Assembly (NCBI RefSeq): GCF_000143415.4
Contig: NW_003314264.1
Location: forward strand, 2,117,710 to 2,181,709
Direction: 5' to 3'
Length of the DNA stretch: 64,000 nt
Source: Selaginella moellendorffii
Lineage: Eukaryota; Plantae; Lycopodiophyta
Position numbers and translations under genes: made by a program. Positions 1 through 64,000 of this stretch are shown piece after piece (position 1 is the stretch's first letter; every line of letters begins with the position of its first letter). Below the pieces are notes generated by a model. That model was given only the letters and a program-made list of their open reading frames with translations. It ran no database searches and was not told the origin of the DNA.

Positions 1-362
1 AAAGCAAAACTTCAAGGTACAAACGAGGCATACAAAGTGGTTTTGTTTGGTCTGTGCTTGACCGGTTTTGGCTGCGCCGCCAGATGAAGCTACGAAAGTC
101 GAGCTCGCTGGGAAAGAGCTTCTTGTCCATCTCCACGGAGGTGTTTGAAGTGAGCCCGGAACTCTACATGGTGGAGCTGAGGAAGTCAGAGGGCGACACA
201 CTCGAGTACCGCACGGTAAGCAGAGAAGAATTTTAGCTGCCTTTCGTTTTCGGACAGCTGACAGAGGAATCTCTTTGTTGTTTCGTGTAGTTTTACAAGA
301 GCTTGTCCTCGAGCTTGAAGGACATCATCTGGTCATCAGACGACGATTTGCTGGCGACTTGA
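1..362 (+). CDS. CIPK: CBL-interacting protein kinase (CIPK/SnRK3), 3' exons only (..16, 84-215, 291-362)
   Basis: Spliced C-terminus MKLRK...STEVFEVSPELYMVELRKSEGDTLEYRT|FYKSLSSSLKDIIW* matches the CIPK C-terminal region; GT-AG introns at 17-83 and 216-290. Confidence 0.85.
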
Positions 363-860
363 AAGCCACGCTCGGTTCTTTTTTCGTGTTTTTCATCTTC
401 TTCCTCCTTTTTTTGCGCGAAGGGTCGTCACTTTGTACCATAGCCGGATCGAAAAAAGATCGTCAAAAGATCGTCAAAAGATTCATTTTGTCGAGAAAGG
501 AAGATACACACACAACACATATACTGTAAAAAGAGAAAATATATTCCTTTTTTTTCTGACTCCTGTAAAAAGAGAAAGGAAAAAGCATTATGTTTTTTTT
601 CCGACACCTGTAATAAGAGAGGAAAAAACATCATTTTTTTTTAATTCCGACTCGAGAGGAAAAAAACTATCATTTTTTTTTTCAAGCTTGTCTCTAGAAA
701 CAGCTAAATATTTACAAAAAGAGCCTTGGTTTTTCGTCCTTCCCTCTCCGTGTCAAAGTCCTTCAGTCAGGATTAATGTACAAGCTCGTTTTTTTACTTC
801 TTTACCTCCAAAGCTTTACCTTGAAGAAGTCTGGACTTCTTACAACCACCGCCACTGCTC

Positions 861-2094
861 TCAGCCATCGTCGTCATCTTCACAGTCGTAGTCGTCCTCT
901 TCCTCGTGGCCCCTCTCGGTGTGCAAATCTAACAGTCCTAACCTCATCTTGTCCGATGGTATTTGCGGCCACTCTTCCTCCTCCTCCTCCGCCGCCGCCG
1001 CTTCCTCTTTCTCTACACCCGCTGCTACTGCCTCTTTCTCCTTCTTCACGTCGCTACACCCTGCTATGTCCCCGTTCTCGTCCAGCCCCATGTTAAGATC
1101 AAAGTCCCGGGGCTGTGACTTCCCAACCGGCGCTTGTCCCTGTCCCTGTTTAGTCGAAGTTGATGTTGTGGTGATCGACGTCGTCGTCTTGGGGCTCCCT
1201 ATGTTGCTATCAGTATCGGTGCTACCATCGTTATCCATGTCCGCATCCGCGTCGTCAGATTTGTGGTGAGCTGCTGGTATTTCTAACCTCTCCGGAACAA
1301 CGTCGCCTCTACCGCCAGAGGTTCCGTTCCTACCTCTCCCCCTGCCTCGGCCCCTGCCTCTACCCCTTCCTACTGTAGTGGACTCCTGCGAAAAAAACAA
1401 AATTTTTACTCAGTTGGAAGGTTGAAAAAGTAGTTTGGGATCTTGAAGTCTTACCGATTTTGGTCTCTTGACTTCCTCTTCTTCCGAGCCATTGTCATCT
1501 CCGTCCGAGATTTTCCTACAGCACACACAGCGAGGCATGAGCCGCTGGCCAAAAGAAAATCACCGAAGAAGAAATGGGGGAAACGTAGTTTATACCTTCG
1601 GCGGCTACCATTTCTCTCGTCCGCGGTGTCAGAGCCCATGTCTGGGACCTTGGAAACTATTTCACGAAGAAAATCAAATACGCTATTAGTTTGGACACAT
1701 TGCTTCCTGCAAGAAAAAAGGATAAGACTGAGAAGGAAAGCAATCTAGTACTTACAAATGAGAAGAACTCATTGTCTTGGCCCCCCTCCCCAGAGTTATT
1801 TCATACGTCTTGTCACAAAGGTCTTGTAAGAAAAGCTCCAGAGCCTTTGCTGCGATTCAAGGCGATGGTGAAACAACTCTAGAAAAAAAATTCGAATTTT
1901 TACTTACAGATCAGCACAGGAGTCGCAAGAGCGATCTTCCCAACTTCCTCGTCCGCTTGCATTATCTTCTTTATCCTTGCCTGAGCAACAAAAGGAAACA
2001 ATCGAGCCCTAGTTAACGGCCAAAGCCAAGGAATCAAAACAAAGAAAAACAAAAATCCTACCGCAGGGAAGCGTGTGTCGAGCTTCTTCCTCAT
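861..2094 (-). CDS. DRAP1: Dr1-associated corepressor / NC2-alpha (histone fold, NF-YC11-like), multi-exon
   Basis: MRKKLDTRFPA|ARIKKIMQADEEVGKIALATPVLI...; later exons give LQDLCDKTYEITL and VFDFLREIVSKVPD; GR-repeat region, DFDLN motif and acidic tail; first intron 1981-2061 is GT-AG. Confidence 0.9.
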
Positions 2095-2235
2095 CTTCGC
2101 GACCAAAAAGCTGTGCTTAAACTAGTGACAAAGAACCTCTTTGCCGCAGCTCTCTCGCCCAATGCGTGGATCACACCCCCGGCGTCCCCAGCACGGCCAA
2201 ACAAAGAACACGAAGAACACGAAGAATCATCGCCC

Positions 2236-2407
2236 AAACCCTAACCCTAGCTCCCGTTGCTCCAAACAACTGCTATTTTTGAACGCTGTTACCGTCAGAT
2301 CATTTACATCAACGGCCAGGACTAAAGCCGGCCTTTTTTATAAACCGAGGAGAATAGTTTTCTTGGTTTTTAATGTTTCCCGCCAAAGTTTGGGGGAGCT
2401 AGGGTTT
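2236..2407. promoter_or_regulatory. Bidirectional promoter region with telo-box motifs between two histone-fold genes
   Basis: AAACCCTAA at about 2236 and TAGGGTTT at 2400-2407, between divergent ATGs at 2094 (-) and 2408 (+). Confidence 0.5.
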
Positions 2408-3477
2408 ATGGCTATGGCGGACGATCCAATCCAGGATGTTCTTGTCGAGGCAGGGCAGCGGCAATCTGGGGCTACTGTAGCGGCGCCTATCGAGATGGAA
2501 TCGGCCAGCGCTGGAGAAAAGGTCTTGGATGATATCGATGACGGGGTAAGAAGGGATTGAAATTTATTTCTAATGCGGCATTCCCGTTTCAAGAGAGCGC
2601 AAGACGAGGAAGAGTTCAATGGAACATCAGCTGTGCCGCCAGTGGAGCTCGAGAAAGACTCGAGTGAGAACGCGATTGGTGATGATCCAGACGAGGTGAG
2701 AAAGCTTTGTGATCAAAATCGAAGTTCTACAGTTTCCTTCTTTCCAGATTACCGAGAAAGAAGGCGGCAGCGAAGCAGAACAGGTTCCTTCCGCTCGAAA
2801 AGGAAAAGAAGAGCAAAGTTTCTGATTGATTCTTATTCTTTAGGAGGATGTCACGAAGGAACAAATGCCCGCAGTAGAGGAAGAAACGAACCGTGAGCCT
2901 GGTGAGTTCTAAGGAAAATAAAATTCTCTCTCACAGGCTTTCTATGACAGATGAATGCATGGAAAGTACTCCGGCAAACGATGGATCCAAGGAAAAGAAC
3001 GCCACCAACATCAGTGTTTCATTCCCACTAGCCAGGATCAAAAACATCATCAAGCTCGACAAAGAAATCAAGGTGGTGGCTCGTCCAGCGCTGATGGCCA
3101 TCACCCAAGCAGCACAGCAGTTCATCGAGAGCCTAACGTCGATTGCCTTCTCGGAGATGCTCAAAGGCAAGCGCAAGAGTCTCCGGCTCTCACACCTCGA
3201 GGCGGCTGTCAAACGAAAGAGGGAGTTCCTCGACTTCCTGGACGAGTCCATGGACATTTTTGAGGAGAAGGACGACAGTGCCGAAGAAGAAGGAGAAGAA
3301 GAGGAAGAGAACGACGATCCAAAGGCCAAGAGACAGCAGTTTCATCCTCCGCCTCCGGGAGCCCGATGCATCACGGATTTCTTTGGCAATCGCCAAGCTG
3401 AGCCATCAGGTGGACAAGCGTCTAGCTCTGGGAGCTATCACCAACAGGACCATCAAGTCGAGTGTGGAGACTACTAA
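2408..3477 (+). CDS. DPB3/POLE4-like histone-fold protein (plant NF-YC13/DPB3-2-like) with acidic N-terminal extension on short exons
   Basis: FPLARIKNIIKLDKEIKVVA...KRKSLRLSHLEAAVKR..DFLDES histone fold and C-terminal PPPGARCITDFF; start (2408 or 2414) and 5' exon structure are approximate. Confidence 0.75.
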
Positions 3478-5455
3478 TCGACGTTTACATGCTGGTCCAG
3501 TGCTGAGAAGTCCTCGAAGAAGAGCTTGAAGTGGCGGTACGAGTAACCAACGTCGTCAACTCCACACATCTCGCGGATGCTGTGCATGGAGAGCTGGGGA
3601 GCGCCAACGTCGACCGTCCGGATACCAACACCGCTAGCTAAGATTGGCCCGATCGTTGATCCGCAAGCCATATCGTTTCGGACGACGAAATCCTGCCAGA
3701 GAAGAAGAAAAATGTTAGTTTTCCTCGCGTTTTTCCTCTGGAAAAAAATTCTTATCACCTGTGTTGGAAGGTCCTGTCGTCTCGCAATCTCCTTGAAAAT
3801 AAATGACGTGACTGCGTTTGTGGCGTATCGCTGGTTCGCATTGTATTTCACGACGAGGCCTTTGTGCATCTTTGGCTGGTGATTCTCCTCGTGTTTATCC
3901 TGGTCAAGGCGTTTGTTTAGTTCAAAAACATTGTTTTTCCAAGATCCTTACCATATAGTTTGGATGTAAGCAGTGTGCCATATCAGCGGACACTAGCAAA
4001 CTTTGCTGGATTGCTTTCTCTACCTGGAAAAGATAACTTCAAGCAAGAGATAAGTGCGAACGAGTTTACTTACGTTCTGGGAGCTTTCCTCTCCCATGGA
4101 GATTGTGATCCGCTTGAGCGCATCCAGCATCACCGGAGAGCCGGCGCCTTGTGCGGAGTTGGATCCGACTTCCTCGTGGTCGAACAGAGCAACCATTCGC
4201 ACGACGGTCTCGTTCTCCAGGGAAGCTTCGGAGGTCGAGTCGATAAGGGCCTGGAGAAAAACGAGTAAGAAAACTGGAAAACAGAGATGGCTTTTACCTT
4301 CAACGAGCAAAAGGACATGCAAAGATTATCGAGCCTGCCAGAGAAAACAAACTCCTTGAGAGCGCCACCAATGGAGCTGGGCTGGGTGTCACAGACTTGC
4401 AGCTCAAAGTCACAAATATCATCGCTTTCGCAGCCTAGCTCCGAAGAAAGAATCTGGAGACCAGAGTAAACATGCAATTCCGTTGAAGTGTAAAATACCT
4501 TTAGAAGGAGAGAATGATGGTGTGCCTCGGCTTTGCTGTTTGCGTCCTCCGCCACCAAGGCTCCATTTTCATCAGGGAGCGACTTACTCAATTCATCCTA
4601 CACAAAAACTATGAAGACAATCATTCACTCCAACATAGAACTTCACCTTTATACAGGAAGCTAAAACTGGAACGAGCTGTGTTTGGGTATTGATCTTAAA
4701 CCCCTCAGAAACAGTCCTGAAAAAACGATCCAGCACTCGTAAGAAAAAGAAGAGGAAAACAAATCGAGCTTTTCGTACTTGTCAAGATGGATAGCTAGCG
4801 TTGGTATGCGAAGGATTGGCTCCTTGACGTGAACGAGCTCGTGAGAGAAGCCATTTCCACGCCTGACCATAACTCTCCCTGCGACTGTAAGGTCCCGATC
4901 GAACCAGGTATGCCATAAACCACTGCCATACGTCTGGACTCCCAGTTCCAGAAATCCTCCTTTGACAATCTTCCAAGCAAAAACTAACTTCATCAGGGAA
5001 GAAAAAAAAATCTAGCGGACATGCTAACCTTTGAGCGTGGCTTGAGCTTTGGACACGGACTATCTGTGTGAGCTCCCACGATAGCAAATCCACAACCAGG
5101 GTAAAACCTGGAAAACCAACAATGAACCAAAACTGGAAAGAAAAAAAAGGAAAAGGTACCTCTTGCCAATAGCAAATGCGACGATAGTGGAGAAATTCCT
5201 CGTGAAATAGTAAGTGCCGCCGGGCAAGAGCGCCCAGGAATCCCTCTCGGACAATTGCGTGAACCCAGCGGCTTCTAGCCTTCGCTTAGCTTCGGCTGGA
5301 GAAGAGAAATGGTAATCAAACGCGCCGGCCAGGCACGAATCGCTAAGTAAAACGATCTTACCGACTGCGTGGAACGGCGTAGGCGCGGCATTGAGGAAAG
5401 AGATCAAATCCGAAGCAGTTTCCTGAGCTCCCAGAATCGCCGCCTTCATCTCCAT
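3474..5455 (-). CDS. DNPEP: Aspartyl aminopeptidase (M18 family), multi-exon
   Basis: Motifs [70 protein letters not shown]; short GT-AG introns. Confidence 0.95.
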
Positions 5456-7365
5456 AAACCCTAAATCTGGAAAGATTAAGCTAACCAGTTATATTTAATT
5501 AGGAACGAAATTTTAATGTCATCACTAATTCCAAAGAAGAAATAAACTTTAATTAAAATTTAATATTTTCTAAGTTAAAGGTTTGTTATAATTCATCTAT
5601 TTTAAAAAAATTATAGAATTTATTAAATATTACTAAACTAACATAGCTATATATCATTTATACATGCTTCAAAAAATAAAACTCATAATAATGTTTTGTA
5701 TTCATCATAAAGTTATTCACATAATCAGAATTAATCTTTCTATCATATTTTGCAAAAATGAACATTTCAAAAGAAAACTAAAAATAATGACATTACATCA
5801 TTCAACTATAATCAATCATATAAAATATTAATGATAATTAATTTTGAGAACTAAAAAATATATTTTGAGGAAAATTTCTTAAGAATCAAACTCAATCTCC
5901 CTACAATGAAAATATAAAAATAATTTAATATTAATTTAAATACCACTTATAACATATTTATATAAAACAATTGTGAAGTTTAAGATGCTATATACTAATA
6001 TTAGCGTAGTGGGATTTTGGTAACCATCGGATTTATTTTAATTCAGACCGCTCACTCTTGTATATAAATTAGAGTTTTTGGGCTAATTGATATGCACATT
6101 TTCTATATTTCCTTTTCATATTCCAAACACTCACATTGGTGGAGGTGAGGGGCATTTTCCATTGTCCCTGAGAGTGCTTGAATTTAGGATTTTGGTTTAA
6201 ATTTAGCTTTTGAATTGTTTAGATTTAACGTTTTCTATTTCCTTTTTTTTATTCTTTCTTTTCAGGATTTTGGTTTAAATCTAACTTTTCCATTGTCTAG
6301 ATCTCCTTTTCTTTCTAGTTTTTTCTCATTTCTCTTTTTTTGCTTTTTCCTTTTCATTCATCTTCATGGCAAAGTAGTAGTCTCCTCCTCTGACTCTAGA
6401 GCAGCAGTTGGTGCAATTGTTTGATGCCATGCAATTGTAATTAAACAACCAAACTCAATTGATGGTGGCATTCACAACACATAGTAAAGCTCCTCTTGCT
6501 CTTGGTGCCAATATTTGCATTTGACTGAAGATCTTTTGTGGGAATCTTGAGGATGATGTGTACTATTGGTTCGATCACTTCACAATGATTGCCATATATC
6601 ATTTTTGGGATGATGCTCGACATTTGCGTGAGTTTCCCACATGGCTCTAGGGACAGCATTGCAATAGTATAATGGTTTGAGTGCAGCCACTCGTGGGGAT
6701 TGGAGTGTTTTCTAGAATGTCTTCAAATGCGCATTTGGACATGCTGATGATTGTGATGATGATTTTTAGCAATTGCATCGTCTTTGTCAAGGGCCATTTG
6801 AGGTGGTGATGCAATTTGGCGTTCATTTCCAAAGCCTTTTTCTTCATGCGGAGCCAAATATATCAGAGAGAATCAAGCTAGGAATGTTGTGGCCAGCACT
6901 TCGTTAAGATCTTGTCGGACTTGTGTATGCACTTTCTCCAGCCACCCTTGACGATGCTCTTCACTTGGCACAATGTTACGAGATGTCGCCTCTTCCACTT
7001 CTTGCTGCACATCTTTCCACTCCACTTCCTATGAGCGATGGTCCTGTTCCAAGAGGTTGATGCTGCTGCTACTCGAGTCCAAGGACAAGGGCGAGGATGT
7101 GGTTATGGCCGTGATATTCGCTATTGGGCATGTGATGAAGTTGGTCACACTTATCAGCGTTATTGGCATTTTCCAGATTGGTGACCTCCATTTCTTGGGT
7201 GGAGACCTTGGCGTCAACAACTTTTTATTGGTGCTACTGCAGTGGAAAGTCTAGACACCGAGATGCATCTGGGAAATAAAGAGTCATGCGAGTAATAGGG
7301 GACCTTGTGCGAATAAGTCAATAACCCCTCCATTTTTTTTTTGGGAGTATCATCAAGGGGTTCAT

Positions 7366-7993
7366 TTAGCACTGATTCATCTAGTGTTTACTTTCCAAGC
7401 TCATTTTTATAACAAAAGGTCTTCTATTATTCTCTCTGTGTTAGTTGATACAGGTTCGAGTTTATCTTTTATTGCTCAACCTGTTGCCACACATTGCCGT
7501 CTACACTTGCATTGTGCAACAAAACCAATTTTCATTCATTATAGCAATAGCCATACACATGCATGTGTATGAGATCAGGCAGACCTAGTTGTGTGTGTAG
7601 GTGATCTCAAGCTTGAGTTGTAGTCATTGCAAGTGGTGTCAAGTCAAGCTTTTGACCTCATCCTTGGTATGGGTTGTAGCGCAATCATGTTAAGTATGAC
7701 TTTGAGGTTTTTCCCACTTGTCTCATACTTCCTTATATTTCATCTATTCCTCTCATTTCCGTACTTCTTTATCCTTCTACTTTTACCTCTACTTCTATTA
7801 TTTTTGTCTCCCCACTACTTCCTCCTACATTTCTATCTTGTTCCACTCTTCCTTTCCAACAATCTTCGTATTATAGTGGTTGACCAGCTTATGAAGGAGT
7901 ATGCTAATCTCTTTAAATTTGACTTATCATCTGGGGCCAAGATTGCCACATGTTATCCGATTCCAATTGGGGATGCTCGTTCAATCAAGGTTC
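7366..7993 (+). pseudogene. Degenerate Ty3/gypsy pol, protease part (continues at 30853)
   Basis: VLVDTGSSLSFI and FDLILGM protease motifs. Removing the TSD-flanked insertion rejoins to ...IKVPYSLS, typical of the start of RT. Confidence 0.7.
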
Positions 7994-8638
7994 TGTAAGT
8001 GACTAATTTTTCCATTCCACTTTAGTCACTTAACCACATTTCCAACCACTTAAAGGAGTCTCATTCACAACCTCTATAAGTCTAACTCAAGACTTGGGGC
8101 TTGCTAGCCCCGAGAATGGCATCCATACCATTTAACCTTTGCACTCAGTCCAAGTACTCCACATGTCCAATCCCATGACCAACATTGGGTATAGTTTTCT
8201 TGGGCCAAACTGGCCTTTCCTAGCTAAATTGACTCCACTGGGGTCTAACCCCCACACTCTCCTTACCATACTTTTGGAACCCCTTGTAGCCCCTCCCCTG
8301 GGGGACAATTTCACCCAACAGCCTATATTAGTATTCGGACTCGGACTCGGACTCGAATTCGGACTTGGTCTTGGACTCGAACTTGGTCTCGGTCTTGGAC
8401 TTGGATTTGGTCTCAGTCTCAGTCTCGGTTCCATCTCGGACTCCATCTTGAGTCCATTTTGGGTCCATTTCGGACTTCATTTTGGGTCCATCTCGGACTC
8501 CATCTTGAGTCCATCTCGAACTCCATCTCAAGTCCATCTCGGACTCCATCTCGAGTCCATCTCGGACTCCATCTCAAATCCATCTTGGGTTCATATCGAA
8601 TCCATCTTGGGTCCATTTCAGACTCCATCTCACACTCC

Positions 8639-11600
8639 TGTAAGCGACTAATTTTTCCATTCTACTTTAGTCCCTTAACCACACCTCTGCCCACTTGGAG
8701 GAGTTTCATTCACAACCTCCATAAGTCCAATTCAGGACTTGGGACTTGCTAGCCCTAAGAGTGGCATCCATGCCACTCCACCCTTGCACCTGGTCCAAGT
8801 GCTCCATGTGTCCGATCCCATGACCGACACTCAAAGGTACCACCGACATAGCAGCCTGTTACGCTAAGGCCATTCCCAATCACCTTTGCCACACCGGTAG
8901 TCCAATACCACTTGCAACACAGTCTTGTCTCTCAAAGACTGAGCCAACCATCCATGAGTGGTCATCCCAAATCCACTCCTTAGCATCCTTAGGATGCCCA
9001 CCGACAAGGGGAACAGCCTTCCCCAATATCCCTTTGTCTGTCCCTACTAAGTCCCTTTCTACCCTCGGCCGTGTTAGCCAACACTGCCACTGGATCGAGG
9101 CCCACAAGCCTGACCACTAAGTCCCATGGTCCTCTGGGACTTCCTCACCACATGACCGTATCCTTGGCCACCACACCAAAGGACTGCTCATTTTCCTTTC
9201 CACAGTCTGGGACTTTGGGACAACACTTTGGAACACCGTGGCCTTACGCGAGCCACCTGGGTACTCTCCCCACCTTCCGCCATTGGGTGCTCTAGACATG
9301 GGCTTAGAGCGAGGTTCCGTTGAGCCACACCTGGTATCCAAGTAGGTAGTGCCACCCACACTTGGACTGGGAGCATCGGATAGTCAATCTCCCGGAGGAA
9401 CTAGAGCCGGCTCTTAAACACTTCACCAAGCTCAGTTCCCATTGATATAACTTTTGCACTTTGGAATTTTTAATTTTGACTTTTTGGAGTCAATTTCCTA
9501 GGTGTCTCTAACACCTTGCTTTGCACTTTTTGTGCAACTCCGCTTCCCCATCCTAGGGAGTTCTCTACTTGAAGGCACCATCATCCTCTTTTATATTTTG
9601 TGCCACCATTGGCACTACGTTCCAATTATCATTATTTGTGCTAGGGCTGTCCACGGCCCTATTATTTGGCTACATTACCACTCCCCCCTTTGGAGCATCC
9701 ACTTTTGCCAAATCGGAGCGGTTGGGAATCCATCCTTGGGGAAACATTGCCTTTCCCACAATCCATTAGCACCCAATACATTAGTGTTCTCGGCTTAACT
9801 TTGCCATTTGGACTTTTTCGCATGATTCCTATAGCTCTTTTCTTAGCCACTAGTCTTTTGCTCCTATCCTTGATTGTTGCACCCAGTAACATAGGATTGC
9901 TACCTCCATTTTTGAGGTTTCCTTTCGGTTCCATAACAAACACTTTGCTTTGCCAAGTCCAGAGGGTGTTCATCCCTAGTACGTCTCTTTAACATTTTCT
10001 ATCATGGGCTTTATCATGGCCCAACTTTTTGAGACCCTCCCTTGGATCTCTTATAGAGACTACTTTCCTTGGACTTACTATGCCATAGCATTGACATAGC
10101 TCATTTCCCTTAGGTGTTCTTCCCACTTGGTCACCTTGACCAAACCACACCTTTATCAATAGTTCAAATCAACACTTTGAACTAGGAATCATATTCCTTA
10201 ACCCAAACAAAGACTTTATCCTTGTTTAGTTATAAGATCACCTAGTGATCTCATCTTGACCCCTTAATAGGTCTATCAATAGGAATTAGGTCTTCCAGAC
10301 CCTTCTAAGTTGTTGACTATGACCCCGGGGGCATCCCCCACATTTGGCGGTGTGCCCAAGCTAGCCCTTCCAGCCAAGGATCCATAGCAACTGAGACTTG
10401 GGTGTCCCCATCTCATTCACCACATCCTTGGTGCCTTTTGCACCAAAGTGTTCAAGTTAGATATGCTGAGCTTTCACTCTAAGCAATCTAACCGTGCATC
10501 ACGACTCCGAGGCATCCCTTGCTTGGCGGTGTGCCCAAACCAGTCTTACCACCAAAATATGAGTGTCCTCATATTCCAATCTATCACCACGCCTTAGTGA
10601 TTTGGGACTCGAACCCAAGAACTAGAGGGTCGGGACTCGAACCCAACCTTCATATATGCATCTATGGACGGCATCACCTTAGATGGCTGGCGTGACTCAT
10701 CACGCCGGTGCACGAACTTATACTTGTTATAGATCACAGCTTAGGAACCTAGTTCCTCCACACTGCCAAGTCCTCTCACTTGACAAGTCCATGATCATGC
10801 ATGGACTCCTCCATGGTTGGCCCCATGGCTCACCCTTTTTGAAGTAATGACCTTCAACTAGGGTATTCGTTCCCCCGACTTGCCAATCTCGCTTGGCAAG
10901 TCCTCCGACCACTGTAACATGGTTCCTACATAAGCGTGAAAGTCCTTGACCATCAACTTTCGTTCAAAGCCCTCTCTTTGAACACTCAGGAACTACTTCC
11001 CTAACCTTGATAGCCTTGCCTCATGGCAAGCTTCAAGACCACGCTTTTGCTGCGCCATTCTGATTTTGCGCGTTCTATGAACCATTTACACTTGGCCTTT
11101 CTAAGTACTAAGCTACCTAGAATCATCTTTGGGAACCTTGAAGGAACTCTGTCCCTTAGCTTGCTAAGGCCTTCCTTTTCGCAAGCTTTATAGTTGCCAT
11201 ATAGTCTAACATGGACAATTCCATATTTTAAACTCTTCATGGCATCACGGTTGCTAACAACAACATCCTCGAGCACCCTCTTGATTCTCCACTCCCAACT
11301 TGCATAACCACTGTTGGATATGCCCTTCGATTTCTATGGTTCATTTCCATCCCAATACTACTTGCCTTTTGGCCCCATATGTTTCCTTTGGTTATTCTCC
11401 TCCAAACTAAGAGGATAACTTTGCACATTTTACTATGCCTTAGCAAGTATACTTAGGGATGAACCTACCTGATAGCCTAGGGAGTGGTTCCTCAATCTTG
11501 GGCATGCTCACCTTATAATCCCACACACCAGGGTTAACATTGTTGCTTATGGGCCTTTACATGCCCATCACTAGCTTTGCCAAAATTTCATTTTTGGCTT

Positions 11601-14600
11601 TGTCCAATTCGGGTAGACAGTCTTCTCCTGTCTCCATAATCTTGGACATTTGGATAGCACCTTCTATCCATCATTCGCTAGGGACTTAGTCCCTTGGGCC
11701 TTATCTATTGCCCTTGCGACATGAAACACCACCTCCTGGTGTTCTAGAGTGTTTGGGTGTCCCAATCATGGCCTCCGGACAATGAGCATTCCTGTTTACG
11801 ACATTGACTTACTATATCGCAACATAAGCAATTTATCCCCCGTAAAGGTATATCTAACTTCTTTATGCCATTAAGAAGTCTTGGGTAGTTACCTTTTACC
11901 CGTTTAACCAATTATCTTGCACCTCTTGCTTAGTTGCCCCATATCTGTCAAGTCCTACAACTCATTGCTTAGTGCTTCCACACTTCCATCATTATCTGGG
12001 TCACCACACTCCAACCGCATGCATTCCAACTTAGGCCATGCCTTTCCCGCTTCCCTTGGCAAGGGGTTCTTATGAACCCACCATCATAACCTCAAGGTAT
12101 CACACCTTGGCACATTTGGTGTCTCCACACGATCGGCCCCACGAGCCTACCCTTATGACACTACTTATTAGTGTCTAGGTCTTTGCCAAGACCAATATAG
12201 TTGTTCTTCATGCTAACTATCCGTTAGCACCGCACCATAGTGCTTGCACCCAACTCTGGGCCAAAGTTGCTTTTTTCTGGGAACATCTTTTCCACAACTT
12301 TAATATGGCACATTTGGCCATTAATGAGATACCTACTGTTCTCATACTTGGATCTTATGATCCTCCCCATACCTCATGGGGCACTATACACCTCAGTCCA
12401 AATGCTTCAACCAATCCCTTAGGACCATTCCCTGACTCCGCTTGAGTCATCCAGCATTTTGGACTTTGCTAATCCAACAACCTGTAAGGTCTCAGTCTTA
12501 AAGGTGCCAACTCACTGGAATACAACTTCTTGTATTCATGTCCTACGCACAAGGACAATATTTGCAAGTGTTACTCTGACACTTGATGATTTTCTTGGGG
12601 CTAACCTTTGCACCTTAGGACCACTTATCCATGGGATGAGAATACCAACTCATCCTCTAAATACACCCCCACCTCCTTGGGTTGTTCTAGCATTTATTAG
12701 AGGTAGTTCCGGCTACCATTTCAAGGACTTGTGTCCTTTTCCGTATTTGACCTCCCGCGGTCATTACTTATGGTCTCACATTCATGAGCACTCACCTCAA
12801 CTATATAAGGATAATCTTGTGACTCCTTTATTGTTTTGGAGTTTTTATTTTTCCTGTGATCCTAACTATAGTTGTTTACCACAACTACATTAGCCAGTTT
12901 GCAAAGTCAAACGCTCATCTGGATCACATCCTCAACTCTATGAGGAAACCTTTATATTGTTCCCAAGATCCCAAAGTCATTCCCTTACTACCCCTTTTTC
13001 CATCCACCACATCGTGTGCAAGTTCATGCATGAACTTGAGTGGAGAGCCATGTCTTTTCGACATGCTACTCCTCGAGGATAGGTTCATATCTAGGACCCT
13101 CCGATTCCAATACAAGCGGTGATATACTTGGCCACCAATAAGAGTCGGACTAAGGAACAGCTCCGATACCAAGTTGTAAGCGACTAATTTTTCCATTCTA
13201 GTTTAGTCCTTTAACCACACCTCTGCCCACTTAGAGGAGTCTCATTCACAACCTCTATAAGTCCAATTCAGGACTTGGGACTTGCTAGCCCCAAGAGTGG
13301 CATCCATGCCACTCCACCCTTGCACCTGGTCCAAGTGCTCCACGTGTCCGATCCCATGACCGACACTCAAAGGTACCACCGACATAGCAGCCTGTTACGC
13401 TAAGGCCATTCCCAATCACCTTTGCCACACCAGTAGTCCAATACCACTTGCAACACAGTCTTGTCTCTCAAAGACTGAGCCAACCATCCATGAGTGGTCA
13501 TCCCAGATCCACTCCTTAGCATCCTTAGGATGCCCACCGACAAGGGGAACAACCTTCCCCAATATCCCTTTGTCTGTCCCTACTAAGTCCCTTTCTACCC
13601 TCGGCCGTGTTAGCCAACACTGCCACTGGATCGAGGCCCACAAGCCTGACCACTAAGTCCCATGGTCCTCTGGGACTTCCTCACCACATGACCGTATCCT
13701 TGGCCACCACACCAAAGGACTGCTCCTTTTCCTTTCCACAGTCTGGGACTTTGGGACAACACTTTGGAACACCGTGGCCTTACGCGAGCCACCTGGGTAC
13801 TCTCCCCGCCTTCCGCCATTGGGTGCTCTAGACATGGGCTTAGAGCGAGGTTCCGTTGAGCCACACCTGGTATCCAAGTAGGTAGTGCCACCCACACTTG
13901 GACTGGGAGCATCGGCTAGTCGATCTCCCGGAGGAACTAGAGCCGGCTCTTGAACACTTCACCAAGCTACCCCACTTGTCGGTCTGTATTCACTCTAGTC
14001 TTGGACTTCCTAGTGGTCAGTTCATCACCCAACACTGGGTCTGGCCTTCTTGGGCCAAACTGGCCTTTCCTGGCCAAACTGGCTCCACTGCAGTCCTCCC
14101 CCTTACTATACTTTTGGAGCTCACCAAACCCCCCAGGGTCTGGGAGACGAACGCTTTGGGCTTTCACCCTCTCAGACTTGAACTCGGACTCAGATTCGGA
14201 CTTGGACTCAGACTCGGACTTGGACTCGGACTCGGACTCGGACTCGGGCTCGGACTTGGGCTCGGTCTCGGCCTCCGCCTCGGTCTCGATCTCGGTCCCG
14301 GTCTCGGTCTCGGTCTCGGTCCCGGTCTCGGTCCCAGTCTCGGTCTTGACCTCAGACTCCATCTCGGGTCCTTCTCGGACTCCATCTCGGGTCCTTCTCG
14401 GACTCCATCTTGGGTCCATCTTGGACTCCATCTCGGACTCCGTCTCAGTCCATCTCGAACTTCATCTCGGACTCCGTCTCGGTCCATCTCGGACTCCATC
14501 TCGGTCCATCTCGGACTCCACTTTGGACTCCATCTCGGACTCCACCTCGGACTCCACCTCGGACTCCATCTCGGACTCCATCTCGGACTCCGTCTCGTAC

Positions 14601-14900
14601 TCCGTCTTCGTCCATCTCGGACTCCATTTCGGAGTCCAACTTGGGTCCATTTCGGACTCCATCTTAGACACTTCCACGTGTCATGTGTTGGTCCTTTTCT
14701 GTCCCTTTTTGGAGCCTCGCTTATTGCTCGCTTCATGCTTGTTCCTTGAGCACTTTGTTGGGAGTTCCACTCCCGCTCTCGACCTTTCAAGTCGGAGCTT
14801 TTAGTCCAAACGTGTTACGCTTGTTTGACTTTCGCTTCGGCCACTACCACGTGGCACCCTTCCGGCTCCACTTTGGGGCCTAGGGATTTTGTGTCTCACA
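8639..14900 (-). mobile_element. Inner LARD-type LTR element inserted in the LTR of the outer element; 3' LTR truncated by a deletion
   Basis: TSD ACTCC at 8634-8638 and 14901-14905. 5' LTR 13175-14900; PBS reverse complement 13160-13171; 3' LTR remnant 8639-~9433. Internal region is homologous to 55619-59400 and has no long ORF. Confidence 0.85.
14175..14670. repeat. 6/11/12-bp CG-rich tandem array inside LTR (GGACTC, GGTCTC, GGACTCCATCTC units)
   Basis: Directly visible. Homologous arrays at 8335-8638, 30135-30630, 43915-44185, 50300-50570, 54090-54615 and 59965-60570. Confidence 0.9.
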
Positions 14901-15700
14901 ACTCCATTTTGGGTCCATCTCGAGTTCATCTCGGACTCCATATGTTGGTCCTCTTGTGTCATTTTTCTAGAGACTCACTTACTGTTTGCTTTATACTCAT
15001 TTTTGAGCACTTCGTTAGGAGTTGCACTCCCACTCTCAACTGTCCAAGTCGGAGCTTTTAGTCCAAATGTGTTACTCCTATTTGGCTTCCACTTCAGCCA
15101 CTACCACGTGGCACCCTTTCGATTCCACTTTCGGGGCTTTAGGATTTGTGTCTCATAACTCCACCACCCATAGACGAAGTTCGATGTCCTCATCGAATGA
15201 TAAACCATTTTATAAAGTAACATTAACATGTATTACCCTTTCCATCTTTTTCACTTAGAAGCTCTATTTCGTTAAAGTGGGAATTGTCATTATCCCACTT
15301 GTAAAATAAGGTTTCCAAACCTTTATATAGTATATAAATATAACAAAATTCAACTGCATTGAGGCACATGCCATTTTATTTTAAACAAGGAAATGTCTAC
15401 TCAATCACTTCTCCTCCCCCTGCCACTACTTCACCTCTCTCTTCTCCTTGTCATCGTCGTCCAATTTCTTTCCATCCTTTTAATATTGGCTCTGTTGCTC
15501 CGAGTCTAGGTGGAGCCCAAGTCCCCATTCAATCTTTACTTTCCCATTATTAATAAAACAACTTCGTAGACTTCCAATAACATGCTGTAACACTTCTAGT
15601 ATAATGCAAATCCTCTCAAAGAATTGTCTTTTAATATTAATACAATGGCATGGAACCCCATACCATAATAAGTTACATTTTTAAATAAATACATGCCATC

Positions 15701-18700
15701 TCAGACTGTTATTTTTTGCCTCCAACGCCTATACAATAATCTTGGAATTTCATCACTCTCCACACTATCAGGATTTAAACCCAATAGTAATGCCATCTCT
15801 TCTCTAATACGTCCACGCTCATGTTCAGTGGTCAAAGAACCCATCCGGTTGAGCAGATTATGGAGATGCGGATAGTGCTTGGCTAGACAATATACATGCC
15901 ATAAATGATGACTGGTGTCTGTCCGATCAAATGGCTTCTGATATACCGTTCCATCTGCCATTTGGTTGATTTCTGCAGCCACCTCCTGGACTGGCCGGTT
16001 CTCTATCACCATCGCTCCAAGCCGTTTTGCAAGGTCCCCCAGAACATACGGTTTCTTCTCCCTAGTTTCCATACTGCAAGAGATGGGGTGCACTGCATAT
16101 GTGTGCGTGTTCGCTGCAGTTTTAATCGGCGAGTCATCGATGATGAGGATTTCACTTGAGCTAGCAGTCCGGTTCATCACTATAGCCTCTGGCTTGACGA
16201 AGATGGGCTTGCTACCCCTCACATGGACCATAGTCAAGCAATCCTCTTGCGTTAGGAGAAACTCAAATGGTAATATTACTCGCGTCTGATCGTGCATCAT
16301 CTGTAGCAACGTTAATGCATTGTGGCGCATCATGGATGTCCAAACTCCCAATTGCAAATTGAACCCGGCCCTCTGTTTTAAGTGTCGCATGGTCATTATT
16401 AGATCCTGCAGTTTCTCCCGTGTGATTAATGTGAATCTGTCTCTTTTGACCAACTTGCGACCGCAGGCTTTGGAGGGTGCAATGACATTCGAGGACGAGC
16501 CACGCTCATGGGAGAAAAGGACACCGTTCAGATCAAAAACGATACAGTACCTTCGCCGTGACTCTGAAATGAAATGCGTCAGCATAAAAAATGGTACAAG
16601 TCAATTTTACCATCTACAATATTAGCGAATGTTGCTCCCGATGGTCGTTGAGAGGGTTTTGGTCGAGGAAACGTGAAGGGCGGAAATACTCTCCTCTGCA
16701 ATGTGGGGTCAATCGCATCCGATGGCGTGTGGGCACATGCCATTTCAGCTGTAGACTCTAGTACAACTGGTTCAACAGTGGCATGGGGTGGTTCCGATGG
16801 CGTGTGATCACATGCCATTTCAGCTGGTGCCTCCGTTGGCAAAGTGGACATGACCGAACAGGCAGCAGGGGCGGTGTAGGGAGGTTCCAACGGTGCGTAG
16901 TCAGACGATTGGGCACACGTTGAGTCCGTTGGAAATGAGGATACGACCGGCTCGGCGGCTGGGGCGGCCTCATGTGGGTCCAATGGCGCCTGGTCACCGT
17001 CAGTTGGATACGTGGACAAGATTGACTCAGTGGTATGGGCAGCATCAAGTGGAGCGTGGTCAGCTTGCTTGGCGTTGATATGGATAGTAGCCTCCACCAG
17101 CTCTGATGACTCTTGCAGCCAAGTAGAGTCCACTGGCGGATCCATATGCATGTCCAAATATCTCCCTTCGATTGAGATGGTATCCTCCCGTGCTACTAAA
17201 AACAAACTCATTAGCACATTGAATCGACTATACTGTATTTACCATCAACTGCTATTGAGGAACTAGGACCGATATCACTTGAGCGCACTGCTGATTCTGA
17301 AGGATTGGACATACGTTTCGACCCTTGCTTGGCACTATCCTTCCTCGACACTAAAGGCTAGAGTTTGTAAATTCAACTGAATAATCTCTACTTACCATTT
17401 GCTCTGCGACCTACATGGACAATGTTAGAAATGGTAAAAGGTTAGGAATGGATGTATTATTATTTACCTGATGGTTTGTCTTGTATGACCTTCCTCCACC
17501 GCTCTTTGGCCACCTCAGGCTGGCCATCGTCGTCATCATCGTCGTCGTCGTTATTGTGATCGTCACCATTGTGAGGACCATCCAAGTCCTCTTCGTCCTC
17601 CTCTTCTTCGTCCTCCTCTTCTTTGTCCTCCTCTTCGTCCTTCTGCTCTTCCTGCTCATTATCTTTCTCTGGCTCCTCATCCCCCTCCTGCATTTCTTCC
17701 ATAGGCTGCTCAGGCTGGATGGCTTGTTCTTCCAGGACCATCTTGGGAAAATCATCTGGCCGAGTCTCCATCTCAAAATACAAGACATCCATAGCCTGTT
17801 TTAGTGCGTGACCTAGGACTGTATCCTCACCCGACTGTCTTAACATGGTTTCTGCACGTTCTTGCACCCTTCGAAGACGATGAGATGAGAAAAACGTGGC
17901 CCTGCCTTGAAAAGCTTCCCTCATCCATTGTACCTCTCCATTGAGATTGGGGAAGGGGAGTCCGCCATAGGAATCTGAGTCATGAGGTGGTGACTGCCTG
18001 CTTTCACTCAGCCCTTGATCTGCAATGAATGGCATGAGCACACACGCCATAACCGCGAGGCATTACCTATCATCTTTTCGTTGCCCTTCTTCCTTTTCGA
18101 ATCAAACGCCTCTGATCTCGACGACTGTCCAACGTGCTTTCGCTTTTTATGACCACTGTCAGTTTGAGCTTGGCTGGTGCTTGCCTGTTTTGCCTTTGAA
18201 GAAGTTTCTCCTGCAAGGAATGGCATGAGACCACACGCCATTGCAAATATAATTTGTACCTCCTTTTTTCCTATTGCTTTTCTATTTGTCCTTCTTCGAT
18301 GCGCCACCAGTGCGCTTTTCAGTCCTCGTGTCTGAATATTCACAACGATCTATAATCAAAATAACGTGAGGCCTCACGTGACCTTACCTTGTGCAGGTTG
18401 TGAGCTCAGCCCAACATGGGTATCTTCAACAGTAGCTGTTAACGCCGTTTCAGCATCTGGGGGTGGCCACGCTCCTGCATACAGAGCTTGTGAGATAACA
18501 TTTAAACTTAAAGTGCGTACTCACCAGGTTCGCAGAGAAGATACTGTTTTTCTTTGGCAACTGTAATTATATGCTCCATTGAAGTCACCTCTTCAATGGA
18601 GTTTGTCACCGCAACACACGGGACACCCTTGAGTAGTGCGGCTCGAAAGAATAGTCCGCCGCAGTTGTACTCGACAACGCATTTGCCCTTGGAGTCGGAA

Positions 18701-21323
18701 GCAGGTGACCCACCCGCTATTGCGTTGAAAACCCAGCTGAGCATTTCCCATGCTGCACCTGGAGCTTTCTTTGGATTCGAAAGCTCCATAGCCGTCTTCA
18801 GTTCCTCAGGCACGGGTAAATTGACCTCTCTCAGATCAATTCGATTGGCCTTGTCGAACGAAGCTGGGAAGTCACTCCAGTCCCACTCTGCTGTAGGACC
18901 AATAACAAGGGCGAGTGTGAAGATGCGGACATTCATCGGTATCTTCTTCTTAGCCATTATCCCATGGATCTCCCGCATCTCCTTGCCTTTCAACTGAGCC
19001 TTCACCTCGTTCAAGGCCTTCCAGAACTTGTGATAGGATTCGGAGTCGTAGATCATATAGTGGACTGAAGATTCCACCTCCGCAAGTCCCACCATTAAGT
19101 CAATGATGGAGCTGACTTCGTCTGCATGAGTGATCTCCTCGTTTGTGAAGTCCATCACACAAAAGATGTTCTTGACCTGCTCATCTCCGCGGGAAACGAT
19201 GCTCCTCCACCTTTGATCCTCATCCGAATTCAAGTATACCCGGTAAGGTTCTCGATAGGCCTCTGCTGCGGGGTCGAGCTGTTTCTGAAGCCGGCGGTCG
19301 ACATCAATCTTAATGAAATTTGGATACTGATCCAACTTCTCAGCTTTACTTTTCGTGGCATCCCGCAGCAGATCGATGAACTTGGGGGCCCCCTTCACGT
19401 ACTCATCGATGTCTTCATTTGACAACTCCAGCGCTTCCATCATCTCTTGCGTGGTGTCGATGCTCACCCTCTCCACGGCCACTTGCTCAAAGATCCAATC
19501 CTTCAATAGCGCACGAGCTCTCAGAGTCGTGCACAAGTCCTCGTATGTCACAATATGGCCGGGAGTCATTTTGGTCTTGTTGAAGACAACCTCACCACGT
19601 AGAAGAGCATTAGCCACTGTCAGAAGGTCGTCGTCGTCTAGAGACCGCGAGAAACGCAAGGCGTTGAGCTTCAAATCATTGGGCTTCCGGCCGTCCTCCA
19701 CACCCATTGAGTTTGGCAACTCCCCGTCATGGTACCTCCTCAGCACATCTACCCATTTGTCAAAAACAACTTTTGTCGCGAGTAGAATGTTATGGATGCT
19801 GAGTGTGTCATTGACCCCCAGTGTTTTCGAGAGAAGACTCGAGAATTCCTGCAATGGAAATGGCGTGAGGCCACATGCTATGCCACATACAACGAGGCTT
19901 ACCTGCCAGGCGCTAGTTGCTAGTGCACGTCCTTGTCCTGGTTTTTGTGGCTTCTTCAGTTGAACCCAGAGCTTTCGTGTTCGTGCCAATGTCTCGTGCA
20001 GACCCGATTTGTAGCACGTTTCTTGCTTGACATTCTGCACGTGGGAGATGTATATGATAGATCGGAGGGGCGAGTTGCCTTTTATCAGGCGGACAACTCT
20101 TGTCTTGAAGACTTTCTTCACCTCCTCGCCCACCATAATATCCACAACTATCTCTTGCATCGCCAAGCTAGAATGCTGCCCGGAGACGGCATAGAATCGG
20201 ATGTTCTGATCGTCCAACACCTTCCTATTGATCAAGTCTGGAAACCTCATCTCGCCCTTCATTTTTTGGTAGTAGGGGATCACGTCTGCGATGTCGGGTG
20301 TTACTGGACTTGCTAGCATCTTCTGCTTCAATTTCTCCACCCACTCATCAGATACTAGCCTGTGGTTGTATTTGCTTTGGATGTCGATACGGCTCACGTC
20401 GATTGTATATACTTTGTTGGAATAGTAACAAGTACTATTATCTGCGACGATTTTTGCTGCCTCTTCTTGCTCTTTCTGCTCTTTGCGGCTCTTCTTTTTG
20501 GTGGGTGTAGTGTTCGAACCCGAGGCAATGGCATCACTGAGTAGCTTCTTTTTTGGAGCAGGAGAGTCGCACGTTGGCTTGAGCTTGACCACCCTTTTCT
20601 GCTTCGAGGTAGTTTCCAGATCGACCCCCTTCCCCTTTGCTTCGCGAACTGGAGTCACTCTCAACGGCTCAATGTTGGAATATAGTTTTTGAACATCGCC
20701 GTAGGTGAGGTCTGTGGATTCCATGTGATCTTCATAGACCCGCAGCGTCTTTGAAATTGTGGGCCCCCTGGACAACCTCTCCCTAGCTCCCTCTAGGAAT
20801 TCCTCATAGCCGCTGCCCCCCTCCGGGAAGCCGCTAGGATGTGCAAGGTGGATCTTGAAGGCAGACGCTGTCTCTACCACAAGTGCCAGTCCATATTCTT
20901 GCATGGAACTGCATGGAGTGTCTGTCACTTGGATGAGGATCCCCATGCATTCTTTTCTCCCACCATCTGTGTTGTACAGCCTCAGATCCTCGCCTTCCAT
21001 CCCGAAAGTCCAACTGGTGAGCTCCTCCCCCTTCTCTGCATCCACATTGACAGTGGCTGGAAGAAGAACGCAATTCCTCGCCTGTTCAGAAATGCACAAC
21101 AATTAGAGCTGACAGATGAAAAGCTAGTAGCTGGAAATAACGTGAGGCCACACGCCATTCACCACTGCATCAGATGTCTTGAGGCTGCATCCTAAGATGG
21201 CGTGAGGCTACACGCCATCTGTAACCGGACTGCACTCGAGAGCCCAATCGGTGCATGCCAATGTTGCTACTGAATGGCATGTGGCCTCATGCCATTTTCT
21301 ACTTGGCCTAAAAGACTTACCAT
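15701..21323 (-). CDS. Transposon cargo gene, 11 exons, ~1643 aa: ParB-like domain + degenerate beta-class DNA MTase-like region + acidic/repeat linker + FCP1/NIF HAD phosphatase-like domain (one in-frame TAG at 18282-18284 in this copy)
   Basis: Exons 21323-21321, 21081-19903, 19848-18525, 18474-18388, 18331-18260, 18210-18067, 18019-17468, 17410-17396, 17350-17243, 17195-16611, 16563-15701. All introns are GT-AG and all junctions keep frame. Motifs: FYAVSGQHSSLA; KCVVEYNCGG..RAALLKG; IVFDLNGVL, VWTS, IIDDSP. The ATG-only first exon is the least certain part. Confidence 0.7.
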
Positions 21324-21529
21324 TTGAAGCCGAATGGAGGCGTGACAACCGGACTCGCTGGCGAATGTGCACTGTGTGTGCAGCAGATCGTAGCAGCAAG
21401 GCTACTCTGCCACTTACAGTTGGAGAGTGGCGCTGAAATCTCCCGGGACGCCAAGTGGGCTGCGTGTGGGTGGCGGAGTGGGCGGCGGAGTTGGCGGCGA
21501 AGTTACAAACTGGGTGTGTCTTGAAGTGG

Positions 21530-21715
21530 ACGCCGATGCACACGAGCGCGATGCGAGCGCGATGCGAGCGCGAGTGTGATGCAAGCGCGAGTGGACGCCG
21601 ATGCACACGAGAAACCTGTAGAGAAGTGGGAGCGCGAGTGGGAGCGCGATGCGAGCGCGAGTGTGCGAGCGCGAGTACGAAGCAAAATGCCAACCCTAAC
21701 CTCACACGCGCGAAA
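21530..21715. repeat. CG-dense GCGAGCGCGA-type repeat upstream of the cargo gene
   Basis: Runs of GCGAGCGCGAT/GT; a related GCGAGCGGC array with 30-bp tandem units lies at 23965-24085 upstream of the transposase. Confidence 0.7.
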
Positions 21716-22099
21716 TGTCACGACGGTTGGTAATCCCGCCACGTCATCATTTCTCGGACTTGGGCGCCACCATTAATTTCTGGATCGGCGCGCGCATGCG
21801 TGAAATCCAAAAGAAATCCGCAACGTCATCATTCCTCGGACTGCATGCACGCGAAATCCAAAAGAAAGATCATGATTGGGATATCATTTAATACCCTCGC
21901 TATATTTATACCATGCATGATTGGATATTCCAAAGCATCTTGTATTTCCAAAAATGCCAGATGTTCAGCTAAATAAATTGTCAGAGGATGACGTTCAAGC
22001 ATGTGGGCTCATGCAATTTTGATCCCAAAAAATGCACCAAAAAATGCTCGGCATCATCTGGCGTTTCTCTTGAATGGCGTGGGGCCGCATGCCATTTTC

Positions 22100-23640
22100 A
22101 GGAGCACATAGGAGTATATTCCTAGAATATTCTGACACGCGCGAGATTGTTTTGAGTTTCCTGGAGATCCAACCGTTAGATCGCAACTAGATTTTACAGA
22201 ATGGTATACAATGTCCTTCTTGATGACCCTGCAAAGAAGCATCTCGATCGGACACCACATGAGACCACACGAGCCTTACAATGTTTCAGGGGCATTTGCC
22301 ATAGATCCGACCGTTATTTTTCTCCAAGATTCTACAGTTTGGTGTGCATTGACCTTTCCATCGACACTGCAAAGGGACATCACAATCAGATGCGGGATCA
22401 CAAGAAACCAACTTCACTAACTCTGGTTTCACCAAGATCTACGTAAGGAGTTATGAAATGAAAGGACCCTCTCTATTGAAATGTGTTTATGGTCCTAGGG
22501 GCATTGTGACATATCAAAGGATTTTGCATCAAGTTCTGTATTTGCATGTTTATCAAGCTACTGAATTGCTAAACCCTAAACCCTAAACCCTAAACCCTAA
22601 ACATGTGGCAAATGCTGCGTGAAGAAAGATGCCCTTTCTGGGCAAATGCTGTAAGAGGCAGATGCTGAGCAGATGTATCTCAGGCTAGCGAAGGGGACAA
22701 ACGAAAGCTAGCTATAAACATGACGGGATGCAAATAGATTACTAGGCTGGTCCTGCGAAAATCAAAAACCATAATTGAAAACATTGAAAATGCAAAAAGA
22801 AAGGTTTATAATATTTTTGAATTTTAAGCAACCAAAGGAATGTAAGTAGGGCATGTGTTTGTAAGTTTAAAAATGCCTCAGCCATATAAATTCCCAAGTA
22901 AATAAAGCTGTTTCTATTTTTGGTACAGGTAAACTTTATAGCGTGTGGGCTCATGCAATTTTGAACCCAAAAATGCACCAAAAGATGCTCGACTAGCATT
23001 ATTCTTTGAATGGCATGTGGCCTTATATTGCCATAAATGACACAGCATAATTATTCCTTTACACGGCGAATAATCTTGGAGCACATAGGAGTATATTCCT
23101 AGAATATTCTGACACGCGCGAGATTGTTTTGAGTTTCCTGGAGATCCAACCGTTAGATCGCAACCAGATTTTACAGAATGGTATACAATGTCCTTCTTGA
23201 TGACCCTGCAAAGAAGCATCTCGATCGGACACCACATGAGACCACACGAGCCTTACAATGTTTCAGGGGCATTTGCCATAGATCTGACCGTTATTTTTCT
23301 CCAAGATTCTACAGTTTGGTGTGCATTGACCTTTCCATCGACACTGCAAAGGGACATCACAATCAGATGCAGGATCACAAGAAGTAGTAGGGCATGTAAG
23401 TAGGGCATGTGTTTGTAAGTTTAAAAATGCCTCAGCCATATAAATTCCCAAGTAAATAAAGCTGTTTCTATTTTTGGTACAGGTAAACTTTATAGCGTGT
23501 GGGCTCATGCAATTTTGAACCCAAAAATGCACCAAAAGATGCTCGACTAGCATTATTCTTTGAATGGCATGTGGCCTTATATTGCCATAAATGGACGTAC
23601 ACACACAGCATAATTATTCCTTTACATGGCGAATAATCTT
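22100..23640. repeat. Internal direct duplications (~300 bp and ~220 bp modules) in the divergent intergenic region
   Basis: About 22100-22405 matches 23080-23380, and about 22845-23060 matches 23400-23640; duplicated spurious ORFs (MVYNVLLDDPAKK...) confirm this. Confidence 0.85.
22571..22601 (+). repeat. Plant telomeric repeat (CCCTAAA)x4 inside the transposon
   Basis: aaaccctaaaccctaaaccctaaaccctaaa; copy 2 has shorter tracts at about 41395 and 42258. Confidence 0.9.
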
Positions 23641-24441
23641 GGCGCGGATCACTGACATGGCATGGCAAAGTTCGAATCACTGACATGGCACAGCTGGATC
23701 GAGGCAAGGACATGATGTGACAAAGTTCAACCTCCGACAGTAAAGTCTAGAAGCTACTCAGTTTGAAATTTGTCAAAGGAATCATAAGATCTGGTTTGTC
23801 AGAGGATTTGATGTGACGTTCAAGCGTGTGTTATTTTTAAATTCTCGAACTCATTCCTAGGTCTATCATTTTTGTGCGCCGTGTTCTTGGTTCCGCTGAG
23901 CGCAGTGAGCGCTGCTTGTGTAAGCGGCGTTGTGAGCTGTGGTTTATGCGTCTACAAGCGGTTGCGGCATTGCGAGCGCCATTGCGAGCGGCAGTTTATG
24001 CGAGTGGCAGTTTGTGCGAGCGGCGCTACGAGCAGTTGCGGTGTTGCGAGCGGCGCTACGAGTAGTTGCGGTGTTGCGAGCGGCACTGTCTTTGGTGTGG
24101 CTACCGCTTCCTCTTGATATTCGGCACTTGTGCTTCCTGGTATGTTCACCATGGAATGGTTTAGGACCACATTTAGAAATGGCATGAGGCCACATGCCAT
24201 CTTGGGCCCTTGCAATTTCATGGCTAGCGTATTGTCATGTATGTTTTTACTTGCCTGCAGCTGTGTGTATATCAAGATGGCATGAGGCCTCATGCCAATT
24301 TTGTGAATGCGAAATTTCACGTGGGTGTCAATAGCATGTTTGAATAATGGCATGTGGCCTCATGCTATTTGGTATGTTATGATTTAGGCCATTCTCCAAT
24401 CATTTTTTGTATGGTCTTAACTTCTTTTCTGCACTTTCAGA

Positions 24442-27400
24442 ATGGCCTTCAGGGTTGGGGAAAAGGTTTACATTTTGAATGGTGGGAAGAGAGTTGCAAA
24501 AGGGACCCTTGTGTCTATGGATCGGAACTTTGTTATACACTGTCAAAGGCTTGGGGAAGGCAATGCTGCTGTATCAGTAGAGACTGTCTTCGATGGGAAT
24601 GTGGTCGCTATTGAACGAGGAGAGATGGTCGTCGGGGTAAATGTTGTTGTTGCCTTGAAAAATCTGCAGAAGAAAGCAGATGTTGGGGACAGCGCAAGTG
24701 CGACGCATGTTCCCTTCATGGATCTTAAGAACCGTGCTACATGGATTCAGGCAAAGGTGTTTCTAAACAACCCCGAGGGGGAGGTGGTAGCTGAGGGCTT
24801 AGCCACAGTTGTCGATCCAAGAGATGCGGTTGCTAATCAAGAATTGGGCTGGGATGATATTGGAGTTGCAATTTTAGAGGTTGTTGACACAGAAGAAAAC
24901 AGTCTGAATATTGGAAGCATTGTGCGGTGGAAATTGAGGCATTTAGTGTTTGAGAATGTGAAGGATTCACAATCAAACACCACTACAACTGATGACAGAA
25001 CATCTCTTCATGGGAAAAGAAAGTACACCTTCATACAGCGCAGCCAAAGGGATCTGAGCAACGAACCGAAAAGGCAGAAAATGGCGATGGAGGTTCGAAT
25101 GGTCTCGACAGTTGCTTGTTGCAAGAGGAGGTGCTGTCAACATGCTGATTGGGATGCTATTGAAGAGGAGAGAGCAAGATACAAGACATTGTCCTGGAAG
25201 GCAGCTCGCAATTTTGTGTATGAGGCATTACGGTCATCTGTTGATGCTTCAGAACATCAGGTGGGGGGCATGGTCTTCCAGAGGGGTTTGGTCTGCATGA
25301 AGGCATGGAGAATCATTTATGGAGTCCCTCGAACCACATTCTACAGAATCAAAACTGAGTTCGAGGAACAAAGGGTTCAACAGGCAGTCCATGGGAACGA
25401 CGGTACGCACAAAACCAGGGGTCATGTTGTATATGGAGAGGCAATCTTCAAGAGGTTTGTCGAGACATGTAGCGAGCAGCAACCACATAAAACCCGCCTC
25501 TTGGAAGATGGAACACGAGACACCCAACGAGTTCTCCCTTCCATGTATACCAAGGGGGCCATATTGGAAGATGTGAATCGGGAACTCCAGAGTAATGGCT
25601 ACAGGAAGCTGAGCCAATCTAGATTTAGTAGATTGTGGAGCAACAGGTTCAGGGATGTGAGTATAGGAAAGTACTCCAGCTTTTCAAAGTGTGACGAGTG
25701 CACTGCTATCAAAATGGCTTTGTCGAAGAATTCTTGCAGCGCTCAAGAGCGAGAGACGTTGGTTAGAAGGCGGCTCGACCACAACATCGAGCAGAGAAGC
25801 TGCAGGACTGCATATTATCATAACAGGATTCTCTCCATGGAGAGACCTGACTCTTACCTCTGCATCATCCACGACAAAATGGACCAGAAAAAGACGTGCT
25901 TACCTCGACTCAATCCTGCCCCCAAGGCAATCTCTTCATCCATGCAGCTGCCTGTGTCTCTGTTTGGCATAATCGCTCATGGGCATGGTGCCCAGAACTA
26001 TGGGAACTTCTTTGTACCTCTATGGGGTGGCGGGGGTGCAAACATGATGATTGCGTCCCTAGCAAAACACTTAAGGTCTCTGCAAAGTGCGCAGACTGAG
26101 CTGAATGGCCAACCCTTGCATAAGGCCCTTGTCGATCGAACCCCATACAGGGTTCAGCTGGAGGAGGAGCAAAGGCTTGCAGTATCGCGTGGGGCCCCAT
26201 GCCATCCCAGTGAATATGTTGGCCGTCAGATTGTAGGGTTATCACGTGAGGCCTCATGCCATTCCGACGAGGCTGGTCGCCCGGTGAATGCACAGCCTCA
26301 TCCAAACGAAGCAGAATCTCAAGGAAGTTCTTGCGGCCGATGTGGCCTTCCACCCCATCTTCTGCTCCAAACAGACAATGCTGGCAGTGAGAACAAAAAC
26401 ATGTACGTCTTCGCGTACTTGGCGATGCTTGTTGCCAAAGGCATATTTGAAACGGTTACACTTGGCTTTCTCATGGTTGGGCACACTCATGAAGACGTCG
26501 ATGCCATGTTCAGTCACCTGGCAGAGTCCCTCCGGCGATCCAATGTCCTCACCCTCCCACAACTCTACGATGAATTCCAAAATTGCATCAAAGGCACTGT
26601 TGAAGCTGCACTTGTGACAGAGGTTCCAGACTTTAAGGGGTTTGTAAGAGGCTACATCAGGGACGGATCCGAAATGCTGATTGGCCACTCCAAGCCTCTT
26701 CAGTTTCATTTCAGCATGCGTGACAGTGCTCCAGTGATGAGGTACAAGATGAGAGAATGGGACATAGTGTGGTTGCCAGTGGACGGCATTGAACTCTTCA
26801 AGAGAGATCCCATAACTGGGGAACCTATGATTCCTCAGGGTTCCCCACGGCCGATGCACCCGGATGGACTCAAAGACCAGGAAAGTATAGTGGCCGGGAT
26901 TAGACAGCATATTGCCTTCTGGAAGAGGGGGTTGGTGTTTGGTGGAGAATCCTATTTTAAGAGGTGCAAGCCTTTGCTCGAATACTGGGAGAAGATTATA
27001 TCTGCTATCCAAAATGGGCCGGTTGTATATGAAGAATTGGAAGAGTCCTTTTGGCCAGAACCCAGAGCACCAGATAGTAGCGGAACAATGTCCTCTGGAA
27101 ATGCAGTGACAGATAACGATGTTGAGGATCACTATTGTGGGCCGAGGAACAAGAAGCCGGATTCAACATTCAATCCAGTACAAGTCTGCAAAGGAATGGT
27201 CGTGCTTGTCAGACCCAGTAATAAAAAACAAATGATATGGGTGGGGCGCTGCATCATTGATGCAGAGGAGGACGCGGAAACTAACTCCTTCAATGTAACT
27301 GTGGAGTGGTTCAAGCCAAGTTCCGGATATACGAAGGATTGCCTAGAAAAGAGATGGGTGCTGAATCCAAGGGATCCCAGCATGAGCATATCGGTGGATA

Positions 27401-27580
27401 ATGTTGTGCATGGTTGGATGCGGAAGCAGAGTGCCACCATCACCTTGCCAGACCATGCAAGAGATGCAGCAAGAGCATTCATAACCCGGGTTCAAGGTGA
27501 GATTTAATATTCCTTTACTAAGTTTCTAATGTATTTTATTTCAAGGTGAACAATCCGAATCTGAATCAGAGGAGGCGTGA
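24442..27580 (+). CDS. Sola-like DDD transposase (~1029 aa; exons 24442-27496 and 27546-27580)
   Basis: KCDEC Cys motif, IIHDKMDQKKTCLP, LLLQTDNAGSENKN, FLMVGHTHEDVDAMFS. Splice acceptor ttttctgcactttcag just before the ATG; a terminal 49-nt GT-AG intron gives ...GEQSESESEEA*. Confidence 0.75.
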
Positions 27581-30500
27581 TGGCATGTGGCCCTTTGCAC
27601 TAGTATATCTTAATACTGGTCTGAGAAATAGAATGGCATATGCCCTCAGGCCTTTTACTAAATCACCTTTGAAAGAAATGCAAGCCTCTATGTCGTAAAA
27701 AAAAGGTACTAGAGAAATTCCTTAATAATATGAATGTTATTTAGTTTCATGAAAATACACTAAGGGTCAAATGAGTTAAATGACTTCTCCAGACTAGCAA
27801 TGCCTCTTGCTACACCTTCACAATTAGATTCGTTAGAAAAAGATAACATTGAATAATATCTAAATGTTCTCACCATTAAGTTATATGTCTGGCTAATAGG
27901 AATGACGTTCATCTTGGAAAGCTCACCACACGCTCAATGAACAAACAAATAGTGTGTGCGCGCATGCCATCGCTCTTCTTTAGCTTCAGATTCGGCTTGT
28001 TCACCTTGACAATGAGATTTATTATACAACCAGATGGACTCAGTCTGGACACAAAGTCACCACGCTAGTCACCATGCCCCAGATATGTCTAGCCCCTGGA
28101 CAAAAAACATATAATTTCACGTCATTTTCAAATACTTGAAAATTTGTACCTAGTCCCATTTTACTGAATAAATCCCACTTTAACGAAATAAAGCATATTT
28201 AGTCAAGCAGACTTGACGCGGTGATGAGAAACTCATGATGTTGGCTTGCACTTGCTAGTGTTGGGAACCCCCGCGATATTAAGCTTGGTCCCTTAATATC
28301 GCTAGATGATAGCTTACTGTGTCTGCCAAACACCCTTGCTATCATGCCCTTTGTGTTGGTCTCATTTTTGTCCCAAATGCTATTTATGGAAAGTGTCCAG
28401 ATTTGCTCATTTGGCATATCTACGGAATATAGAGATTGGCCGAAACACAATGGTGTTTGTCCCATGTCCAAATTCACAATCTAAGGACATTCCATAATTA
28501 GTAAGTTTCGAACTTGTCCCAGAGACTAACTCTTAATACTAAGGGAGGCTTGGTGTGAAAGCCCAAAGCGTGTGTTCCTCAAGGGGGGGGGGGGGGGGGC
28601 TGTGTGGGGTTCCAAATGTATAGTAGGGATAGTGGGTAGGTCAGGCATGGCCAACCAGCCTGAGGCATAGTCTAGCTCCCGCTTGCGTGCCTGTCCTTGT
28701 TCTGCGTCCGGCTTGGGTCTAAGCCCAAGTTCCATTCCATGCTAGCTGCTGGAGTACCCATATCCTCACGTTAGGCCACCGGTATGCCGAAATAGTGCCA
28801 GACTCCGTTTGGCTCCGTTTTGCATGCTAGTCCTAGCAATGGGATGCTGGTTGCTCCAGGACTGTTCCAAGTCACTTCGGGCTCCTGTCCCTTCACTCCT
28901 TGGGCTATATGCTCGGGAGTTGCTTCGTGGTTTGGTTCCATCACTCCTTGGCTTCACGCTTGGGAGTTTGGCACCGTTCCTTCGTTCAGTGGCCCAAGGC
29001 CCTGAACCTCGGGTTCCACACCACGTTCCTTTGGACACATGGCATGTGACACGTGGCATCTGTCACGTGGCACAAAGAGGGTTTAGGTTCCGCTTCATGG
29101 TGTTATCCTATGGTAAATCACCATAGGATAAAAGGTCAAAACCACATGCACAACACAATCCTTCCATTGTGTAGATCAGCTATTCCATGAGGTAATTAGT
29201 CATCCACCCGTACTGCAGTCCTACGGTGGATACCTTCGTCTATGGATACTCCACACAAAAAGAAGGACGTACGCATGGATGCCCATGGATACTCCACACA
29301 AGAGGAAGGGCATATGCATGGATGCCTAATATGTATGATTTCAAATTTAGGGGTAGAAATATACTTTGCTCAAGGGTATATTATATTTTTAAGTAGCTAC
29401 TAATCAATGGGAATCAAACCCGTGCCATTTGTTCCGATACCAACTGTAACACACTTTATCTCTCTCCCCTTAAGCTAACGGGAAAAGGGGCAATTACTTG
29501 ATGAGAGAGCCCTTAATGGCTATTTTATCCCCATTTATCCTCCAAGGTTCCAAAGATCCACGGTGACAGTATATCCAGATCTCATCCCATGATCACATGC
29601 GTTACACTTCCTCACCATGTGACCGTATCCTTGGTCGCCATACCAAAGGACTACTCTTTTTCCTTTCCACAATCTAAGACTTTGGGACAACATTTCAAAA
29701 CAGCGTGGCCCTACTCGAGCCTCATAGGTACTCTCCCCACCTTCTGCCTTTGGGTGTTTCAGCCATGGACTTAGAGCGAGGTTCCATTGAGCCATGCCAA
29801 GTATCCAAGTAGATAGTGCCACCCACGCTTAAACTAGGAGCATCAACCATTCAATTTCCCAGGGGAACTAGAGCCGACTCTTGAACATTTCACCAAGTTA
29901 CCCCACTTATCAATCTGTATTTACTTTAGCCTTGGACTTCTCAGTGGTTATCTCATCACCCAACATCAGGTATAGCCTTCTTGGGCCAAACTAGCCTTTC
30001 TTGGCCAAACTGACTCCACTGGGGTCCAATCCCCACACTCTCCCTACTATACTTTTGGAACCCTCTACAGCCCCCTGCCCCCCCTAGGGGACGATCACTT
30101 TAGGCTTTCACCCAATAGCCTATATTAGTATTTGGACTTAGACTCGGGCTCGAACTCGGATTCGGACTCGGTCTTGGACTCACACTCGGCCTCGGTCTTG
30201 GACTCAAACTCGACCTTGGTCTCGAACTCAGTCTTGGTCTCGATCTCAATTTCTTAGTCTCAATCTCGGTTCTATCTTGGACTCCATTTTGGGTCCATCT
30301 TGGGTCCATCTCGAATTCCATCTTGGACTCCATCTTAGACTCTATCTTGGGTCCATCTTGGGTCCATCTTGGATTCCATCTCATACTCCATCTTGGGTCC
30401 ATCTCGGACTCCATCTTAGACTTGATCTCGGACTCCATCTCAGGTCCATCTCGGGTCTATCTCGGACTCTATCTCAGGTCCATCTTGGGTCCATTTCAGA

Positions 30501-30852
30501 CTCCATCTTGGACTCCATCTTGGGTCCATCTTGGATCCATCTTGGGTCCAACTTGGACTCCATCTCAGGTCCAACTCGGACTCCATCTCAGGTCTATCTC
30601 GGGTCCATCTCAAATCCATCTTGAACTCCATGCATTGGTCCTCTTGTGTCCTTTTTCTATAGACTCACTTACTATTTGCTTCATACTTGTTCTCGAGCAC
30701 TTCATTGAGAGTTTCACTCCCACTCTCAACTGTCCAAGTCAAAGCTTTTAGTCTAAACGTGTTACTCCTATTTGGCTTCCACTTCGGCCACTACCACGTG
30801 GCACCCTTTCGACTCCACTTTCGAGGCTTTGGGATTTGTGTCTCATAGGTTC

Positions 30853-32100
30853 CTATTCTTTGTCGGTCCCCTAAAGAGATCAAGATTTTACATGCAAATG
30901 TCAAAAAAATATTGGAAAAATCAAAAGTTGCGGATGGGTATGTGAACCTTATCTTGTGACAAAGCCTGATAGGAGTATTTATTTTTGCATTGACTATCGT
31001 CCATTAAACAAAGTGATGATCCCAGATGTGTACCCTTTTCCTTACACTACTAGTCTCTTGGATTATCTAGGGAAAAGTTGTTGGTTCACCAAGCTAGTTT
31101 TGCTTTTAGGTATTGGCAAGTACTAATGGCCAAACAAGATATTCCTAAGACTGCTTTTTGTACACTATTTGGTTTATATGAGTTCTTGGTGATGCCATTT
31201 GGTCTCAACAATGCTCTAACGACTTTCTAACGGATGATGGATGAGGTTCTTTGCAATATGTTAAAGTTGACTACTGACTTCATTGATGATGTCTTGATTC
31301 ACTTGGAGGGGACATAGGAGGAACATACCCATAATGTTTGTAAAGTGTTAGATTCACTATGGTACATTAATTTAAAGTTAAGACGGTCGAAGTGCATGTT
31401 TGGATCCAAAGATATAACTTATCTTGGGTACCATATTTCTTGTGAGAGGTTTGTAAATTGATCCTAACAAACTTATGGCTATTTTAAGGTTTTCTACTCC
31501 AAAGTGTGTGAATAATGATATGTAGAGCTTCTTGGGCAAGGTTTAGTATCTCGATTGTTTTATGGATCATCTTTCTGATCACAATGCACTATTGCAAGTA
31601 TTGTTGAGGTCATCAATATTGTTTTTCATTTGGTCTGCAGACTGTGAACGGGAATTTGTGGATTTCAAAGAGCTATTAATGATTCCTTCAGTTTTGGCAT
31701 ATCCTAATTACACTCGACCTTTCATTTTGCACGTGGATGCTTTTGATATTGGTCTTAGAGGTGTGTTGATGCAAAAGAGCTCGAGTATGCTTAGTCAGTG
31801 CTATCCTATTGCATATATCAACTATACATTATAATCGGCAGAAATGAACCACTCTATGACAGAGAATGAGTGTTTAGCAGTAGTTTGGGGTTTCGAGAAA
31901 CTTCATGCATATTTACATAGCTCTCAAATGTTACTAAAAGGAAATCATACTGCCGTTACTTCATTATTGAAGAACTTAGTTGGTCGTACTGCTCAGTGGG
32001 CTTTAAAGTTTTAGATATATGATTTTGATGTTGTTCATCACTTGGGAAGTTCTATGCCTGATGTTAATGCCCTTTTTTAAGCTTCTTTTCCTCTTTCGTT
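30853..32100 (+). pseudogene. Degenerate Ty3/gypsy pol, RT and RNase H remnant (continuation of 7366-7993)
   Basis: [49 protein letters not shown] motifs, with many stops and frameshifts. Confidence 0.85.
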
Positions 32101-32559
32101 CTCTTCTCATGTTTCTAACAAGTCTATTGTTTCAGCATTTATGGATTTTTTAGACAAGGATTTTGTGCCATTGGCAATTGTTGTACTTGACGTTCAATGC
32201 CCACAAGGTATAGAGCAAAATCTACCTTCTTTTGATAAGGTTTTTGAGGCTCAAAAGATTAAGCTCTAGATTCAAAAGCTTCAAAAAGGGTTTGAAAATT
32301 TTATATCACTTGTTGATGATTTGCCATTCTTGCATTTACATTCTTAATATCACCTTAAAGACATTCTCAATATCAAAAGAAATATTTTAAATCAGAATAA
32401 AGTTTTTAAAGCCTACATGAAAGGCATCATTATGTTTTTAATCTTTAAACAAGTATTTGTATACTAGTTAGAAAAACATTATCCATGTTGACTCAGTTAT
32501 TTTCATTGACTTAGATTTTAAGTCAACGTTGTAGAGCATAAAAAAAATGTAAATCACCA

Positions 32560-32847
32560 ATGCTTTATTTCGTTAAAGTGGGACTTATTCAGTAAAGTGG
32601 GACATTAATTAGCATGTGTCCACATGCCATTTCCTAGTACTTAATTAATATTTATTAATATTTCTATCAGTTTTTTAATTTATTTTTTTATATTTCACAA
32701 TATTATAACACAAAATCATATGAAAAGTTTTTAATTTATAAATTATAAAGTTAAAACTTCAATTTTTTATTGTTGTTATAAAAATGGCATGTGGCCACAC
32801 ACCATAAGTGGGATAATGAAAAATCCCACTTTAACGAAATAAAGCAT
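32560..32847 (-). mobile_element. 288-bp MITE of the Sola-like family
   Basis: TIRs ATGCTTTATTTCGTTAAAGTGGGA / TCCCACTTTAACGAAATAAAGCAT; subterminal ends match the large element in reverse orientation; near-TSD ACCA/ACTA; two family palindromes at about 32610 and 32784. Confidence 0.85.
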
Positions 32848-33161
32848 ACTATTGCTTGGAGTGAACATTGCTAGACAAAAAATCCACTATAAAAGCATCT
32901 CCAAAAGAAGTACACAGAGTTGACTAAGGTAAATGAACTTAAATTACATGTTTTTAGGGTTTATTAGCATACAACTATTATCTACCAATACTCACTGGGT
33001 AACATTATAAAATGACATAAAACCACTTAATACACTAATAACTGCTAAAGATTGATAGATAAATAAAAGCGAAGAATATTTGACATATGGGTTCTTGTAG
33101 TACTTAGGATAAACCATTACATAAATATTGACAAAACTTGTCTATTTTATAATTTATTTTC

Positions 33162-34010
33162 TTAACATAAAGAATGAGAACTTAATTCCCACCATATTTT
33201 ATTTGGAAATTGTACAGTAGAAATTACCAAATTACAATCATTCTGAATAGTAAAGTAATAAAGATATAAGGAACTTATATCTTGAGGATAAACTGAATTA
33301 GTTCTCCAAATTATTTGGTAATTATTGTATAAAAAGCAAATACCATTAGTTTGAAATTTTAATACACAATATACATTAACATTTTGTGATGTATGTGACT
33401 CCCAAATTTGAGTCTTCTGGAAATAAAGTACAAGATTACAATCTGTTTTTAACAATAAAATAGATTTTTTATTAGGAGAAACTAAAAAGTTACCACTATA
33501 AAGAATCATAGGACTAATAAGTGTATTAGATTCAAGAATGCATAAATATAAACCACCAAACAGTTTACTTTTTTGAAGAAGTTCTTCCCGGTTTTCTAGC
33601 TCATATCGTATGAAATAACCACTATTTTCATTTAGAAAAAAATCATAAAGATTTAGATTAAGAATACTTATATATGGATATAAAAGTCTTTCAAAACCAG
33701 CTATTAAGCTTCTTCCCTTTGTTTTTACCACTGTCTCACTTATAGAGCATTGGTATTTTGATTTAATTTCTATATTTACAATTCCACATGAAACACTAAC
33801 AGATCCTCCATCTCCATAAGTACGAGAATAATCTTCTTTGTAATGAATTTTATTTATTAAATCTGTAATTAAGCCAATAACTTTTACCATATCTTGAGCA
33901 TTTAATATTCTGGCCCTTCCAAATTTCAAATTTTGTGGAGCAATAGTTTCTTTAAAATAGAAAAATACAAGTACTAGTAAAACTATAAATATTTTAAATA
34001 TGATAGCCAT
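33162..34010 (-). CDS. Putative secreted protein with C-terminal bulb-type (GNA-like) lectin domain; intronless and AT-rich
   Basis: Hydrophobic N-terminus; LVSPNK..LLLKTDCNLVLY...IWES, LKFQTNG, IQNDCNLVI...WW resemble QxDxNxVxY B-lectin repeats. Confidence 0.7.
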   Translation of the reverse strand: MAIIFKIFIVLLVLVFFYFKETIAPQNLKFGRARILNAQDMVKVIGLITDLINKIHYKEDYSRTYGDGGSVSVSCGIVNIEIKSKYQCSISETVVKTKGRSLIAGFERLLYPYISILNLNLYDFFLNENSGYFIRYELENREELLQKSKLFGGLYLCILESNTLISPMILYSGNFLVSPNKKSILLLKTDCNLVLYFQKTQIWESHTSQNVNVYCVLKFQTNGICFLYNNYQIIWRTNSVYPQDISSLYLYYFTIQNDCNLVISTVQFPNKIWWELSSHSLC

Positions 34011-34756
34011 TATATCTTAGTACCTTTTGTGTTAAAACCTATATATTACATTTATAAGCTTTTGCTGTTTGGAAGTTTTTAAAAATAGAATAATACTATT
34101 GTTAACATATATATTAATATTTCTAATTAGTTATATGACCTAGGATCCTAATTATAATTTTATATTCCTAAAATGATAAAGCCTATGTTTATTATTAATA
34201 AACCTTTCAAATGAAGAAAACTTGAATTTACAAGTGAAATATTACCTCACTATATTGAATTTTATATTCTTGTAAACAACAGTTAACACTTAATAATACA
34301 ATCCCTTGAAATTGAAAGCTCTATTTCGTTAAAGTGGGAATTGTCATTATCCCACTTGTAAAATAAGGTTTCCAAACCTTTATATAGTATATAAATATAA
34401 CAAAATTCAACTGCATTAAGGCACATGCCATTTTATTTTAAACAAGGAAATGTCTACTCAATCACTTCTCCTCCCCCTGCCACTGCTTCACCTCTCTCTT
34501 CTCCTTGTCATTGTCGTCCAATTTCTTTCCATCCTTTTAATATTGGCTCAGTTGCTCCGAGTCTAAGTGGAGCCCAAGTCCCCATTCAATCTTTACTTTC
34601 CCCTTATTAATAAAACAACTTTGTAGACTTCCAATAACATGCTGTAACACTTCTAGTATAATGCAAATCCTCTCAAAGAATTGTTTTTAATATTAATACA
34701 ATGGCATGGAACCCCATACCATAATAAGTTACATTTTTAAATAAATACATGCCATC

Positions 34757-37700
34757 TCAGACTGTTATTTTTTGCCTCCAACGCCTATACAATAATCTTG
34801 GAATTTCATCACTCTCCACACTATCAGGATTTAAACCCAATAGTAATGCCATCTCTTCTCTAATACGTCCACGCTCATGTTCAGTGGTCGAAGAACCCAT
34901 CCGGTTGAGCAGATTATGGAGATGCAGATAGTGCTTGGCTAGACAATATACATGCCATAAATGATGACTGGTGTCTATCCAATCAAATGGCTTCTAATAT
35001 ACCGTTCCATCTGCCATTTGGTTGATTTCTGCAGCCACCTCCTAGACTGGCCGGTTCTCTATCACCATCGCTCCAAGCCGTTTTGCAAGGTCCCCCAGAA
35101 CATATGATTTCTTCTCCCTAGTTTCCATACTGCAAGAGATGGGGTGCACTGCATATGTGTGCGTGTTTGCTGCAGTTTTAATCGGCGAGTCATCGATGAT
35201 GAGGATTTCACTTGAGCTAGCAGTCCGGTTCATCACTACAGCCTCTGGCTTGACGAAGATGGGCTTGCTAACCCTCACATGGACCATAGTCAAGCAATCC
35301 TCCTGCGTTAGGAGAAAGTCAAATGGTAATATTACTCGCGTCTGATCGTGCATCATCTGTAGCAACGTTAATGCATTGTGGCGCATCATGGATGTCCAAA
35401 CTCCCAATTGCAAATTGAACCCGGCCCTCTGTTTTAATTGTCGCATGGTCATTATTAGATCCCACAGTTTCTCCCGTGTGATTAATGTGAATCTGTCTCT
35501 TTTGACCAACTTGCGACCGCAGGCTTTGGAGGGTGCAGTGACATTCGAGGACGAGCCACGCTCATGGGAGAAAAGGACACCGTTCAGATCAAAAATGATA
35601 CAGTACCTTTGCCGTGACTCTGAAATGAAATGCGTCAGCATAAAAAATGGTACAAGTCAATTTTACCATCTACAATATTAGCGAATGGTGCTCCCGATGG
35701 TCGTTGAGAGGGTTTTAGTCGAGGAAACGTGAAGGGCGGAAATACTCTCCTCTGCAATGTGGGGTCAATCGCATCCGATGGCGTGTGGGCACATGCCATT
35801 TCAGCTGTAGACTCTGGTACAACTGGCTCAACAGTGGCATGGGGTGGTTCCGATGGCATGTGATCACACGCCATTTCAGCTGGTGCCTCCGTTGGCAAAG
35901 TGGACATGACCAAACAGGCAGCAGGGGCGGTGTAGGGAGGTTCCAACGGCGCGTAGTCAGACGATTGGGCACACGTTGAGTCCGTTGGAAATGAGGATAC
36001 GACCGGCTCGGCAGCTGGGGCGGCCTCATGCGGGTCCAATGGCGCCTGGTCACCGTCAGTTGGATACGTGGACAAGATTGACTCAGTGGTATGGGCAGCA
36101 TCAAGTGGAGCGTGGTCAGCTTGCTTGGCGTTGATATGGATAGTAGCCTCTACCAGCTCTGATGACTCTTGCAGGCAAGTAGAGTCCACTAGCGGATCCA
36201 TATGCATGTCCAAATATCTCCCTTCGATTGAGATGGTATCCTCCCTACTGGCTACTAAAAACAAACTCATTAGCACATTGAATCGACTATACTGTATTTA
36301 CCATCAACTGCTATTGAGGAACTAGGACCAATATCACTTGGGCGCACTGCTGATTCTGAAGGATTGGACATCCGTTTCGACCCTTGCTTGGCACTATCCT
36401 TCCTCGACACTAAAGGCTAGAGTTTGTATCTTAATTCAACTGAATAATCTCTACTTACCATTTGCTCTGCGACCTACATGGACAATGTTAGAAATGGTAA
36501 AAGGTTAAGAATGGATGTACTATTATTTACCTGATGGTTTGTCTTGTATGACCTTCCTCCGCTGCTCTTTGGCCACCTCAGGCTGGCCATCGTCGTCATC
36601 ATCGTCGTCGTCGTTATTATGATCGTCACCATTGTGAGGACCATCCAAGTCCTCTTCGTCCTCCTCTTCTTCGTCCTCCTCTTCGTCCTTCTGCTCTTCC
36701 TGCTCATTATCTTTCTCTGGCTCCTCATCCCCCTCCTACATTTCTTCCATAGGCTGCTCAGGCTGGATGGCTTGTTCTTCCAGGACCATCTTGGGAAAAT
36801 CATCTGGCCGAGTCTCCATCTCAAAATACAAGACATCCATAGCCTGTTTTAGTGCGTGACCTAGGACCATATCCTCACCCGACTGTCTTAACATGGTTTC
36901 TGCACGTTCTTGCACCCTTCGAAGACGACGAGATGAGAAAAACGTGGCCCTGACTTGAAAAACATCCCTCATCCATTGTACCTCTCCATTGAGATTGGGG
37001 AAGGGGAGTCCGCCATAGGAATCTGAGTCAGGAGGTGGTGACTGGCTGCTTTCACTCAGCCCTTGATCTGCAATGAATGGCATGAGCACACACGCCATAA
37101 CCGCGAGGTATTACCTATCATCTTTTCGTTGCCCTTCTTCCTTTTCGAATCAAACGCCTCTGATCTCGACGACTGTCCAACGTGCTTTCGCTTTTTATGA
37201 CCACTGTCAGTTTGAGCTTGGCTGGTGCTTGCCTGTTTTGCCTTTGAAGAAGTTTCTCCTGCAAGGAATGGCATGAGACCACACGCCATTGCAAATATAA
37301 TTTGTACCTCCTTTTTTCCTATTGCTTTTCTGTTTGTCCTTCTTCGATGCGCCACCAGTGCGCTTTTCAGTCCTCGTGTCTGAATATTCACAACGATCTA
37401 TAATCAAAATGGTGTGAGGCCTCACGTGACCTTACCTTGTGCAGGTTGTGAGCTCGGCCCAACATGGGTATCTTCAACAGTAGCTGTTAACGCCGTTTCA
37501 GCATCTGGGGGTGGCCACACTCCTGCATACAGAGCTTGTGAGATAACATTTAAACTTAAAGTGCGTACTCACTAGGTTCGCAGAGAAGATACTGTTTTTC
37601 TTTGGCAACTGTAATTATATGCTCCATTGAAGTCACCTTTTCAATGGAGTTTGTCACCGCAACACACGGGACACCCTTGAGTAATGCGGCTCAAAAGAAT

Positions 37701-40371
37701 AGTCCGCCGCAGTTGTACTCGACAATGCATTTGCCCTTCGAGTTGGAAGCAGGTGACCCACCTGCTATTGCGTTGAAGACCCAGCTGAGCATTTCCCATG
37801 CTGCACCTGGAGCTTTCTTTGGATTCGAAAGCTCCATAGCCGTCTTCAGTTCCTTAGGCACGGGTAAATTGACCTCCCTCAGATCAATTCGATCGGCCTT
37901 GTCGAATGAAGCTGGGAAGTCACTCTAGTCCCACTCTGTTGCAGGACCAATAACAAGGGCGAGTGTGAAGATGCGGACATTCGTCGGTATCTTCTTCTTA
38001 GCCATTATCCCATGGATCTCCTGCATCTCCTTGCCTTTCAACCGAGCCTTCACCTCGTTCAAGGCCTTCCAGAACTTGTGATAGGATTCGGAGTTGTAGA
38101 TCATATAGTGGACTGAAGATTCCACCTCCACAAGTCCCACCATTAAGTCAATGATGGAGCTGACTTCGTCTGCATGAGTGATCTCCTAGTTTGTGAAGTC
38201 CATCATACAAAAGATGTTCTTGACCTGCTCATCTCCGTGGGAAACGATGCTCCTCCACCTTTGATCCTCATCCGAATTCACGTATACCCGGTAAGGTTCT
38301 CGATAGGCCTCTGCTGCGGGGTCGAACTGTTTCTGAAGCCGACGGTCGACATCCCTCTTAATGAAATTTGGATACTGATCCAACTTCTCAGCTTTACTTT
38401 TCGTGGCATCCCGTAGCAGATTGATGAACTTGGGGGCCCCCTTCACGTACTCGTCGATGTCTTCATTTGACAAATCCAGCGCTTCCATCATCTCTTGCGT
38501 GGTGTCGATGCTCACCCTCTCCACGGCCACTTGCTCGAAGATCCAATCCTTCAATAGCGCACGAGCTCTCAGAGTCGTGCACAAGTCCTCGTATGTCACA
38601 ATATGGCCGGGAGTCATTTTGGTCTTGTTGAAGACTACCTCACCACGTAAAAGAGCATTAGCCACTATCAGAAGGTCGTCGTCGTCTAGAGACCGCGAGA
38701 AACGCAAGGCATTGAGCTTCAAATCATTGGGCTTCCGGCCGTCCTCCACACCCATTGAGTTTAGTAACTCCCCGTCATGGTACCTCCTCAGCACATCTAC
38801 CCATTTGTCAAAAACAACTTTTGTCGCGAGTAGAATGTTATGGATGCTGAGTGTGTCATTGACCCCCAGTGTTTTCGAGAGAAGACCCGAGAATTCCTGC
38901 AATGGAAATGGCGTGAGGCCACATGCTATGCCACATGCAACGAGGCTTATCTGCCAGGCGCTAGTTGCTAGTGCACGTCCTTGTCCTGGTTTTTGTGGCT
39001 TCTTCAGTTGAACCTAGAGCTTCCGTGTTCGTGCCAATGTCTCGTGCAGACCCGATTTGTAGCACGTTTCTTGCTTGACATTCTGTGCGTGGGAGATGTA
39101 TATGATAGATCGGAGGGGCGAGTTGCCTTTTATCAAGCGGACAACTCTTGTCTTGAAGACTTTCTTCACCTCCTCGCCCACCATAATATCCACAACTATC
39201 TCTTGCATCGCCAAGCTAGAATGCTGCCCGGAGACGGCATAGAACCGGATGTTCTGATCGTCCAACACCTTCCTATTGATCAAGTCTGGAAACCTCGTCT
39301 CGCCCTTCATTGTTCGGTAGTAGGGGATCACGTCTGCGATGTCGGGTGTTACTGGACTTGCCAGCATCTTCTGCTTCAGTTTCTCCACCCACTCATCAGA
39401 TACTAGCCTGTGGTTGTATTTGCTTTGGATGTCGATACGGCTCACGTTGATTGTATATACTTTGTTGGAATAGTAACAAGTACTATTATCTGCGACGATT
39501 TTTGCTGCCTCTTCTTGCTCTTTCTGCTCTTTGCGGCTCTTCTTTTTGGTGGGTGTAGTGTTCGAACCCGAGGCAATGGCATCACCGAGTAGCTTCTTTT
39601 TTGGAGCAGGAGAGTCAGACGTCGGCTTGAGCTTGACCACCCTTTTCTGCTTCGGGGTAGTTTCCAGATCGACCCCCTTCCCCTTCGCTTCGTGAACTGG
39701 AGGCACTCTCAATGGCTCAATGTTGGAATATAGTTTTTGAACATCGCCGTAGGTGAGGTCCGTGGATTCCATGTGATCTTCATAGACCCGCAGCATCTTT
39801 GAAATTGTGGGCCTCCTGGACATTCTCTCCCTAGCTCCCTCTAGGAATTCCTCATAGCCACTGCCCCCCTTCGGGAAGCCGCTAGGATGTGCAAGGTGGA
39901 TCTTGAAGGCGGACGTTGTCTCTACCACAAGTGCTAGTCCATATTCTTGCATGGAACTGCATGGAGTGTCTGTCACTTGGATGAGGATCCCCATGCATTC
40001 TTTTCTCCCACCATCTATGTTGTACAGCCTCAGATCCTCGCCTTCCATCCCGAAAGTCCAACTGGTGAGCTCCTCCCCCTTCTCTGCATCCACATTGACA
40101 GTGGCTGGAAGAAGAATGCAATTCCTCGCCTGTTCAGAAATGCACAACAATTAGAGCTGACAGATGAAAAGATAGCAGCTGGAAATAACGTGAGGCCACA
40201 CGCCATTCACCACTGCATCAGATGTCTTGAGGCTGCATCCTAAGATGGCGTGAGGCTACACGCCATCTATAACCGGACTGCACTCGAGAGCCTAATCGGT
40301 GCATGCCAATGTTGCTACTGAATGGCATGTGGCCTCATGCCATTTTCTACTTGGCCTAAAAGACTTACCAT
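34757..40371 (-). pseudogene. Cargo gene (ParB-like/MTase-like/HAD), copy 2, with multiple premature stops
   Basis: Collinear with 15701-21323; stops at about 35042, 36736, 37925, 38186 and 39014; one splice donor mutated at about 38950. Confidence 0.8.
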
Positions 40372-43300
40372 TTGAAGCCAAATGGAGGTGTGACAATCGA
40401 GGCCGGACTCGCTGGCGAATGTGCACTGTGTGTGCAGCGGATCGTAGCAGCAAGGCTACACTGCCACTTATAGTTGGAGAGTGGCGCTGAAATCTCTCGG
40501 GACGCCAAGTGGGCTGTGTGTGGGTGGCGGAGTGGGCGGCGGAGTTGGTGGCGAAGTTACAAACTGGGTGTGTCTTGAAGTTGACGCCGATGCACACGAG
40601 TGTGATGCGAGCGCGAGTGTGATGCAAGCGCGAGTGGACGCCGATGCACACGAGAAACCTATAGAGAAGGTAGATGAGCGCGAATGTGAGCGTGATCACG
40701 AGTGGGAGCGCGATGCGAGCGCGAGTACGAAGCAAAATGCAAAACCTAACCTCACATGCGCGAAATATCACGACGGTTGGTAATCCCGCCACATCATCAT
40801 TCCTCGGACTTGGGCGCCACCATTAATTTCTGGATCGCCGCGCGCATGCATGCACGTGAAATCCAAAAGAAATCCGCAACATCATCATTCCTCGGACTGC
40901 ATGCACGCGAAATCCAAAAGAAAGATCATGATTGGGATATCATTTAATACCCTCGCTATATTTATACCATGCATGATTGGATATTCCAAAGCATCTTGTA
41001 TTTCCAAAAATGCCAGATGTTCAGCTAAATAAAGAATGGTATACAATGTCCTTCTTGATGACCCTGCAAAGAAGCATCTCGATCGGACACCACATGAGAC
41101 CACACGAGCCTTACAATGTTTCAGGGGCATTTGCCATAGATCCGACCGTTATTTTGCTCCAAGATTCTACAGTTTGGTGTGCATTGACCTTTCCATCGAC
41201 ACTGCAAAGGGACATCACAATCAAATGCGGGATCACAAGAAACCAACTTCACTAACTCTGGTTTCACCAAGATCTACGTAAGGAGTTATGAAATGAAAGG
41301 ACCCTCTCTATTAAAATGTGTTTATGGTCCTGACATATCAAAGGATTTTGCATCAAGTTCTGTATTTGCATGTTTATCAAGCTATTAAATTGCTAAACCC
41401 TAAACCCTAAACATGTGGCAAATGCTGCGTGAAGAAAGATGCCCTTTCTGGGCAAATGCTGTAAGAGGCAGATGCCGAGCAGTTACACGGCGAATAATCT
41501 TGGCGCGGATCGCTGACATGGCATGGCAAAGTTTGAATCACTGAGATGGCACAGCTGGATCGAGGCAAGGACATGATGTGACAAAGTTCAACGTCCGACA
41601 GCAAAGTCTAGAAGCTACTCAGTTTGAAATTTGTTAGAGGAATTATAAGATCTGGTTTGTCAGAGGATTTGATGTGACGTTCAAGCGTGTGGGCTTATGC
41701 AATTTTGATCCCAAAAAATGCACTAAAAAATGCTCGGCGTCATCTGGCGTTATCTCTTGAATGGCGTGGGGCCGCATGCCATTTTCAGGGGCACATAGGA
41801 GTATATTCCTAAAATATTCTGACACGCACGAGATTTTTTTGAGTTTTCTGGAGATCCAACCGTTAAATCGCAACTAGATTTTACAGAATGGTATACAATG
41901 TCTTTCTTGATGACCCTGCAAAGAAGCATCTCGATCGGACACCACATGAAACCACACGAACCTTACAATGTTTCAGGGGCATTTGCCATAGATCCAACTG
42001 TTATTTTGCTCCAAGATTTTACAGTTTGGTGTGCATTGACCTTTCCATCAACAATGCAAAGGGACATCACAATCAGATGTGGGATCACAAAAAACTAACT
42101 TCACTAACTCTAGTTTCACCAAGATCTACATAAAGAGTTATGAAATGAAAGGACCTTGTCTATTGAAATGTGTTTATGGTTCTAGGGGCATTGTGACATA
42201 TCAAAGCATTTTGCATCAAGTTCTGTATTTGCATGTTTATCAAGCTACTGAATTGCTAAACCCTAAACCCTAAACCCTAAATATGTGGCAAATGCTGCGT
42301 GAAGAAAGATGCCCTTTTTGGGCAAATGCTGTAAGAGGCAGATGCCGAGCAAATGTATCTCAAGCTAGCGAAGGGGACAAACGAAAGCTAGCTATAAACA
42401 TGACGGGATGCAAATAGATTACTAGGCTGGTTCTGCGAAAATCAAAAACCATAATTGAAAACATTGAAAATGCAAAAAGAAAGGTTTATAATATTTTTGA
42501 ATTTTAAGCAACCAAAGGAATGTAAGTAGGGTATGTGTTTGTAAGTTTAAAAATGCCTCAACCACTTAAATTCCCAAGTAAATAAAGTTGTTTCTATTTT
42601 TGGTACAGGTAAACTTTATAGCGTGTGGGCTCATGCAATTTTGAACCCAAAAATGCACCAAAAAATGCTCGACTAGCATTATTCTTTGAATGGCATGTGG
42701 CCTTATATTGCCATAAATGGACGTACACACAAAGCATAATTATTCCTTTACACGGCGAATAATCTTGGTGCGGATTGCTGACACGGCATGGCAAAGTTCG
42801 AATCACTGACATGGCATAGCTGGATCGAGGCAAGGACATGATGTGACAAAGTTCAACCTCCGACAGCAAAGTCTAGAAGCTACTCAGTTTGAAATTTGTC
42901 AGAGGAATCATAAGATCTGGTTTGTCAAAGGATTTGATGTGACGTTCAAGCGTGTGTTATTTTTGAATTCTCGAACTCATTCCTAGGTCTATCATTTTTG
43001 TGCGCCGTGTTCTTGGTTCCGTTGAGCGCAGTGAGCGCTGCTTATGCAAGTGGAGTTGTGAGCTGTGGTTTATGCGTCTACAAGCGGTTGCGGCATTGCG
43101 AGCGCCATTGCGAGCGGCAGTTTATGTGAGTGGCAGTTTGTGCGAGCGGCGCTACGAGCAGTTGCGGTGTTGCGAGCGGCGCTACGAGTAGTTGCGGTGT
43201 TGCGAGCGGCACTGTCTTTGGTGTGGCTACCGCTTCCTCTTGATATTCGGCATTTGTGCTTCCTGGTATGTTCACCATGGAATGGCTTAGGACCACATTT

Positions 43301-45036
43301 AGAAATGGCATGAGGCCACATGCCATCTTGGGCCCTTGCAATTTCATGGCTAGCGTATTGTTATGTATGTTTTTACTTGCCTGCAGCTATGTGTATATCA
43401 AGATTGCATGAGGGCTCATGCCAATTTTGTGAATGCGAAATTTCACGTGGGTGTCAATAGCATGTTTGAATAATGGCATGTGGCCTCATGTTATTGAGGT
43501 TGTTTGGTATGTTATGATTTAGGCCATTCTCCAATCATTTTTTGTATGGTTTTAACTTCTTTTCTGCATTTTCAGAATGGCCTTCAGGGTTGGGGAAAAG
43601 GTTTACATTTTGAATGGTGGGAAGAGAGTTGCAAAAGGGACCCTTGTGTCTATGGATCGGAACTTTATTATACACTGTCAAAGGCTTGGGGAAGGCAATG
43701 CTGCTGTATCAGTAGAGACTATCTTCGATGGGAATGTGGTCGCTATTGAACGAGGAGAGATGGTCGTCGGGGTAAATGTTGTTGTTGCCTTGAAAAATTT
43801 TCAGAAGAAAGCAGATGTTGGGGACAGCGCTGTAAGGAACCGACTCCCCGAGATGTCGTAGGCTAAAGGATCCCCAAAAGCTTGACCGAAATGACAAAGA
43901 GTTTATCGGATGGGACCAAGTCGAGGATCGAGTCCAAGACCGACTCTAGGACCGAGTTCGAGATAGAGTCCGGAATCGAGTCCGAGACCGACTCGGGGAC
44001 TGAGTTCGAGTCCGAGTTCGAGACCGAGTTCGAGACGGAGTCCGAGATCCGAAATCGGGTCCAAGACCGAGTCCGAGGTCGAGTCCGAGGTCGGGTCCGA
44101 GATCGGGTCCGAGATCGAGTCCGTGATCGAGTCCGAACCCGAATCCGAAGTCGGATCCGAAATCGGGTCCGAGATCGAGCCAGAGACTAAGTCCAAATAC
44201 TAATACGGGTCAAGGGGTGAAAGCCCAAAGCGTGCGTCTCCCAGGGGGGGGGGGCTGCAGGGGGTTCCAAAAGTATAGTAGGGATAGTGAGATCCAGGAA
44301 CCAGTTTAGAAGGGACTCTCCAGTTGGGCTTCCAAACCGACTTGAGGTTGGGACTGGGACCGAGGGGCCTTGGGTGGGAGTGAGCATAGACTTGGCTGGT
44401 GCCGGAGGGGCCATCCAAGGAAGTGCTCAAGAGCAGCTCCCACTCCCGAAAGGGAAACCGACTGCGGTGCTCCCGGCTCAGATGGAGTGGTGCCCCACTT
44501 GAGTACCTTGTGGCTCATTGGTCCTCGCCCTTCCGGGGGCTTGGGCCTTCCCTTCGGGATGGAAGTGGGGGGTAGAGGTACCCATACCGGGCCGTTAGGC
44601 CACGGTGTTTCGCCCCGACGTCCCGAAGCAAGTGCTGCACCCAAGGCTTGGGATTTAGAGGGTCCCATGATCAAGCCTTGTGGTACCTTGGGGTGTTAGG
44701 AATCTGGAGGCTTGGTGTGCTTGGCTGCTTGTGCTTGCGGGGAGTGTAGCCGAACCTTAAGTCCAGTTTAACCCGGGGAGGGGGATTGGGAGAGATTTGG
44801 GAATCCGTAGATGGATGGCTAACACTCCGTTGCTCGTGCAGTAAGTAGCTGAAACCAAGTAGGAGCTGGCACCATAGGCGAGAACCTTGGCGAGGGAACT
44901 TAGCACAAGCCAAGGCAGAGTTGGTCGGATAGGCGAGGTAAGCTGGCAAATTGGAAAGGAAAAATTTGTGGCTTACAATTTGGTATCGGAGCCTTTATCT
45001 CAGTTCTAGCGAAGGATAGAGGCGGATTGCTGGGAG

Positions 45037-48000
45037 ATGGCAAGGGCAGGGCGTAAGCGAACCCAGGCGGAGACGGAACCTCCGCCGGAGCTGGAGCCTT
45101 CGATTGAACAAGAGGCTATGGATGAGGAATCCTTGCATGAGGAGGACTCTAGTGAGGAAACTTCCAAACAGGAGTCCGGTGGCGAGGTTCGGTCATCCAA
45201 GGCTCGATTGGACGTGCTAGAAGGACAGTTGGCACAGACCAATGCCCTGCTGGAGACTCTCGTACGCAAGTTAAAGCGTGACGAGAAGCAGAAGAAAAAG
45301 CGAAAGACTGCGGATGAAGGCAGCGCAGAAGGTGCGGACCCTTCGGCAGGGACTGAGGCAAAACCAGACAAGGTCGAACAGACCGAAGTGGAATCAGTCC
45401 CTTAGGCAGTTCCCAAGTACAAACCAAAGCCCCCACCGGTGTTCAAGGGAGTGAACGACTATAAGGTTGTGGAGGATTGGTTTTATGATATGGAGGACTA
45501 CTTCCGAGCATTACGGTTACCGAGCTCGGAGAAGGTCCCATGTGCAAAACCATACTTGGCAGATAATGCCAAGTCTTGGTGGAGAACAACGGAGGCCAAC
45601 GAAGGACCGGTGGCCACCTAGGACATGATGAAGGCGAGGATCCGTGCGACATACGTTCCTCCGAATGCCACTCTGCATCTGAGAGATGAGCTGAGTAGGC
45701 TGAAGCAGACTGGAACCATTCAGGAATATGTGAATGGGTTCATGGCAAAGAGGATACTTGTCACGGACATGGGGGATATGGATGCGTTCCATGCCTTTAT
45801 ATCAGGTTTGCAAACCTGGGCTCGCGGTGAGGTGATGCGCTGGAACCCGACCAACTACAAGGAAGCGTTGGATGCGGCCATCAAGGTGCATTTCAACGAT
45901 AACCTGCGAAAGGGGAACACGACGGGGTCGGGATCCACGTTTCACAAAGGGGCCAAACCGAAGGGAACATATAGCAGGGGGAAATTCAAGAAGAGTTTCT
46001 CTAAGAATGAGTCCTCGGGATTCCGGAAAGGCAAATCCGGTGGCCAGCGAGCAAGTACGTGGGGGAGTCAAGCGAAAAGAGACAAACCCACGGATAAAAA
46101 GGTCAAGTCATATAGCAGCGTGGGAAACAACGTATGCTACAACTGCGGTGAAGCGGGACACTTTTCGAGGGAATGTCCCTACCCGAAGAAGGCCAGAGCC
46201 AATATGGCCATCAAGTCGGGTGAAGTCCAAAATGAGGTATGTGATCCAGTCCCTAACTCAAAGTTACTCATTACACGAGCAACTTTGGTAGAGAGTCGTT
46301 CGCGACATCTACTAGCCCTCCGAGGGAAGCTCGGAGGTAGCTTTGTTAAGATCCTTATTGACACGGGTGCTTCGGATAATTTTGTGGCTGCAGACATAGT
46401 CCGGCAAGCCGGACTAATGGTGCAGCGGCTAGGCGAACCAAGGACTATAGAGTTTGTTCAAGGTAGCCAAAGCACTGATGAGGTACTTCGACAAGCGAAA
46501 GTCGAAGTAGGGACATGGAAGGTAGACATGGATTTCACCGTGTTGGACATGGCGGGATTTGACGTGATCTTCGGAATGGATTGGTTCAATCGGTTCGTGG
46601 TAGCCCTACATGGACAAGGTAGGAACCTTGTGGTACTGGCGAATGCCAAAGGAAGAAGATCTAGGGTGGAAGCCCAGGATCTAAAGGTAGGGCAAAGCAA
46701 GGCCAAAGAATCCTGCTTAAACCTGGTGTCCACGAGAGGACAACTCACTAAAGGAACTAAGGCAGCCTTTTTGTGCTTACTCTCGGTGAAGAGTGACAAA
46801 AAGACAAGAACGGAAGAAGTGCCTTTAGTGATCCAGCGAGTGTTGGACCAATTCCAGGATACCATGCCGGAGGAGCTACCGGCGGGGTTGCCCCCCGCAC
46901 GACCGATAGAACATAAGATTGAGTTGGTCGAGGGCGCTGAGGCGGTGGTTCGTCCACCCTATCGTTTGAACGAAAAGGAACTCAAGGAGCTCAAGTGCCA
47001 ACTAGAGGAGTTGGTGGACAAAGGGTATGTTAGGTTGAGCAAGTTGCCGTATGGGGCGCCGGTATTATTTGTGAAAAAGAAAGATGGATCTATGCGCATG
47101 TGCATAGACTACCACTTGCTCAACAAGTATACCAAAAAGAACAAGTACCCTTTGCCAAGGATTGAGGACCTGTTCGATAGGTTGGGAAAGGCAAAATACT
47201 TCTCGAGGATTGACCTAAGGTCAGGATACTATCAGATCAGGGTAGCTGAGGAAGATGTCGAGAAGACAACCTGTCGAACAAGGTATGGGAGCTTTGAGTT
47301 TCTAGTGATGCCCTTTGGGCTGTGCAATGCGCCGGCAACGTTTTCGGCGTTGATGAACCACATCTTTGTACCCTATCTGGATCACTTCGTGGTCGTCTAT
47401 ATTGACGACATCCTGATCTATAGCGAGACGCTAAAGGAGCATGCCGAACACTTGGCGAAGGTGTTTGAGAAACTAAGGGAACACAAACTGTATGCTAAAG
47501 AGAGCAAATGTGACTTTGCTCAACAAGAGGTAAAGTTTCTCGGGCATGTGGTGGGCCAGGACGGGCTCAAGGTGGACCCGGAGAAGGTCCAAGCGATCCA
47601 GGAATGGGAGCGACCATCGAATGTACATGAGTTGAGGGCGTTCCTGGGGCTATGCAACTACTATCGAAAGTTTATCAGACACTATTCGAGAGTAGCCCTG
47701 CCCTTAACGGACCAAACAGGAAAAGGGAAGATGGTATGGACAGCAGAATGCGAGGCGGCATTCGTCCACCTCAAAGGGAAGTTGAGGAAGGCTCCCGTAT
47801 TGGCATTGCCAGACTTTGGTAAGGACTTTGAGGTAGAAACGGATGCTTCGGACTTTGCGTTGGGTGCAGTTCTGAAGCAAGACAACCATCCGGTAGCGTT
47901 CTTCTCGAAGAAGCTGGACAAGGCTCAACAGAAGTGGCCTGCCCATGAGAAGGAATTGTTTGCGGTGGTCAAGGCACTCAAGGAGTGGCGACACTACCTT

Positions 48001-49808
48001 GGGAGACACTTCAAGGTTTACACGGACAATGTGGCAACGAAACACTTCTTGTCACAGCCCGACCTAAGAGGGAAACAAGGTCGGTGGGCCAATGCCTTGG
48101 CCGAGTTTGATTGCGAAATTCTGTACAAGCCTGGGAAGAGCAACATCGTGGCGGATGCGCTAAGTCGAAAAGCGAGCTTGAAGTTGGCAATATCCAGCGC
48201 AACAGCAACCTTCTGGGACGATGTGCGGACAGCATATGAGAATGATGGTCTAGCACAGGAAGTGTTGCTGAGGAATCTAGAGGCGCGGGAAGCTCACCAG
48301 AGAGGTGAGCTGCCAACGGAAGAGAAAACGGGCTATGCGGAACGCAACGGACTCATTTATTACAAGCAAACGAGGGTGTATATTCCAGAAGGGGAACTAA
48401 GGAAGGTGGCCTTAGAAGAGTGTCATGACGGACCTCTTGCGGGACACGGTGGAGTGCCCAAGACGATGGGCTTACTCAAAAGGAAGTACCATTGGCCAGA
48501 TATGGCTAAGGACGTCCAAGACTATGTAAAGACATGTCCAACATGTCAGCAGGTAAAAGCCGTGACCAAGGCTAGTGGGGGCTTGTTGCAAAGCATCCCA
48601 ATTCCAGATCGCCCGTGGAAATGTCTTACGATGGACTTCATCACGGGACTCCCCCCAAGTGAGGGGTTTGATGCGATATTCGTGGTGGTGGACCGATTTT
48701 CGAAAATGGCACACTTCATACCCACCACAACAGAGGTGGATGCGGAAGGTGTGGCGAAGCTGTTCTTCGAACAAGTGGTTCGAGTGCGGGGAAGACCGGA
48801 AGAGATCATCTCAGATCGAGATAAGATCTTCACCAGTAGGTTCTGGAGGACTCTCCTGGAACAGTATCGCACCAAGTTGAAATTCAGCACAGCCTATCAC
48901 CCACAGACAGGTATGGGGTATGGAGTCAAGTTGTTGGCACTAACACTTCTTGACAGACGGACAAACGGAAAGGGTGAATAGGCAACTGGAGGATTATTTG
49001 CGATGCTATGTCTCGGGAGACCAGACCGATTGGGTAAGTCATTTGGGACTTGCGGAAATGTGTTATAACAACTCACCACATTCGAGTATCGGGGTGAGTC
49101 CATGGGAAGTCATCAATGGGCGAGCTATTGAAGGTCCTGTGGAACTCGGCGTGGCCGAGTATCATGGAGAGTTACCCGCAGTGGAGGCATTCACGGCGGA
49201 AAGACTCAACATTTGGAATCTAGTGAGGGATTCCTTGGAACGGGCTCAACAAAGGCAAACCAAGTACGCAAACCTAAAGCGCCGAGATGTAGAGTTCCAA
49301 GCTGGGGAGAAGGTGTGGCTGAACACCAAGAACCTCAGGCTACCAAGTGGGATCAGCCGAAAGTTGACCCAAAGGTAAAAATGCATGTATTCCTGTAAAT
49401 GAATTGATCTTGAGTTCCTTAAGCAGGTTCGCGGGGCCTTACGAGATTGAGGCACGAATCGGTAAAGTGGCTTACCGACTCCGACTTCCTCGAGAGATGG
49501 GGAAGATGCACCCAGTGTTCCATGTGAACTTACTCAAGCCGTACTTTGAGGATCCGCTTCGCAAGGACCAAGTAAGACCTTTACCTGAGGTTATCCAAGG
49601 GGAAGAGGAATACGAAGTCGAGGCCATCCTCAATGCGCGCAAGAGCAAGCGACAAGGACGCGAGGTGAGAGAGTTCCATGTGAAGTGGAAAGGATTTCCA
49701 CATTGCGAAGCAACATGGGAACCGGAGGAGAACCTAGCGAACGCGCGAGATCTAGTGGAGGAATTTCTGCAAGGCAGAACTCTATGTACTTATGCAAAAT
49801 TCAATTAA
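45037..49808 (+). CDS. Gag-Pol of the chromovirus (gag with CCHC knuckle, PR, RT, RNase H, IN, chromodomain); two TAG stops in gag; two introns in IN (48911-48956, 49375-49426)
   Basis: [48 protein letters not shown], spliced PQT|DGQTER and KLTQ|RFAGPY, chromodomain YEVEAIL...VKWKGF...TWEPEENL; stops at 45403 and 45619. Confidence 0.85.
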
Positions 49809-49903
49809 AAATATCAATTTGCAAAGTTGAGCAAGTGGCATATGTTGGGACCCGAAGGCGCGCCAAAGGTAAGCTAATTAGCATGGGTTGGATAGGTCGA
49901 CCA

Positions 49904-50190
49904 GGCGTAGGGCACTACGCCCGACTCCCCGCGGGGATGTCGAATCCGTAGACGTATTCTACGGAGGTTGGGTTCGAGTCCCAACCCCCTAGTAAAGCAA
50001 GGCTGGGTTCAAGTCCCGACCCCATACTAGGGCGTGGTGAGGTGAGGAGTATAGGGACACCTATATTCCGTTGTCATGGGCTCTTGGCCGGGGAGGCTAA
50101 CTTAGGCACACCGCTAAGTGGGGGGATGCCCCCGGAGACATGGTCAACAAGTCATAGGATAAAACGAGACGTTCGATGTGGGCATCGAAC
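49904..50190 (+). other. Conserved multi-hairpin RNA element in the retroelement 3' non-coding region (twin GGTTCRAGTCC T-loop/B-box motifs)
   Basis: Consecutive hairpins; homologs with compensatory changes at 58107-58330 (+) and about 10500-10710 (-). Confidence 0.6.
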
Positions 50191-53100
50191 TTCTTCTATG
50201 GGTGGTGGAGTTGTAAGGAACCGACTCCCCGAGATGTTGTAGGCTAAAGGATCCCCAAAAGCTTGACCGAAATGACAAAGAGTTTATCGGATGGGACCAA
50301 GTCGAGGATCGAGTCCAAGACCGACTCTAGGACCGAGTTCGAGATAGAGTCCGGAATCGAGTCCGAGACCGACTCGGGGACCGAGTTCGAGTCCGAGTTC
50401 GAGACCGAGTTCGAGACGGAGTCCGAGATCCGAAATCGGGTCCAAGACCGAGTCCGAGGTCGAGTCCAAGGTCGGGTCCGAGATCGGGTCCGAGATCGAG
50501 TCCGTGATCGAGTCCGAACCCGAATCCGAAGTCGGATCCGAAATCGGGTCCGAGATCGAGCCAGAGACTAAGTCCAAATACTAATACGGGTCAAGGGGTG
50601 AAAGCCCAAAGCGTGCGTCTCCCAGGGGGGGGGGGCTGCAGGGGGTTCCAAAAGTATAGTAGGGATAGTGAGGTCTAGGAACCAGTTTAGAAGGGACTCT
50701 CCAGTTGGGCTTCCAAACCGACTTGAGGTTGGGACTGGGACCGAGGGGCCTTGGGTGGGAGTGAGCATAGACTTGGCTGGTGCCGGAGGGGCCATCCAAG
50801 GAAGTGCTCAAGAGCAGCTCCCACTCCCGAAAGGGAAACCGACTGCGGTGCTCCCGGCTCAGGTGGAGTGGTGCCCCACTTGAGTACCTTGTGGCTCATT
50901 GGTCCTCGCCCTTCCGGGGGCTTGGGCCTTCCCTTCGGGATGGAAGTGGGGGGTAGAGGTACCCATACCGGGCTGTTAAGCCACGGTGTTTCACCCCGAC
51001 GTCCCGAAGCAAGTGCTGCACCCAAGGCTTGGGATTTAGAGGGTCCCATGATCAAGCCTTGTGGTACCTTGGGGTGTTAGGAATCTGGAGGCTTGGTGTG
51101 CTTGGCTGCTTGTGCTTGCGGGGAGTGTAGCCGAACCTTAAGTCCAGTTTAACCCGGGGAGGGGGATTGGGAGAGATTTGGGAATCCGTAGATGGATGGC
51201 TAACACTCCGTTGCTCGTGCAGTAAGTAGCTGAAACCAAGTAGGAGCTGGCACCATAGGCGAGAACCTTGGCGAGGGAACTTAGCACAAGCCAAGGCAGA
51301 GTTGGTCGGATAGGCGAGGTAAGCTGGCAAATTGGAAAGGAAAAATTTGTGGCTTACAAGCGCAAGTGCGACGCATGTTCCCTCCGTGGATCTTAAGAAC
51401 CGTGCTACATGGATTCAGACAAAGGTGTTTCTAAACAACCCCGAGGGGGAGGTGGTAGCTAAGGGCTTAGCCACAATTGTCGATCCAAGAGATGCGGTTG
51501 CTAATCAAGAATTGGGCTGGGATGATATTGGAGTTGCAATTTTAGAGGTTGTTGACACAGAAGAAAACAGTCTGACTATTGGAAGAATTGTGCGGTGGAA
51601 ATTGAGGCACTTAGTGTTTGAGAATGTGAAGGATTCACAATCAAACACCACTACAATTGATGACAGAACATCTCTTCATGGGAAAAGAAAGTACACCTTC
51701 CTAAAGCGCAGCCAAAGGGATCTGAACAACGAACCGAAAAGGCAGAAAATGGCAATGGAGGTTCGAATGGTCTCGACAGTTGCTTGTTGCAAGAGGAGGT
51801 GCTATCAACATGCTGATTGGGATGCTATTGAAGAGGAGAGAGCAAGATACAAGACATTGTCCTGGAAGGTAGCTCGCAATTTTGTGTATGAGGCATTATG
51901 GTCATCTGTTGATGCTTCAGAACATCAGGTGGGGGGCATGGTCTTCTAGAGGGGTTTGGTCTGCATGAAGGCATGGAGAATCATTTATAGAGTCCCTCGA
52001 ACCACATTCTACAGAATCAAAACTGAGTTCGAGGAACAAAGGGTTCAACAGGCAGTCCATGGGAACGACGGTACGCACAAAACTAGGGGTCACGTTGTAT
52101 ATGGAGAGGCAATCTTCAAGAGGTTTGTCGAGACATGTAGCGAGCAGCAACCACATAAAACCCGCCTCTTGGAAGATAGAACACGAGACACCCAACGAGT
52201 TCTCCCTTCCATGTATACCAAGGGGGCCATATTGGAAGATGTGAATCGGGAACTCCAGAGTAATGGCTACAGGAAGCTGAGCCAATCTAGATTTAGTAGA
52301 TTGTGGAGCAACAGGTTCAGGGATGTGAGTATAGGAAAGTACTCCAGCTTTTCAAAGTGTGACGAGTGCACTGCTATCAAAATGGCTTTGTCGAAGAATT
52401 CTTGCAGCGCTCAAGAGCGAGAGACGTTGGTTAGAAGGCGGCTCGACCACAACATCGAGCAGAGAAGCTGCAGGACTGCATATTATCATAACAGGATTCT
52501 CTCCATGGAGAGACCTGACTCTTACCTCTGCATCATCCATGACAAAATGGACCAGAAAAAGACGTGCTTACCTTGACTCAATCCCGCCCCCAAGGCAATC
52601 TCTTCATCCATGCAGCTGCCTGTGTCTCTGTTTGGCATAATCGCTCATGGGCATGGTGCCCAGAACTATGGGAACTTCTTTGTACCTCTATAGGGTGGCG
52701 GGGGTGCAAACATGATGATTGCGTCCCTAGCAAAACACTTAAGGTCTCTGCAAAGTGCGTAGACTGAGCTGAACGGCCAACCCTTGCATAAGGCCCTTGT
52801 TGATCGAACCCCATACAGGGTTCAACTAAAGGAGGAGCAAAGGCTTGCAATATTGCGTGAGGCCCCATGCCATCCCAATGAATATGTTGGCCGTCAGATT
52901 GTAGGGTTATCACGTGAGGCCTCATGCCATTCCGACGAGGCTGGTCGCCCGGTGAATGCACAGCCTCATCCAAACGAAGCAGAATCTCAAGGAAGTTCTT
53001 GCGGCCGATGTGGCCTTCCACCCCATCTTCTGCTCCAAACAGACAATGCTGGCAGTGAGAACAAAAACATGTACGTCTTCGCGTACTTGGCGATGCTTGT

Positions 53101-53856
53101 TGCCAAAGGCATATTTGAAACGGTTACACTTGGCTTTCTCATAGTTGGGCACACTCATGAAGACGTCGATGCCATGTTCAGTCACCTGGCAAAGTTCCTC
53201 CGGCGATCCAATGTCCTCACCCTCCCACAACTCTACGATGAATTCCAAAATTGCATCAAAGGCACTGTTGAAGCTGCACTTGTGACAGAGGTTCCAGACT
53301 TTAAGGGGTTTGTAAGAGGCTACATCAGGGATGGATCCGAAACGCTGATTGGCCACTCCAAGCCTCTTCAGTTTCATTTCAGCATGCGTGACGGTGCTCC
53401 AGTGATGAGGTACAAGATGAGAGAATGGGACACAGTGTGGCTGCCAGTGGATAGCATTGAACTCTTCAAGAGAGATCCCATAACTGGGGAACCTATGATT
53501 CCTCAGGGTTCCCCACGGCCGATGCACCCGGATGGACTCAAAGACCAGGAAAGTATAGTGGCCGGGATTAGACAGCATTTTGCCTTCTGGAAGAGGGGGT
53601 TAGTGTTTGGTGGAGAATCCTATTTTAAGAGGTGCAAGCCTTTGCTCGAATACTGGGAGAAGATTATATCTGCTATCCAAAATGGGCCGGTTGTATATGA
53701 AGAATTGGAAGAGTCCTTTTGGCCAGAACCTAGAGCACCAGATAGTAGCGGAACAATGTCCTCTGGAAATGCAGTGACAGATAACAATGTTGAGGATCAC
53801 TATTGTGGGCCGAGGAACAAGAAGCCGGATTCAGCATTCAATCCAGTACAAGTCTG

Positions 53857-54457
53857 TGTGAGACACAAAATCCCTAGGCCCCAAAGTGGAGCTGGAAGGG
53901 TGCCACGTGGTAGTGGCCAAAGCGAGAGCCAAACGAGTGTAACACGTTTGGACCAAAAGCTCCGACTTGAAAAGTCAAGAGCGGGAGTGGAACTCCCAAC
54001 GAAGTGCTCGAGGAACGAGCACGAAGCGAGCAAAAGGCGAGGCTCCAAAAAGGGACCCAAAAGGACCAACACATGACACGTGGGAGTGTCCGAGATGGAG
54101 TCCGAAGTGGAGTCCAAGATGGACCCGAGTTGGAGTCCGAAGTGGAGTCCGAGATGGACCCGAGATGGACCCGAAATGGAGTCCGAAATGGAGTCCGAGA
54201 TGGACCCGAGATGGACCCGAGATGGAGTCCGAGATGGAGTCCGAGATGGAGTCCGAGATGGACCCGAGATGGAGTCCGAGATGGAGTCCGAGATGGAGTC
54301 CGAGATGGAGTCCGAGATGGACCTGAGATGGACCCGAGATGGAGTCCGAGATGGAGTCCGAGATGGACCCGAAATGGAGTCCGAGATGGAGTCCGAGATG
54401 GACCCGAGATGGAGTCCGAGATGGAGTCCGAGATGGGCCCGAGATGGAGTCCGAAGT

Positions 54458-54500
<43 letters not shown>

Positions 54501-57500
54501 AAGACCGAGATCGGGACCGAGACCGAGACCGAGGCCGAGGCCGAGACCGAGGCCGAGCCCGAGTCCGAGTCCGAATCCGAATCCGAGTCCGAGTCCGAGT
54601 CCGAGTCCGAGTCCGGAGCCTGAGAGGGTGAAAGCCCAAAGCGTTCGTCTCCCAGACCCTGGGGGGTTTGGTGAGCTCCAAAAGTATAGTAGGGGGAGGA
54701 CTGCAGTGGAGCCAGTTTGGCCAGGAAAGGCCAGTTTGGCCCAGGAAGGCCGGACCCAGTGTTGGGTGATGAGCTACCCACTGGGAAGTCCAAGACTAGA
54801 GTGAACACGGACCGACAAGCGGGGTAGCTTGGTGAAGTGTTCAAGAGCCGGCTCTAGTTCCCCCGGGAGATCGACTGGCCGATGCTCCCAGTCCAAGTGT
54901 GGGTGGCACTACCTACTTGGATACCTGGTGTGGCTCAATGGAACCCGCTCTAAGCCCATGGCTAGAGCACCCAAGGGCAGAAGGCGAGGAGAGTACCCAG
55001 GTGGCTCGCGTAAGGCCACGGTGTTCCGAAATGTTGTCCCAAAGGCCCAGATTGTGGAAAGGAAGAGGAGCAGTCCTCTGGGGTAGTGACCAAGGACACA
55101 GTCGTGTGGTGAGGAAGTCCCAGAGGACCGTAGGACTTAGTGGTCGGGCCTGTGGGTCTCGATCCAGTGGCAGTGTTGGCAAACATGGCCAGGGGCAGAA
55201 AGGGACTTAGTGGGGACTGACAGAGGGATATTGGGGAAGGCTATTCCCCTTGTCGGTGGGCATCCTAAGGATGCTAAGGAGTGGATCTGAGATGACCACT
55301 CACGGATGGTTTGCCTAGTCTTGGAGGGCCAAGACGGAGATGCAAGTGGTGTTGGACCACCAGTGTGACCAAGGTAAATGGGCATGGCCTTAGCGTAACG
55401 GGCCGGTACGTCGGTGATACCTTGGGGTGTCGATCATGGGATCGAACACGTGGAGCACTTGGACCAAGTGCTAAGGTTGAGTGGCATGGATGCCATTCTC
55501 GGGGCTAGCAAGCCCCAAGTCCTGAGTTGGACTTATGGAGGTTGTCAATGAGACTCCTCCAAGTGGTCAGACATGTGGTTAAGTGACTAAAGTAAAATGG
55601 AAAATTTAGTCGCTTACAACTTGGTATCAGAGCTGTTCCTTAGTCCGACTTTTATTGGTGCTCAAGTATATCACCACTAGTGTTGGCATCGGAAGGTCCG
55701 AGGAGTGGGCCTATCCTTGAGGAGTAGCAAGTCGGGAGGACATGGCTCTCCATTACAGTTCATGTGTGAACTTGTAGACGAGGTGGTGGATAGAAAAGGG
55801 CCAATAATGGAACGACTTTGGGATCTTGGGAACAGTGCAAGGTTTTCCTCATTGAGTTGAGGATGTGATCCGGATGAGCATTTGTCTCAGCAAATTGGCT
55901 AAGGTTGTTGTGGTAAACAACTAAAGTTGGGATCACGGGAAAGATAGAGACTCCAAACAATAAAGGAGTCACAAGATTATCCTCATATAGTTGAGGTTGG
56001 TGCTCATGAAGGTGAGACCAGAAGTAATGACCGTGGGAGGTCAAATACGGAAGAGGACTCAAGTCCTTGAAAAGGTAGCCGGGGCTACCTCTAATAAATG
56101 CTGGAACAACCCCAGGAGTTGGGGGTGTATTAAGTGGATGAGTTGGTGTTCTCATCACATGGACAAGTAGTCCTAAGGGGCAAAGGTTGCCCCCAGAGAA
56201 CAAAATCAAGTGTCGGAGTAACACTTGTGAAAATAGTCCTTTTGAGTAGGACAGGAATGCCAGAAGTGTATTCCAGTGAGCTAGTGCCTCACAAGTAGGA
56301 CCTTACGGGTCTGTGGATTAACCAAGTCTAAAATTGCTGGATGACTCAAGTAGAGTCAACGGATGGTCCTAAAAGGACTGATGGAAGCATTTGGACTGAG
56401 GTGTGTTGTACCCCACAAAGGATGGGGGGGGGATCATAGGATCCAAGGATGAGAACAGAGGGTATCTCATTGATGGCAAAATGTGCCATGCTAAAGTTAT
56501 GGGAAAGGTGTTCCTAGAAGAAAAAACAACTTTGACACAAAGTCGTGTGTGACCTCTATGGTGCAGTGCTAACGGATGGTTGGCATGAGAAAGGGCGGTG
56601 TTGGTCTTGGCAAAGACTTAGACACGAAAGGGAAATGTCATAGAGGTAGGCTCGTGGAGCCGATGGTGTGGAGACACCAAATGTGCCAAGGTGTGACACC
56701 TTGAGGCTATGTTGGTGGGTTCATGAGAACCCCTTGCCAAAGGAATCCCAATGGAAATGGGAATGGCATAGCCTAAGCTGCAGAGCATGCAGTTGGAGTG
56801 TGGTGACCCAGATAATGATGGAGGTGTGAAAGCACCAAGCAATAAGTTGTAGGACTTGATAACTATGAGGCAACTAAGCAAGAGGTGCAAAATAACTGGT
56901 TAAACGGGTAGAAGGTAGCTACCCAAGACTTCTTAATAGCATAAGGAAGTTGGATATACCCTTACGGGGGATAAGTTGCTTGTGTTGCGATATAGTAAGT
57001 CAATGTCATAAAAGGAAATACTCATTGTCAAGAAAGCCATCATTGGGACACCCGGACACTCTAGAACACCAGAAGGTGGTGTTTGATGTCGCGAGGGCAA
57101 TGGATAAAGCCCAAGGGACTAAGTCCCTAGCGAATGATGGATAGAAGGTGCTATCCAAATGTCCAAGGTTGCGGAGATAGGAGAGGACTGTCTACCCGAG
57201 TTGGACAAAGCCAAAAATGGAATTTTGGCAAGGCTAGTGATGGGCATGTAAAGGCCCATAAGCAACAATGTAATCCCAGTGTGTGGGATTATAAGGTGAG
57301 CATACCCGGATTGAGGAACCACTCCCTAGGCTATTGGGTAGGTTCATCCCTAAGAATACTTGCTAAAGCAAGATAGAAAGTGCAAAGCTATCCTCCCGGT
57401 CTGGAGGAGAATGACCAAAGGAAAGGTGTGAAGCCAAAAAGCAAGAAGTAAGGGGATAGAACCGAACCATAGGAATCAAAGGGCATAACCAAGGTTGGTT

Positions 57501-60417
57501 ATGCCAGCTGGGAGTGGAAAATCAAGTGGGGGCTCAAGGGTGTTGCCGCTAGCAACCGTGATGCCATGGAGAGTCTAAAATATGGAATTGTCCATGTTAG
57601 ACTATATGGCATTTGGAAGGCTTGCAAAAAGGGAGGCCTTAACAAGCTGAGGGATAGAGTTCCTTCAAGGTTCCCAAAGACGATTCTAGGTAGCGTAGTA
57701 CCTAGAAAGGCCAAGTGTAAATGGTTCATGGAATGCGCGAAATCAGAGTGGCGCAGCAGAAGCGTGGTCTTGAAGCTTGCCATGAGGCAAGGTTATCAAG
57801 GTTAGGGAAGTAGTTCCCGAGTGTTCAAAGAGAGGGCTTTGAACGAAAGTCGATGGTCAAGGACTTTCACGCTTATGCAAGAACCATGTTACAATGGTCG
57901 GAGAACTTGCCAAGTGAGATTGGCACGTCGGGGGAACAAAGACCCTAGTTGAAGGTGATAACTTCAAAAAGGGTGGGCCATGGGGCCGAGCATGGAGGAG
58001 TCCATGCATGATCACAGACATGTCAAGTGAGAGGACTTGGCAGTGTGGAGGAACTAGGTTCCTAAGCTGTGATCTGTAGCGCGCTTTAAAAATAGGTTGG
58101 TGCACCGGCGTGGGGAGTCACGCCAGGCATCTAGTGTGATGCCGTCCGTAGATGCATATACGGAGGTTGGGTTCGAGTCCCGACCCTCTAGTGCTTGGGT
58201 TCGAGTCCCAAATCACTAGGGCGTGGTGATGGTTTGGAATATGAGGACACTCATATTTCGGTGGTCATGGACTCTCAGTGGGGAGACTGGTTTGGGCACA
58301 CCGCCAAGCGAGGGATGCCTCGGAGTCGTGATGCACGGTTAGATTGCTTAGTGTGAAAGCTCAGCATATCTAACTTGAACGCTTTGGTGCAAGTGGCACC
58401 AAGGTCGTGGTGAGTGAGATGGGGACACCTAATCTCAATTGCTATGAACCCTTGGCCGTAAGGGCTAGCTTGGGTGCACCGCCAAGTGTGGGGGATGCCC
58501 CCGGGGTTATAGTCAACAACTTGGAGGTCTAGAAGACCAAGTACCTCTTGGCAACTCTGTTAAGGTGCCAAGGTGAGATCACTAGGTGATCTTATGGCCA
58601 GATAAGGACAAGGTCCTTGGTTGGCTAAGGAATGAAGTTCCTGGTTCAAAATGTTGAAATTGAACTATTTAAGATGGTGTGGCTTGGTCGTGATGACCAA
58701 GTGGGAAGAGCACCTAAGGGAAATAAACTATGTCCGTCCGATGGTATAGTGAGTCCGAGGAAAGTAGTCTCTATAAAAGACCCATGGGAGGGTCACGAAG
58801 TTGGGCCATGGATAGAGCCCATAGCAGAAGATGTTAAAGAGACGTACTAGGGGTGAACATCCTCCGAACTTGGCAAAGAAGAGTCTTTGCTATGGAACCT
58901 CAGGGATACCTCAAAAATGGAGGTAGCGGTCCGATGTTGCTGGGTGCAACAATCAAGGATAGGAGCAAAGGACTAGTGGCCAAGTTTGGGCCATGGAATT
59001 TAATGGAAAGGATCCAAATGGCAAAGTTAGCCAAGGAACACTAATGTGTTCGATGCTAACAGCTTGTGGGAAAGGAAGTGGACTTCCAAGGATGGATTCC
59101 TAAGTGCTCCAATTTGGCGAAGTAAAAGCTCCAAGTGAGGGAGCGGTAAGGTAGCCAAATGATAGGGCCATGGACAGCCCTAGCACAAAGTATGATAAAT
59201 GGAACTTAGTGCCCAAAGGTGGCACGAAATAGAAGAGAGGATGAGGGTGCCCTCAAATAATGAACTTCCTAGGATGGGAAAGTGGAGTTGCACAATCTGT
59301 GCAATGCAAGGTGTTGGGGACACCTAGGAAATTGACTTCCAAAAAGTCAAAAGAGTAAAAGTTCCAAGGTGCAAACATTCAATAGATGGAAATTGAGACT
59401 ACTCGAGAAGGAGTAGTGGGATTGACTTAGAGAAGGGTCTCTAAGAGGTTTAGCGAGAACTAAACCAATAAAAGGAGAGAACCACTACATGTGGTCCAAT
59501 CAGTCTCTAAGTTGGAGAGACTACCCTTCTTAGAGGATAGGCAAGGCATGGTGAGCCTTTGGTGTCAAACCATTGAGGCCTATGCTAAAGGCATGGTGAG
59601 CCTTCAATGTCAAACCATTGACAAATATTGGCTAGGTGCCAAGGATGGAAATGGTAACACATGCGAGTGTTACTTTACAAAATGGTTTACCGTTCGATGA
59701 GGACATCGAACTTCGTCTATGGGTGGTGGAGTTGTGAGACACAAAATCCCTAGGCCCCAAAGTGGAGCTGGAAGGGTGCCACGTGGTAGTGGCCAAAGCG
59801 AGAGCCAAATGAGTGTAACACGTTTGGACCAAAAGCTCCGACTTGAAAAGTCAAGAGCGGGAGTGGAACTCCCAACGAAGTGCTCGAGGAACGAGCACGA
59901 AGCGAGCAAAAGGCGAGGCTCCAAAAAGGGACCCAAAAGGACCAACACATGACACGTGGGAGTGTCCGAGATGGAGTCCGAAGTGGAGTCCGAGATGGAC
60001 CCGAGTTGGAGTCCGAAGTGGAGTCCGAGATGGACCCGAGATGGACCCGAAATGGAGTCCGAAATGGAGTCCGAGATGGACCCGAGATGGACCCGAGATG
60101 GAGTCCGAGATGGAGTCCGAGATGGAGTCCGAGATGGACCCGAGATGGAGTCCGAGATGGAGTCCGAGATGGAGTCCGAGATGGAGTCCGAGATGGACCC
60201 GAGATGGACCCGAAATGGAGTCCGAGATGGAGTCCGAGATGGAGCCGAAATGGAGTCCGAGATGGAGTCCGAGATGGACCCGAGATGGAGTCCGAGATGG
60301 AGTCCGAGATGGGCCCGAGATGGACCCGAGATGGAGTCCGAGATGGAGTCCGAGATGGAGTCCGAGATGGAGTCCGAGATGGAGTCCGAAGTCGAGACCG
60401 AGACCGAGACCGAGACG

Positions 60418-60463
<46 letters not shown>

Positions 60464-61571
60464 TCGGGACCGAGACCGAGACCGAGGCTGAGGCCGAGAC
60501 CGAGCCCGAGCCCGAGTCCGAGTCCGAATCCGAATCCGAGTCCGAGTCCGAGTCCGAGTCCGAGTCCGGAGCCTGAGAGGGTGAAAGCCCAAAGCGTTCG
60601 TCTCCCAGACCCTGGGGGGTTTGGTGAGCTCCAAAAGTATAGTAGGGGGAGGACTGCAGTGGAGCCAGTTTGGCCAGGAAAGGCCAGTTTGGCCCAGGAA
60701 GGCCGGACCCAGTGTTGGGTGATGAGCTACCCACTGGGAAGTCCAAGACTAGAGTGAACACGGACCGACAAGCGGGGTAGCTTGGTGAAGTGTTCAAGAG
60801 CCGGCTCTAGTTCCCCCGGGAGATCGACTGGCCGATGCTCCCAGTCCAAGTGTGGGTGGCACTACCTACTTGGATACCTGGTGTGGCTCAATGGAACCCG
60901 CTCTAAGCCCATGGCTAGAGCACCCAAGGGCAGAAGGCGAGGAGAGTACCCAGGTGGCTCGCGTAAGGCCACGGTGTTCCGAAATGTTGTCCCAAAGGCC
61001 CAGATTGTGGAAAGGAAGAGGAGCAGTCCTCTGGGGTAGTGACCAAGGACACAGTCGTGTGGTGAGGAAGTCCCAGAGGACCGTAGGACTTAGTGGTCGG
61101 GCCTGTGGGTCTCGATCCAGTGGCAGTGTTGGCAAACATGGCCAGGGGCAGAAAGGGACTTAGTGGGGACTGACAGAGGGATATTGGGGAAGGCTATTCC
61201 CCTTGTCGGTGGGCATCCTAAGGATGCTAAGGAGTGGATCTGAGATGACCACTCACGGATGGTTTGCCTAGTCTTGGAGGGCCAAGACGGAGATGCAAGT
61301 GGTGTTGGACCACCAGTGTGACCAAGGTAAATGGGCATGGCCTTAGCGTAACGGGCCGGTACGTCGGTGATACCTTGGGGTGTCGATCATGGGATCGGAC
61401 ACGTGGAGCACTTGGACCAAGTGCTAAGGTTGAGTGGCATGGATGCCATTCTCGGGGCTAGCAAGCCCCAAGTCCTGAGTTGGACTTATGGAGGTTGTCA
61501 ATGAGACTCCTCCAAGTGGTCAGACATGTGGTTAAGTGACTAAAGTAAAATGGAAAATTTAGTCGCTTACA
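53857..61571 (+). mobile_element. Intact LARD-type non-coding LTR element; LTRs 53857-55618 and 59733-61571
   Basis: TSD GTCTG at 53852-53856 and 61572-61576; PBS TGGTATCAGAGC at 55622-55633; same PPT and pre-PPT hairpin as the chromovirus; ~4.1-kb interior has no recognisable gag/pol. Confidence 0.9.
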
Positions 61572-64000
61572 GTCTGCAAAGGAATGGTTGTGCTTGTCAG
61601 ACCCAGTAATAAAAAACAAATGATATGGGTGGGGCACTGCATCACTGATGCAGAGGAGGACGCAGAAACTAACTCCTTCAATGTAACTGTGGAGTGGTTC
61701 AAGCCAAGTTCCGGATATACGAAGGATTGCCTATAAAAGAGATGGGTGCTGAATCCAAGGGATCCCAGCATGAGCATATCGGTGGATAATGTTGTGCATG
61801 GTTGGATGCGGAAGCAGAGTGCCACCATCACCTTGCCGGACCATGCAAGAGATGCAGCAAGAGCATTCATAACCCAGGTTCAAGGTGAGATTCATTAATA
61901 TTCCTTTACTAAGTTTCTAATGTATTTTATTTCAAGGTGAACAATCCGAATCTGAATCAGAGGAGGCGTGATGGCATGTGGCCTTACGCCATTTCTAGGT
62001 GAGATGATACAAATAACAAGTATAAATTCTTAGTTGTTCTAGCAAATCTTACTTAAAGTTCAAAGTGAACAAGCCGAATATGAATTCATCGGATTGTTAT
62101 AACAAATTGCGAGGTGATGGCATGAGGCGATACGCCATTTGAGAGTGGTAGCCATTCCTATATGAGGTGAGTGAAATATTTATTAGAAATACCTCATTCA
62201 ATTGTGCACTTCTAAATCTTGGTCCACTCAGTACTGTTTGCATGTTTCTATTTTAATTCTTTCTCTAAAATGTTATTTAGCATGTGGCTTCATGCCATTG
62301 CTCTCCACAATCATGCATTAAATTTTTCTATCCTTGCATAATACTTCTCCATATATATAGCATGTGCGCACATGTGATATGGTTCATTAGGCCTGATATA
62401 GTGTGTGAGGTAAAACAAAGATGATGTGACATATGCATTTACCAATCACACGTGCATAAATCTAATAATATGGCGTGTGGCCCATATTAATGGCACATAA
62501 ACCCATATTGTGGGCTTGCGTGCTTTATGTACCATCATTCCCTTGCAGCGTGTGTGTTGGTTTCCTTTTATAACACAACGAACTCCATATTTTAGGGTGA
62601 AGAGCGTTCTCATGGCAAGCACAAAATCTGTAAGTGAGGTAGAAAAGGAGACGGAGAAGGAGATAGGTGAAGATGTAGAATATATAAGTCTTCCAAACTC
62701 CCCGTACTATACTCCAGGTGATCATTTTTTTGAACAAACGGCAACATTAACAATTATCGAGAACGCCCCAGTAACGTCAGAGACAACAATCCAAAGCAAA
62801 ACAACTGACTCGGAGAAGGATGATAGTACCGCTGAGAGTACCAAAAAGGAGGTGTCCACTAGCGCTTAGGCTTATAATGGCGTGTGCTCTCATGCCATTT
62901 ACTTGATCACCAAATACCTTTTTCCCTTTGCACTAGTATATCTTAATACCGGTCTGAGAAATAGAATGGCATGTGCCCTCAGGCCTTTTACTAAATCACC
63001 TTTGAAAGAAATGCAAGCCTCTATGTCATAAAAAAAAGGTACTAGAGAAATTCCTTAATAATATGAATGTTATTTAGTTTCATGAAAATACACTAAGGGT
63101 CAAATGAGTTAAATGACTTCTCCAGACTAGCAATGCCTCTTGCTACACCTTCACAATTAGATTCGTTAGAAAAAGATAACATTGAATAATATCTAAATGT
63201 TCTCACCATTAAGTTATATGTCTGGCTAATAGGAATGACGTTCATCTTGGAAAGCTCACCACACGCTCAATGAACAAACAAATAGTGTGTGCGCGCATGC
63301 CATCGCTCTTCTTTAGCTTCAGATTCGGCTTGTTCACCTTGACAATGAGATTTATTATACAACCAGATGGACTCAGTCTGGACACAAAGTCACCGCGCTA
63401 GTCACCATGCCCCAGATATGTCTAGCCCCTGGATAAAAAACATATAATTTCACGTCATTTTCAAATACTTGAAAATTTGTACCTAGTCCCATTTTACTGA
63501 ATAAATCCCACTTTAACGAAATAGAGCTTTTGAATAGAAATGCATATACTTTGCACCATATGATAGCTTTATAATAGTATTAGTATTGCCCAATAAATGC
63601 AGAGTGAATATAAAAGCAAAAACGTTTATACAGCTTTTTGAATATATTAGAATGTCCAGGCATAAGTAATAATAAATGTTTTTAATAAAGTAAGCAAATA
63701 TAATTTTAAATATGAATATTAGATGCAAATTATTATTTGGAAAGTTGCGTGAGTAATAGAGAGACCTTGCGTGAATAAGTTAGTGACCCCTCCATCTTTC
63801 TTTCGAGAGTATTATCAAGGGGTTCACTTTCTCTTGATGACGTTCACGAGGCTTAAAAGCTTGAGCCATGGATTTGAAAGCTTTGAGATGGGTTTGAGAA
63901 TTTTGCATCACTTGCTGATGACTTGCCATTTTGGCATTTATATTCTCAGTATCGCCTTGAAGATGGCCTTCTTTATTTTTTGAGGATGGATAATGATGAC

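What the first reader, a model, noticed from the sequence alone, without database searches (positions are those of the whole stretch)
15701..21323. DNA transposon carries a ~1640-aa cargo protein: ParB-like + degenerate DNA-methyltransferase-like + FCP1/HAD phosphatase-like
Seen: five apparently unrelated minus-strand ORFs join through ten GT-AG introns (nine are 45-57 nt) into one reading frame. The internal phase-1 exons are all multiples of 3, including a 15-nt micro-exon. The single TAG at 18282 is CAG in copy 2. Motif reading: (a) IDVSRIDI..YNHRLVSDEWVEKLKQKM...FYAVSGQHSSLA...ISHVQN resembles the ParB/Srx/DGQHR fold, but the Arg of GxHR is Ser. (b) NIFCVMDFT ... PKKAP...MLSWVF...KCVVEYNCGG..RAALLKG..CVAV follows the motif order of beta-class N4C/N6A methyltransferases, with DPPY lost. 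(c) DLNGVL/VWTS/K/IIDDSP are HAD motifs I-IV of FCP1/SCP-type phosphatases. Known: ParB-MTase fusions occur in phages, and Mutator-like VANDAL elements encode sequence-specific anti-silencing VANC proteins. Inference: this is a transposon-encoded chromatin or anti-silencing factor of partly prokaryotic ancestry. I know of no description of this architecture in a Sola-like element.
Basis: partly seen in the sequence, partly recalled or inferred. Interest (0 to 1): 0.92.

Follow-up and report, generated by a model that had tools for sequence, protein, structure and literature searches.

The report
Transposon accessory gene: ParB, dead methylase, phosphatase
A 12.9-kb cut-and-paste transposon carries, opposite its transposase, a spliced gene for a roughly 1,600-residue protein that combines a bacterial-type ParB DNA-binding fold, a decayed DNA-methylase remnant and an FCP1-type phosphatase; the ParB-plus-methylase pairing is already published for Sola1 transposons, both copies here are dead, and the phosphatase fusion and the element-specific palindromes are the new parts.

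Summary
Removing nine GT-AG introns of 45-57 nt joins the minus-strand ORFs into one 4,950-nt frame. Its only internal stop is the TAG at 18282-18284, which is CAG in copy 2.

Domain calls:
- ParB/Srx fold: confirmed. AlphaFold pLDDT is 81, and ParB, Noc, KorB and sulfiredoxin top three structure libraries.
- FCP1/NIF phosphatase: confirmed (Pfam, above the curated cut-off). Motif I reads DLNGV, so the general-acid Asp is Asn.
- Methylase-like part: supported only by profile comparison (hhalign P 9e-5 on the motif-I segment). Its fold model failed, and DPPY is absent across the plant family.

A ParB plus N4C/N6A-methylase accessory gene on the strand opposite the transposase is published for Ectocarpus Sola1-1 (PMC12477816).

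New here: a land-plant clade with a dead methylase, the phosphatase fusion, and unrelated element-specific palindromes in all four ParB-gene loci examined. In three of them, palindromes occupy the same intron.

Both copies are pseudogenes (1 and 7 stops), diverge neutrally with many CpG changes, and are almost untranscribed. RNA data confirm none of the nine internal introns.

First-stage notes record the same element on four other pieces of this genome.

The parts
15259..28194 (.). Transposon copy 1 (12,936 bp). Terminal inverted repeats of about 25 bp (GCTCTATTTCGTTAAAGTGGGA) lie at 15259-15285 and 28168-28194.
   Evidence: Homology with copy 2 starts and stops exactly here, with different flanks on each side. 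Copy 2 is flanked by a TTGA direct repeat if the ends are read as AAGCTC...GAGCTT. The flank of copy 1 is not clean.
15701..21102 (-). Accessory (cargo) gene, open frame of ten exons: 21102-19903, 19848-18525, 18474-18388, 18331-18260, 18210-18067, 18019-17468, 17410-17396, 17350-17243, 17195-16611, 16563-15701. The likely start is the ATG at 21000-20998.
   Evidence: The frame stays open apart from one TAG.
18282..18284 (-). Premature TAG in exon 4 of copy 1. Copy 2 has CAG at this position.
19903..20427 (-). ParB/sulfiredoxin-fold domain with a conserved SGQHS motif.
   Evidence: Alignment A1 of 17 homologues. AlphaFold pLDDT 81. Foldseek top hits are Noc, ParB, KorB, Srx and phage ParB.
19354..19848 (-). 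Helical middle domain of unknown fold family. In relatives it always follows the ParB-like domain.
   Evidence: pLDDT about 80. The same Chara braunii and Nematostella proteins match both domains. No convincing PDB match.
18526..19251 (-). Degenerate N6_N4-methylase-like domain. The motif IV position reads MDFTN. Motif I reads VVEYNCGG at about 18615-18693.
   Evidence: The fold model is below pLDDT 50.
16611..18474 (-). Seven short exons encoding an acidic, basic and Pro-rich linker of about 520 aa. It has no Pfam family above the curated cut-off and looks disordered by composition.
16103..16549 (-). NIF/FCP1-type HAD phosphatase domain. Motif I is DLNGV.
   Evidence: Pfam PF03031, E 2.4e-6, 27.8 bits against a cut-off of 21.8. 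68 of 100 nearest Atlas clusters are NIF.
21082..21153 (-). 72-nt intron in the 5' leader, the only splice seen in RNA-derived contigs. Its donor GT lies inside a palindrome.
   Evidence: run X20, one contig from a copy that differs from this one by a few letters.
21137..21295 (.). Three copies of the 22-bp palindrome ATGGCGTGAGGCCTCACGCCAT just upstream of the coding start. Others lie in introns at 19860, 18361, 18220 and 18029, in exon 9 at 16722 and 16797, in the intergenic stretch at 22074-24347, and in the transposase ORF at 26184 and 26241.
   Evidence: 19 matches at up to 3 mismatches against 0 expected. 38 matches at up to 5 mismatches, 37 of them inside the two copies.
24442..27507 (+). 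Transposase ORF of 1,021 aa, transcribed divergently from the cargo gene.
   Evidence: Pfam DUF7869, E 4.6e-42. A homologue lies head-to-head with the ParB-like gene in Riccia (tblastn E 2e-47).
34757..40150 (-). Cargo gene of copy 2. It has seven premature stops and a GT-to-AT change at the first intron donor.

Best explanation
This is the accessory gene of an autonomous Sola1-type TIR transposon, transcribed divergently from the transposase.

Shown:
- One spliced frame encodes, in order: an N-terminal region of unknown kind, a ParB/Srx-fold domain, a helical domain that always accompanies it, a methylase-like domain that lacks the catalytic (D/N/S)PP(Y/F) motif, a long linker that looks disordered by composition, and an FCP1/NIF-type HAD phosphatase domain.
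- Both copies in this window are pseudogenes. They diverge neutrally with many CpG changes, and almost no transcripts map to them.

Inferred:
- The ParB-like plus helical module binds the element's own 22-bp palindromes. These cluster in the divergent promoter region and in the gene's introns, so the protein is tethered to copies of its own family.
- The ancestral partner activity, N6A or N4C methylation of the element's DNA as proposed for algal Sola1 elements, has been lost in this plant clade. The methylase remnant survives as a scaffold or binding module.
- The fused phosphatase is the new effector. It would act on a phosphoprotein at the element, and the RNA polymerase II CTD is the obvious candidate for this enzyme family. 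The result would favour expression or transposition.
- Because motif I is DxNxV, the phosphatase may be slow, or may trap its substrate rather than turn it over.
For: Single gene: nine 45-57-nt GT-AG introns restore one frame. The spliced linker has 1 stop against 13 and 38 in the other frames. Exonic indels are multiples of 3.

ParB fold.

Methylase remnant:
- 63 of the 100 nearest Atlas clusters are PF01555.
- The Selaginella and Riccia homologues share the VxEY/DFF-xGG segment.
- The Riccia homologue hits PF01555 at E 0.004 in that segment.
- A family profile against a YhdJ-family profile gives hhalign P 9.4e-5 and probability 59% over 66 columns. The reversed control gives P 0.17.
- A second, collinear weak hit falls on motif IV.

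Phosphatase.

Transposon accessory status: the same head-to-head pairing with a homologous transposase occurs in Riccia. The same layout is published for Ectocarpus Sola1-1.

Palindrome link:
- All four loci examined that carry a ParB-like gene (this window and three liverwort loci) have their own dispersed palindrome: 19, 19, 14 and 14 matches against 0 expected.
- In the window, in Riccia P0024 and in Calypogeia P0005, palindromes sit in the intron at the same position, right after the ParB-domain exon.
- An analogous observation was made for red-algal ParB-domain accessory genes.

Decay.
Against: No transcript evidence joins the ParB/methylase block to the phosphatase block. The only contigs that cross two internal introns are unspliced.

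The methylase-like fold could not be modelled (pLDDT below 50). Pfam and PDB profile searches of this sequence find nothing.

The Arg of the ParB/Srx GxxR nucleotide-binding motif is Ser throughout the family, so ParB-like CTP clamping is doubtful.

No phosphatase was found in the Riccia, Calypogeia or Selaginella loci, so the fusion may be young. Its 18 differences between the two copies show no constraint (15 nonsynonymous against 12.3 expected).

Binding of the protein to the palindromes is an inference from co-occurrence only.
Confidence: 0.55

Rival explanations
1. Two or more genes rather than one. The ParB/methylase-like accessory gene ends at the TAA at 18510-18508. The phosphatase, with or without the linker, is a separately transcribed host-derived gene picked up by the element.
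For: The 864-aa ORF has its own stop immediately after the proposed donor. No splice junction for any internal intron was seen, and contigs of run X19 are unspliced over two of them. Relatives in liverworts and Selaginella lack the phosphatase. The phosphatase block shows no constraint between the copies.
Against: Seven consecutive short GT-AG introns of one size class, all in phase 1, keep 520 linker codons open and in frame with both flanking blocks. The alternative frames carry 13 and 38 stops. Run X19 is of uncertain type and may hold DNA. First-stage notes on four other pieces of this genome list the same three-part gene, but I did not check them.
Confidence: 0.2
2. The palindromes have nothing to do with the ParB-like protein. 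They are binding sites for the transposase, as with the sub-terminal repeats of CACTA elements, or small hairpin insertions that spread within the element and are tolerated in introns.
For: Some palindromes lie near the right end of copy 2 and inside the transposase region. Two lie in frame inside exon 9. The donor of the one RNA-supported intron lies inside a palindrome, which would suit an insertion that brings its own splice site.
Against: Most palindromes are central rather than sub-terminal, and none lies in the TIRs. Unrelated palindromes occupy the same intron position in three divergent elements. That fits a conserved function tied to this gene better than random hairpin spread.
Confidence: 0.2
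3. The block is a non-functional patchwork of captured gene fragments, in the manner of Pack-type transduplication, that never made a working protein.
For: Both copies carry stops, transcription is almost nil, and divergence between the copies is neutral.
Against: The ParB-like and helical domains have homologues at about 25% identity with conserved motifs in lycophytes and liverworts, and fold-level matches in a moss, Chara and animals. Linkage to a homologous transposase is conserved in Riccia. The position of the first intron appears conserved across homologues. Neutral decay is what is expected of any inserted, silenced copy.
Confidence: 0.05

Closest known systems
Accessory protein of Ectocarpus Sola1-1_Ec32 (PMC12477816)
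   Same: A large TIR transposon whose second gene lies on the strand opposite the transposase. The product has an N-terminal ParB-like DNA-binding domain followed by an N4C/N6A-type DNA methylase domain. The authors proposed that it binds and marks its own element.
   Different: Here the methylase domain has lost the catalytic motif and escapes Pfam. A linker of about 520 aa and an FCP1/NIF phosphatase are appended (about 1,615 aa against 1,104 aa). The host appears to be a land plant of bryophyte or lycophyte grade. I could not compare the sequences directly because the Ectocarpus protein was not retrievable with these tools.
Plavaka accessory gene PAG3 of red algae (bioRxiv 10.1101/2025.02.11.637652)
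   Same: A ParB-homologous N-terminal domain fused to an enzymatic effector in a giant DNA transposon, with arrays of inverted repeats next to the gene that were proposed as its binding sites.
   Different: The effector there is a 2OG-dependent oxygenase and the transposon superfamily is different (KDZ/Plavaka).
Phage and prophage ParB-methylase fusions (PF02195 plus PF01555) and ParB-fused Dam-type methylases of chlorophytes and chytrids (PMC4738411)
   Same: The same domain order, ParB N-domain then amino-methylase. This is the probable ultimate source of the module. Phage ParB proteins and phage methylases with ParB domains match the model.
   Different: Those enzymes keep intact catalytic motifs. 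They have no phosphatase and are not carried by eukaryotic transposons. The chlorophyte clade is Dam-like, not PF01555-like.
FCP1/SCP small CTD phosphatases (Pfam NIF, PF03031)
   Same: The Pfam match is above the curated cut-off. The nucleophile Asp, the motif II Thr/Ser and the motif IV DD can be read in the sequence.
   Different: Motif I is DLNGV, so the general-acid Asp is replaced by Asn. The domain sits at the C-terminus of a transposon protein. No PDB sequence match was found.
VANC anti-silencing proteins of VANDAL (Mutator-like) elements
   Same: A transposon-encoded accessory protein proposed to recognise short repeated motifs in its own element family.
   Different: No sequence or fold relationship was tested or seen. 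The comparison is an analogy only.

Membership tests
ParB/Srx superfamily | ParB/sulfiredoxin alpha-beta fold | tested here: met
   AlphaFold model with pLDDT 81. The top PDB hits are Noc, ParB, KorB, PadC and sulfiredoxin at probability about 1.0 and E from 5e-4. The AFDB and viral libraries give the same families.
ParB/Srx superfamily | GxxR nucleotide-binding motif (GERR in ParB, GCHR in Srx, DGQHR in DndB-like proteins) | tested here: not met
   The motif is SGQHS. G, Q, H and S are at least 90% conserved in 17 homologues, and the Arg position is Ser.
ParB/Srx superfamily | Sequence-profile match (Pfam ParB_N) or a PDB sequence match | tested here: not met
   No Pfam family at E up to 1. 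The profile of A1 against PDB sequences found nothing relevant.
ParB/Srx superfamily | Adjacent helix-turn-helix DNA-binding domain that recognises a palindromic site | tested here: inconclusive
   A conserved helical domain follows (pLDDT about 80) but has no convincing structural match. Palindromes co-occur with the gene in all four loci examined. Binding was not tested.
N6_N4 DNA methylases (PF01555, beta class) | Pfam profile match above the gathering score | tested here: not met
   No hit at E up to 1 for this sequence. The Riccia homologue P0024 scores 17.6 bits, E 0.004, below the cut-off of 26.7.
N6_N4 DNA methylases (PF01555, beta class) | Catalytic motif IV, (D/N/S)PP(Y/F/W) | tested here: not met
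   The position reads MDFTN here, and ADLRR, LDATT, CDSAN and ADFAR in relatives. The Asp is kept but PPY is lost family-wide.
N6_N4 DNA methylases (PF01555, beta class) | SAM-binding motif I (DPFxGSG), the preceding helix, and circular order IV then I | tested here: met
   The segment reads VVEYNCGG here and VLDFFSGG and VVDYFSGG in Riccia. hhalign of the four-member profile against the YhdJ family gives P 9.4e-5 and probability 59% over 66 columns. The reversed control gives P 0.17. The motif IV hit is collinear and upstream. The match is weak, and the HPxxKP element is missing here.
N6_N4 DNA methylases (PF01555, beta class) | Rossmann-type methylase fold | tested here: inconclusive
   The model is below pLDDT 50 over residues 195-441 of exon 2. 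Only the last beta-alpha-beta unit matches Rossmann nucleotide-binding units, at Z 4-5. Atlas shape hits are class I methylases at TM about 0.25.
FCP1/SCP phosphatases (Pfam NIF, PF03031) | Pfam profile match above the gathering score | tested here: met
   27.8 bits against a cut-off of 21.8, E 2.4e-6, profile positions 1-126 of 160. 68 of 100 nearest Atlas clusters carry NIF, with a top score of 0.95 and 207 shared features.
FCP1/SCP phosphatases (Pfam NIF, PF03031) | Motif I DxDx(T/V), with both the nucleophile Asp and the general-acid Asp | tested here: not met
   The sequence is FDLNGVL in both copies. The second Asp is Asn.
Sola1-type transposon with a ParB-methylase accessory gene | TIR element with the accessory gene on the strand opposite the transposase | tested here: met
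   TIRs and copy boundaries. Cargo on the minus strand and transposase on the plus strand. The same layout occurs in Riccia locus L001.
Sola1-type transposon with a ParB-methylase accessory gene | Transposase belongs to the Sola1 superfamily | not testable with these tools
The only hit is Pfam DUF7869 (E 4.6e-42), and no reference Sola1 transposase was available. A 4-bp TTGA duplication at copy 2 is compatible.

The most novel reading that the evidence does not exclude
Sola1-type transposons of land plants carry a self-recognition system. A ParB-like protein reads an element-specific palindrome that changes together with the element lineage. The palindromes are kept in the divergent promoter and in one conserved intron of the protein's own gene. 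In this lineage the original DNA-methylase effector has been replaced by an FCP1-type phosphatase, which acts on RNA polymerase II or on silencing factors at the element.
Probability: 0.25. Interest if true: 0.8.

Novelty: new variant of a known kind. Interest (0 to 1): 0.55.

Why it matters
Accessory genes of eukaryotic DNA transposons are mostly unexplained. A ParB-like reader fused to a DNA methylase has only been reported from algae, and its function has not been tested.

This finding extends that module to land-plant elements. It shows that the methylase can decay while the ParB-like and helical parts stay conserved, and it records a new effector fusion with a phosphatase.

It also gives a concrete prediction that is cheap to test. 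Each element family pairs its ParB-like protein with its own palindrome. Four protein-palindrome pairs are now available for swap experiments.

If the pairing holds, it would be a second example of sequence-specific self-recognition by plant transposons, after VANDAL/VANC. It would also supply a set of orthogonal DNA-binding modules.

Tried and rejected
- A full HMMER scan of the 864-aa ORF against 1.84 billion representatives gave only 24 weak hits (best E 7e-12). Three were repeat or RTX artefacts (P0007, P0008, P0013) and were dropped.
- Word-index searches gave nothing useful. I tried the methylase-like part, the ParB part and the exon-2 profile.
- Profile searches against PDB sequences gave nothing for the ParB-like, methylase-like and phosphatase parts.
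- The AlphaFold model of exon 2 failed for the methylase-like half. Foldseek (PDB), VIA-align and the Atlas shape search on it therefore returned only weak, generic Rossmann or methylase hits.
- A first hhalign run in global mode was meaningless. With the six-member alignment the result was P 0.009 only.
- RNA runs: two deep 2026 RNA-seq runs gave 5 and 0 reads, and older contigs were unspliced or from another copy. The 30-nt loose end of the spliced contig is not in the window, so that transcript is probably chimeric.
- dN/dS by Nei-Gojobori looked like 0.53. A simulation matched to the mutation spectrum shows that this is neutral: 82 nonsynonymous changes against 86.7 expected. Only the N-terminal 620 codons are slightly low (28 against 35, P 0.02). 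I therefore claim no selection from these two copies.
- The Atlas look-up of the middle domain fell below the recognition threshold and is uninformative.
- A first search for the Calypogeia palindrome used the wrong spacer and found nothing. The corrected pattern found 14 matches.
- The stop in copy 1 was read only as X in searches.

Full report
CONTEXT

The window holds two copies of one element, at 15259-28194 and 34316-63527. They are 96.7% identical over the first 6.7 kb. Copy 2 is interrupted by two nested LTR retrotransposons, at 43831-51358 and 53857-61567. Homology begins and ends at the same bases in both copies, with unrelated flanks. The ends are imperfect inverted repeats of about 25 bp (GCTCTATTTCGTTAAAGTGGGA). 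Copy 2 is flanked by TTGA on both sides if the ends are read as AAGCTC...GAGCTT.

A 1,021-aa ORF on the plus strand (24442-27507) matches Pfam DUF7869 at E 4.6e-42. I take it to be the transposase. I could not test the label 'Sola' against reference sequences.

THE GENE MODEL

On the minus strand, nine GT-AG introns of 54, 50, 56, 49, 47, 57, 45, 47 and 47 nt join ten exons into a 4,950-nt frame. The third intron could instead be 38 nt; both versions keep the frame. Exons 3-10 start in phase 1, and the 15-nt exon is present.

The single internal stop is TAG at 18284-18282, which is CAG in copy 2.

The model is not a chance construct:
- The spliced linker has 1 stop in the model frame against 13 and 38 in the other frames.
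- The unspliced DNA has 20-29 stops in every frame.
- Exonic indels between the copies are 3 and 15 nt, and the intronic indel is 4 nt.
- Several ORF-derived homologues from other organisms end in W-K/Q-V exactly where the first intron begins here. That is what a gene caller produces when it runs into a GT at a conserved intron.
- The annotated Riccia and Calypogeia genes have an intron at that position.

RNA

The RNA evidence is thin. Two deep RNA-seq runs gave 5 and 0 reads, all in the 5' leader. Their orientation is the one expected for a minus-strand RNA if the library is of the usual stranded kind.

One older run holds a contig with a 72-nt splice, 21153..21082, from a slightly different copy. 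Another run holds unspliced contigs across two internal introns and may contain DNA.

The spliced contig continues into sequence that is not in the window. With that splice there is no in-frame ATG upstream, so the start is probably the ATG at 21000-20998.

STATE OF THE COPIES

Copy 1 has one stop. Copy 2 has seven stops and a GT-to-AT donor change.

Of the 126 substitutions in the coding frame, 103 are transitions and 53 lie at CpG sites. A simulation that keeps the mutation spectrum expects 86.7 nonsynonymous changes against 82 observed.

The two copies therefore diverged neutrally, as silenced and probably methylated insertions do. This says nothing about the ancestor.

ParB-LIKE DOMAIN

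HMMER against 1.84 billion representatives found only distant relatives (best E 7e-12). Among them are proteins of Selaginella moellendorffii, Riccia sorocarpa and Calypogeia fissa, and unnamed metagenomic or run-assembled ORFs. Seventeen of them align over residues 200-400. The motif F-x-A-I-S-G-Q-H-S is nearly invariant, and the alignment has an invariant Arg.

AlphaFold on that alignment gave pLDDT 81. The structure libraries agree:
- Foldseek against the PDB returns Noc, ParB, KorB, PadC, sulfiredoxin and SbnI, and essentially nothing else of note.
- The viral library returns phage ParB proteins and phage methylases with ParB domains.
- AFDB clusters return a Physcomitrium protein and many Chara braunii proteins. 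Two of the Chara proteins are annotated as N-4/N-6 DNA methylases and one carries a Helitron helicase-like domain annotation. Mussel, sea-anemone, sponge and sea-urchin proteins also appear.

The fold call is therefore solid. The Arg of the GxxR nucleotide motif is Ser across the family.

MIDDLE DOMAIN

Residues 1-165 of exon 2 model as a helical domain at pLDDT about 80. The same Chara and Nematostella proteins that matched the ParB-like domain match this one, immediately downstream. The two domains therefore form a conserved module. No PDB or Atlas match identifies the fold.

METHYLASE-LIKE DOMAIN

No sequence search finds it directly, and its fold model failed. Several weak lines of evidence point to the same family and the same motifs:
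- 63 of the 100 nearest Atlas clusters carry PF01555, and recognition is above the threshold.
- The Selaginella protein P0001 and the Riccia protein P0024 align to residues 804-847 of the ORF.
- P0024 hits PF01555 at E 0.004 in that very segment.
- DNA just downstream of the Riccia P0016 gene model encodes VVDYFSGG...AFASN.
- A profile of these four segments against a profile of 81 YhdJ-family methylases gives hhalign P 9.4e-5 and probability 59% over 66 columns. The alignment runs from the KxPGxxW motif through motif I to the IGIE strand. The reversed control gives P 0.17.
- The wider family profile also gives a collinear weak hit on motif IV.

At the motif IV position the family keeps an Asp but has no PPY. 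I conclude that this is probably a PF01555-derived domain that is catalytically dead across the plant clade.

PHOSPHATASE

Pfam NIF matches above its curated cut-off. The nearest Atlas clusters are FCP1-homology proteins. Motif I reads DLNGV in both copies, so the general-acid Asp is Asn. That raises the possibility of a weak or substrate-trapping enzyme.

No phosphatase was found in the three liverwort loci or the one Selaginella locus.

COMPARATIVE CONTEXT

In Riccia locus L001, the ParB-like gene P0024 lies head-to-head with a homologue of the window's transposase, about 5 kb away (26% identity over 602 aa, E 2e-47). This is the same layout as here.

The Selaginella relative P0001 sits among ordinary host genes and lacks the ParB part. 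It may be a domesticated or stranded remnant.

PALINDROMES

The 22-bp palindrome noted by other first-stage readers occurs 19 times at up to 3 mismatches against 0 expected. At up to 5 mismatches, 37 of 38 matches lie within the two copies.

In copy 1, the 17 matches are distributed as follows:
- nine lie between the two genes;
- four lie in cargo introns;
- two lie in frame in exon 9;
- two lie in the transposase ORF.

The three liverwort loci each have their own, unrelated palindrome:
- L001: CTTCGGGACGCGTCCCGAAG, 19 matches.
- L003: AACCTCACGC-N4-GCGTGAGGTT, 14 matches.
- L004: GCCTCGAGA-N3-TCTCGAGGC, 14 matches, partly in 35-bp tandem arrays.
All three have 0 expected by chance.

In P0024 and P0005, three and four palindromes lie in the intron right after the ParB-domain exon. 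This is the same position as intron 19902-19849 here.

This co-occurrence is the main support for the inferred binding of the ParB-like module to the palindromes. It is still only an inference.

LITERATURE

The Ectocarpus TE survey describes a 1,104-aa ParB-like plus N4C/N6A-methylase accessory protein encoded opposite the transposase of a 21.5-kb Sola1 element. It cites similar proteins in green and red algae (PMC12477816).

The Bostrychia genome paper describes a ParB-domain accessory protein with adjacent inverted-repeat arrays.

ParB-fused methylases of chlorophytes and phage ParB-methylase loci are discussed in PMC4738411. Sola1 is listed for Physcomitrella.

I found no paper on a phosphatase fusion in such elements.

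VERDICT

The anatomy is real, and two of the three domain calls are firm. The core architecture is a known kind.

The variant features are the dead methylase, the phosphatase fusion and the lineage-specific palindromes in a conserved intron. They are worth a follow-up experiment, but the copies in this window are themselves dead.

Noticed in passing
window 43831-51358 and 53857-61567: Two LTR retrotransposons are nested in copy 2 of the transposon. The first has 1,148-bp LTRs that are 99.2% identical, so it is young. The second has LTRs that are 95% identical and is related (86%, inverted) to the element at 9453-14900 that abuts copy 1.
   Followed up: no
window 16722-16743 and 16797-16818: Two degenerate copies of the 22-bp palindrome lie in frame inside coding exon 9. 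They encode the repeated peptide EMAC(D/A)HTPS. The palindrome is therefore not confined to introns.
   Followed up: partly
window 21082-21153: The donor GT of the only RNA-supported intron lies inside a palindrome (AATGGC|GTGTGG). The palindrome consensus contains GTGAGG, a usable 5' splice site. That may explain why four of the nine internal introns carry one.
   Followed up: partly
L002 10001-11425 (Selaginella moellendorffii GL377575.1): P0001 (451 aa) is homologous to the helical and methylase-like domains only. It starts with the last helix of the ParB-like domain and lies between ArfGap and VQ host genes, with a near-identical counterpart (P0027) on a second scaffold. It may be a domesticated derivative.
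   Followed up: partly
L004 10499-10624 and 13591-13681 (Calypogeia fissa): The element-specific palindrome forms tandem arrays with a 35-bp period, both inside the gene's intron and downstream of the gene.
   Followed up: partly
L003 12630-12830 (Riccia sorocarpa): The annotated gene P0016 stops too early. A methylase motif-I segment (VVDYFSGG...) is encoded about 100 nt downstream of the annotated end.
   Followed up: partly
window 14171-14664: A degenerate short-period repeat translates as GLGL or SDSD runs in the LTR element left of copy 1. It is also present, inverted, at 54088-54625 and 59964-60578.
   Followed up: no
window 32001-34000: A very AT-rich stretch (27% G+C) lies between the two transposon copies. 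One isolated palindrome match is at 32784, outside either copy.
   Followed up: no
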